In this document: in pieces, positions 1-35,279 of the stretch
Numbering within the stretch: position 1 is the first letter of the stretch
Layout of the letters: the number at the start of each line of letters is the position of its first letter
Source: Archangiaceae bacterium
Lineage (GTDB): Bacteria; Myxococcota; Myxococcia; Myxococcales; Myxococcaceae
Reading direction: 5' to 3'
Assembly: GCA_043750125.1 (NCBI GenBank)
Contig: JAYVCD010000365.1
Span: forward strand, 1-35,279
Length of the DNA: 35,279 nucleotides
Notes under the pieces: model-generated
What the model was told of the DNA's origin: nothing
Seen by the model: only the letters and a program-made list of their open reading frames with translations
The model's database searches: none
Program-made: the position numbers and the translations under genes

Positions 1-1643
1 AAATGCTCACCGCCGAGGAAGCGGCGACGCTGGCTCAACTGGCACTTTTCCGAGGGGGCTTCACCGCCCAGAGCGTCGAGTCGGTCGTCAGTCTGGCCCG
101 TTTCCCAGAGGCGCCCGAGGTGGTGTCGACCGTGCTGACGCTGCGCTCGAAGTCGCTGATTCGCAGCTATTTCCCTCCGGGTCGAGGCGCCGAAATGCGC
201 TACGGGCTGTTCGAGAGCATCCGTGAGTACGCGCTGGAAAAGCTTCAAGGTTTGCCCGAAGAGCAACCGGCCAAAGAGCGCCACACCCGGTACTTCCTCG
301 CCCTGGGAGACCACCTCTCGGCCGGGGCGGAAGGGTCCGCCGCTTTGCTCGACGCGCTCGAGCTCGAACGAGAAAACCTGAACGCGGTCTTTCAGCGGTC
401 GCTGGAAGACGAAAACTACAACCCGCACGCGCTGAGCGCCGTTCTTGCCCTCGACCCGCTGTTGGCTCTGAGGGGGCCCTTCCAATTGCACCTGGCCATG
501 CTCGACGCGGGGCTGGCGAAGCTCGGTCAGACCCCCTCTGCGTGCCGCACGCTGGGACTCGAGGCTCGCGGAAAAGCGCGCATTTCCCGCGGGGAGGGCG
601 ATGAGGCGGCCAAAGACATCGCACAGATGGTCGTCTTGGCCCGTCTGGAAGGGGCACCCGCCGTCGAGGGTCGCGCGGCCTCTTTCATGGGCAGCATCGA
701 ACGCCAAAGAGGCCACCAGGCCGATGCCCGCCGCTGCTTCGACGCTGCGTTGTTGCTGCACCGCCAGGCCGGCGACCGGCGAATGGAAGGCAGAACGCTT
801 TCGAACATGGCCGCGCTGCTCGATGAGCTCGGCCAGGAAAAGGAAGCGCTCGCCACGTACCAGCGGGCGCTCGAGATTCACCGCGAGGTCGGCGATCGTC
901 GCTACGAAGGAATCACGCTCTTGAACCTCGGCGTCCAGCAGCAGAACCAGAGCCTGTTTGCCCAGGCCAAAGTGAACTACCAGGCGGCACTGGCGATTCA
1001 GCGCGAGCTGGGCAGCCGAATTTCCGAAGGAATCGCGCACGTGAACCTCGGGGACCTCAACCGCGACCTCGAGCAGGGTCCCCAGGCCCTCGCGCACTAC
1101 AAAAGCGGTCTCGAGATCATGCGGGAAGTCGGCAGCCGCTACCTGGAAGGGGTCACGATCGCGTCGATGGCGTCGCTGTATCAAGAACAGGCCAATTTCG
1201 AAGCGGCCCACGTGCGATACGTCGAGGCGCTGCGTGTGCTGCGAGAGGTCGGCAATCGCCGCTATTGCGGCCTGGTCCTCGCCGGTCTGGCTGCCGTCGA
1301 TGCGTGCTTGCTTCGACCCGCCCAGGCCCAGGAACAGCTTGCGGAAGCGACCCAGATCCTCAACGAAGTCGGAGACCAGAATCTCCTCGACGCCCTCGAC
1401 ATTTACCGGGCTCATGTCGAAATTTCTGCGGCGATGGCGGCGGGGTCCGGGGCCGAGGCCCGGCAGCTCGAGGCGCAGGTCGAAAAGCGCGTTCAACGGG
1501 CCGAGCGCTCGTCCGCTCCCAACGAGCTTCATCCGGCAGGAATGCCTTCGCCGGCCCAGAGATCCGAGCAGGTTCGTGCGGCGTTGCGATCGCTTCGTGC
1601 CGCGATGCGCCGTTCGAGGCACCCGGTTCGGAGCAAGACGTGA
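1..1643 (+). CDS. Predicted ATPase/TPR protein, C-terminal part (post-NB-ARC winged-helix/helical region plus MalT-like TPR array); 5' end lies outside the window
   Basis: ORF open from the left edge. 'LAQLALFRGGFT...LRSKSLIR...RYGLFESIREYALEKL' is typical of the region after the STAND-type ATPase domain. It is followed by ~40-aa repeats such as ALEIHREVGDRRYEGITLLNLG, ALAIQRELGSRISEGIAHVNLG and ALRVLREVGNRRYCGLVLAGLA. Confidence 0.8.
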   Translation, partial: MLTAEEAATLAQLALFRGGFTAQSVESVVSLARFPEAPEVVSTVLTLRSKSLIRSYFPPGRGAEMRYGLFESIREYALEKLQGLPEEQPAKERHTRYFLALGDHLSAGAEGSAALLDALELERENLNAVFQRSLEDENYNPHALSAVLALDPLLALRGPFQLHLAMLDAGLAKLGQTPSACRTLGLEARGKARISRGEGDEAAKDIAQMVVLARLEGAPAVEGRAASFMGSIERQRGHQADARRCFDAALLLHRQAGDRRMEGRTLSNMAALLDELGQEKEALATYQRALEIHREVGDRRYEGITLLNLGVQQQNQSLFAQAKVNYQAALAIQRELGSRISEGIAHVNLGDLNRDLEQGPQALAHYKSGLEIMREVGSRYLEGVTIASMASLYQEQANFEAAHVRYVEALRVLREVGNRRYCGLVLAGLAAVDACLLRPAQAQEQLAEATQILNEVGDQNLLDALDIYRAHVEISAAMAAGSGAEARQLEAQVEKRVQRAERSSAPNELHPAGMPSPAQRSEQVRAALRSLRAAMRRSRHPVRSKT

Positions 1644-3139
1644 GCCCTAAGCGCAGTCCGCTCTCAGAGCTTTCGGTCGTGTTGCTGCTGATGTTCGCCG
1701 TCCTGGTTCCCCGGCTGATCGTCTTTGGCGTCAACGAAAACTTCTACGGCGATTCGGTGATGCGCGCAGAGCTCGGCGGGCGCTGGGCCGAGCGTCCGCG
1801 GGTGATTGGCTCGTTTGATCAAGGCGGGTACCAGTTCGGTCCTCTGCACATCGTCGTGCTCGGCCTTCTCACCCGGGCAGGAGGCTCTCGAGAGAACGTC
1901 GGGCGCTGGTTCAGTCTCTTTGCCGCCGTGCTCTCGGTCGTTCCGCTCTACGCGTTCACGCGGCGAAGCTTCGACCGCAAAGCAGCGATCGTCGCGTGCC
2001 TGGGCCTGGCTGCCTGGGGGATGCACATTCAATTTTCGACCACTGCGGCCAGTGAGTCCTTGAGCCTTCTTCTGGTCCTCGCGACGGTGGCCTTGTTTGC
2101 GAAAGCGGTGCGGGAAGACCATCGACCCTCGCTGCTCGCCGCCGCCCTGGTCTTCAACCTCGCCTGCGCTACCCGCTACGACGTGTGGCTGTGGGCCCCG
2201 ATGCTCTGCGCGGCGCTCGCGTTGAAGGGGCGGATCAAATGGGCGGTCCTCTTCCTCGTCCTCGGCCTGGCCTTCCCTCTGGCCTGGTCCTTTGGAAACT
2301 GGGGAGACCGCGGCGATCCTTTTTTTCCGTTTCGCTTCATCGACGACTACCACCGACGTTGGTTTCTCGATGGCGAGCAGCTGTGGGGAGCGACCTATTA
2401 TCGTCTGCAGAACCTCGCCTTCTGGCCGGCCATCGCGCTGTTCACTTTGAGCCCCCTGGTTGCCGCAGGCGGAATGCTGGGCGTGTGGCGTGCCTGGCGT
2501 GAGAGAGCGGATTTGCGCTGGCTGGTCGCGCTGATCGTCGTCCCCACGATCCTCTTCACTTTTCGAAGCACCATCACCGGCAGCTTCGTTCCGGTGGGGC
2601 GGTTCGCAGTGAAAGAAGTCGGGTTGCTGTTGCCCTTTGTCTGGTTTGGCTTTCAATGGCGTCCGCTCGAGAAGATCCGGCCGGGCCTGGGGGTGGCCGC
2701 TGCGGCACTGGCCGTCGGGTTGCCTTCCTTCGTGGGCGCATTCACCCTGCATCGGGAAGGCAAGTGGGAAGATTCTTTGCGGCCGGTGAGCCCGGTCTCC
2801 ACCAACCCGGTCGAGCTGATGCGCGTCGCCCGCTTCCTCGCTCGCGAAGTGAACGCTGGGGGAGAATCGGTGATCCTCGACACCGATGGGCAGTACCGCG
2901 ATCTACAGCTCGCCTTTTTTTCGGGCCTGCCCGAAGACCGCCTCGCGCGGTACCGCTGGGAGATTTTTCCCCAACGCCTTCAGACCGCCCAACCCCGGTA
3001 CCTGGTCCGAATTGAAGGGGGCGGTCTCGAAGCAGTCACCGCGCGCGTAGGGCGAACTTTGGCGTTCAACGGCTGGCAGTTCACCGAGCTCGACGGGTTC
3101 ACTGCGCCCTTCCACGTGTACCGCCGCGAGAAGCCGTGA
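1640..3139 (+). CDS. GT-C fold membrane glycosyltransferase (ArnT/PMT-like, family 39/83)
   Basis: GTG start overlaps the upstream stop (GTGA at 1640-1643). Many hydrophobic helices. An acidic 'ENFYGDSVMR' loop follows TM1, with 'QFGPLH', 'SESLSLLL' and 'ATRYDVW' segments typical of GT-C enzymes. Confidence 0.75.
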   Translation: MSPKRSPLSELSVVLLLMFAVLVPRLIVFGVNENFYGDSVMRAELGGRWAERPRVIGSFDQGGYQFGPLHIVVLGLLTRAGGSRENVGRWFSLFAAVLSVVPLYAFTRRSFDRKAAIVACLGLAAWGMHIQFSTTAASESLSLLLVLATVALFAKAVREDHRPSLLAAALVFNLACATRYDVWLWAPMLCAALALKGRIKWAVLFLVLGLAFPLAWSFGNWGDRGDPFFPFRFIDDYHRRWFLDGEQLWGATYYRLQNLAFWPAIALFTLSPLVAAGGMLGVWRAWRERADLRWLVALIVVPTILFTFRSTITGSFVPVGRFAVKEVGLLLPFVWFGFQWRPLEKIRPGLGVAAAALAVGLPSFVGAFTLHREGKWEDSLRPVSPVSTNPVELMRVARFLAREVNAGGESVILDTDGQYRDLQLAFFSGLPEDRLARYRWEIFPQRLQTAQPRYLVRIEGGGLEAVTARVGRTLAFNGWQFTELDGFTAPFHVYRREKP

Positions 3140-3146
3140 CGAAACG

Positions 3147-4193
3147 TCAGTGGGCTCGCTTTCGTCTCTTGTGGAACTGCACCTGCCACTGATGGACGGC
3201 GGCGTTGTGGCAGGCGAGATCGGGGCAAAAAATGTGGGTCCCGTCATTGCGCGAGACGAAGAACAGGTCGTCGCACTCGATTGGATTGAGGGCGGCGGCA
3301 ATCGCGGCTCCCCCGGGTGAGGCGATGGGCCCGGGAGGCAGACCTTCCGTCATGTAGGTGTTGTACGGGTGCTCGGTCAGCAAGTCGGCGCGGGTGATGT
3401 TCTTCGAGTACCGACCCTTGAGCAGCAGCATCGCGTAGATGACCGTGGGGTCGGTTTGAAGCTTCATCTTCAGCTTGAGGCGGTTGTGAAAGACGCACGA
3501 GATTGTCGGCCGCTCGTCAGCCGCGCCGGTTTCCTTTTCGATGATCGAGGCGAGGGTGACGGCCTGGAGGAGATCCAACTCGATGCCAGGCTTCCGGCGC
3601 GCAGCTTTCACCTGTTCCACCGTGCTCGAGGCCATTCGCTTCAGCACCCCCTCTTCGTTGGCGCCGCGTGGGAACGCGTACGTGTCGGGGTAGAGAAAGC
3701 CTTCGAATGAATCGGCTGGAACGCCGAGCTTCCGTGCGACGGCTGCGTTGGCGGTCAGCTGCTTCAGGGTGGCCAGGCTCAGCTCGAGCCCGGACGACGC
3801 GAGAATGGGGAGGATCTCATCGACCCTCAGCCCCTCGGGCACCGTGAAGGGGTACTGCTTGACCTGCCCGGTGGTGATTTTTTCGATCACTTCCCGCGGA
3901 GTCAGCGTGCCTGAGAACTCGTACTCGCCCGCTTTCAACTTCGGCCCCAGCTCTTCGCGGCGAATCAACGCGTAGAGAAGGTCCGCACTCGAAACGACTC
4001 TTTCGTCGGCCAGCAGGCGCGCAATGCCGCGAGGCGCCATGCCGGCGGGGACGAGGATCAGCTTTTGTTCCGGGCTGCCAAACCCCGTCGCCGCGTAGGC
4101 GGTCAGACGCTGCTCCCTCAAATACCAGAACGCCGCACCCCCGACCGCGGCCACCCCCAGCACCGCGAAGAGGACCCAGACCCTCTTCCTCAC
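3147..4193 (-). CDS. mltG: Endolytic transglycosylase MltG (YceG family)
   Basis: N-terminal TM helix. Motifs LKAGEY, VPEGL, EGFLYPDTY, LASIIEKET, LQTDPTVIY, PYNTY, GLPPGPIASPG. GTG start at 4193 overlaps the ruvX stop. Confidence 0.95.
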   Translation of the reverse strand: MRKRVWVLFAVLGVAAVGGAAFWYLREQRLTAYAATGFGSPEQKLILVPAGMAPRGIARLLADERVVSSADLLYALIRREELGPKLKAGEYEFSGTLTPREVIEKITTGQVKQYPFTVPEGLRVDEILPILASSGLELSLATLKQLTANAAVARKLGVPADSFEGFLYPDTYAFPRGANEEGVLKRMASSTVEQVKAARRKPGIELDLLQAVTLASIIEKETGAADERPTISCVFHNRLKLKMKLQTDPTVIYAMLLLKGRYSKNITRADLLTEHPYNTYMTEGLPPGPIASPGGAAIAAALNPIECDDLFFVSRNDGTHIFCPDLACHNAAVHQWQVQFHKRRKRAH

Positions 4194-4615
4194 TCGTCCT
4201 CGCTCTTCGTTTGGGAATCGAGCCAGCCCTGGAGGATGAGGCAGGCCGCGACCTGGTCGATGACTTCCTTTCGCTTCTTCCGCGAGACGGACGCCTCGAT
4301 CAGCGACCTCTCGGCTGCAACGCTGGTCAGGCGCTCGTCCCAGTACACCACCGGAAGCTGCGCCTGCTCGGCCAACGCCTCGCCGAACTTTCGCGCGTGC
4401 TCGGCGCGCGGCCCCTCGCTGCCATTCATGTTCAGCGGGAGCCCGACAATCAGCCGCACCACGTCTTGTTCTGCAATCAGCCGGGTCAGCTCGTGCAGAT
4501 CCGCGCGCAGGTTGGTGCGGCGCACCGTGGTGATCGGGTGGGCGCTGAAGCCCAGCTCGTCCGAGACCGCCACCCCGACCGTCTTTGTTCCCACGTCCAG
4601 GCCCATCGTCCGCAT
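4190..4615 (-). CDS. ruvX: Holliday junction resolvase-like / pre-16S rRNA nuclease RuvX (YqgF)
   Basis: Motifs GLDVGTKTVGVAVSD, VGLPLNMNG, WDERLTS, IDQVAACLILQGWL. Sits in the classic ruvX-mltG pairing. Confidence 0.95.
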   Translation of the reverse strand: MRTMGLDVGTKTVGVAVSDELGFSAHPITTVRRTNLRADLHELTRLIAEQDVVRLIVGLPLNMNGSEGPRAEHARKFGEALAEQAQLPVVYWDERLTSVAAERSLIEASVSRKKRKEVIDQVAACLILQGWLDSQTKSEDE

Positions 4616-4766
4616 CGGGGCAATCTACCGTTCCAGACGCCACATCTCAGGACGCAGATGGGGTCCGACGGACAAGCGCCTGAATTGAGGCAAATCCTTC
4701 TTGGCCCCGCAGCTGCTCAAGCGTCCCTCACCGCATCCCGCGGGAAGAACCCATACGAGGGCAGGA

Positions 4767-6152
4767 ATGAGCGACGCAATCAGTAGCAGTGGAGCAGGAG
4801 GCGGGTCGAATTCCATGGGCATGTTGCAAGGCCTTCTGGATCCCCTTGGACTCTTCCCGATGATTTCCAAGCTGTTCAAGGGCGGCGATGCCAGCACGAT
4901 GTCCGATCTCGGCAAGTCCGAGCTCAACAACGTCGGCACGTTCAGCGATCCGGGAACCACGCCTGGAGCCGACGGGGCTTCCGGCGCGCCCCCGACTTCC
5001 TACTCAGCGAACCAGGACCAAAGTCAGGCGGCCGCCGGGTACGCGGATGCTGCCAGGAAAGCGGCAGAGCAGGCAGAGATCGTGAAGGACAGGCAGCGAC
5101 AGCGAGACGCTGACGATGCAGCTCACAACACCGGTGTGAAAGACGTGCCCAAACAGGATGACGAGAAAACGAAGGGCACGAACACTCTTCCGCATCACAA
5201 CAAGGTGGTGCCCCAAGATGACGACAAGCCTTCGGGGGCCCCGGGCGAGCAGCATGTTCAGTCGTCTGGAGCCTCTACCGGTGTGATCCAGATCCAGGGA
5301 CAAGCCCGACCAACGGCACTGGTGACCTTGGTCGAGCAGCGGGCTCAGTCGTCTTCGGCCGACACCGGCGTGACCCAGACAAAAGAACAAGACCAGACAA
5401 AACCCGCAGGAACGACCCCGGGAGAGCAGCGTGCTCAGTCGTCATCCGCCGCCACCGCCGGGGTGCAGACGCTCGCGCAAGCACAGGCAAAAGCTGCGGA
5501 AGCCAGGGCGAAGGAAGTCGAAGTCATCAGAACTGTCGTTGCCAACTTCCAGGTCTTCGACTCCCTGGACGTCGTGGGGGGGGACGGGAAATTCGACCCC
5601 GGTAATCTTCAAAACCTCGCGCACAACTCCAAGTACTCGGATCGAATTCAGAAAGCCGCGCAGTACCTGCTGGACCACCCCGAGGTGATGGAAAAGATGG
5701 CGGTCATCAGCACTGGAGGAAACGACCAGGTCAACATCATGGGAATTTCCCAATATTTGAAGAAGCTCATTGACGAACAGGACAAGGAAATCAAAACCCT
5801 GCCCCCCCCTTCGAGTGGAACGGAGACACCTCCCGGCTCCGGTGCTCCTTCCGGCCAAGACCCAATCACCGGCGGCCCAGCAGGGGGCTCAACCCCCGTG
5901 GAACCCCCGAATCAGCCGCAGGCCAAGACGCTCGACGAGGCGCTCGCGAATATTGGCAATTCGATGGATGCCAAAGAGAAAGCCCTGATTGCTGTCTTGA
6001 ACAGCTCGACGGCCCTCGCGGGCGACAAGGCCAAGGCTCAGCAGGACTTGATGAAGGTCACGCAGCAGTTTCAGCAGATGTACGCGCTGATCAATCAACT
6101 CGCCTCCGCGTTCCACGACATGTCGATGTCTTCAATCAATCACATCAAGTGA
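4767..6152 (+). CDS. Hypothetical protein; putative type III secretion substrate (translocator/filament-like)
   Basis: ATG at 4767 preceded by GAGGGCAGGA. Ser/Gly-rich N-terminus with no Sec signal, Q/T/S-rich repeats, an internal DGKFD...AAQYLLDHPE segment, and a C-terminal helical hairpin ending HDMSMSSINHIK. Function is inferred. Confidence 0.55.
   Translation: MSDAISSSGAGGGSNSMGMLQGLLDPLGLFPMISKLFKGGDASTMSDLGKSELNNVGTFSDPGTTPGADGASGAPPTSYSANQDQSQAAAGYADAARKAAEQAEIVKDRQRQRDADDAAHNTGVKDVPKQDDEKTKGTNTLPHHNKVVPQDDDKPSGAPGEQHVQSSGASTGVIQIQGQARPTALVTLVEQRAQSSSADTGVTQTKEQDQTKPAGTTPGEQRAQSSSAATAGVQTLAQAQAKAAEARAKEVEVIRTVVANFQVFDSLDVVGGDGKFDPGNLQNLAHNSKYSDRIQKAAQYLLDHPEVMEKMAVISTGGNDQVNIMGISQYLKKLIDEQDKEIKTLPPPSSGTETPPGSGAPSGQDPITGGPAGGSTPVEPPNQPQAKTLDEALANIGNSMDAKEKALIAVLNSSTALAGDKAKAQQDLMKVTQQFQQMYALINQLASAFHDMSMSSINHIK
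5247..5480 (+). repeat. Three degenerate in-frame repeats (~29-30 aa; EQxxQSSxAxTGV) within the 4767-6152 gene
   Basis: GAGCAGC(A/G)xGxTCAGTCGTC begins at 5247, 5334 and 5424 (spacings of 87 and 90 nt). Confidence 0.8.
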
Positions 6153-6685
6153 AAGCCATGAATGAGCTCAGCCAGGCGGCCGACCCGCAGCAGAAGGGGA
6201 CCCACCCACTCGCCCTCACTTTGCTTGCGCTCGCGAATGGCGAGACGACCTGGGCCGAAGTCGAAGGCTTGACCTTCGAAGACGCCAAGGCAATTGCTCA
6301 AATTGGCTGCGACCTCGCGGCAGGCGGGCGATTGGACGAAGCCCGCATCGTCTTCGAAGGGCTGGTCGCAATGAATCCGCGCGACTCGGCCGCCCACGCG
6401 GCGCTCGGGACGGTCTACCAGAAGCTGGGCCGCATCGAGCAAGCCCTGGCTCAGTACACCGCTGCCCTCTCGGGTGACGCTGCGAACCCCGTCGCCCTGG
6501 CCAACCGGGGCGAGCTTCGGCTCAAAGCCGGCGATCGCCTCGGCGCGGACGATTTGGCGCAGGCGGTGGCCGCGGATCCCCACGGCGAGACTTCCGCCGG
6601 TCGTCGGGCTCGTGGCCTCGTGAAGGCCATCACCCTGGGGACGATCAGGCCCGTGGGCAAAGCCAAAGTCGCCGACCCACGCTAA
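6149..6685 (+). CDS. TPR protein, SycD/LcrH (class II T3SS chaperone)-like
   Basis: Start overlaps the upstream stop (GTGA; alternative ATG at 6158). 'TWAEVEGLTFEDAKAIAQIGCDLAAGGRLDEARIVFEGLVAMNP' is followed by ~3 TPRs, matching the size and layout of LcrH-type chaperones. Confidence 0.7.
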   Translation: MKAMNELSQAADPQQKGTHPLALTLLALANGETTWAEVEGLTFEDAKAIAQIGCDLAAGGRLDEARIVFEGLVAMNPRDSAAHAALGTVYQKLGRIEQALAQYTAALSGDAANPVALANRGELRLKAGDRLGADDLAQAVAADPHGETSAGRRARGLVKAITLGTIRPVGKAKVADPR

Positions 6686-6734
6686 CGAAAACGAGGGCGC
6701 GGGAGTGGGGGACTTCCGAAGACCTCGCCGAGTC

Positions 6735-6763
6735 GGCGGGTAGTGGTTGCAACGCTACCCGCC
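6735..6763. terminator. GC-rich hairpin between convergent genes (possible bidirectional terminator)
   Basis: GGCGGGTAGTG-gttgcaa-CGCTACCCGCC: an 11-bp stem with one G-U pair on the + strand. The U-tail is weak. Confidence 0.5.
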
Positions 6764-6777
6764 CTCCGGTTTCGGCT

Positions 6778-7950
6778 TCATTGAATCGCCGCGAGTCGTT
6801 CGCGAATCGGGGGGTGGGACCAACTCTTCAATACCGCCCACCGGGGAGGGTCCGGATCGGTCTTGTTGATTCGGGCCACTTTGATCAGCATCTGGCGAAA
6901 AGCCTCGACATCACCGGTGAGCTGCAGCCCGAACTGATCTGCGTCCAGCTCACGCTGTCGACTGAACGCTGCGCTGACAGGAGCCGCGGCGACGGTGGCC
7001 AACCAGAAGACCACGAAGATCAGCGGAAGCGTTCGAATGTCCGCCCGCTCTTTCACGCCCCACCAGCCCCTCTGGGCGACGGCTCGAAACAGCACTTCGA
7101 TCAGATACAAAAACGCGAGCAGACACAGCGTCGACGCGAGCTGACCCAGCCACTGTCTTTCGTGAATGTGTCCCGCCTCATGACCCACCACAGCGAGAAT
7201 TTCCCGGGTGTTGAGCTCTTTGAGCAGCGCGTCGTTGAGCACGATGGTCCGGGTCGGACCTTTGCCCGCGAAATAGGCCTGCACCCGCACCGTCTTGCTC
7301 AGCGTTTTTTCGACCACCACTTCTTTGAAGTCGACATTCGCTTTGCGCATCAGCGCGGTGATCTCTTCCCGCAGCTCTCCTTCGGGCAGCGGGGTCTGGT
7401 CGAAATAGATTCGTGCCCGGTATGGGTCCAGGGCTGCTGAAAATACCAGGGCGATCGCGCCGACAATTCCGATCACCAGCCACCATCTTGGCAGTCGCCT
7501 CGCCAGCCCGAACATTCCAAACGCGAGCGCCACCAGCGGGATCATTCCGAGCGCCAGGGACTTCAGCTGATCCCACCCGTAGCTGCTCAGGCTCTGGGTC
7601 GACATTCCGAACCGATGTTCGTGAATGAACTCGAAATAGAAATCCAGAGGAAGAAACGCCAACATACTCCCCAGCTCGAGGACGACGGTGAACAGCAGCG
7701 CGGTACCCCAACCTGAACCGCCCCAGATTCGATCCAGCGCCCGCCTTCCCGTCATCGCTCGGGCCCCAAAGGGGTCCAGGCGCGCCGTCACCCGGCTGGA
7801 CCACGCGTAGAGCGGAACCACCCAGAACCGCAGCGCGAGGGTCCAGAGCAAGAGGCTCAGCCCGTCGTAAGCCAGCCCAAACGCGTAGAGCGGATCTTTG
7901 TAGGCACGAATTTCAGCCAGCGCTTCGGGACTGAAAATCGCGTCGATCAC
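6778..7950 (-). CDS. M48 family membrane zinc metalloprotease (Ste24/HtpX-like)
   Basis: Multiple TM helices, HEAGH zinc motif, 'SRQRELDADQF' third-ligand region, and C-terminal 'SHPPIRERL'. Confidence 0.9.
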   Translation of the reverse strand: MIDAIFSPEALAEIRAYKDPLYAFGLAYDGLSLLLWTLALRFWVVPLYAWSSRVTARLDPFGARAMTGRRALDRIWGGSGWGTALLFTVVLELGSMLAFLPLDFYFEFIHEHRFGMSTQSLSSYGWDQLKSLALGMIPLVALAFGMFGLARRLPRWWLVIGIVGAIALVFSAALDPYRARIYFDQTPLPEGELREEITALMRKANVDFKEVVVEKTLSKTVRVQAYFAGKGPTRTIVLNDALLKELNTREILAVVGHEAGHIHERQWLGQLASTLCLLAFLYLIEVLFRAVAQRGWWGVKERADIRTLPLIFVVFWLATVAAAPVSAAFSRQRELDADQFGLQLTGDVEAFRQMLIKVARINKTDPDPPRWAVLKSWSHPPIRERLAAIQ

Positions 7951-7980
7951 GTGAACGGCTTTTAACTGAAAAGAGCTGCC

Positions 7981-9093
7981 TCAGCCGCGGGGGACCCTGG
8001 CCGGGGGCGACGTTTCTTCTTCGGCTTTTGCGTCCGCGAGCAGCATGTCTTTCATTCGCTTCAGACTTTCGCGGGTTTTCTCGACGAAGGGGCTCGAGGC
8101 TCCGATGCGCTCGGCCGCTTCGAGCGTCCGTTCGTACACCGTGATCGCCTTGGTAATCAGGATCCGGATCTTCTTGCGCAGCTCCTGACTGTAGACGCTG
8201 CCCTCATCCTTGCTCAGCTCGGTGGGGGCGGGGGCGTGCATCATGTGCTCGTACAGGTTTTCGTACAGGCCGCCGATCTGCGCGCCCGCGGCCGTCGCCC
8301 AATAGCCATTGCCGATTCGAATCGCGCGCAGGTAATGACCCTGAGCCGACAACAAGAGCTCGGCTTTGTACTCGACGTCTTTTGCCAGCTGGTCGCTGGT
8401 CTTGTTCGCGTCGAGCGTCACCGCCTCGTAGTGAATCCGGTAGATCTCGCCCATGAAGAACTGCGCTTGAGCCGGGAAATACTCGTCGACCAGGTCTTTG
8501 TCCGGAAGGTCCTGCCAGGTGCTCATCACCTTGCGCAGCGTCGACTCGGCCAGATCCGGTTGGCCGCTTTCCAGCTCGCAGATGCCCTGCTGCACCCGGG
8601 CTTCCATCCGTTTGTTGATCGGCAGGTCACCGCGCGCTCCGATCACCTGCAAGACCGCCACCGCTTCTTCAAAACGGGCCTGGTGGTACAGCGTCTCAGC
8701 CAACCGGAACGCCGCATCGAGCGAATCGCCCGTGCCTTTTGCCGGGTCCGCCAGTTCCAGAAACCGCTGGTGGGCCTCTTCCCAGAGCTTGAGTTTTTCG
8801 AGCGACAGCCCTGCGTTGTAGAGCGCCGCCCGGCGATGAATGCTGTTGGGGTGAAAGTCCGCCAGCCGGCCGAAGTACCGCGCCGCCTGTCCGAAATCGT
8901 CTGACGCGAAGTACGAAGTTCCTCCGGCGAACAGCTCTTCCGCGTTCAGCTTCTCGAGCGCGAGATCTCCGGTGATCACGACTTCGTCGAACTTCACTTC
9001 GTGTTTTCCGTCGACGGTCGAGACCGTCTTGACGTGAGTACAACCGAAGAGAACCAGAACTGGCGCAATCCACAGCTTGCTTCGGTTGGACAC
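7981..9093 (-). CDS. TPR-repeat lipoprotein
   Basis: Likely GTG start at 9093, giving 'VSNRSKLWIAPVLVLFG-C' (lipobox). TPR-like helices follow (ALYNAGLSLEKL, AAFRLAETLYH, AQAQFFMGEIYR). The start codon is uncertain. Confidence 0.75.
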   Translation of the reverse strand: MSNRSKLWIAPVLVLFGCTHVKTVSTVDGKHEVKFDEVVITGDLALEKLNAEELFAGGTSYFASDDFGQAARYFGRLADFHPNSIHRRAALYNAGLSLEKLKLWEEAHQRFLELADPAKGTGDSLDAAFRLAETLYHQARFEEAVAVLQVIGARGDLPINKRMEARVQQGICELESGQPDLAESTLRKVMSTWQDLPDKDLVDEYFPAQAQFFMGEIYRIHYEAVTLDANKTSDQLAKDVEYKAELLLSAQGHYLRAIRIGNGYWATAAGAQIGGLYENLYEHMMHAPAPTELSKDEGSVYSQELRKKIRILITKAITVYERTLEAAERIGASSPFVEKTRESLKRMKDMLLADAKAEEETSPPARVPRG

Positions 9094-9156
9094 GGTTTTT
9101 ACCCTCGAGTCCTCGACTGACAGCCCCTTCACCGCGCCAGTTCCCAAACGGCGATT

Positions 9157-10290
9157 CTAACGGGGGGAGGCCGGCGGTTCGATGTGCGCTTTTCCGAACA
9201 GGTACTGCGACGTGTTCCAGAGGCTTGTGAGGTCATGTACGTCCAGCTCGAATCGGGGAATCAGCACCAGCGGAGTGGGGGCACACAACTCGGCCAGGCG
9301 AGCCACTCCCTTCGCGTCCTGCATCGCCAACTGGTCGTTCTCGTTCAGCGTCGCTTCAACCCGCTTTCGCAGCTCTTCGGGAAGGCGCTTGGCCTGGGCC
9401 CAGAGGGCAGGGGGCACGGGAGGATGCACCCGATTCACCACCACGGCCGCGATGTTCAGATGATTCTGAAGCAAGGTGGTGTGGAAGAAAATGGCCTCGT
9501 CCAGCCGCTCGGCCATCGGGGCGGTCACCAACACGAACGCGGTCGTCTCAGCCTCGAGCAGTGCGCGCGTCTGGTGCGCCCGTTCGCGGAAGCCCTCGTA
9601 CATCGAGCTCATGTGGAGCATGAAATTCGCCAGCTCGTGCAGGGTCTCGGTGCCCGTAAATTTCGAGATCGTCTTCGCGACGTAGCTCGAGCCCAGATTG
9701 AAGAGCTTCAGCCCAATCTTCCCCGCCGCCAGGGCGGGAGTCAGCAGCCACTTGGCCGCGTCGTTGTCGAGAAAATCGAGAATTCGATTGGGCGCATCGA
9801 GAAAATCCAGCGCGTGGGCCGTTGGAGGAGTGTCGAGCACGATCAGTGGGTAGCCGCGCTGCATCCTCAGCTCGCAGAGCTTTTCCATCGCGATGTATTC
9901 TTGCGAGCCCGCCAAGGCCGTCGACAACGATTGGTAGAACCGGTTGCCGAGGATTTTGTCGCGCTTGTCCGGTGGAGCGCGCTGCTCAATCAGATCGTCC
10001 CACGCGCGCTTCATGTCCAACATCATCGCGTGCATCGGCGCCCGTGGTTGTTGGCCCGAGGCCTCGGCCAGAATCGTGTCCGGAATGCGGGTCTCGGCGT
10101 TGCCGAGCTCGGCCAGACCCAGCGAGTTGGCCAGCCGCTTCGCGGGATCAATCGTGCAGACCAGAGCTCCTTTCCCCTCGACCGCCGCCCGCAAGGCGAG
10201 GGTCGCGGCCACGGTCGTCTTTCCGACTCCCCCGGGGCCCACGCAGAGCACCACATTGCTTCTGCGCAGCGCGTCTTGAATTGGATTCAC
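9157..10290 (-). CDS. ArsA/GET3-like ATPase (subunit lacking the signature lysine)
   Basis: Walker A GPGGVGKTT, switch I TIDPAKRLANSLG, switch II LDTPPTAHALDFL, VVVNRV. Confidence 0.9.
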   Translation of the reverse strand: MNPIQDALRRSNVVLCVGPGGVGKTTVAATLALRAAVEGKGALVCTIDPAKRLANSLGLAELGNAETRIPDTILAEASGQQPRAPMHAMMLDMKRAWDDLIEQRAPPDKRDKILGNRFYQSLSTALAGSQEYIAMEKLCELRMQRGYPLIVLDTPPTAHALDFLDAPNRILDFLDNDAAKWLLTPALAAGKIGLKLFNLGSSYVAKTISKFTGTETLHELANFMLHMSSMYEGFRERAHQTRALLEAETTAFVLVTAPMAERLDEAIFFHTTLLQNHLNIAAVVVNRVHPPVPPALWAQAKRLPEELRKRVEATLNENDQLAMQDAKGVARLAELCAPTPLVLIPRFELDVHDLTSLWNTSQYLFGKAHIEPPASPR

Positions 10291-11183
10291 TTCGGCCCCA
10301 GGTGGCCGCTGATCTCTTCAATCGCCGCGCGACCGAAGGTGGGGGTGAACAAACGCGGCACCTTCAAGACCGGGGTCCCCAGCGCCTCGAGCCGCTGAAC
10401 CGCAGACAGCGAAAGCCTGGCGCGCGCCTGGTGGGCAAGCGCCAGTTCCTGAAGAGCTCCCCTGGGAAGCTGCTCGATGTCGGCCGCCGAGAAGCGCATC
10501 GGAATGAAGGCGTTGACCACCACCAACTGGGGCTGAATCTGAACCCGGTCTTTGAGCGCGGCCGCGAGCTCAATCGTCTCGTTGATCGGCATTTCTTCAG
10601 GCAGCGAGACCAGCACCGCAGCCGTCATCGACGGGTCCACCAGGAACTCGCGCATCCACCTTGCGTCGTTGGCGAGCGCGCCCGGTGGAACGGTGTCGAG
10701 GACGACCTTGGGCACCGAGAAGAACGTGATCGCGTGACCGGTCGACGGCGCGTCGATGATGATCCGCTCGAACCGCCAACTGCCATCGGGGCGCTTCTCT
10801 TTGAGGTGGAACAGAATCTTCCCCAGGATCACCAGTTCCTGCAGCGAAGGGACGAAACGCAGAAAGTAACGCACCAGCCGATTTTCGAAGACCGCGTTGT
10901 AGATGCTCTCGAACTTCAGGGTCATCAGCGCGTACTCGCGCATCGCCTCCTGCGGCTTTACGTCCACCGCCCAGAGGTTCTCTTCGAACGACGTAATCTG
11001 GGCCCCCGTCTCGGGTCGTCCCAGCAGTCCCGCGACGCGCTCGCGCGCATTGACCTCGCACACCAACGTGCGCTGGCCGGCTCGGGCGCTCGCCAGTGCC
11101 AGCGCCGCCGCGACCGTGGTCTTGCCCACGCCGCCTTTGCCCGTGACGATGATGAGTCGCTTGTCGAGGAGAACTGGAATCAC
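10287..11183 (-). CDS. ArsA/GET3-like ATPase
   Basis: Walker A TGKGGVGKTT, 'PSLQELVILGKI', 'IDAPSTGHA', 'PEEMPINETIE', VVVN. Probable GTG start at 11183. The stop overlaps the start of the downstream ATPase. Confidence 0.9.
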   Translation of the reverse strand: MIPVLLDKRLIIVTGKGGVGKTTVAAALALASARAGQRTLVCEVNARERVAGLLGRPETGAQITSFEENLWAVDVKPQEAMREYALMTLKFESIYNAVFENRLVRYFLRFVPSLQELVILGKILFHLKEKRPDGSWRFERIIIDAPSTGHAITFFSVPKVVLDTVPPGALANDARWMREFLVDPSMTAAVLVSLPEEMPINETIELAAALKDRVQIQPQLVVVNAFIPMRFSAADIEQLPRGALQELALAHQARARLSLSAVQRLEALGTPVLKVPRLFTPTFGRAAIEEISGHLGPK

Positions 11184-11199
11184 AGTGACTTCTCGAACC

Positions 11200-11228
11200 T
11201 TGACACGCTCGAACGTGGAGATCAGCAT
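11200..11228 (+). promoter_or_regulatory. Candidate sigma70-type promoter for the small protein-ParA operon
   Basis: Perfect TTGACA (11200-11205), a 17-nt spacer, then CAGCAT (11223-11228), ending 10 nt before the ATG at 11239. Confidence 0.45.
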
Positions 11229-11238
11229 CTGCGCGCCC

Positions 11239-11535
11239 ATGCTCACTAACAACCCCGTGATGAAGAAGCTGGTGGCGACCGGCGAAGAGCGAATCGGAAA
11301 GATCGCTCAACAGTTGCTCTCCAACGAGAAGTTCGTGGGCGCGGTTCAAACGCTCGTCTCACGCACCCTGACGGCCAAGGGCACGCTGGACAAGAGCCTG
11401 CGCAGCGCTCTGTCGGCGATGAACCTGCCTTCGACCGGTGACCTGGAAATCTTGCGTGAGAAAGTCGACGAGCTCGAGCGGCTGCTCTCGTCAGTCGAGG
11501 GGAAAATCGATCAGATGATCGAGAAGAAGAAGTGA
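11239..11535 (+). CDS. Small coiled-coil protein, phasin/PhaE C-terminus-like
   Basis: 98 aa of amphipathic helices. 'AMNLPSTGDLEILREKVDELE' resembles the LPSxxD/ExxxLxxRLxELE motif of PHA granule-associated proteins. The stop overlaps the ParA start (GTGA). Confidence 0.7.
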   Translation: MLTNNPVMKKLVATGEERIGKIAQQLLSNEKFVGAVQTLVSRTLTAKGTLDKSLRSALSAMNLPSTGDLEILREKVDELERLLSSVEGKIDQMIEKKK

Positions 11536-12320
11536 CAGTTCGCCGCATCGCCTTCATCAACGAGAAGGGCGGCACCTGCAAAACGACCCTGGCCGTAAAT
11601 ACGGCTGCCTGGTTTGCGCAGAAGAAGGGCCTTCGGGTGCTGTTGATTGATCTCGATACCCAGGGTCATGCCGGCAAGTCGCTGGGCATCGACGTGCGCT
11701 CGCTTCCGACCAATGTCTTCCACTGGCTGACCAACACCAACGTGTCGCTGAAAGACGTGGTGCGTCCGACCGCGATTCCCAGCCTTTTCGTAGTTCCTTC
11801 GTACAAGCAGATGGCCAATTTTCCGCTGCAGGTCGCAAACCAGGTCGACCGCGACGTGCTGCTGCGTGAACGGATGAAAGAAGTCGAAGACGCAGGCTAC
11901 GAGCTGATCGTCTTTGATTCTCCGCCGTCGCTTGGGCTCACCACCACGAACATTCTGCTCGCCGCGACAGAGGTCGTGGTTCCGGTGGCGACCACCTATC
12001 TGGCGCTCGATGGTTGCGCCGAGATGAGCGAGACGGTGCGCAAGGTCTCCGAGAAGGACAACCAGGCGCTCTACATCTCGCTGGTGGTCCCGACGCTCTA
12101 CCGAAAGACCGCCCTGGCCGATGAGGTGCTCGAGCGGCTCGAGCGCTATTTCCCCGGCCGGATGGCGCGTCAGCCGCTGGCGCTCAACGTGGCCATCGAC
12201 GAAGCGCAGAGTCACGGGAAGACAATCTGGGAGTACGCCCCCTGGAGCCGAGGCGCCACGCTGCTTCAATCGGTGGCCGAAGACGTAGACGCTGCCGGCA
12301 GACGCACTGCGGTTCCCTGA
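11532..12320 (+). CDS. Orphan ParA/Soj family ATPase
   Basis: NEKGGTCKTT (variant Walker A), LLIDLDTQGHA, FDSPPSLG, 'IDEAQSHGKTIWEYAP'. No parB is adjacent. Confidence 0.9.
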   Translation: MTVRRIAFINEKGGTCKTTLAVNTAAWFAQKKGLRVLLIDLDTQGHAGKSLGIDVRSLPTNVFHWLTNTNVSLKDVVRPTAIPSLFVVPSYKQMANFPLQVANQVDRDVLLRERMKEVEDAGYELIVFDSPPSLGLTTTNILLAATEVVVPVATTYLALDGCAEMSETVRKVSEKDNQALYISLVVPTLYRKTALADEVLERLERYFPGRMARQPLALNVAIDEAQSHGKTIWEYAPWSRGATLLQSVAEDVDAAGRRTAVP

Positions 12321-12341
12321 AAACCGGGTCCCCCTTCGGAA

Positions 12342-12944
12342 CTAGCCCTTCTTCTCTTCCAGCGCGTCGAGTTTCTTTTCCAACGCTTCGATGCGCTGCA
12401 CCAACGCGCCCAGATCGCGGCCCAGGGCAGGAAGGTTGCCGACGACGTTGTCGACCACTGCTTTCACCCGCTCGTCGACCTTCTTCTGGAAGTCTTCCAG
12501 CGCTCTCTGGCTGCCCTTGAGCAATTCGACCGGTGAGAGATTCTGACCCGAGGGGACTTCGACGTTCGACTTGTCGCCCGTTCCGTCTTCGCGACCCAGC
12601 AGCTTATCGAGCCGCGACTCGGCCTCTTCCCTGATGCTGGTGACGCGGGGCGTGACGCTCTTGATGAACTCGGAAATCTGCTCGCCCGGGCGACGAATGA
12701 TCTCGCGCAACACCGACAGCGGCATCCGGGTGGTCTTCTTTTCTTCTTCGAATACGATCTGCGCCAGCGTGACTGAGGTGAGGTCTTCCTTGGTCCGGTT
12801 GTCGACGATTTTCACCTCGACGCCCTGCTTCACCATCTCGGCGATCTCATCGAGCGTGACGTAGCGACTCTCGACCGTGTCGTAGAGCTTGCGGTTGGTG
12901 TACCGCTTGATCACCTTGGGCTCGGAAGCCGCTTCGTCGCTCAT
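12342..12944 (-). CDS. PhaR-type (PHB_acc_N) DNA-binding domain protein with C-terminal coiled coil
   Basis: 'IKRYTNRKLYDTVESRYVTLDEIAEMVKQG...VDNRTKEDLTSVTLAQI' is the PhaR N-terminal signature. ATG at 12944. Confidence 0.9.
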   Translation of the reverse strand: MSDEAASEPKVIKRYTNRKLYDTVESRYVTLDEIAEMVKQGVEVKIVDNRTKEDLTSVTLAQIVFEEEKKTTRMPLSVLREIIRRPGEQISEFIKSVTPRVTSIREEAESRLDKLLGREDGTGDKSNVEVPSGQNLSPVELLKGSQRALEDFQKKVDERVKAVVDNVVGNLPALGRDLGALVQRIEALEKKLDALEEKKG

Positions 12945-13042
12945 GTTGTGGGTGGAAGCGCACTCGAAATTGACGCGCTGCGCGAACGCGAATAGCACCG
13001 GGGTGTTTGACCCGCAAGGCTATAGTCCCCGGGCCGCCGGCC

Positions 13043-14557
13043 ATGATCGTCAAATGCGAGCAGTGCCAGACACGGTTCAAGATCCCCGACGACAAGGTCA
13101 CTGAGAAAGGGGTCAAGGTCCGCTGTACCAAGTGCCAGCACACCTTTCGGGTGAAGCGGGACGGAACTTCCTCGCCCGCCGGCCAATCGCAAGGCGCGAT
13201 GCCCGCCCTTCAGGTCGCTTCGGTCCCCAAGTTGGTGGACGATCCTTTCGCCGCGTTCGGCGCAGCGAGCGAAGAGGACGTAGGTGAAGCGACCCGGCCC
13301 GGGATGTATGCGATGGGCGTCGAAGCCTCGCGCCACGCCGAACCGCCGCTCCAGCCTTCCTTCGCGGCCCAGAGGGCACTGCCGGCCCATTTGTTCGACG
13401 AACCGACCCGGGTGGGCGCTTTTCCTTTTCCTCCTCCGGGCCGAAAGGGTGTGCCCGACGAGGTCACCCACCGGTCTTCTCCGTTCGACTTTGCCGCTGC
13501 GCTGGGAGCAGCCGAGCCGTCCGCCCCGCCGCCTCCCTTCGACTTTGCCGCGCCCCCCGTGCCCGAGCCGCCCACCCAATACGAGGCGCCAGCGGCGCGC
13601 GCGCAACCTCCGGTTCCCTTCGACCCCTCGCCGGACAACGACCCCTTCAACAGCATCGACTTCGGCGGGGGCGCGCTGACGACCCCCAACGCGCCCATCG
13701 TCAAAGAGCCCGAAGCGCCCTCGGTCTTCGGCGACGGCGGCGGAGATTTTTTCGCAGCCGCAGAAGAGCCTTCTGTGACGCAGAACATTCGGCCCGATTC
13801 CCTGGGGCTGAGCGAAGAGGGGGAAGTCGAAGCAGACACCAGCCAGCGTGCCGCGCTGTTCGACATGCCGCCTCCCGAGCCCAATCGGCCGCCCGAGACC
13901 TTTGATTCCCCCAGTCCCGAGGTGGGCCCGGCGCCGCTGGCACTTCCCCGCCGCGACAGCGTTCCGTTGGGAAGAATCACGGCTCCCGAGTTGTCGGTCG
14001 AAGCGATTGCGCCCAGGCGAAAGCTCGGGGGCATGATTCTCAACGTGGCCATCGCCTCGATGCTGGTGAGCCTGTTGACGGTGATCGTCACCGTCTACCT
14101 CAGCGAAGGAAAGGTGGAACTGGCCTCGTTCAACCTCGAGCGACTCAAGGCAACTTTCACCGCGCCGACCGATTGGGCCGCACTCGACATCTCCAACGGC
14201 CTGTATGAAACGCGGGCCGGAAGGCCGGTGTTCTTCGTGCGCGGGGAAGTGAAGAACCGCAGTGGGAAGGCCACCCGGGCGAAGGTTCGCGCCGAGATTC
14301 TCGATGGGGACAAAGTCATTCGCCACGCCGACGCGTGGATTGGTGCGGCCCCCACGCCAGAAGACCTGTATTTGATCTCGGTCGCCGATGACGTCGAGCG
14401 GTTGTTGCAGAAGCTGGAAAAGTCAGCCGCTGAAGTGATGCCGAACGAAAAGCGCGGCTTTCTGGTTCCGTTCTTCGAGTACCCACCGGACCTGAAAGGT
14501 TTTCGCGTCAGGGTGACGGTGATCGAGTCCGATCACAAAGAGACCGCGGCGCGCTGA
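13043..14557 (+). CDS. Zinc-ribbon (MJ0042-type finger) / DUF3426-like bitopic membrane protein
   Basis: 'CEQCQTRFKIPDDK...VRCTKCQHTF', a long Pro/acidic linker, one TM helix, and a C-terminal Ig-like domain (FFVRGEVKN). Confidence 0.85.
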   Translation: MIVKCEQCQTRFKIPDDKVTEKGVKVRCTKCQHTFRVKRDGTSSPAGQSQGAMPALQVASVPKLVDDPFAAFGAASEEDVGEATRPGMYAMGVEASRHAEPPLQPSFAAQRALPAHLFDEPTRVGAFPFPPPGRKGVPDEVTHRSSPFDFAAALGAAEPSAPPPPFDFAAPPVPEPPTQYEAPAARAQPPVPFDPSPDNDPFNSIDFGGGALTTPNAPIVKEPEAPSVFGDGGGDFFAAAEEPSVTQNIRPDSLGLSEEGEVEADTSQRAALFDMPPPEPNRPPETFDSPSPEVGPAPLALPRRDSVPLGRITAPELSVEAIAPRRKLGGMILNVAIASMLVSLLTVIVTVYLSEGKVELASFNLERLKATFTAPTDWAALDISNGLYETRAGRPVFFVRGEVKNRSGKATRAKVRAEILDGDKVIRHADAWIGAAPTPEDLYLISVADDVERLLQKLEKSAAEVMPNEKRGFLVPFFEYPPDLKGFRVRVTVIESDHKETAAR

Positions 14558-14559
14558 CG

Positions 14560-15312
14560 ATGACGGGCGACGACGACGCGCAGAAGGTGGTGCGTCGACT
14601 TCATGCCCTGGGCGGCGGCCCGGAAGTGATGCGCAAAGCCGCAGCGCGATTGCTGGGCCGGCTGGCTCCGACCGATGCCACCTTGTTGCTGGGGCAGGTG
14701 ATTCGGCTCTCGCGGGGCGGGTGGGAACCGGCCGCCGGGGTCCTGCCGGCCTTCACCCGCGCGCTCGACATGGAAGCCGCCCAGATTCCGTACGCGACCG
14801 CGCTGCGTCGCATCGCAGCCCTGCAGGATCTCGACGAGGTCGAGCTGCTGTTTACCGATGCTCCAGCCCAGCGCGAATACGAGCTCGAAGCGGCCAAGCG
14901 GGCCGACCTGAAGCTGTTCACCCAGCCGCTGGGGCGTCTGAAACAAATGGCTCGCCTGACCCGAAACCCCGACGAGTTGTCGAAGCTCGCCGTCGCGACG
15001 GACCCTTCCGTGATTCGCAACGTCCTCATCAATCCACGCCTGACCGAAGCCCTGGTCGTGCGCATCGCGGCGCGGCGGCCGGCGCGCCCCGAACCGCTGG
15101 TGGAGATCTGGAAGTCCGCCCGCTGGTCGGTTCGCCCCCTGGTCCGCAAGGCGTTGGCCTTCAATCCGTACTTTCCACCCGAAGTGGCGGCAAAGATCGT
15201 CCCATTGCTTTCGGAAGCCGAGCTGCGCGAGCTCACCGAAGATCGCGCCGTGCATCCGGTTCTTCGGGAACAGGCCAGGGTGTTGCTGCTGCCCCACTTG
15301 AAGGTCCCGTGA
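14560..15312 (+). CDS. Hypothetical helical-repeat (leucine-rich variant/HEAT-like) protein
   Basis: Starts 2 nt after the upstream stop. Repeats 'DPSVIRNVLINPRLT' and 'PLVRKALAFNPYFP'. Confidence 0.7.
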   Translation: MTGDDDAQKVVRRLHALGGGPEVMRKAAARLLGRLAPTDATLLLGQVIRLSRGGWEPAAGVLPAFTRALDMEAAQIPYATALRRIAALQDLDEVELLFTDAPAQREYELEAAKRADLKLFTQPLGRLKQMARLTRNPDELSKLAVATDPSVIRNVLINPRLTEALVVRIAARRPARPEPLVEIWKSARWSVRPLVRKALAFNPYFPPEVAAKIVPLLSEAELRELTEDRAVHPVLREQARVLLLPHLKVP

Positions 15313-16736
15313 CTCTGCGGCGCATTGACGGGCCCTGTCCGCTCTCGCAGTCGGTGCTGTGGCGATGGCAGCGGCGTTTCTACGAAGAGCGGGGGCCGAC
15401 CGCGTTCACTTCCGGCGTGGTTCCGTGGCGCATCACTTCGTGCCTGTTGCTCGCCTCGGCCTATGCCGATGCAGCCATCGCTTTCGCGCGCGATCTTCCG
15501 GGCCCGCTTCAAATTCTCGAGTTGGGCGGCGGCCTGGGGCGAATGGCGTTTAACCTGATGCGCGCACTGGACGAGCGCAGCGTGCCGTTTCACTACCATT
15601 TTACCGATGCCTCGGCCGCGAACGTCGAAGCCGTCGCGCAGCATCCCCAGCTTCGAGCGCGGCTCGACGAAGGCCAACTGTCGCTGCAGCAGCTCGACGC
15701 CCTGGCTCCCCACGGGCTTTCACTGCCCCCGGGCCCGACTGTGGTGGTGGCCAATTACCTGTTCGATTCGCTTCCTCACGAGTGTTGGCGCTGCGAGGCA
15801 GGAACGGCAGTCGGGCAAGAAGTAGAGGTGTGGGCGGCGGGGCCCACGGCTTGCCTCGAAGACAGCGACTGGAAGTTCATCGACGGTGCAGCGCGCCCGC
15901 CGCCTGCAGTGGTGGGGTATGCGGCTCACCTCGGCTCGGGGCGCTTCCTCTGGCCCAGTGGGGCGATCGCCTGCATGCGGGCCATTGCCGGGCCGCTTCG
16001 GCGGCCTCACCTTTGGCTGGTGGCGGACAAAGGGCCCGCGGCGCTGGCCCAGTTGAGGGGGAGGGACACTGCGAGCCTGGCCCGCCACGGCTGCATCTCG
16101 GCGTCGGTCAACTTCGATGCCTTGCGCGCCTGGGCGGGCTGGCGCGCGTTCTTTGCTCCCCAGCTGCCCGAGATGCGTTTTGGCGCCTATGCCCTGGTTC
16201 AAGGGCTCGGCCGCCGCTCGGTGCCTGCCCTCGCCCGTGCCTGGGGCGAATCGACCGGGCTCAATCTGGCATTGCAGGCCGAGATTCTGCTCGAGGAGCT
16301 GGGCGCGGAGCCCGCGGTCACCGTGCCCCAGCTGCTGCAGGCCCTGGCCTTCACCCGTTTTGATCCCGACGCGCTGTTGCGCTTGTCGGCGCGCTTTCGG
16401 GAAAAGCTCTCGGCTCAAACGCCGGCTGGGCAGGTCGCCGCGTTGGTGCTGGCGCTCGAAGAGACCTGGAACAATCGATTTGTGCTTCCAGAGCCGCACG
16501 ATCTGGCCTTCGAGATTGCGACGGTGCTTCACCGCGCAGGTCAGCTTTCAGCAGCGGCCACCCACTACCGCCTTTCGATCGACTTACGGGGGCCTCACGC
16601 GACGACCTACTTCAATCTGGCCCTCTGTCTGTTGGACCTGGGAAAGCAGTCCGAGGCACGCACGGCTCTGGAAGGAACTTTGGTGGTTGATGCCGCGCAT
16701 CCCCGGGCGCGCGCCCTGCTCCTGGCCACGGGCTAG
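15309..16736 (+). CDS. Putative SAM-dependent methyltransferase (MidA/NDUFAF7-like) with C-terminal TPR
   Basis: GTG at 15309 overlaps the upstream stop. Motif I-like ILELGGGLGR, 'YHFTD', 'VVANYLFDSLP', and TPRs at the C-terminus (TYFNLALCLLDLG). Confidence 0.7.
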   Translation: MTLRRIDGPCPLSQSVLWRWQRRFYEERGPTAFTSGVVPWRITSCLLLASAYADAAIAFARDLPGPLQILELGGGLGRMAFNLMRALDERSVPFHYHFTDASAANVEAVAQHPQLRARLDEGQLSLQQLDALAPHGLSLPPGPTVVVANYLFDSLPHECWRCEAGTAVGQEVEVWAAGPTACLEDSDWKFIDGAARPPPAVVGYAAHLGSGRFLWPSGAIACMRAIAGPLRRPHLWLVADKGPAALAQLRGRDTASLARHGCISASVNFDALRAWAGWRAFFAPQLPEMRFGAYALVQGLGRRSVPALARAWGESTGLNLALQAEILLEELGAEPAVTVPQLLQALAFTRFDPDALLRLSARFREKLSAQTPAGQVAALVLALEETWNNRFVLPEPHDLAFEIATVLHRAGQLSAAATHYRLSIDLRGPHATTYFNLALCLLDLGKQSEARTALEGTLVVDAAHPRARALLLATG

Positions 16737-16963
16737 CGGCGCTTGTTCTCGTCGATGATCTGCGCGTCTTCGATCGGCGTGTTGCTGTTCCCGTTCAAGC
16801 GAGAGGTCGGCTTCACTTCGATCAGGTCGTCGCCCTTCGAAGCCTTCTTGAAGGAATAGACGAACTTCCCAATCGCGTTGCCCAGCGAGCCCATTCGGGA
16901 CGCTGAAAAGATGATCAGAATGATCACAGCGAGCATCACCAACTCGCCGTAGCCAATTTTCAT
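16733..16963 (-). CDS. tatA: TatA/TatE family twin-arginine translocase subunit
   Basis: 'IGYGELVMLAVIILIIFS' TM segment followed by the amphipathic helix 'LGNAIGKFVYSFKKA'. Confidence 0.8.
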   Translation of the reverse strand: MKIGYGELVMLAVIILIIFSASRMGSLGNAIGKFVYSFKKASKGDDLIEVKPTSRLNGNSNTPIEDAQIIDENKRR

Positions 16964-17045
16964 AGCGACACGAAGTCACAAAGCGCGTCCCCACGCAACA
17001 CACAGCTCCCTTGACGCACGCGTGGCTGCGCGACAAACGAGTCCG

Positions 17046-17759
17046 ATGCTGATTCTCGGCCACCGCGGTGCCAGCGCTGCCTTTCCCGAGAATACGCGCG
17101 AAGCCTTTGCCGCCGCCGTCGAGCAGGGGGCCGATGGAGTCGAGCTGGACGTGATGCGCTGCTCCTCGGGCGAGCTGGTGGTCTGCCACGACGATGACCT
17201 GCTGCGACTGGCCCAGAAGGCCTGGGTGGTGGAACGCACGCCCTGGTGGAAGCTGAAGCGGGCCGACGTGGGAACCGCGCTCGGCTTTCGGCCCGCCCGA
17301 ATTCCACTCTTGGAAGAGGTCTTCGAAGCACTGCCCAAAGCCTCGTTGCTGAACGTGGAGCTCAAGTGCGACCGGGCCGACGACCGCGGTTTGGCCCTCG
17401 AAGTCGGGCGGCTGATCGACCGCCGCAACGAATTCGATCGGGTCCTCGTCTCGAGCTTCAACCCCTTGTGCCTGCTGCGACTGGCCCGATCGTTTCCTTC
17501 GGTACAGCGGGGGTTGCTGATCGACCCAGAGCGTCGCTGGTTCAGCCAGGCGTGGCTGTGGCAGCCCCTGGTCGGCCGCGACGCGATTCACCCCCATCAT
17601 TCTCAGTGCACCCCCGAGCGGGTCGGCTTCTGGCACCGACAGGGGTTGAAGGTCGCCACCTGGACTGTCGACGATGGGCAGCGCGCGCGGACGCTGGCTC
17701 AGATGGGAGTCGACCTCTTGATCACCAACCGCCCCGCGGAAATGCGGGCGGCGCTCTAG
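17046..17759 (+). CDS. Glycerophosphodiester phosphodiesterase (UgpQ-like)
   Basis: Motifs GHRGAS, PENT, GVELDV, VVCHD, NVELK, WTVD, ITNRP. ATG at 17046. Confidence 0.93.
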   Translation: MLILGHRGASAAFPENTREAFAAAVEQGADGVELDVMRCSSGELVVCHDDDLLRLAQKAWVVERTPWWKLKRADVGTALGFRPARIPLLEEVFEALPKASLLNVELKCDRADDRGLALEVGRLIDRRNEFDRVLVSSFNPLCLLRLARSFPSVQRGLLIDPERRWFSQAWLWQPLVGRDAIHPHHSQCTPERVGFWHRQGLKVATWTVDDGQRARTLAQMGVDLLITNRPAEMRAAL

Positions 17760-18679
17760 AAGTCGAGGCCGAGCGTGAGGTTGATTGCCAGGACCGAAGG
17801 GACCTCGACCTGGAGCCCGGTGCCTCCCGCCGCGACGGGTTTGTCGAGGAAGCTGCCGATCACTGAGTAGGACACTTCGGCGCCGATGATCACCACTCCT
17901 CCGATGAAGCGGGCACCGCCGTAGAAGCGATTATGGGAATTGTTGAGCGCCTCGAGCGTGTCGAAGACGTAGATGTCTTTGAACTGTTCCTGTGGATTGG
18001 TCGAGGGCTTGTCCGATTCGGCCAGGGTGCGACCGGGGTGGAAGTCGACGTTGCCCGTCGAGGCGCCGACGAAGACCAGGTTCCAACCGATGTAGGGGGT
18101 CAGGGTCACCATTCCCCCCAGGGCAAACTGTTTTCCCACGCCCAGGTCGACGCCCCCGGCGGTGATGTCGAAGTCGCGGCTGTTGAGGAGCTTGGTGATG
18201 TTTCCGCGAACCGCGATGTCGGGCAGGTAGGTGAAGCCTTCATTGACCGCCCATTTCAGCTCGAGGGTGCCGGCTCCCATTCTGCTCTTCTCGATCCACG
18301 CCCCGCGGGCACCGAGCTCGAACGAAAAGGGGAGCCCCTTGCGGACGTGAATGGAAGGAATCCACATCGGCCCCCGGAAGTCTCGGTTCTCGGTGGGCAG
18401 CAGCACCTTCTGGTTGCCAAACGACACCACCGACGCCTCGACCGTGAAGGCAAAGCCCGAGTGCCCCAGCGTCTCGGGAGGCGAGAGGTTGACCGAAGTC
18501 AGGGCTGCGCCGAGCTGGCGGGCGAAGACCCGGAAGTTGGCGTTGGCGGCGGGCTGGTAGTTGAAGCCGCCCAGCAGCGGGTTCCCGAGGTCCGAGATCC
18601 GGAAATCGTAAGGGTCAGCGAAGGCGGCCGGTGCGAGCAGCAGACCGCAAACGCTCGCGAGAAGTCGAAGTCCGCCCAT
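17756..18679 (-). CDS. Predicted outer-membrane beta-barrel protein of unknown function
   Basis: Signal peptide ending AFA-D, alternating beta strands, and a C-terminal LTLGLDF beta-signal. Probable ATG at 18679. Confidence 0.7.
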   Translation of the reverse strand: MGGLRLLASVCGLLLAPAAFADPYDFRISDLGNPLLGGFNYQPAANANFRVFARQLGAALTSVNLSPPETLGHSGFAFTVEASVVSFGNQKVLLPTENRDFRGPMWIPSIHVRKGLPFSFELGARGAWIEKSRMGAGTLELKWAVNEGFTYLPDIAVRGNITKLLNSRDFDITAGGVDLGVGKQFALGGMVTLTPYIGWNLVFVGASTGNVDFHPGRTLAESDKPSTNPQEQFKDIYVFDTLEALNNSHNRFYGGARFIGGVVIIGAEVSYSVIGSFLDKPVAAGGTGLQVEVPSVLAINLTLGLDF

Positions 18680-18720
18680 GGCCCCGACGCTATCCGTCGG
18701 GGCCGCAGCGATCAATTAAT

Positions 18721-21700
18721 CTACGGCTTGGCCTTGGTCGGAGCGACCGGCGAGGCCTTCTGTGCGACGGCGGCAGGCCGCCGTCGAATGACGACCGTCT
18801 TCCGACTGGCGAAGTCCTGGCTCTCGCGGGCCACCACGGTGACGAGGTTGTTGCCCTCCTTCAACGCGAAGTCGGTGGTGAACTTGAGCCGGGCCTCGTC
18901 GCCCGCCTCTCGGCTTCGGAAGAATACCTTCTGATCGTTCACCAGCACGTAGACATCGAGCAGCGAAGGGTCGGCGACCACGCCCGATAGAGTGAACCGG
19001 TCCGTGTCGGCGACCACCCCGCCCTGCGAGGGGTCCACTGAGAGCGAGATGTCGGGCGGGCTGCGAAGCGCGACGTAGGTCGCGTCTTTGGCTCCCGTGG
19101 CCTTGGAACCCTTCGCGTCACGCACGTCGGCGAGCCGCACGAAAGCAAAGCGGTCTTTTTCCCACTCGACGCGGGCGACGGAGCTTCCCCGGGCCAGCTC
19201 ATTGAGGACCGCGCCTTTGGGCAGCCGGGCGAGGACCCGCGCATTGGGGTCCGCGCTCGCGAGCAGCTCAGACTTGTCGTTGATCTTCACCGCGCCTTTG
19301 CGGGCTTCGAACGCCACCGCCGGGGAACCCTCGGCCTCGATCGGGATCACGAGCTTGTCGGCAGTGAACTCTTCGAGCGGCTCATCGATGATCGCCATCC
19401 GGAGCCCGAAGTCCGTGCCCACGTAGGCCTTCTTCACCTGCAGATTGAACCGGGCCGTCTTGGTCTCTCCCGGAGCCAGCTCGCCCAGCTTGAAGCGCCC
19501 CTTCTCGATGAAGACGTTCTGGTCGGACGCATTCTTGATGCTGGTGAAAGTGTCGAGTGCTTTGCCGGTGCCGGTGTTGGTGACATCGAGCAACAAGGTG
19601 ATTTCTTCCCCTCGCTGAATGATGCCATCGCCGTTGCAGGCCGCGCAGTCGTCGATCACCTGGTAGTTGAAGCTGAAGGCCGGTCGCGGCAGCTCGGTGA
19701 AGGACAGCTCGCTCATCAACGTTTCCGTAAGCAGCCCGCTGTCGTCCTGGAACTTCACCGTCACGCCGTCGCGGCGCGAAGTGAGATCCTTCGGAAGCTT
19801 GACCTGAACGCTCCAGGTCTTCTTCTCGCCCGGCTTCACCAGGCCAAAGAGGAACTCGCGTCGATCGAGGAAGCCGTTGTCGCTTTCCGTCCACGCCCTC
19901 AGCCGGCGCAGCGGCTCGGTGCCGCGGTTCTCGGCCGTCACGTCCATCTGAACTGTCTCACCGGCGGCGATCTTCCGATCGAGCCCCGGCTTGATGGTTC
20001 CGGTCAGCTGCACGTTCTTCGGCGTTTCGCCGGGAGTCCAGTCGAGCCCCAGGGCGCTGATCGCCGAGCCGATGCGGGCCTCTTCAACCTGGCGCTTCTC
20101 GGTGATGAACCCCTTACCGGCCTCGAGCATCTTGTCCCGACGCACGAAGGGCGCAGCGATCACGAAGTCACGGGCAAACGACACCTCGAAGTCTTCCTTC
20201 ACCTCGTCCTGGGATTCCGCATCGAGCTGATCGTCGAGCTCCTCGGCCGCCGTGGGCGGGACCTCAGGAACGTCGGTCAGCGGGTGCTTGTCCTTCCCCT
20301 TCACCTTTGGATCTTTGGAGTTGGGCGGTACGGCGGGTTTGGCCGCTTCGGCGACCTTCTCTTTCGGCTCGTCCTTCAGGTATTTGAGCGACTCGGACGG
20401 CTTCTCGCGAAGGATTACGTCGCCCCGCTTCTTCACCGCTTCGGCTTTGTTGTTGTTGCTGAAGTGGTGCTCGAGGTCGGCCTCGCCCATCGTCTTGCGG
20501 GGCGCGAAGACATCGAGGCGATCTTTGGTCACCCGGGTGGGGATGAGCTCGATGTCGGGGGTGATGCCCACTTCTTGAATCGAGACGTCGCCGGGGGTGA
20601 GGTACTTGGCGATGGTCAGCTTGAGCGCGCTGTCGTCGGGGAAGTCGTAGAGGACCTGAACGCTGCCCTTGCCGAAGGACTGCCGACCGATGATCACCGC
20701 GCGGTTCAAGTTCTTCAGCGCGCCGGCGACAATCTCGGAAGCCGAGGCGCTGCCCGCATTGAGCAGCACCGCAATCGGGTACACGTCGTCGCCCTCGTCG
20801 GCGTGGGCCTTCTTCTCTTCCCGCAGCTTGTCCGAGAAGCCGACCGTCGCGACGATCGTGCCCTGAGAGACAAACAGGTCACTGACCTGAATCGCCTGAT
20901 CGAGCAGACCGCCGGGGTTTCCCCGCATGTCGAGCACCAGGCCGCGCATCCCACCGGGGCTGCCCTTTTCCCGAGAGCTTGCATCGAGCTCAGCCAGCGC
21001 CTGCTGCAGGTGGCGGGTGGTGTTGCCCTGGAAGTTCTTCAGCCGCACGTAACCGACGTTCTGACTGAGCAGCTTCGACTGCACCGACTCGATGTTGATC
21101 GTCGCGCGGGTGAGGGTCATCGGAGCCGGCTTTTCCCAGGCCTTCCGTTCGATGGTGATGGTGACCTTCGAGTCGACTGCCCCCCGAAGCTTCGAAACCG
21201 CTTCGTTCAGGTCCATGTTCACCGTCGACTCGTCGCCGATCTTCTTGATCTGATCGTCCTTCTTGATCCCGGCGCGGAAGGCAGGCGTCTTGGGCAACAC
21301 CTTGACCACGGTCAAGTTGCCTTCCTTCATCTGAATCACGAAGCCGAGGCCACCGAACTCGCCTTTGGTGGTCAGCTTCATCTCGCGGTAGAGCTCAGGT
21401 CGCAGCAGCACCGAGTGCGGGTCCAGGGTCTGCAGCATTCCGTTGACGGCCGCGTACTCGATTTCGCGCGTGTCCTCGACCGGCCGCATGTTCTTCGAGA
21501 TGAACTCGAAGACGTCTTTGAGGGTGAAGCTCATCTTCCACAGTGAATCGACCTTGCTGATGTCGAACTGTTTGAGCTTCCCGTTGACGTTGAGCTTCAT
21601 CACCCCGCTCTCGGCGGTTCCGTCGACCATCACGTCGGGGACGGTCTTCTCGACGTACTCGAGCGCCGAGACCATCATCTCTTTGGGCTTCACCCTCTTC

Positions 21701-21924
21701 GGGTCGACGTAGTTGTCCTTCACGTAGAGGATGACTTTGGTGAAGACGCGCAGTGCCGAGAGATCGTGTGGCCCCTTGGCAGTGGGTTTGTCGTCCGAAT
21801 CGAGGCGCGACGGTGCGGCAATGGCCTCAGGCATCGTTAGCGAAAGGGGAGCGCGATCGTTTCCCGCGAGTGCCCACGCTCCAAGGAGCGCAGCAACGAG
21901 AAAGATGCGGCGAAGCAAAGTCAT
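18721..21924 (-). CDS. S41 carboxy-terminal processing protease with a long Ig-like/SH3-like C-terminal extension (myxobacterial type)
   Basis: Signal peptide, LDPHS, PDZ (GGLGF...PAFRAGIKKDD), DMRGNPGGLL, catalytic SASASE and FGKGSVQ, then ~500 extra residues. Confidence 0.92.
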   Translation of the reverse strand: MTLLRRIFLVAALLGAWALAGNDRAPLSLTMPEAIAAPSRLDSDDKPTAKGPHDLSALRVFTKVILYVKDNYVDPKRVKPKEMMVSALEYVEKTVPDVMVDGTAESGVMKLNVNGKLKQFDISKVDSLWKMSFTLKDVFEFISKNMRPVEDTREIEYAAVNGMLQTLDPHSVLLRPELYREMKLTTKGEFGGLGFVIQMKEGNLTVVKVLPKTPAFRAGIKKDDQIKKIGDESTVNMDLNEAVSKLRGAVDSKVTITIERKAWEKPAPMTLTRATINIESVQSKLLSQNVGYVRLKNFQGNTTRHLQQALAELDASSREKGSPGGMRGLVLDMRGNPGGLLDQAIQVSDLFVSQGTIVATVGFSDKLREEKKAHADEGDDVYPIAVLLNAGSASASEIVAGALKNLNRAVIIGRQSFGKGSVQVLYDFPDDSALKLTIAKYLTPGDVSIQEVGITPDIELIPTRVTKDRLDVFAPRKTMGEADLEHHFSNNNKAEAVKKRGDVILREKPSESLKYLKDEPKEKVAEAAKPAVPPNSKDPKVKGKDKHPLTDVPEVPPTAAEELDDQLDAESQDEVKEDFEVSFARDFVIAAPFVRRDKMLEAGKGFITEKRQVEEARIGSAISALGLDWTPGETPKNVQLTGTIKPGLDRKIAAGETVQMDVTAENRGTEPLRRLRAWTESDNGFLDRREFLFGLVKPGEKKTWSVQVKLPKDLTSRRDGVTVKFQDDSGLLTETLMSELSFTELPRPAFSFNYQVIDDCAACNGDGIIQRGEEITLLLDVTNTGTGKALDTFTSIKNASDQNVFIEKGRFKLGELAPGETKTARFNLQVKKAYVGTDFGLRMAIIDEPLEEFTADKLVIPIEAEGSPAVAFEARKGAVKINDKSELLASADPNARVLARLPKGAVLNELARGSSVARVEWEKDRFAFVRLADVRDAKGSKATGAKDATYVALRSPPDISLSVDPSQGGVVADTDRFTLSGVVADPSLLDVYVLVNDQKVFFRSREAGDEARLKFTTDFALKEGNNLVTVVARESQDFASRKTVVIRRRPAAVAQKASPVAPTKAKP

Positions 21925-21966
21925 GGGGTTCTCGGTGGGAAAATGAAGGGTACAGCCTCGGAAAGC

Positions 21967-22770
21967 CTAATCACCTGCAACATGGGAAGCCAGAACACCC
22001 ATTTCGAGCGACAGCGCGCGGAACAGCAGCGTACCGGCGACGACCGCGAGAGGTACGAGAAAGCAGTTGAGCACCGGCAGCCACAGAACCGCATAGAGGG
22101 TGGCGCCCATTCCCATCGCCAGAAAGGGTCGCGCCCACATCGCCCTCAAGACGGCTCGAAACGGCATCAGGTGCCGCGCCATCGGGCCGGACAGATATTC
22201 CGCACACCCCCACCACATCGCCCAGGCGGCAGAGAGCACGGTGTAGATGAGGCTGCCGGCCCCTGGAATCAGGTTCAGCGGCAGCAAGAGCGCAAAGCCG
22301 ACCAACATCAACGCCAGCCGGGACAGCGTGTGGCCCAACGACACCAGGGTTCCCTGCACCAGGCGCTTGCAGGAAAGGAGCGGAGCGCTGAAGTTCCCCA
22401 GCCGCGCCTCGGTGGCTTCCGACAGGGGGTCTTGCAGCGGAGCGAGCAGGAGGTTTGGGACAGTCAGCGCTCCGATGGCGAGCAGCCCCAGGTACAACAA
22501 CACCGAGGCCCCCGTACCGGCGGCGTTTCGCCAGCCGCTGCCGGTGCCGACCCAGCTGTCGGCGACCCACCGGGCCAGCGGCCACAAGAAGACGAGAAGG
22601 CAGACGAGGGTGACGCCGGTCACGACCGCGCAGAACATCGACAACAGCAACAGGGTAGGGGTGGTGAGCACCAGCTTGAGCGCTCGAAACGGAAGCCCCA
22701 GCCCGGTGAAGAAGTCCGAGACCCGCGAGATGGGGGCGGCGACGGGGTTCAGATGCGAGCCGGGCAGCAT
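21967..22770 (-). CDS. EI24/CysZ-like membrane protein
   Basis: Hydrophobic helices with 'LLAPLQDPLSEATE', 'LNLIPGAG' and 'LPVLNCFLVPLAVVAGT'. Confidence 0.85.
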   Translation of the reverse strand: MLPGSHLNPVAAPISRVSDFFTGLGLPFRALKLVLTTPTLLLLSMFCAVVTGVTLVCLLVFLWPLARWVADSWVGTGSGWRNAAGTGASVLLYLGLLAIGALTVPNLLLAPLQDPLSEATEARLGNFSAPLLSCKRLVQGTLVSLGHTLSRLALMLVGFALLLPLNLIPGAGSLIYTVLSAAWAMWWGCAEYLSGPMARHLMPFRAVLRAMWARPFLAMGMGATLYAVLWLPVLNCFLVPLAVVAGTLLFRALSLEMGVLASHVAGD

Positions 22771-22806
22771 TCGGGAAGAGACACGTTATAAGAGTCGCCC
22801 CATTAC

Positions 22807-24135
22807 ATGTCGCTCGACAGCAAGAAGACCGAAGACCGGCCCCTGGCCTCCCTCGAGGAGCTGCTGGAGTACTTCAAATCCGCGGAGCGTCGCGACGGCC
22901 AATCGCTGATTGGGCTCGAGCACGAGAAGCTCATCTACCCGGTGGGCAAAGCGACTCCGGTTCCCTACGAAGGGGAGCAGGGCATCGGCGCGCTTCTTCG
23001 GTCGTTCGCCGCCAGTGGCTACCAGGAGTACCGCGAGGGCCCGGACCTGCCGGTGATCGCGATGACCCGGGGCCGCGCCGCGCTGTCGCTGGAGCCCGGC
23101 GGGCAGTTCGAGCTGTCGGGCAGCCCCTTCAATTCGGCGCGCGAAGCCCACCAGGAAAATGTCGATCACGTCAAGCAGCTGACTGCCAACGCCGCAGGCC
23201 TCGGCCTTCGGGTGGTGACGCTCGGCTATCGACCTTTTGATTCCATCGCGAACATGCCGTGGATGCCCAAGAGCCGATATCGGCTGATGCGAGACTCGCT
23301 GGGCGCGCGCGGCAAGCTGGCCCACGCGATGATGTTGATGACCGCGACGGGCCAGGTCTCGCTCGACTGGAAAGACGAAGCGGACTGCGCCCGCAAAGTG
23401 ATGGTCTCGGCGCGGCTGGCTCCGGTGTTGGTCTCGCTGTACGCCAACAGCCCGCTGGTCGAGGGCAAGCCCAGCGGCTACCTGTCGTGGCGCAGCCGGG
23501 TGTGGAACGACGTGGACCCGGCCCGCTGCGGCTACCTGCCGGCGATGCTCGATGGCAGCTTCAGCTACCGCGCCTATGTCGAGTGGGCGCTCGATGCGCC
23601 GCTGTTGTTTTTGCGGCGCGAGGGGAAGTACCTCAACCCGAAGATCACCTTCCGCCAGCTGATGGCCCACGGCTTCGAAGGAAGCCATGCGAGGCAGGGC
23701 GATTGGGTGGACCACCTCTCGACCTTGTTCCCAGAGGTTCGAATCAAGAAGGTGCTCGAGATCCGCTCGGCCGATTGCGTGAGCGTCGAGTTGACCGGCG
23801 CGCTCGCAGCGCTGATGCGCGGGCTGCTTTACGATTCGACTGCGATCAGCGAGCTGGAAACGGCGCTCCCGAAGTTGCCCTTGCCCGCGCACCTGGAATT
23901 GCACCACCTGGCCCAGCGCGAAGGACTGCAGGGGGTCTTCGCCGGTCGCCCGCTGGCCGCGCTGGCGCTCGAAGTGGTGGAGATCGCCGAACGAGGCCTG
24001 AAGCGCCTGGATCCCGCCGACGCCGCGTTGCTTCAGCCTCTGCTGGCGGTCGCGAGGTCCGGAAAGTCACCGGCCCACAAGGTGCTCGAAGCTCCCCGGG
24101 GGCCCGTTGCTCTGCTCGACTCGTTTACTGCCTGA
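22807..24135 (+). CDS. gshA: Glutamate--cysteine ligase (plant/alphaproteobacterial type)
   Basis: Motifs IGLEHEK, SLEPGGQFELSG, MPKSRY, MMLMTATGQVSLD, HLSTLFPEVR, EIRSAD. Confidence 0.92.
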   Translation: MSLDSKKTEDRPLASLEELLEYFKSAERRDGQSLIGLEHEKLIYPVGKATPVPYEGEQGIGALLRSFAASGYQEYREGPDLPVIAMTRGRAALSLEPGGQFELSGSPFNSAREAHQENVDHVKQLTANAAGLGLRVVTLGYRPFDSIANMPWMPKSRYRLMRDSLGARGKLAHAMMLMTATGQVSLDWKDEADCARKVMVSARLAPVLVSLYANSPLVEGKPSGYLSWRSRVWNDVDPARCGYLPAMLDGSFSYRAYVEWALDAPLLFLRREGKYLNPKITFRQLMAHGFEGSHARQGDWVDHLSTLFPEVRIKKVLEIRSADCVSVELTGALAALMRGLLYDSTAISELETALPKLPLPAHLELHHLAQREGLQGVFAGRPLAALALEVVEIAERGLKRLDPADAALLQPLLAVARSGKSPAHKVLEAPRGPVALLDSFTA

Positions 24136-24138
24136 GAC

Positions 24139-24492
24139 CTATTTCTTCAGCGCCTCTTCCAGCTTGCTGAAGGCATAGGAATCGGGACCGTACCGACCGA
24201 GGATCACCTTCGAGTCGTCGATCAAGAAAGGCCCGTGGTTGCCGGCGCGAAGCGCGTACCCGGCTTCCGGCTTCTCGACGATCATCTCTTTGACCTGCTC
24301 GCCCTTGAGCACCCGATTGATCTTGAGCTTCACCGTCTGGCTGGCGGTCTTCTGCCCGGTGTCGCTGGCCCCGGCGGGAGCTTCTTTCTTCGCTGGCGCC
24401 GGACCCTGCTTGAGCACTTCCACCACTTCGGCATCAAAGACCCAGCAGGCCCTGGGAAGTACTTCTTGAAGCGGTTCAGGAGGCTTTGCCAT
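24139..24492 (-). CDS. Hypothetical beta-rich protein (TIMP/NTR-like OB-fold pattern)
   Basis: ATG preceded by GAGG, 19 nt downstream of the calpain-like gene. Host-like codon usage. Pattern 'VFDAEVVEV...TVKLKINRVLKG'. Confidence 0.65.
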   Translation of the reverse strand: MAKPPEPLQEVLPRACWVFDAEVVEVLKQGPAPAKKEAPAGASDTGQKTASQTVKLKINRVLKGEQVKEMIVEKPEAGYALRAGNHGPFLIDDSKVILGRYGPDSYAFSKLEEALKK

Positions 24493-24511
24493 GGGGGATC
24501 CTCAGAAGGCC

Positions 24512-26284
24512 CTACTGGTTGGTGTACATCAGCGTCTGGTACAGCTTCTGGAAGTCAGCGAGCTTGAGGTCGAAGATTCCGTCGTTCGGCCCGTTGCCCG
24601 CAGGCTCGGTCTCGCCCCAGGGATTGCGCAGGGTGACGAGCTTCTCGCCGTTGACTTCCTTGTAGCCGAGCACCGAGTACGAGTGGTCCGAGTGGACGCC
24701 GGTGTTGGTGTAGAGCGCGTCCTGGTCGTCACCGTAGGTGCCCGCCGAGACCGGCTGCTTGGTGTCGATTGCCGTCTTGAGCGTGGTCCACAGCTTGTCG
24801 GCCTGGGTGTACTTGATGCTCATGTTCTGGCCGTCCTTGCCGAGCACTTCTTGAAAGATATTGCTCGAGAGGCCGCCGTTGCCGATGTCGTTGTAGCTGC
24901 CCTTCCACTGCGCGTAGGCCTTCTCGACGAGGGGGAACCACAGCTCCATCGTCTTCTCGCCCTTGTCGGCGCCCAGCGTCGCGCCGTACAGCGGCCCGCC
25001 CCAGCTGCGGACATAGAGGTCGCCGTCGATCTTGACCGGCACGTCCTTGTAGCGCCCGGTCGCCCAGTCTTTCTCTTTGAAGTTGACCGTGTAGGTCCCG
25101 TCGCCGTTCTCTTTGATCATCTTCTGCAGCGCTTCAGAGTTGTTGAGCGCCATCGCCGCGAACGCGGAAGGAATGTAGCAATCGCCCAGTTGGCCCTGCT
25201 GCACGTCGGTGACTGCCGGGCCGTCTTTGAAGAGCGGGCCGGTGAAGCGCTTGGTCGAAAACTTCGCAGTGCCGTCGGCATTCAGCTCGTCTTTGTGAAG
25301 CGCCGGATCTTTGATCAGGTCGCCGTCTGCAGGAACGCCGCCCGGAACGGTGAGCTTGCCGACCTCGCTTGCGAAGTCCGAATTGTTCTTCCCGTCGGAA
25401 GCCGCGACCGAGAACACGTCGCCCGCTTTGCCGGCAATGGTTGTGCCCGCCGGAAAGCTGCCTTTGTCGTCGATGGTGACCTTGGTCTTTTCGCCAGTGC
25501 GCGCGTTGGTGAACTGGAGCACTGCGCCCGGCTCGGACACCTGGCGGCTGGCGTTGATGTTCGCCAGGCCCACCTTGCCGCCGCCGGCGTCGGTCAAGCC
25601 GATGCGAAAGATCGCGACGACTGCGTTTCGGGTGTCGCTGATGGCCAGGCCGCCGGCCTTGACGGTGACCCAGTCGCCTGCGGTGCCGTCGGCGTGGCGG
25701 GCCCGCATGCGGATCAAGTCGCCTTCCTGCATCGCCTGGTCTCCGCTGAGCTGGGCGTTCTTGAACTGGCCCGCGGCGTCGGCCTTGCCGATTTCCATCG
25801 TGTCTTCGAGCATCAGGCGGCCCGAAGGTGCTGCGCTCAGGTTGATGGCTTCGATGCTGTCGCCCGCGGTGGCGCTGCCGGTGATGCCGGTGGCCTGGTT
25901 GCCGCTGATCTTCAGGCTGCCGTTGCCGACCGGAAGGGGAGGAGGAGGAGGCGGCGGCTGAGGCGCGCGCCCCACCACGGCTTCGAGGAAGGCGCGGGCG
26001 TCGACTTCGAGGGGGACCGTGCCGGCGTCGAGGATCTGCTCGAGGTCCGTCTTTTCGCTGCTGCTCATGCCCTTCTTCACGATGTCGACCTGGGTCTGTC
26101 GAGCGATGCCCGGCTTCTGCAGGTCGGCCAGAACCTTCGAGGCCGACGCAAACCAGCGATCTCCGACCGAGGCGAGAATGTCGAGGACCTGGGCCTGACC
26201 GATTTTGACGTTCGGGTTGGTGCGCTGCTCGGTCTCGAGTTTGGTGTAGACGGCAGCAATTCCCCGGTCGTTGATTTTCGGCAT
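24512..26284 (-). CDS. Calpain-like (peptidase C2) cysteine protease with N-terminal helical domain and Ig-like repeats
   Basis: Catalytic triad motifs QQGQLGDCY, HSYSV and LRNPWG, plus 'LWFPLVEKAYAQ'. Poly-Pro linker. No signal peptide. Confidence 0.9.
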   Translation of the reverse strand: MPKINDRGIAAVYTKLETEQRTNPNVKIGQAQVLDILASVGDRWFASASKVLADLQKPGIARQTQVDIVKKGMSSSEKTDLEQILDAGTVPLEVDARAFLEAVVGRAPQPPPPPPPLPVGNGSLKISGNQATGITGSATAGDSIEAINLSAAPSGRLMLEDTMEIGKADAAGQFKNAQLSGDQAMQEGDLIRMRARHADGTAGDWVTVKAGGLAISDTRNAVVAIFRIGLTDAGGGKVGLANINASRQVSEPGAVLQFTNARTGEKTKVTIDDKGSFPAGTTIAGKAGDVFSVAASDGKNNSDFASEVGKLTVPGGVPADGDLIKDPALHKDELNADGTAKFSTKRFTGPLFKDGPAVTDVQQGQLGDCYIPSAFAAMALNNSEALQKMIKENGDGTYTVNFKEKDWATGRYKDVPVKIDGDLYVRSWGGPLYGATLGADKGEKTMELWFPLVEKAYAQWKGSYNDIGNGGLSSNIFQEVLGKDGQNMSIKYTQADKLWTTLKTAIDTKQPVSAGTYGDDQDALYTNTGVHSDHSYSVLGYKEVNGEKLVTLRNPWGETEPAGNGPNDGIFDLKLADFQKLYQTLMYTNQ

Positions 26285-26339
26285 GGCGGTCGTCCCCTGG
26301 GCGATTCGAAGGCGGGTGGGATATTACAAAAGGCCTCAA

Positions 26340-26381
26340 AACTCCATCTGCCTACATTGTCGGACAAGGTCAGATGGAGTT
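26340..26381 (-). terminator. Inverted repeat / likely intrinsic terminator after the Hsp70 fusion gene
   Basis: AACTCCATCTG (26340-26350) and CAGATGGAGTT (26371-26381) form a perfect 11-bp IR with an inner TTGT-cgg-ACAA stem. On the minus strand it runs into TTTTGAGGCCTTTT. Confidence 0.6.
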
Positions 26382-26387
26382 GCGTCG

Positions 26388-28400
26388 TCAGCGTCCAAAG
26401 AGGCGTTTGAGACCCTGAAACAGGCCCTTGGTCTCGCTCGAAGCTTCGCCCGGAAGAGGGGCGTCGGCAAAGAGTCGGGCCCGCATTTCATCGCTCGCGT
26501 CGGCGGTCGAAAAAGAGGCAGTTCCCTTGCGGCCGACCGCTTCCACGTCGAGCCGACCATCGGCGCTGACGGCAAATCGAAGCAGCAGCTCTCCGGGCTT
26601 GTCGACGACGGCATGCAGGGCGCCGAGGTACTCATTTTCATCGGCCCGGGGGTTGGTGCCCTGAAAGACAGCCACTTCCACCGGCCGATCATGAACCGGG
26701 ACGCAGAGGGTCTTTTCAGCCGGAAGGCGGGTGTTCCGCTCGAGCACCCGCAGGAACCCGCCGCCTTTGACCGCGACGCCGATCGGCGCTGAGAGGACCT
26801 CGGACAACGACACGCCTGCCTTTCCCCGCTCGGATTGCACCAGCGAGTGGCCGAAGATCGCCGCGCCGAGCGCGACCGCCCCTTGAGGATCTACGTCCGT
26901 CCGCGGTGCGCGGCCGAGCAACGCCTCGAGTCGCTTGCGAACCAGGGGCGCACGGCTCTGACCTCCGACCAGCAGCACTTCGTCCAGCGCCGAGGCATTG
27001 ACCCGGCCGACCTCGAGCACGATGCGGGTGACCTCGGACGTGCGTTCGACCAGGTCGGCCGTGAGCAGATCAATCTGGGCGCGCGTCAGGTTGGCCCGAA
27101 GATCCACCGGCGCTCCGGCTTCATCGCTGACAGCGAGCGGAACGTGCACCGAGGCGTCCTCTACATCTGAAAGCGCAATCTTCGCGACCTCGGCTGCGTC
27201 CCGAACGCGTTCCCACGAAACGCGGGACTGCCTGAGGCGAAGTTGCAGGGGCTGGGGCAGCGTCAAGGCCAACGCATCGGCGACGCGCTCGTCGAAGTCG
27301 ACCCCGCCCAGAAAATTGTCGCCTCCGGTGGACACCACCTCGAGGTCATCGCCCGTCATCTCGACCACCGAAGCGTCGAAGGTCCCTCCTCCGAGGTCGT
27401 AGACGAGCAGGCGTTTGCGCGCGAGGCCGCGGCCATAGCCGAACGCGAGCGCGACCGCGGAAGGCTCGTTGAGGATCCGCAGCACCTCGAGCCCGGCCAG
27501 ACGCCCGGCTTCGAGCACCGCGCCGCGCTGATGATCCGAATACCATGCGGGCACGCAGAGCACGGCGCGCTTGAGCTCGCGCTCGAGCACGTCCTGGGCG
27601 CAGCTCTTGATTTCTTTGAGCAGCAACGAGGCGAGCTCCGGCAGCGACCACACCCGACCCCCGAGCTCCGCCCCGGCGTCGCCGTCTTGATCTGCGACCA
27701 CCTTGAACGGAAAGCGCGGCAACAGCTGCTGCACGGCTTTGGAGCGTGCCCTTTGGCCGAGCAGGCGCTTCAAGCCGGTGACCGCAAAATCCGGCTGTTC
27801 AGCGCGCAGGCCGCGGGCGGCCAGGCCGACCCGAAGCACCCCTTTGTCGTCGAGCGCGACCAGGGACGGCAGCGCAAACTCGGTGGGCCCGCCGAGGGGA
27901 ATCAGCTGCGGCGCGCCGTCGAGCCAGAGGGCCGCTCGGCAGGTGGTGGTGCCCAGGTCGATGCCCAGCACCACGTCGTCGGCGAGCAGGGCGGCCGCCG
28001 GCTTCAACCCCCGTCCTGGGCTTGCCGTGTTCGGAATTGGAACCGAAGGCTCGCTGGCCAGGGGTTCGGCGTTCAGCACCCCTTCCCGAAACGAGAGAAT
28101 CTTGTCGATCAACGCGCGGCTTCGGGCATCGAGGCGGACGAAGCGCACCAGCATCCCGCTCTTGCCCGGAGTCTCGTCTTCCTGCACCTGCTGCACCGTG
28201 CCCTCGCCGCGCATCAGGCGATCGCCACTTTGAAGCACGAGCTCGAACGCGATTGCGGTGCCCAGCGGCTTGACGGCGCGGGTGGCGATGAAAATGCCTC
28301 CGCGCGCGACGTTCTGTCCGTAGCGCTCGACGAACTCGTCCTCGCTCGCAAACGGGAGCCGGATGCGCAGCGCGACCGGCTTGGCGTCGGAAGCAGTCAC
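26388..28400 (-). CDS. TIGR02266/PilZ-like domain fused to an Hsp70 (DnaK-like) protein
   Basis: N-terminal 'FVERYGQNVARGGIFIAT...GMLVRFVRLD'. Hsp70 motifs GIDLGTT, VPAWY, NEPSAVALAFG, YDLGGGTFD, GGDNFLGGVDFD, VLLVGGQSR. GTG at 28400 overlaps the upstream stop. Confidence 0.9.
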   Translation of the reverse strand: MTASDAKPVALRIRLPFASEDEFVERYGQNVARGGIFIATRAVKPLGTAIAFELVLQSGDRLMRGEGTVQQVQEDETPGKSGMLVRFVRLDARSRALIDKILSFREGVLNAEPLASEPSVPIPNTASPGRGLKPAAALLADDVVLGIDLGTTTCRAALWLDGAPQLIPLGGPTEFALPSLVALDDKGVLRVGLAARGLRAEQPDFAVTGLKRLLGQRARSKAVQQLLPRFPFKVVADQDGDAGAELGGRVWSLPELASLLLKEIKSCAQDVLERELKRAVLCVPAWYSDHQRGAVLEAGRLAGLEVLRILNEPSAVALAFGYGRGLARKRLLVYDLGGGTFDASVVEMTGDDLEVVSTGGDNFLGGVDFDERVADALALTLPQPLQLRLRQSRVSWERVRDAAEVAKIALSDVEDASVHVPLAVSDEAGAPVDLRANLTRAQIDLLTADLVERTSEVTRIVLEVGRVNASALDEVLLVGGQSRAPLVRKRLEALLGRAPRTDVDPQGAVALGAAIFGHSLVQSERGKAGVSLSEVLSAPIGVAVKGGGFLRVLERNTRLPAEKTLCVPVHDRPVEVAVFQGTNPRADENEYLGALHAVVDKPGELLLRFAVSADGRLDVEAVGRKGTASFSTADASDEMRARLFADAPLPGEASSETKGLFQGLKRLFGR

Positions 28401-28996
28401 TGCAACGCGACGCCATCGCTCCCGACGACGACCAGCTTGAGCCCCGGCGCGATCGCCGCTTTGGGCGCCTCGAAGAGCAGCACCCGTTCGACTTTCTGGT
28501 CGGGCTCGAGGCTGACCGACAGCTCGCGGCTGCCCGCCAGCAGCTGGGCATCGCGGGCAATCGGGTATTCGTGAGACCCGGCAACCAGCTTTGCCGCGCT
28601 GAGATCCAGTGCCCCTCCACCCACCCGCTGCGCCGAGAGGACGACCTTGATGAAGTAATCGTCCGACGTGAGGGACATCTTTTCGCCCCCGATGCTGTGC
28701 GAGGTCTCGACGGACGAAACCCGGCACGCTGCGAGGCCGCAGCTGAAGTCGGGAGAGCCGGCAATCGGCAAGGTCTTGGGGACATCAGGCATCGCCGCAC
28801 GCACCGCCAGAGGGCTGGGTTCTGCGGGAGCCGCAGGCAATGAAGGTCGCGCGGGGGTTCCCCCTTTCTCGAGCCGGTCTTTTTCGGCCTGCAGCTTCTT
28901 CAAAAGTCGGTCTTCGGCGGAAACAGCTTCTGGTTTCGGGCAGCCCAGCAGCATCAGTCCGAGCGCTGCAACGGTCCAACGCGCCCGGACGCTCAT
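28397..28996 (-). CDS. Lipoprotein, Ig-like (DUF4352-like) hypothetical
   Basis: Lipobox LLG-C and C-terminal 'LEPDQKVERVLLFEAP'. Starts immediately after the alaS stop. Confidence 0.7.
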   Translation of the reverse strand: MSVRARWTVAALGLMLLGCPKPEAVSAEDRLLKKLQAEKDRLEKGGTPARPSLPAAPAEPSPLAVRAAMPDVPKTLPIAGSPDFSCGLAACRVSSVETSHSIGGEKMSLTSDDYFIKVVLSAQRVGGGALDLSAAKLVAGSHEYPIARDAQLLAGSRELSVSLEPDQKVERVLLFEAPKAAIAPGLKLVVVGSDGVALQ

Positions 28997-31645
28997 CTAG
29001 ACCTTCACCAATTCGTAGAGCCGATCGAGCGCCTGGGGAATCTTCGAAGGGTCGGTGCCGCCGGCCTGGGCCAGATCAGGTTTGCCTCCGCCTTTTCCTC
29101 CGACGGTTTCAGCCATTTGGCGAACCGCGTCGCCGGCCTTGAAACCTTTGGCGACGATGTCTTTGGTGGCCGCGACGAGAATCAGCGCCTTCCCGTCGGC
29201 CGTTTCTCCACCCAGCCCAACGACTCCGGACTGCAGTTGATCTCGGTACCGATCAGCCAGCTCGCGCATCACGTTCGCGTCGCAGGGGGCCGACATCTGT
29301 TGGGTGCGGACCTTGACGGTACCGACCTGCTTCTCGACGAACGCCGCCGACCCGCCGGTCTGGGCCTTGAGCTGCGCGCGCTTGAGCTCTGCGTCTTGTT
29401 CTTTGATCCGGCTCTGGAGGGTCTCGATGCGTTTGACCACTTCGCGCACCGGGGCCTTGAGGACGTCGGCGGCGCGTTTGAGCTCTTTGTCGAGCTCGCG
29501 CAGAAAGGCGAACGCTCCCACCCCGGTCAGCGCGACGATTCGGCGAACTCCCGAAGCAATCGAGGATTCCTGGGTGATCTTGAACAGCCCAATGTCCCCT
29601 GACGCGCGCACGTGGGTCCCGCCACACAGCTCGGTCGTTTCGCGATGAACGCTGACGACGCGGACCTTCTCTCCGTACTTCTCGCCGAACATCGCGACCG
29701 CGCCCGAGGCTTTGGCTTCGTTCAGCCCCATCACGGTTGTGGTGGCCTTCTCGTTGTCGCGAATCCAGCCGTTGACGAGGTCTTCGACCTTCTCGAGCTG
29801 CTCGGGTGTCGGCGCCTGGAAGCACGAGTAGTCGAACCGGAAATAGTCCGAGTGCACCACGCTGCCGGCTTGCTTGACCGCGTCACCGAGCACCACCTTC
29901 AGTGCCCGGTGCAGCAGGTGGGTCGCCGAGTGGTTGGCCGCGATCGCGTTGCGTCGTGGGCCGTCGACTTTCAGTTCCAGCGTGTCGTTGACCTTCAGCT
30001 CGCCGCCCGCGACCTTCACTTTGTGGACGTGCAGACTGGCCACCGGCCTGGTCGTGTCGAGGACCTCGAGCTGGGTGGTGGGGGTGGTCAGCCTTCCGGT
30101 GTCACCGACCTGTCCGCCCGATTCGGCGTAGAAACACGTCTGGTCCAGCACGACTTCGACCTCGGATCCGGTTGCAGCGCGCGGGACCTCGAGCCCGTTC
30201 TGTACCAAGGCGAGGACTTTTCCGGTGCCCTGGGTCGCCTCATAGCCGGTGAACAGGGTCGCCTTGAGCTTGCTCGCGAGCGTCAGCCACACCTCGGAAA
30301 CAGCCTTCTCGCCGCTGCCTCCAAAGCTGCCATCGCGCTGCTTTGCCATTCGCTTCTGGTAGCCCTCGAGATCGATGTCGACCCCGCGCTCTTTGGCGAT
30401 GACCTGGGTGAGATCCCAGGGGAAGCCGTGGGTGTCGTGCAGCAAGAACACCGCGTCGCCCGAGATGACCTTGCCCCCCGAAGCCTTGAGCCGTTCGGTC
30501 TCTTCATCGATCAGCTTCAGGCCGCGATCGAGGGTGCGACGAAAGCTCTCTTCTTCGTGCCGGGTCGCCTCGAGAATGAAGGCCCGGCTCTCACGAAGCT
30601 CGGGGTAGGCGGTGCCCATCTGGCTGATCACCGCATCGACGGTCTGGTCGAAAAAAGACTGGCTCAACCCGAGCCGTGCTCCGTGGCGAATCGCGCGCCG
30701 CATGATCCGCCGCAGCACGTAGCCGCGGCCTTCGTTCGAGGGTTGCACTCCGTCGGCGATCAGAAAGGCGGTCGCGCGTGAATGGTCGGCGATCACCCGC
30801 ATCGAGGCATCGTCGGCGGCGTTGGCGCCGTACTTCTTGTTGCTCAGCGCAGCCGCCTTCGCCAGCAGCGGGGCAAATACGTCGGTGTCGTAATTCGACT
30901 TCTTGCCTTGAACCACCGCAGTGACGCGCTCGAGACCGGCTCCCGTGTCGATCGAAGGGCGGGGCAGAGCGAGCAGCGCGCCGTCCTTCTCTTTGCGCTC
31001 GAACTGCATGAAGACCAGGTTCCAGATTTCCATCCAGCTGTCAGATTCGCCGGCGTACTCGCCGTCTTTGACCGGGCCGTCGGGAAGGTAGAAATAGATT
31101 TCGCTGCAGGGCCCGCAGGGGCCCACGTCGCCCATCGCCCAGAAGTTGTCAGCCAGCCCCAATTTGCGGATCCGGTCTTTCGAGACGCCCTGCTTCACCC
31201 ACAGCTCGTACGCCTCGTCGTCGGCGGGGATCCCCGCTTCGCCCTTGAAGACGGTGACCGAGAGGCGATCTTTGGGCAGCCCGAGGACCCGGGTGACGAA
31301 GTCCCAGGCGAACGCAATCGCATCGGGCTTGAAGTAGTCGCCGAAGCTGAAGTTGCCCAACATCTCGAAGAAGGTGTGGTGCCGGGCGGTGAAGCCGACG
31401 TTGTCGAGGTCGTTGTGCTTTCCACCGGCCCGGACGCACTTTTGTGAAGTGGTGGCCCGCCGGTAGTCGCGGGGCTCGCGGCCGGTGAAGACGTCTTTGA
31501 ACTGAACCATTCCCGCGTTGGTGAACAGCAGGCTCGGGTCGTTGGCCGGAACCAGGGACGAGCTGGGCAACTTGCGGTGGCCGTGTTGCTCGAAGAAGTT
31601 GAGAAATGCGTCGCGAATTTCCGCGGCGCTCATTGGGGCGGACAT
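28997..31645 (-). CDS. alaS: Alanine--tRNA ligase
   Basis: Motifs LLFTNAGMVQFK, RHHTFFEMLGNFSFGDYFK, EIWNLVFMQF, HSATHLL, ELCGGTH, GGKGGGKPDLAQAGG. Start is ATG 31645 or 31633. Confidence 0.98.
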   Translation of the reverse strand: MSAPMSAAEIRDAFLNFFEQHGHRKLPSSSLVPANDPSLLFTNAGMVQFKDVFTGREPRDYRRATTSQKCVRAGGKHNDLDNVGFTARHHTFFEMLGNFSFGDYFKPDAIAFAWDFVTRVLGLPKDRLSVTVFKGEAGIPADDEAYELWVKQGVSKDRIRKLGLADNFWAMGDVGPCGPCSEIYFYLPDGPVKDGEYAGESDSWMEIWNLVFMQFERKEKDGALLALPRPSIDTGAGLERVTAVVQGKKSNYDTDVFAPLLAKAAALSNKKYGANAADDASMRVIADHSRATAFLIADGVQPSNEGRGYVLRRIMRRAIRHGARLGLSQSFFDQTVDAVISQMGTAYPELRESRAFILEATRHEEESFRRTLDRGLKLIDEETERLKASGGKVISGDAVFLLHDTHGFPWDLTQVIAKERGVDIDLEGYQKRMAKQRDGSFGGSGEKAVSEVWLTLASKLKATLFTGYEATQGTGKVLALVQNGLEVPRAATGSEVEVVLDQTCFYAESGGQVGDTGRLTTPTTQLEVLDTTRPVASLHVHKVKVAGGELKVNDTLELKVDGPRRNAIAANHSATHLLHRALKVVLGDAVKQAGSVVHSDYFRFDYSCFQAPTPEQLEKVEDLVNGWIRDNEKATTTVMGLNEAKASGAVAMFGEKYGEKVRVVSVHRETTELCGGTHVRASGDIGLFKITQESSIASGVRRIVALTGVGAFAFLRELDKELKRAADVLKAPVREVVKRIETLQSRIKEQDAELKRAQLKAQTGGSAAFVEKQVGTVKVRTQQMSAPCDANVMRELADRYRDQLQSGVVGLGGETADGKALILVAATKDIVAKGFKAGDAVRQMAETVGGKGGGKPDLAQAGGTDPSKIPQALDRLYELVKV

Positions 31646-31701
31646 GAGGGTCCTTATGCCACAGCCGGTTTGACGAACCATCGGCTATCATCGGCAACAG
31701 C

Positions 31702-32427
31702 TTGCGGCCGGCGCTCTTCCTCGCTCTTGTTCTCCTCGCCGCACCTGCGCTCGCTCAGGACGCGCGGGTGTCGTTTCTCGCCAAGCAGCTGAAGACGGCG
31801 AAGGACCCCCGCGTTCGTGCCCAGACGGTGGTGATTCTCGCCGGGACTTTGAGCCCCGCGGCGATCGCGCCCCTGTGCCTGGCGATGAAGGACGTCGAAG
31901 TGGTGGTCCGGGCCGCGGCGGCCAACGCGCTTGGAGAGCTGCATCTGCCCGACGGGTTGACCTGCCTTCACGCCGCGCTGGGCGATCGCGATGCCTTGGT
32001 GCGCGCGGCGGTTCAGCGGGCCATCGACTTCAAGCCGGTGGTGCCCGGAGGCCTGTATTTTTCGCTCGAAGACATCAACGACAAGGTCGGGGTGCCCCCC
32101 GCTGTCGCCCAGCTGGCCAACGAGCTGTTGAAGCAGAAGCTGACCTCGATCGGCGCAAGCTTTGCTCCACCGGGTGAGAGCAAGCCGCAGGCGCAGACGG
32201 TCATCAAAGCCAGAAAGCTGCGCGGGTACCTTTTGCGGGTCAACCTGCTGCCCAATGCGGCCAACGGACTGAAGCTGGAAATTCTGGTGATGACGTACCC
32301 CGAGCAGTCGCTGCAGGGCAGTTGGAACGTAAAGGCCTCGGGGGCCAAGTACGAGAACCTTCTCAAAGTGATGGTCCCCCGCGTCATCGATGACGCTTCA
32401 GAGGACCTGGAGTGGAAGGGCCAGTAG
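31702..32427 (+). CDS. Exported HEAT-repeat protein
   Basis: TTG start, signal peptide ending ALA-QD, and HEAT repeats (DPRVRAQ, VVVRAAAANALG, DALVRAAV). Confidence 0.75.
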   Translation: MRPALFLALVLLAAPALAQDARVSFLAKQLKTAKDPRVRAQTVVILAGTLSPAAIAPLCLAMKDVEVVVRAAAANALGELHLPDGLTCLHAALGDRDALVRAAVQRAIDFKPVVPGGLYFSLEDINDKVGVPPAVAQLANELLKQKLTSIGASFAPPGESKPQAQTVIKARKLRGYLLRVNLLPNAANGLKLEILVMTYPEQSLQGSWNVKASGAKYENLLKVMVPRVIDDASEDLEWKGQ

Positions 32428-32448
32428 CACCCGTAAAAAGAGGAAACG

Positions 32449-33183
32449 ATGTCCACCCAACCCGTTACGACCACCGGCACGTACAAGCGACAAGCGCGCA
32501 ACTTTCTGTTGGACGCGCGCTTTCAGCTCAAGTTCGCCAGCTACATCGTGGGCATCACCCTCGTCCTCGCAGCGGTGTTGGGAGTGATCCTCTATCGGAC
32601 GACCAACCACCTGTTCGCCCAGGCGCAGTCCGCGGTCGACGCGCGCAGCTCGGCGGCTGAGTCCAGCCGGGAATTGGGGATTGCGACTTTGAACAACGAC
32701 CTGGCGCGGAACCTCGACAACCCCGAATTCACCAAGCAGCTGCAAGAGCGTTCGGACTCGATCGACAAGGCGTTCGAGCTGGAAAAGGCATTGGTGATCG
32801 AGACCAAAGCCCAGCTGGTGAAGCAGCAGGAAATGACGCTGATCGGGCTCATCGTCTGTCTGGTCGCGTTCATTCTGGTCGTCGCGCTGGGGACGATCGT
32901 CACCACCCATCGAATCGTCGGGCCGCTGTTCCGGGTGAAGCGAATGGCCAACGAAGTGGCCGCGGGGAAAATCCGGCCTCCGACCTATGGGCTGCGACCT
33001 TCGGACGAGCTGAAGGACGTGTTCGACTCGTTCAGCAACATGGTCACGAAGTTGCGCGAGCGTCAGGTCGAAGATCTGGCGCAGATCGAGGCCGCCCTGG
33101 CGACCGCAAAGTCAGGCTCCTCGCCCGGTCAAACGCTCGAAGCCTTGCGCGCCAGCATTCAGGCCCGGCTCGACGCCGAGTAG
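32449..33183 (+). CDS. Two-TM HAMP-domain protein without an output domain
   Basis: RBS AAGAGGA, two TM helices, HAMP 'THRIVGPLFRVKRMANEVAAG...LRPSDELKDVFDSFSNM', and a short C-terminal helix. Confidence 0.85.
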   Translation: MSTQPVTTTGTYKRQARNFLLDARFQLKFASYIVGITLVLAAVLGVILYRTTNHLFAQAQSAVDARSSAAESSRELGIATLNNDLARNLDNPEFTKQLQERSDSIDKAFELEKALVIETKAQLVKQQEMTLIGLIVCLVAFILVVALGTIVTTHRIVGPLFRVKRMANEVAAGKIRPPTYGLRPSDELKDVFDSFSNMVTKLRERQVEDLAQIEAALATAKSGSSPGQTLEALRASIQARLDAE

Positions 33184-33197
33184 CTCCAGCGCCACCC

Positions 33198-35279
33198 TCA
33201 CGCGAACAAGGGGCCGAGGTTTTCGTGGCGCACCACCGTTGCTGGGACGCGACCTGCGATGCCGAAGCTCCTAAAGACCTGGGCGATGCGAACGCGGGCC
33301 TGGCTCCACGGCATCGATTCGACCCGGTACCCTTCCAGCGCCGCATAGAGCTGGGCGCGGTACGCCATTGCGCCGGGGTCGGCGATCACCACCACTCCAC
33401 AGTCGGTGCCCGACCGAACCAGGCGGCCCACGCCCTGCTTGAGCTGCACCAGCGCGCGGGGCAGGCGGTAACCGACGAACCCGAACGGCTCGCCGCCCAG
33501 GGCCTCTTCTCGTGCTTCAACCAGCGGTCGGGTGTGAGGCTCGAGCGGAAGCTTGTCGATGAAGACGCAAGAGACCGCCGGCCCCGGCACGTCGATGCCC
33601 GCCCAGAACCGCCGGGTGCCGAGCAGAACGGTGCCGCGATCTTCGGCCTGACGCCCCACCAACTTCTGGGCCGACCCTTGCGATTGACGCAGCACTTCGA
33701 TGCCTTCGGGTTCGAGCTCGCGGCGCACCTTCTGGGCCACCGCATCGAGCCGACGGGTGGACGCAAACAGTCCCAGAGTGCGGCCGCCGAGGTACCGCGC
33801 CAACCCAGAGATTCGAAGGCCGGCCCATTCGAGAAACTCAGTGCTGGTGGCGTCGGGTGCGTCGTCGACCAGCACCACGACCGCCTGCCGCGCGAGATCA
33901 AAAGGCGTCTCGTACTTCACCGCCCTCATCGGCCTCGGGCCGGCATTGAGCCCCAGCCTGCCCAGCACCCAGCTTTCGCCCGGGCCCACGGACAAGGTGG
34001 CCGAGACGAGGGTCAGCGAAGTGAAGGGCTCGACCGCCTGCCTCAGCCGCGCGGCCACGCTGATCGGTTGGCTCGCGATCGACCAGGTGCCCGGCTGCAG
34101 CAGCAGGCTGTCACACCGCCCGGGCTGCGGGCGATCGGCGACTTCTTCGACGTGGTTGGCCTGGGCCAGCAGCTCGGCGCGGGCTCCGGTCACGTCGCGG
34201 GTCAACGCGGGGTCGGCTGTCAGCGGGGCTTCGATCGCTGCCAGCGCCTGCTCGGCCGACAACAACGAAGCGCGCAGGCCATGCAGCGCGTCGCGGACCC
34301 GCAGCCACCCGCGGCTGGCCCGGACCGAAGGGGTGATGCGCAGCTCGTCGCCGCAGTCTTCCGCCAGCGCCCCCAGCGCTTCCGAGAGCACCTTCAGATC
34401 GATCACCACCTCGCTGCTGCTGAGGGAAAGGGCCTGCGCCGCGGCGTTCTGGCCGGCACGGATCAGCGCGCGCGGCAGCACCCCCACCCGGTTGAGCAGG
34501 GCTCCGAGCGCGCCATCTGCCAACTCGAGCGTCCAGGCGGTGGTGGCAGAGTCTTCGAGCTCGTGGGCTTCGTCGAAGATCAGGTGGCTCAGCTTCGGGT
34601 AGCGCTCGGGCCACGCCAGGGCCAGGGCGTGGTTCACCACCACCACGTCGGCGTCGCGCGCGTGTGAGACGGCCGAATGAAAATAGCATCGGCTGTAATG
34701 CGGGCAGCGCTCGCCGAGCGTCGTCGCGGCAGTCGATTGCGAGGCGGTGACGAGCGCGGGCAAGGCGGGGTAGCGGTCTTTGAACCAGTAGCTCAGCCGT
34801 TCGATGTCCCCCTCGGTGCTGCCCCGTAAGAAGGCCCGCAGGTAGGCGCGCGGGGCGCGATCGGCCCATTGCATCGACTCGTGAACCCGGGTGACTTCGA
34901 GGGTGCGCCGTCGACAGAGGTAATTGCCCTGGCCCTTGAGCACCGCATAGCCGAAGGCGCCCTGGGTGGCGGCGTGCAGCCTCGGCAAATCTTTTTCGAC
35001 CAGCTGATCTTGCAGCGCGCGGGTGTGAGGAGCGATGCCGACCCGGCCTCCGCCCCGGCTCGCCCAGAGCGCGGCAGGCGCCAGGTAGCCCAGGGACTTG
35101 CCGGTGCCGGTGCCGGCTTCGACCGCCAGGAACCCCGAGGTGGCCAGGTTGTGAAGCACGTCGGCAGCCATTCCCCGCTGCTCGGGCCGGGACGTAAACC
35201 CTTCGAGCGTGTCGGCCATCGTCCCGCTGCGGCCGAGCACGGCCTCGAGATCTGCGCCGTTGACGCTGGCCGCTTCAGA
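33198..35279 (-). CDS. dinG: DinG/YoaA family ATP-dependent helicase; 5' end probably outside the window
   Basis: Q-motif RPEQ, Walker A AGTGTGKS, DEAH, SATL, FWAGIDVPG, QGVGRLVRS. The frame stays open to the right edge. Confidence 0.88.
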   Translation of the reverse strand, partial: SEAASVNGADLEAVLGRSGTMADTLEGFTSRPEQRGMAADVLHNLATSGFLAVEAGTGTGKSLGYLAPAALWASRGGGRVGIAPHTRALQDQLVEKDLPRLHAATQGAFGYAVLKGQGNYLCRRRTLEVTRVHESMQWADRAPRAYLRAFLRGSTEGDIERLSYWFKDRYPALPALVTASQSTAATTLGERCPHYSRCYFHSAVSHARDADVVVVNHALALAWPERYPKLSHLIFDEAHELEDSATTAWTLELADGALGALLNRVGVLPRALIRAGQNAAAQALSLSSSEVVIDLKVLSEALGALAEDCGDELRITPSVRASRGWLRVRDALHGLRASLLSAEQALAAIEAPLTADPALTRDVTGARAELLAQANHVEEVADRPQPGRCDSLLLQPGTWSIASQPISVAARLRQAVEPFTSLTLVSATLSVGPGESWVLGRLGLNAGPRPMRAVKYETPFDLARQAVVVLVDDAPDATSTEFLEWAGLRISGLARYLGGRTLGLFASTRRLDAVAQKVRRELEPEGIEVLRQSQGSAQKLVGRQAEDRGTVLLGTRRFWAGIDVPGPAVSCVFIDKLPLEPHTRPLVEAREEALGGEPFGFVGYRLPRALVQLKQGVGRLVRSGTDCGVVVIADPGAMAYRAQLYAALEGYRVESMPWSQARVRIAQVFRSFGIAGRVPATVVRHENLGPLFA

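Follow-up and report, generated by a model that had tools for sequence, protein, structure and literature searches.

The class II chaperones that serve type III secretion systems (T3SSs) are built, as outlined in PMC3443056, from six helices arranged as three tetratricopeptide repeats (TPRs) plus an extra C-terminal helix, in a protein of about 150-170 amino acids. For YopD and SycD, the part of that article drawn on here describes a two-site mode involving an N-terminal peptide and a C-terminal amphipathic helix. HrpF-type translocon proteins (HrpF, PopF) are portrayed in the available text of PMC5483457 as highly divergent and repeat-containing, with no predicted transmembrane helix. For the myxobacteria, the accessible portions of PMC10433427 and PMC12075869 describe a conserved T3SS*, required for prey lysis in Myxococcus, whose effectors or substrates and delivery route are not known; the M. 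xanthus T3SS* cluster is described there as holding several LcrH homologues and no needle, translocon or secretin.

The window analysed here is a 35,279-nucleotide stretch of Archangiaceae DNA in which a gene for a candidate secreted substrate (gene 1) is followed by a gene for a TPR chaperone-like protein (gene 2). The pair resembles SycD/LcrH-YopB/D, PcrH-PopB/D and IpgC-IpaB/C in several ways. The gene 2 product is small and all-helical with three TPRs and a cap, and its gene adjoins that of its client. In the predicted complex, an N-terminal client peptide lies in the concave groove and a C-terminal amphipathic helix makes contact; by profile and by fold alike, gene 2 matches the class II chaperones best. 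The pair differs from them in that gene 2 scores 54 bits against a family cut-off of 104.8 and carries small residues in place of groove tyrosines. Moreover, the client motif reads T-x-Y...G-Y-A as opposed to P/V-x-L-x-x-P, hydrophobic and transmembrane domains are absent from the client, and the client gene precedes the chaperone gene, at a locus outside any sct cluster. We give about even credence to the explanation that the two genes form an operon of a client and its dedicated TPR chaperone on the translocator/class II plan, with the client exported likeliest by T3SS* and acting outside the cell. A first-pass annotation of the window had read the pair as a dispersed, possibly variable T3SS substrate-chaperone module with a needle-like substrate C-terminus, and that reading is partly supported.

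Locus, flanking genes and conservation

The coordinates, the Pfam assignments of the flanks and the hairpin arms, which are 100% complementary (6735-6743 and 6755-6763), uphold the first-pass placement of the pair between ruvX and the M48 peptidase gene, ending at a hairpin (Table 1). This hairpin has a fold z-score of -2.5, lacks a T-run and was missed by the terminator scan; it may act as a bidirectional terminator despite the absent T-run. Ahead of gene 1, sequence reading gives a Shine-Dalgarno-like GAGGG/AGGA stretch at 4757-4766. A sigma-70 consensus scan of the intergenic region returned 0 sites, a result that is weakly informative for a myxobacterium. The ATG at 4767 is favoured as the start of gene 1 because aligned relatives share its MSDAI... 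N-terminus; the database annotation instead begins at M17. For gene 2, the GTG at 6149 would give the 4-nt GTGA overlap with gene 1 reported by the first-pass annotation. However, 41 homologues open with M-x-[RK]-I-I-K, which aligns with the ATG at 6158; on this evidence the overlap is no likelier than a 5-nt gap. The two genes are tightly linked under either start.

Table 1. Coordinates of the gene pair, its flanks and the regions of the gene 1 protein, counted from the first letter of the window
Feature	Coordinates	Strand	Description
mltG/YceG	3147-4643	-	Upstream flank (Pfam scan)
ruvX	4190-4615	-	Upstream flank (Pfam scan)
Divergent intergenic region, ruvX (-) / gene 1 (+)	4616..4766	+	Promoter presumed in here
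Gene 1	4767..6152	+	ATG 4767 to TGA 6150-6152; 461 aa; candidate secreted substrate
N-terminus, residues 1-29	4767..4853	+	Disordered, Ser/Gly-rich, then (L)DPLG(L) motif; pLDDT about 50
Predicted chaperone-binding region, residues 74-96 (APPTSYSANQDQSQAAAGYADAA)	4986..5054	+	Conserved T-E/S-Y ... G-Y-A motif
Repeat segment with three imperfect units, each about 30 aa, residues about 159-250	5241..5516	+	EQ[HR][VA]QSS[GS]A.TGV...
Folded helical domain, residues 230-345	5454..5801	+	pLDDT mostly >90
Pro/Gly/Ser-rich disordered linker, residues 346-388	5802..5930	+	pLDDT 42-51; length varies in family alignment
C-terminal amphipathic helical hairpin, residues 389-460	5931..6146	+	Helices H389-412 and H418-460; pLDDT 80-84
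Gene 2	6149..6685	+	GTG 6149 (178 aa) or ATG 6158 (175 aa); class II T3SS chaperone-like
GC-rich hairpin	6735..6763	.	Lies between the convergent gene 2 and M48 peptidase gene
M48 peptidase	6778-7950	-	Downstream flank (Pfam scan)

Both genes are genuine and not chance open reading frames (ORFs), since an exhaustive search gave 42 representatives of the gene 1 family, gene 2 has 412 relatives, GC3 exceeds GC2 in each gene, and synteny is conserved. A foreign island is not supported: GC3 is 0.71, the neighbouring genes span 0.73-0.87, and the locus is syntenic. No T3SS (sct) family was found among 26 ORFs of the window with Pfam (5 of the 26 have no family at all) or among 10 with NCBIfam, as the first-pass annotation had stated; the absence of sct genes from the 35-kb window counts against a T3SS reading. 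Searches for Rfam families, tRNAs and tandem DNA repeats found none.

A search for related loci with one pattern gave 62 matching stretches, three of which passed a tblastn check and one of which was relevant. This Myxococcaceae locus, read over 6000-14000 of its 20 kb, comes from the sole other genome recovered and carries the pair at the same ruvX position, with a gap of 4 nt. The second of the three carries, in place of the pair, a small ORF with a single repeat, close to an integrase and HicAB, and the third is a chance match inside recA. Between the window and the Myxococcaceae locus the chaperone is 67% identical, alongside 69% for ruvX and 60% for mltG, whereas the substrates align over just 95 amino acids, at 34% identity. 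From the sequences of this one additional genome, the locus looks fixed and syntenic, its chaperone conserved and its substrate hypervariable. The variability suspected in the first-pass annotation would apply to gene 1 and not to the chaperone, which is widely conserved, and the dispersed cassette that it had proposed is not supported, the pair being at the ruvX locus again in the single additional genome recovered. The synteny comes from one extra genome, which counts against the main explanation.

Gene 2 and the class II chaperone fold

The AF2 model of the gene 2 protein (pLDDT 87) is all-helical, with three TPRs (H40-55/H59-72, H77-89/H93-106 and H111-123/H128-139) and a capping helix (H146-163), and fits the published description of the class II fold as three TPRs with a C-terminal helix. 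Among its 12 best fold matches in the PDB, nine are IpgC, PcrH, SycD or a T3SS complex and three are designed TPRs. The top NCBIfam match is TIGR02552 LcrH_SycD (E 1.1e-14, covering positions 4-112 of the 136 in the profile), with PilW as the runner-up at 3e-7, and LcrH_SycD is matched at E <= 0.001 by all 42 of the 42 gene 2 family members scanned. Of three control TPR proteins from the same loci, two reach LcrH_SycD at just 0.0037 and 6.4e-5, each with another family ranked first, and the third is unmatched. PcrH is the longest single-stretch natural match in the PDB (E 6.5e-8, residues 34-163), and hhalign aligns gene 2 with IpgC over 95 columns that include the pre-TPR segment (E 8e-5, probability 61%). 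The LcrH_SycD score of 54.3 bits lies below the curated cut-off of 104.8, and gene 2 is therefore not an LcrH/SycD equivalog. Taken together, the matches support gene 2 as a class II T3SS chaperone-like three-TPR protein below the family cut-off, as the first-pass annotation had recognised from its size and repeats.

In the hhalign alignment, the four tyrosines of the first TPR helix of IpgC face A47, I49, C51 and A54 of gene 2. Helix 40-55 contains no tyrosine, and the groove tyrosines typical of class II chaperones (Tyr40 and Tyr47 of SycD) are missing; these small residues opposite the IpgC groove aromatics count against a class II chaperone reading. A tblastn search of 72,556 plasmids with gene 2 gave 14 records, the best being a 662-aa Azospirillum TPR protein. 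Twelve of the 14 are annotated under the match (11 tetratricopeptide repeat proteins and one TIGR03032 family protein), none of them with a T3SS chaperone label, and two are unannotated there; the search thus brought up no plasmid-borne T3SS chaperone. M. xanthus DK1622 has an orthologue of the chaperone, and the LcrH homologues inside its T3SS* cluster belong to MXAN_2434-2464. A TadD pilotin, suggested by the JGI label of homologues, 'Flp pilus assembly protein TadD', was rejected for a protein that has no lipoprotein signal and whose sole cysteine, C51, lies inside TPR1.

The gene 1 protein and its relatives

The gene 1 protein is hydrophilic, acidic (pI 5.1) and glycine-rich, with no cysteine and no tryptophan. 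Its maximum 19-residue hydropathy is 1.11, at the N-terminus, and it has no Sec-like signal and no membrane segment. The lack of a Sec signal and the Ser/Gly-rich start (six Ser and six Gly in the first 25 residues) had both been read correctly in the first pass. Within the (L)DPLG(L) motif, P26 is conserved in 84% of 32 gene 1-family sequences, and residues 1-29 possibly serve as a secretion signal. T77, G91 and Y92 are three of the seven positions conserved at a level of at least 70% in the first 250 residues. A regular expression places the cores of the three imperfect repeats at 162, 191 and 221, in a low-complexity, poorly conserved segment with pLDDT <50; Tandem Repeats Finder found no DNA-level repeat in gene 1. 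The folded helical domain appears to contain one NolX/HrpF-type EF-hand-like repeat (FD..DGKFD.GNL......AAQYLLDHPE). The C-terminal helical hairpin noticed in the first-pass annotation is present in the model, and the C-terminus quoted there (residues 423-461) forms its second helix. The hairpin ends ...M..L.SN..K.FHDMSM.SI.HI, and no other part of the family is as strongly conserved.

Pfam NolX is matched by 20 of the 42 gene 1 relatives through the central region (best 2.1e-23, 83.7 bits), and Pfam T3SS_HrpK1 by 8 of the 42. The gene 1 protein itself does not reach the NolX gathering score of 26.1 bits, and its closest relative that matches NolX directly does so at E 0.0019, below gathering. 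Alignment of the family with NopX of NGR234 by hhalign gives E 2e-4 and a probability of 47% over 57 columns, pairing gene 1 residues 277-333 with NopX 145-202. The link to NolX is thus transitive or at this hhalign probability, which counts against a T3SS reading. The nearest ESM Atlas clusters to the gene 1 protein are Myxococcota clusters with NolX (score 0.91, 186 shared features). Judged from sequence, the gene 1 protein appears related to type III translocon proteins via its central NolX/HrpF-type repeat and not via its C-terminus; the first-pass annotation was right to suspect a translocon relation, which it had sought at the C-terminus with the repeat unseen.

In other searches, the gene 1 protein matched 0 Pfam families at E <= 1 and no NCBIfam or PDB sequence, and PDB-sequence profile searches with two gene 1-family alignments gave nothing at E < 0.05. 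The plasmid search gave no match for the gene 1 protein or for one second-clade relative. A word-indexed homologue search returned two matches with gene 1 and three with the family profile, low-complexity words probably swamping it. The EF-hand-like domain dominated the fold search of the whole gene 1 model, in which the best match was S100/calmodulin at E 0.046 or weaker and none reached E <= 0.001. Pfam EF-hand has no match in the gene 1 protein, and by inspection its loop DVVGGDGKFDPGNL is non-canonical as an EF-hand calcium-binding loop; multi-repeat relatives match EF-hand models and XopAW. The EF-hand-like repeat also occurs in proteins without visible T3SS context, such as the ORF beside the integrase and HicAB.

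The gene 1 protein appears to share with HrpF, NolX (NopX), PopF and HrpK1, which are putative translocon proteins from T3SSs of plant-associated bacteria (Pfam PF05819 and PF16937), the repeat unit …DG.(I/F)...L......(R/K).AA.YL..HPE, and like them it is hydrophilic, strongly divergent among relatives and internally repetitive. It differs from these proteins in having one repeat only, below any Pfam threshold, and in its family-specific C-terminal hairpin and N-terminal chaperone motif; it comes from Myxococcota and not from a plant symbiont or pathogen. The Gly/Ala-rich hydrophobic C-terminal region of NopX is absent, and the maximum hydropathy of 1.11 compares with 1.52 at NopX 526-544. The gene 1 protein resembles the harpins (HrpN, HrpZ, HrpW, PopA) in being glycine-rich, cysteine-free, acidic and hydrophilic and in lacking a Sec signal, but no sequence relationship to them was found.

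Predicted complex, competing explanations and proposed export

The pair was modelled as a complex, as the first-pass annotation had suggested, and binding is predicted. The median score is 0.64 (runs of 0.64, 0.81 and 0.60) against 0.01 for the best control, a score to which solved class II chaperone-peptide structures already learned by the model may have contributed, and that was obtained with our own alignments as input. In calibration, 116 of 157 solved complexes attained the mark, as did 2 of 215 mismatched pairs. The runs share at least 15% of their contacts, with a partner pLDDT of 76-81. The predicted interface sets residues 74-96 of gene 1 against the A-helices of TPR1-3, with the lowest-error contacts at residues 78, 79, 89, 91 and 92, and coincides with the sole conserved island of the N-terminal half of gene 1 (T77, G91 and Y92). 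Part of the C-terminal hairpin (427-448) is also predicted to touch the gene 2 protein. The gene 1 motif misfits the published hexapeptide (hydrophobic positions 1, 3 and 6), which counts against the class II mode. Controlled prediction supports binding of the gene 1 protein to the gene 2 protein, with residues 74-96 predicted to lie in the TPR groove.

The two genes could be mere neighbours, a generic TPR scaffold next to an unrelated disordered protein with no functional interaction. TPR domains are promiscuous, interface predictions are fallible and adjacency is confirmed in two genomes only. We nonetheless consider such coincidence improbable, because a 4-5 nt gap or overlap is found in both genomes, the predicted interface falls on a conserved motif, and the score of 0.64 stands against controls at <=0.01 and a mark that so few mismatched pairs (2/215) reach. 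The pair may also be a genuine TPR chaperone and client unconnected to type III secretion, the client being intracellular (a calcium-binding or regulatory EF-hand protein) or leaving the cell through a Kil/Tad apparatus, a T6SS, outer-membrane vesicles or lysis. This would suit the absence of sct genes nearby, the syntenic locus among housekeeping genes (ruvX, mltG) and the resemblance of the folded domain to an EF-hand pair in the fold search and in ESM Atlas structures. It would also suit the BLAST result, in which generic TPR proteins equal any T3SS chaperone as matches of gene 2, and the JGI label of homologues as TadD. We judge it possible and somewhat unlikely: the best profile and fold matches of gene 2 are specifically class II T3SS chaperones, with control TPRs behaving differently, and the only named relatives of the client are T3SS translocon families. 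The missing lipoprotein signal, with C51 in TPR1 as the only cysteine, argues against a TadD-type pilotin.

The remaining alternative concerns the C-terminus of gene 1, which the first-pass annotation had likened to T3SS needle and filament subunits. Alignment of this C-terminus with MxiH by hhalign is in register at both C-termini and has a probability of 1% and P 0.05; no match to MxiI or IpaD was obtained. The PDB profile match to a 43-aa chain, 7y6c_F, has E 0.22 and 1.6 with the two gene 1-family alignments, and TIGR02105 SctF is matched by 1 of 42 relatives (E 0.055) and not by the gene 1 protein. Needle or filament homology, the claim made from the C-terminal sequence, is not statistically supported, and a helix-turn-helix with a conserved C-terminal helix, which the gene 1 protein does have, is not needle-specific. 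In SctF needles with TPR co-chaperones (YscF-YscE/G, PscF-PscE/G) the likeness is that the C-terminal hairpin of gene 1 may contact a TPR protein; the differences are a length of 461 aa against about 80 and the lack of a second (SctE-like) co-chaperone gene. It seems to us very improbable that the hairpin is an SctF/SctA-type polymerisation module and gene 1 the missing myxobacterial needle or filament subunit. The hairpin is the part of the family most conserved, the weak matches (7y6c, TIGR02105 SctF) are anchored at the C-terminus as is the MxiH register, and needle TPR co-chaperones bind the C-terminal helix according to the available sections of PMC3443056, and residues 427-448 lie in the predicted interface. 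However, none of these matches reaches significance, MxiI and IpaD give nothing, the protein has 461 residues against 83 for MxiH, and short amphipathic hairpins readily match one another.

In the explanation that we favour, a client with a dedicated chaperone on the class II plan, the chaperone would be a cytoplasmic protein of three TPRs and a cap. Its groove would take the extended motif (T-x-Y ... G-Y-A, residues about 74-96) of the newly made, largely disordered substrate, with secondary contacts to the substrate's C-terminal amphipathic helix; held in this way, the substrate would stay soluble and competent for export until handover to the export gate. The likeliest exporter would be the conserved myxobacterial 'needle-less' T3SS*, and outside the cell, where predator and prey touch, the hydrophilic substrate may serve as an accessory or translocator factor resembling harpins or HrpF. 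The phenotype linked to T3SS* is prey that are 'dead but not lysed'. We infer the T3SS link of the pair from homology and from the conserved myxobacterial T3SS* described in the accessible parts of PMC10433427. In a full-text search, judged from titles and abstract openings, nothing joining NolX with Myxococc* was found; among the titles and openings returned by further full-text searches there was nothing on myxobacteria with HrpF, harpin, NopX or PopF, or on a Myxococcus chaperone/translocator pair.

More tentatively, and with a good deal of doubt, the pair could represent the first module of substrate and chaperone that can be identified for the needle-less T3SS*. The substrate would then be a HrpF- or harpin-like protein exported at prey contact, supplying a missing translocon- or tip-like function, and an arms race with prey surfaces would account for its extreme divergence next to a conserved chaperone; at its boldest, this proposal would make the conserved C-terminal hairpin a remote needle/filament-type assembly module. 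As a pair outside the T3SS* cluster, the two genes offer a concrete candidate for T3SS* cargo and make the substrate question testable. Through them the range of the NolX/HrpF repeat, hitherto that of plant-associated Proteobacteria, would come to include predatory Myxococcota, and the modelled interface points to a client motif that would be new for class II-type TPR chaperones.

The gene pair and its setting

The ORF list and the sequence confirm two genes where the first-pass annotation had placed a candidate secreted substrate (gene 1) and its chaperone (gene 2), and a Pfam scan bears out their position between ruvX and an M48 protease gene. The flanking genes mltG, ruvX and M48 are all on the minus strand. 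The gene 1 start is backed by an MSDAI... N-terminus common to its relatives and by a GAGGG/AGGA stretch immediately 5' of it. The database form (P0003, 445 aa) begins at M17, leaving window 4767-4814 upstream, and this call is probably 16 codons short because relatives have the upstream N-terminus. The two genes had also been described as coupled by a GTGA overlap, which requires gene 2 to start at its GTG. This overlap is possible but is not the best-supported start, because the N-termini of 41 homologues (M-x-R/K-I-I-K) line up with the ATG. The linkage itself stands, since the genes are tightly linked whichever start applies; in L002, a related locus, the spacing is 4 nt. An antisense ORF over gene 2 (6140-6583, minus strand, 147 aa, high GC3 of 0.75) is the kind of mirror-frame ORF typical of GC-rich genomes, and nothing suggests a gene.

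Features of the gene pair, its flanks and the predicted gene 1 protein
Feature	Position	Strand	Details
mltG and ruvX	upstream of gene 1		Pfam scan of window ORFs
Gene 1	4767-6152	+	461 aa; ORF list and sequence
Gene 2	GTG 6149 or ATG 6158, to 6685	+	ORF list and sequence
Inverted repeat	6735-6743 / 6755-6763		perfect, 9-bp; convergent gap between gene 2 and M48 gene
M48 peptidase gene	downstream of gene 2		Pfam scan of window ORFs
Helix	gene 1 residues 93-121		confident in AF2 model
Helical domain	gene 1 residues 230-345		pLDDT mostly >90
C-terminal hairpin	gene 1 H389-412 + H418-460		pLDDT 80-84

As first described, the pair ends at a hairpin, which folding lengthens to 11 pairs (z = -2.5); a T-run is lacking, and the scan for terminators did not report it. 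No T3SS family was found among 26 window ORFs by Pfam (5 ORFs without any family) or among 10 by NCBIfam, in agreement with the reported lack of T3SS apparatus genes in the window. Rfam families and tRNA genes were likewise not found there.

The synteny comparison uses the one informative locus from the genome scan, L002, from a Myxococcaceae MAG. Its order is PMT_2 glycosyltransferase, mltG, ruvX, the gene 1 family member P0152 (499 aa), a 169-aa TPR gene, a TPR lipoprotein and two ArsA/Bag-like ATPases, which is that of the window save for the M48 peptidase gene, absent between L002 11285 and 11414. By BLASTP, identities between the loci are 69% for ruvX, 60% for mltG, 49% for the glycosyltransferase, 68% for the lipoprotein and 69% and 62% for the ATPases. 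The chaperones share 67% identity, whereas the substrates share 34% over only 95 residues, in an EF-hand-like domain. P0152 is still alignable with gene 1 over its whole length and belongs to a second clade with a Gly/Ala-rich N-terminal region and the C-terminus ...KFNEMAKTAI.NMARA. The shared gene order and the unequal identities therefore point to a locus that stays in place, where the chaperone is conserved and its client diverges rapidly. The proposed dispersal is at odds with the shared syntenic position in the two genomes compared, and the proposed variability holds for the hypervariable substrate but not for the chaperone.

In the second clade (L002 9272-9500; P0136, P0142, P0153, P0156) the N-terminal region contains a conserved segment, GLPPEV..AAK.G.GIATGN....G, with hydropathy up to 1.7. 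It is missing in the window's clade and might be a membrane-active element.

Beside the cassette, window 7981-12320 encodes the YbgF/BamD-like TPR lipoprotein and two ATPases of the Get3/ArsA family, whose best NCBIfam matches are BagB (3.5e-95) and BagA (7.9e-38); these three keep their order in L002 (11414-14784), and in the window the stretch ends with a ParA-like ATPase (11532-12320). The protein encoded at 13007-14557 (plus strand) carries an MJ0042-type zinc ribbon and matches the gliding-motility GltJ model at its N-terminus with E = 4e-11, far under the cut-off. The 590-aa protein at 24512-26284 (minus strand) carries a cysteine protease domain of the calpain family (PF00648, E = 1.8e-31), and an 'EF-hand/Calpain' cluster occurs among the loose structural neighbours of gene 1 in the ESM Atlas. 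At 27243-28574 (plus strand), an ORF with a Pfam NAD-GH match (PF10712, E = 7e-26) is antisense to an Hsp70-family gene (26388-28727, minus strand) with a 250-residue N-terminal extension; we take this match to be probably the known antisense-of-dnaK artefact and not a gene.

The gene 2 protein

Pfam matches the gene 2 protein to generic TPR models only. Its best NCBIfam match is TIGR02552 LcrH_SycD (E = 1.1e-14; profile positions 4-112 of 136), which leads the others, SctY (7e-5) among them, by seven orders of magnitude; the score of 54.3 bits falls short of the curated 104.8-bit cut-off. All 42 aligned homologues match this model at E <= 0.001. The controls were three further TPR proteins, taken from the window and L002: one gave no match, and two matched at 0.0037 and 6.4e-5, never as best match. 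Designed consensus TPRs and OGT top the PDB sequence search; among natural proteins, PcrH is matched over the longest single stretch (E = 6.5e-8, residues 34-163). Using hhalign, the family aligns with IpgC (sequence from pCP301) over 95 columns (E = 8e-5, probability 61%). In the AF2 model (pLDDT 87, pTM 0.76) a capping helix follows three TPRs, and 9 of the model's 12 top PDB fold matches are IpgC (first, E = 4e-6), PcrH, SycD and an Aeromonas T3SS complex, the remaining three being designed TPRs.

Two results count against a specific class II relationship. A tblastn search of 72,556 plasmids gave 14 records and no plasmid-borne T3SS chaperone: 12 have an annotated feature under the match (11 tetratricopeptide repeat, one TIGR03032 family protein) and 2 are unannotated there. 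The groove tyrosines of the first TPR helix of IpgC are also missing, with small residues at the aligned positions (hhalign). Judged from profiles and predicted fold, gene 2 nevertheless encodes a class II chaperone-like TPR protein, as initially proposed.

The protein is highly conserved. A word-indexed search found 412 relatives, and those among the matches listed are ~60-78% identical and include Myxococcus xanthus DK 1622, M. stipitatus, Corallococcus, Pyxidicoccus, Hyalangium and Archangium entries. Two features are invariant in 42/42 sequences: C51, a Cys of the first TPR helix, and the stretch G-E-T-x-x-x-R-R-A (residues 143-151) ahead of the capping helix.

The gene 1 family

Gene 1 itself has no direct Pfam, NCBIfam or PDB sequence match. 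An exhaustive search gave 42 family representatives at E <= 0.001 (14 at <= 1e-10), which were scanned singly. Pfam NolX is matched by 20 (best 2.1e-23) and T3SS_HrpK1 by eight, always via a central unit, FD..DG.F.R..L......R.AAQYLLDHPE. In NCBIfam, ten weakly match the short BPSL0761 model and one multi-repeat member matches XopAW. In tblastn, the multi-repeat relative P0135 retrieves NopX of NGR234 and a rhizobial protein annotated 'HrpF/NolX family T3SS translocon protein'; the close-clade profile matches NopX 145-202 (E = 2e-4, probability 47%), and the nearest ESM Atlas clusters are from Myxococcota, with NolX in 12% and 73% of members. Part of one paper describes HrpF-type putative translocon proteins as unusually divergent, with repeats and without predicted TM helices (PMC5483457). 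Gene 1 is similar: it diverges, has three internal repeats of ~30 aa each and has no segment of membrane-helix hydrophobicity. The protein is acidic (pI 5.1), hydrophilic (GRAVY -0.58) and free of Cys and Trp. Its AF2 model has a mean pLDDT of 66, with residues 1-230 mostly disordered; the fold matches of the helical domain, to EF-hand pairs of the S100 and calmodulin type, are no better than E = 0.046. The sequence matches place gene 1 in a family that evolves rapidly and is related to the HrpF/NolX translocon proteins.

The first-pass annotation had likened the C-terminus to T3SS needle and filament proteins. The third-best PDB sequence match of the family profile is a 43-aa chain of 7y6c (E = 0.22), aligned so that both C-termini meet end to end; with the wider alignment the E value is 1.6. 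One of the 42 relatives matches SctF (E = 0.055). With hhalign, MxiH aligns with C-termini in register but at 1% probability (P = 0.05), and MxiI and IpaD give no match. The needle likeness is thus not established, and we treat it as a lead and not a finding.

Predicted complex and possible link to type III secretion

A joint fold of the complete substrate (alignment A5) and the chaperone (A4) was predicted alongside controls. The complex has a median score of 0.64 (runs 0.64, 0.81, 0.60), and the best control 0.01. Among solved complexes 116 of 157 attain this mark, as do 2 of 215 mismatched pairs; with custom alignments these counts are approximate, and a pass can mirror likeness to solved complexes, among which class II chaperone-peptide complexes already figure. 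Runs have at least 15% of contacts in common, with partner pLDDT of 76-81. The confident interface joins substrate residues 74-96, 403 and 427-448 to the A-helices of all three TPRs, with the lowest predicted errors at Y79, G91 and Y92. Within substrate residues 1-250, only M1, P26, G39, N54, T77, G91 and Y92 are conserved in at least 70% of 32 sequences, and three of these seven (T77, G91, Y92) fall in the 23-residue stretch 74-96; since the alignment was an input to the model, the coincidence does not count as independent evidence. The published class II motif, as described in part of PMC3443056, consists of six residues, hydrophobic at positions 1, 3 and 6, that bind extended in the groove, and YopD also requires its C-terminal amphipathic helix. 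The predicted two-site mode resembles that of YopD, but the motif itself differs. In our estimate, a chaperone-client relation between the two proteins is quite likely.

Parts of two papers describe the needle-less T3SS* cluster of M. xanthus, MXAN_2434-2464, as encoding an ATPase, a C-ring and the export apparatus along with several LcrH homologues, but no translocon, secretin or needle; prey lysis requires this cluster, which myxobacteria conserve, and its effectors are given as unknown (PMC10433427, PMC12075869). In the text covered by full-text literature searches, no published link between NolX/HrpF-type proteins and myxobacteria was found. The original observation is confirmed and its interpretation partly supported. 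We infer a link between the gene pair and type III secretion: a conserved LcrH-like chaperone with a NolX-repeat client, encoded away from the T3SS* cluster, would make a fitting T3SS* substrate module, and for the full statement, a chaperone-client pair including T3SS* export, we hold the chances to be evenly balanced.

Follow-up and report, generated by a model that had tools for sequence, protein, structure and literature searches.

Five contiguous genes of an Archangiaceae bacterium (positions 9157..12944 of the analysed window, a stretch of 35,279 nucleotides) raise the question of whether a pair of ArsA-like ATPases, a 98-aa coiled-coil protein, an orphan ParA and a PhaR-like protein together form a module that targets and positions storage granules or lipid bodies. 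This original prediction is partly supported: the genes are co-conserved, but a connection with storage granules or lipid bodies is not supported. The five genes are instead the middle portion of a larger neighbourhood that is conserved across the phylum Myxococcota.

Gene content and limits of the locus

All five genes were found at the positions and in the arrangement first described: two coupled ArsA-like ATPase genes diverge from the 98-aa gene, the latter is coupled to ParA through a GTGA that combines its TGA stop with the GTG start codon of ParA, and the PhaR-domain gene converges on them. The window was also said to hold no PHA synthase and the ParA no parB, and a scan of the 31 window ORFs against Pfam indeed gave no match to the ParB or PhaC families. 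The limits of the unit, however, had been drawn too early, as a TPR lipoprotein, an M48 protease and a Zn-ribbon membrane protein belong to it as well; their genes are companions of the cluster across loci.

The ATPases are encoded by a BagB-like gene (9157..10290, minus strand, 377 aa; ArsA_ATPase 3.2e-24) and a BagA-like gene (10287..11186, minus strand; ArsA_ATPase 4.7e-30), and the BagA stop overlaps the BagB start in a second GTGA. The BagA-like ORF spans 10287-11252 on the minus strand, and its translated part is shorter: from the ORF and the Walker A motif, which begins a few residues further on, GTG at 11186 is the probable start, giving 299 aa. The best NCBIfam models of the two proteins are ATPase BagB (319 bits, E 3.5e-95) and ATPase BagA (131 bits, E 7.9e-38), yet both scores lie under the equivalog cut-offs of 521 and 400, respectively. 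In addition, the BagB-like protein matches PDB 6bs3_B over its full length (residues 11-357, E 2e-68). These matches identify the pair as predicted heterodimer-type ATPases of the Get3/ArsA fold, like the BagAB models labelled MYCTU in NCBIfam. In Mycobacterium tuberculosis, BagAB (Rv3679-Rv3680) is likewise encoded by two adjacent, coupled ArsA/Get3-fold ATPase genes, for which the accessible text of two papers gives phenotypes only, namely tolerance of glycerol, nitric oxide, citrate and streptomycin (PMC10597346, PMC12216072). In contrast, the pair described here, in a comparison confined to the myxobacterial neighbourhood, precedes the TPR lipoprotein and M48 protease genes and diverges from the phasin-like, ParA and PhaR-like set.

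The TPR gene (7981..9147, minus strand) starts 9 bp downstream of BagB and follows it in most loci fetched across the phylum. Its product matches TPR families as well as YbgF/BamD-like NCBIfam models, and a lipobox (VLFGC) read in the translation predicts a lipoprotein. The last gene of this minus-strand operon (6778..7950) encodes an M48 (HtpX/Ste24-type) integral membrane zinc protease (Peptidase_M48 2.8e-26, Peptidase_M48_N 4.8e-14) with six predicted hydrophobic segments, and is syntenic in the Myxococcaceae and the sampled families f2, f10 and f12. At the opposite end, the Zn-ribbon membrane protein (13043..14557, plus strand, 504 aa; Zn_ribbon_4 6.8e-15) comprises an MJ0042-type Zn ribbon, to which its GltJ N-terminal match is confined, a Pro-rich linker, one transmembrane segment (~residues 327-345) and a C-terminal domain. 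Its gene diverges from the PhaR-like gene, and the two are kept together across families.

The small protein and the PhaR paralogue

The small gene (11239..11535, plus strand) encodes a protein for which the AF2 model gives three helices (residues 6-28, 30-60 and 66-97; pLDDT 74.6) and in which a sequence scan found no hydrophobic segment. Its description as phasin-like stands in part: the phasin profile PF05597 is matched in its C-terminal half (profile positions 67-124 of 126), but the score of 26.5 bits falls below the Pfam cut-off of 28.8 and the N-terminal half is unmatched. The match to TIGR01837 is also below threshold.

The PhaR-like gene (12342..12944, minus strand; 200 aa from the ATG, past which the ORF extends to 12998) encodes a PHB_acc_N DNA-binding domain (93.5 bits, E 8.6e-27), a linker and a C-terminal two-helix module. 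With this strong domain, in which KRYxNRKLYDT is invariant among 30 orthologues, it resembles PhaR (TIGR01848; PHB_acc_N plus PHB_acc), against which it reaches 84.8 bits (cut-off 109.45). In contrast to PhaR, a Pfam scan found no PHB_acc (PF05233) domain in it, it carries the phasin-like zipper module, and it is unlinked to phaC. The phaC-linked place is filled by a second, more canonical phaR, which neighbours a PhaC-like gene on a different contig (C112) of the same genome. Across 74 genomes, the second PHB_acc_N copy tracks PhaC_N (28/30), whereas the copy in the cluster is present regardless; the PhaR paralogue does not depend on PHA synthase.

When the two proteins were compared by hhalign, residues 31-90 of the small protein aligned with residues 142-200 of the PhaR paralogue (Prob 95.1%, E 3.1e-8). 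Coiled-coil segments may inflate profile similarity, but the controls, with E ~4e-3 for reversed profiles and 0.15 for column shuffles in 20/20, speak against inflation here. Furthermore, the helix pairs correspond between the two AF2 models, both proteins possess the motif NLP(S/A)xxD/E-L followed by a heptad helix, and the small-protein HMM weakly matches the PhaR-like ORF of locus L159 (E 0.011). At the level of sequence and profile comparison, the two-helix module that ends the PhaR paralogue has a free-standing copy in the small protein.

A similar division is found in Pseudomonas, where PhaI consists of the module alone. PhaF combines a phasin module with a DNA-binding domain, according to the accessible text of a review (PMC13052382), and so does the PhaR paralogue here. 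PhaF and PhaI belong to PF05597, a profile whose C-terminal part is matched by both the small protein and the C-terminus of the PhaR paralogue. In contrast, the DNA-binding domain of the cluster protein is the N-terminal PHB_acc_N rather than the histone-like C-terminal tail of PhaF, the matches are partial and under the Pfam threshold, and the myxobacterial proteins are independent of PHA synthase.

The BagA start lies ~52 bp from the small gene on the opposite strand. In this short divergent intergenic region (11187..11238, no strand), a -35-like element, TTGACAC, is conserved upstream of the small gene; a consensus promoter scan of the region gave no match. Intergenic regions were extracted from 99 loci, of which 45 were inspected. 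As judged by eye, a TGACGC(A/G)(G/C)TGCG-like element adjoins the PhaR-like start in several families; it is absent from the Myxococcus and Corallococcus rows among the inspected regions and hence not universal.

Conservation across Myxococcota and the place of ParA

The co-conservation originally expected was upheld well beyond close relatives, and 308 of 401 Myxococcota genomes carry the small gene. In loci anchored on the small gene, and conditional on the choice of loci by small-gene or BagB presence, BagA is divergent, ParA adjacent and PhaR-like convergent in 79/79, 74/75 and 58/58 testable loci of the Myxococcaceae, in 7/14, 10/15 and 8/12 of the other families of the order, and in 18/23, 7/22 and 13/19 of the rest of the phylum. 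Part of the synteny within Myxococcaceae reflects shared ancestry, since flanking genes, YceG and TPR178 among them, are conserved there too.

The stable core is the operon bagA-bagB-TPR lipoprotein(-M48 membrane protease), usually accompanied by the small gene, the PhaR-like gene and the Zn-ribbon membrane protein. Outside the order, 31 of 33 genomes carry BagB-like genes, among them 9/11 without a small-gene match. The small gene stands alone in several families (L121, L122, L134, L145), and BagAB-TPR occurs with neither a small nor a PhaR-like gene nearby in L161-L166 and L168-L170. Therefore, the links between the genes are frequent but not obligatory.

ParA (11532..12320, plus strand, 262 aa; AAA_31 3.4e-42) matches Soj (PDB 1wcv, E 4.1e-36), and both KGGxxKTT and R191 are invariant among 28 orthologues. 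Its gene always adjoins one that encodes the two-helix module. This is either the small gene, which ParA then directly follows, or the PhaR-like gene in three loci (L159, L167, L171) that lack the small gene and run ZnR, PhaR-like, ParA, then divergent BagA-BagB-TPR-M48. The stop and start of the small gene and ParA overlap in 22/92 loci, while 36/92 have a gap of at least 16 nt. In distant families the identity of ParA is 51-57%, as high as that of BagB, suggesting an old component that was repeatedly lost.

ParA is an optional member of the cluster. As a Soj-like ParA directly after a small coiled-coil gene, with no ParB found nearby, it recalls the orphan ParA/MinD systems McdAB, ParC/PpfA and PomXYZ. 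In contrast to these systems, the small partner is kept in many genomes without ParA, and ParA also occurs without it. Since most cluster-bearing genomes outside the family have no ParA, and three loci have ParA without the small gene, the small protein is not simply a ParA adaptor.

Possible functions of the cluster

Our preferred reading, plausible though still tentative, is a BagAB-centred module that the DNA-binding PhaR paralogue and the free-standing copy of its zipper serve, while ParA is accessory. The PhaR paralogue would bind DNA via PHB_acc_N, probably at the promoter of its own gene and at the divergent promoters nearby, and oligomerise via its C-terminal zipper. The small protein may join this zipper, or compete for it or for its binding target, and would in this way modulate the regulator or connect it with partners, in formal parallel to PhaI and PhaF. 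Where present, ParA probably partners with the zipper module, which the small protein would provide or, in loci lacking its gene, the PhaR paralogue itself.

Alternatively, in the lineages with ParA, ParA and the zipper module of either protein might constitute a system that uses the nucleoid to position or segregate a cargo other than granules, such as a chromosomal site bound by the PhaR-like protein or a BagAB/TPR/M48/Zn-ribbon envelope assembly. The invariant Walker A lysines and R191, the constant adjacency to a module-encoding gene and the apparent age of ParA are in line with this. However, a central role is excluded by the repeated loss of ParA from clusters that otherwise persist, and the overlap of ParA with the small gene is not conserved; we consider this explanation unlikely, though worth retaining.

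Somewhat less credible is a conserved gene order without functional coupling, in which the BagAB operon, ParA and the PhaR-like/Zn-ribbon pair are independent. Each sub-unit does occur somewhere without the others, and unrelated flanking genes are also conserved in Myxococcaceae, but adjacency and orientation recur across classes at 30-50% protein identity with differing flanking genes, and a functional relation is also suggested by the module that the small and PhaR-like proteins have in common.

The cluster is not a storage-granule system, and nothing ties its genes to storage granules. The expected co-occurrence with PHA synthase fails, as PhaC_N is absent from 31 of 63 small-gene genomes, including all 10 of families f3, f4, f7 and f8, and a full-length PhaC_N match was found in only 3/74 genomes. 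Nor does this genome have a canonical WS/DGAT, its sole match being a desaturase-condensation fusion. A separate phaR adjoins the PhaC-like gene, and the phasin match is partial and sub-threshold. It is thus very unlikely that the small protein is a phasin by which PHA granules or lipid bodies are tethered to a ParA gradient on the nucleoid, with BagAB loading the inclusion with amphipathic proteins and feedback coming from the PhaR-like protein. The weak phasin-profile matches, the PHB_acc_N domain, the small gene immediately upstream of ParA and the PhaC-like gene in this genome would fit such a system, as would the statement, in the accessible text of a 2025 review, that PHB granules have no known ParA and that elements may still await discovery (PMC13052382). 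However, ParA is also missing from 15/22 testable wider-phylum loci, where the small protein is equally conserved.

It is equally doubtful that the small protein, perhaps together with the PhaR paralogue's C-terminal module, serves the Get3-like chaperone BagAB as a client or regulator, its amphipathic helices being captured in the chaperone groove: Get3-fold proteins bind hydrophobic helices and can serve as general chaperones (accessible text of PMC6593721), and the small gene often diverges from bagA in all three sampling groups, but the small protein has no hydrophobic segment, many genomes have BagAB-TPR without it, and no BagAB client is known.

For the preferred BagAB-centred module, the output would be control or spatial organisation of BagAB/TPR/M48 function, which we take to be the handling of hydrophobic or membrane proteins. 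The homology that connects the small protein with the two-helix C-terminus of the PhaR-like protein is newly reported here.

Gene content of the cluster and its BagA/BagB-like pair

The five genes that the original prediction grouped into one unit are all present at the predicted positions of the window: a BagB-like ATPase (9157-10290, minus strand; ArsA_ATPase in Pfam, NCBIfam BagB 3.5e-95), a BagA-like ATPase (ORF 10287-11252, minus strand, probable GTG start at 11186; ArsA_ATPase in Pfam, NCBIfam BagA 7.9e-38), a small gene encoding 98 aa (11239-11535, plus strand), a ParA (11532-12320, plus strand; AAA_31 in Pfam) and a PhaR-like protein (12342-12944, minus strand). The claimed GTGA coupling was confirmed in the window sequence, where the stop codon of the small gene overlaps the ParA start, and the BagA stop and BagB start likewise overlap as GTGA. 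While these genes are real, the proposed unit is too narrow, as TPR, M48 and Zn-ribbon genes belong to it too. The gene of a TPR protein with a lipobox lies 9 bp after BagB and is followed by that of an M48 membrane protease, while a gene divergent from the PhaR-like gene (13043-14557) encodes a 504-aa protein with an MJ0042-type Zn ribbon, a Pro-rich linker, one TM segment and a C-terminal domain. The N-terminus of this protein resembles the gliding-motility protein GltJ (NCBIfam, 4.2e-11), in the Zn ribbon only.

The contig belongs to a 6.17-Mb genome (G000; 460 contigs, 89% complete), the window has a G+C content of about 60-70%, and its closest named records are MAGs and isolates of Myxococcaceae and Archangiaceae. 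Elsewhere in the window, a YceG/MltG-family gene lies at 3147-4643, and a 779-aa Hsp70-family protein whose N-terminal extension (about 250 residues) lacks a Pfam match is encoded at 26388-28727 (minus strand). Many Myxococcaceae conserve the gene at 14721-16736 (plus strand), which encodes a 671-aa protein with a Methyltransf_28 domain and C-terminal TPR repeats, at its place downstream of the cluster. An Rfam scan of the whole window gave no match.

With ArsA_ATPase in both proteins and the overlap of their genes, the coupled ArsA-like pair of the original prediction stands. The pair resembles mycobacterial BagAB in consisting of two adjacent, overlapping genes of the ArsA/Get3 fold, and in its similarity to a solved chain along the full length (BagB residues 11-357 match residues 19-366 of PDB 6bs3_B, 2e-68). 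The BagB and BagA models are the top-scoring NCBIfam models for the two ATPases, although neither equivalog score is reached (319.2 bits against a cut-off of 521 for NF053621 and 130.7 bits against 400 for NF053622, respectively). In mycobacteria, bagAB mutants are described as altered in how well they tolerate glycerol, nitric oxide, citrate and streptomycin (excerpts of PMC10597346 and PMC12216072), and a general-chaperone role has been suggested for bacterial Get3 homologues (excerpt of PMC6593721).

Other assignments of the ATPases were rejected. A defence system was indicated by PADLOC only through a weak P-loop match of BagB (mad8, 2.1e-6). For the arsenical pump ATPase ArsA (TIGR04291), the two proteins score 51.9 and 52.9 bits against a cut-off of 650, and both possess a single domain, whereas a fused double domain is required; ars-operon families had no match among the 31 window ORFs scanned.

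Second ArsA/BagAB-like pairs are common across Myxococcota. In G000, such a pair (312 and 371 aa, 38% identity to BagB) is found on contig C213 (L183:5008-12750), adjoining a PPTase gene and an oleABCD-like set (KAS III-like, alpha/beta hydrolase, AMP-binding and 3-beta-HSD-like). A link between ArsA pairs and Ole clusters was dismissed, since this adjacency occurs in G000 only and in 0/15 other loci.

Distribution and conserved linkage across Myxococcota

The small protein was found in all 41 relatives, covering nine families of the order, with one weak match (2e-5, genome G028). A profile search recovered it in 308 of 401 Myxococcota genomes, a tally that takes in one unpublished genome (G220) used in no other result. 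By family, the matches comprise 169/171 genomes in f1, 61/67 in f7, 16/17 in f8, 11/11 in f25 and 9/20 in f14, and none of the 18 in f12 or the 21 in f18. The protein family contains 1290 representatives at E <= 1e-3; the names of ten members in its tail are uninformative beyond "Deltaproteobacteria bacterium", and the Atlas clusters contain Myxococcota only. When fused forms were sought, just two of 7992 longer candidates scored, both resembling gene-call artefacts, and this weak evidence points to a small protein that stands alone rather than as part of fusions.

Synteny was analysed in 80 named Myxococcaceae loci, 16 of further families within the order and 28 elsewhere in the phylum, with the window proteins placed by tblastn. 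Only loci that contain the small gene with sufficient flanking DNA were counted, so that all fractions are conditional on small-gene selection. BagA is divergent in 79/79 Myxococcaceae loci, 7/14 loci from other families of the order and 18/23 from the wider phylum; ParA lies directly downstream in 74/75, 10/15 and 7/22, and the PhaR-like gene is convergent in 58/58, 8/12 and 13/19, respectively. At the sole ParA-less locus of the 75, on a Myxococcaceae MAG contig (L109, 1595-2500), the convergent PhaR-like gene directly follows the small gene. Families f1, f3, f7 and f10 include loci with all five genes, and Myxococcus, Corallococcus and Archangium records were seen to carry the full cluster. 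The synteny that the original prediction proposed to test is phylum-wide, though members can be lost separately.

Outside the order, BagB is present in 31/33 genomes, including 9/11 without a small-gene match. When loci were anchored on the best BagB of 15 such genomes, TPR followed BagB in 10/15. Three of these loci (L159, L167 and L171) show the Zn-ribbon, PhaR-like and ParA genes, then a divergent BagA-BagB-TPR-M48 series, with no small gene; the remaining ones have BagA-BagB(-TPR) alone. Therefore, bagA-bagB-TPR(-M48) is the stable core, and the small gene, ParA and the pair of PhaR-like and Zn-ribbon genes are frequent companions, each separately losable.

Concerning regulation, the bagA/small intergenic region was extracted from 99 loci, 45 of which were inspected by eye, and most of the latter showed a TTGACAC -35-like element upstream of the small gene. 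Inspection by eye of window 12945-13042 and related loci also revealed a TGACGC(A/G)(G/C)TGCG-like element adjoining the PhaR-like start codon in several families, and none in Myxococcus or Corallococcus loci; a role as operator or -35 region is conceivable for this element. At 6500-14800 of the window, a consensus promoter scan gave no promoter-like site and a terminator scan gave three terminator-like sites, fewer than in shuffles. The sequencing runs covering the region were six DNA runs from two studies; no RNA run was found.

The PhaR paralogue, the small protein and the question of PHA granules

The cluster is independent of PHA synthase. In a survey of 74 genomes (41 relatives and 33 from other orders), PhaC_N (PF07167) had some match in 35 and a full-length match in only 3, the other matches covering only profile positions of about 117-173 in alpha/beta hydrolases of mostly about 330-480 aa. 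The co-occurrence with phaC or WS/DGAT genes that the original prediction had proposed to look for did not emerge: 31 of the 63 genomes with the small gene lack a PhaC_N match, including all 10 of families f3, f4, f7 and f8, and PF03007 matches in G000 only a desaturase-condensation fusion, over a 26-bit stretch. The present data do not point to storage granules.

The window PhaR-like protein shares PHB_acc_N with PhaR (93.5 bits against a cut-off of 25), but it differs in scoring 84.8 bits against the cut-off of 109.45 for TIGR01848 (PhaR) and in having no match to PHB_acc (PF05233). A second PHB_acc_N protein of G000 is encoded on contig C112 (187 aa; PHB_acc 26.1 bits, slightly short of its cut-off, 27). 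At this pha-type locus (L178:5779-9621), PhaR is divergent from the genes of an AMP-binding (acyl-CoA) ligase and a 431-aa PhaC-like alpha/beta hydrolase, and a 1624-aa ORF without a Pfam match comes next. Across the 74 genomes, a second PHB_acc_N copy tracks PhaC_N: 28 of the 30 genomes with two or more copies have a PhaC_N match and 2 have none, compared with 7 and 34 for a single copy and 0 and 3 for no copy. For pairs with both sets of coordinates listed, the extra copy mostly shares a contig with the PhaC_N match, within about 10 kb of it. In G028, only the pha-linked copy is present and the cluster is also absent (locus L130). PHB_acc_N proteins thus form two paralogous lineages, one of PhaR linked to PHA and one of a PhaR-like protein linked to BagAB; the window has the second.

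Membership of the small protein in the phasin family was likewise not supported. Its match to PF05597 (Phasin) reaches 26.5 bits against a cut-off of 28.8 and covers only part of the domain (profile positions 67-124 of 126), and that to TIGR01837 reaches 23.7 bits against 94.7. A profile built from 30 small proteins aligns with the 60 C-terminal residues of one built from 30 PhaR-like proteins (Prob 95%, E 3e-8), with a common motif of NLP(S/A)xxD/E-L followed by a heptad helix. Reversed profiles, in comparison, gave E of about 4e-3, and column shuffles E 0.15 in 20/20; pairwise BLASTP found the same stretch weakly (E 0.013). The AF2 model of the small protein (pLDDT 74.6) contains helices 6-28, 30-60 and 66-97, and that of the PhaR-like protein combines a confident N-terminal domain (10-71) with helices 138-169 and 171-199, which a disordered linker (120-135) precedes. 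Given the profile alignment with its controls and the agreeing models, the small protein is a free-standing copy of the C-terminal module of the PhaR paralogue. PDB sequence searches with both profiles returned coiled-coil noise only, and Foldseek with the PhaR-like model found no match at E <= 0.001.

A second small PF05597-type protein of G000 (73 aa, 38.3 bits, over the cut-off) is encoded on contig C41 (L179:1245-1466), directly upstream of the genes for an SLT transglycosylase and a PilZ protein; the "phasin" zipper module therefore also serves other, non-PHA contexts in this genome.

ParA and the possible role of the zipper module

The ParA fits the predicted orphan type, as a scan of 31 window ORFs matched no ParB family. 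It matches AAA_31 (144.8 bits) and Thermus Soj (1wcv, 4.1e-36), while its 88.9 bits fall short of the NF041546 equivalog cut-off of 180. All 28 orthologues compared keep K12, G13, G14, K17, T18 and T19 of the deviant Walker A motif (KGGxxK[ST]). Even in distant families, the identity to the query (51-57%) is close to that of BagB, and ParA looks like an old component that was repeatedly lost. The overlap with the small gene is not conserved: it occurs in 22 of 92 loci, and gaps of 0-15 nt, 16-60 nt and more than 60 nt were found in 34, 32 and 4 others, respectively. As the small-protein sequence is equally conserved in loci with and without ParA, its main constraint is argued not to be ParA. 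A complex prediction of two ParA, two ATP and the small protein gave a score of 0.00 (mark 0.32; no folded controls), which speaks neither for nor against their binding.

Beyond the established gene content, phylum-wide linkage, independence from PHA synthase and shared module, we propose that the PhaR paralogue would bind DNA and oligomerise through its zipper, with which the small protein may pair or for which it may compete. ParA, where present, would work with the zipper module, and the output may bear on the function of BagAB, TPR and M48. For ParA-bearing Myxococcota, a more far-reaching proposal is that the zipper module (the 98-aa protein or the PhaR paralogue) partners the orphan ParA and, with the PhaR paralogue and BagAB, organises hydrophobic cargo along the nucleoid, possibly lipid bodies or a membrane-protein delivery site; we consider this improbable.

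In agreement with the original prediction that these genes were undescribed as one system, literature searches, with supplementary tables of Myxococcus omics papers outside their scope, gave no account of the cluster. In Myxococcus papers, the matches to "phasin" were the word "phasing". No cluster gene is mentioned in the portions of main text searched of the lipid-body papers PMC3950526 and PMC4048283 or in the searched text of bioRxiv 10.64898/2026.08.28.747804. The component families are thus known, while their association and the relation between PhaR paralogue and free module appear to be undescribed. Known PHB granule tethers, as named in an excerpt of a 2025 review (PMC13052382), are PhaM, PhaF and PhaH, none of them related to ParA, and further elements may exist; against this background, a ParA acting with a phasin-type partner would be a novelty. 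If true, the cargo proposal would describe a ParA system with a phasin-type adaptor and a cellular context for bacterial BagAB, each the first of its kind.

For annotation, these results mean that most proteins of Myxococcota with PHB_acc_N or a "phasin" label are not PHA proteins. BagAB-type Get3-like ATPases occur widely in bacteria, and the published accounts, in the excerpts covered, give only phenotypes. The repeated BagAB neighbours in Myxococcota, namely the TPR lipoprotein, the M48 membrane protease, the PhaR paralogue with the free zipper module and often an orphan ParA, therefore offer concrete candidate partners and regulators that are testable in the tractable non-pathogen Myxococcus xanthus.
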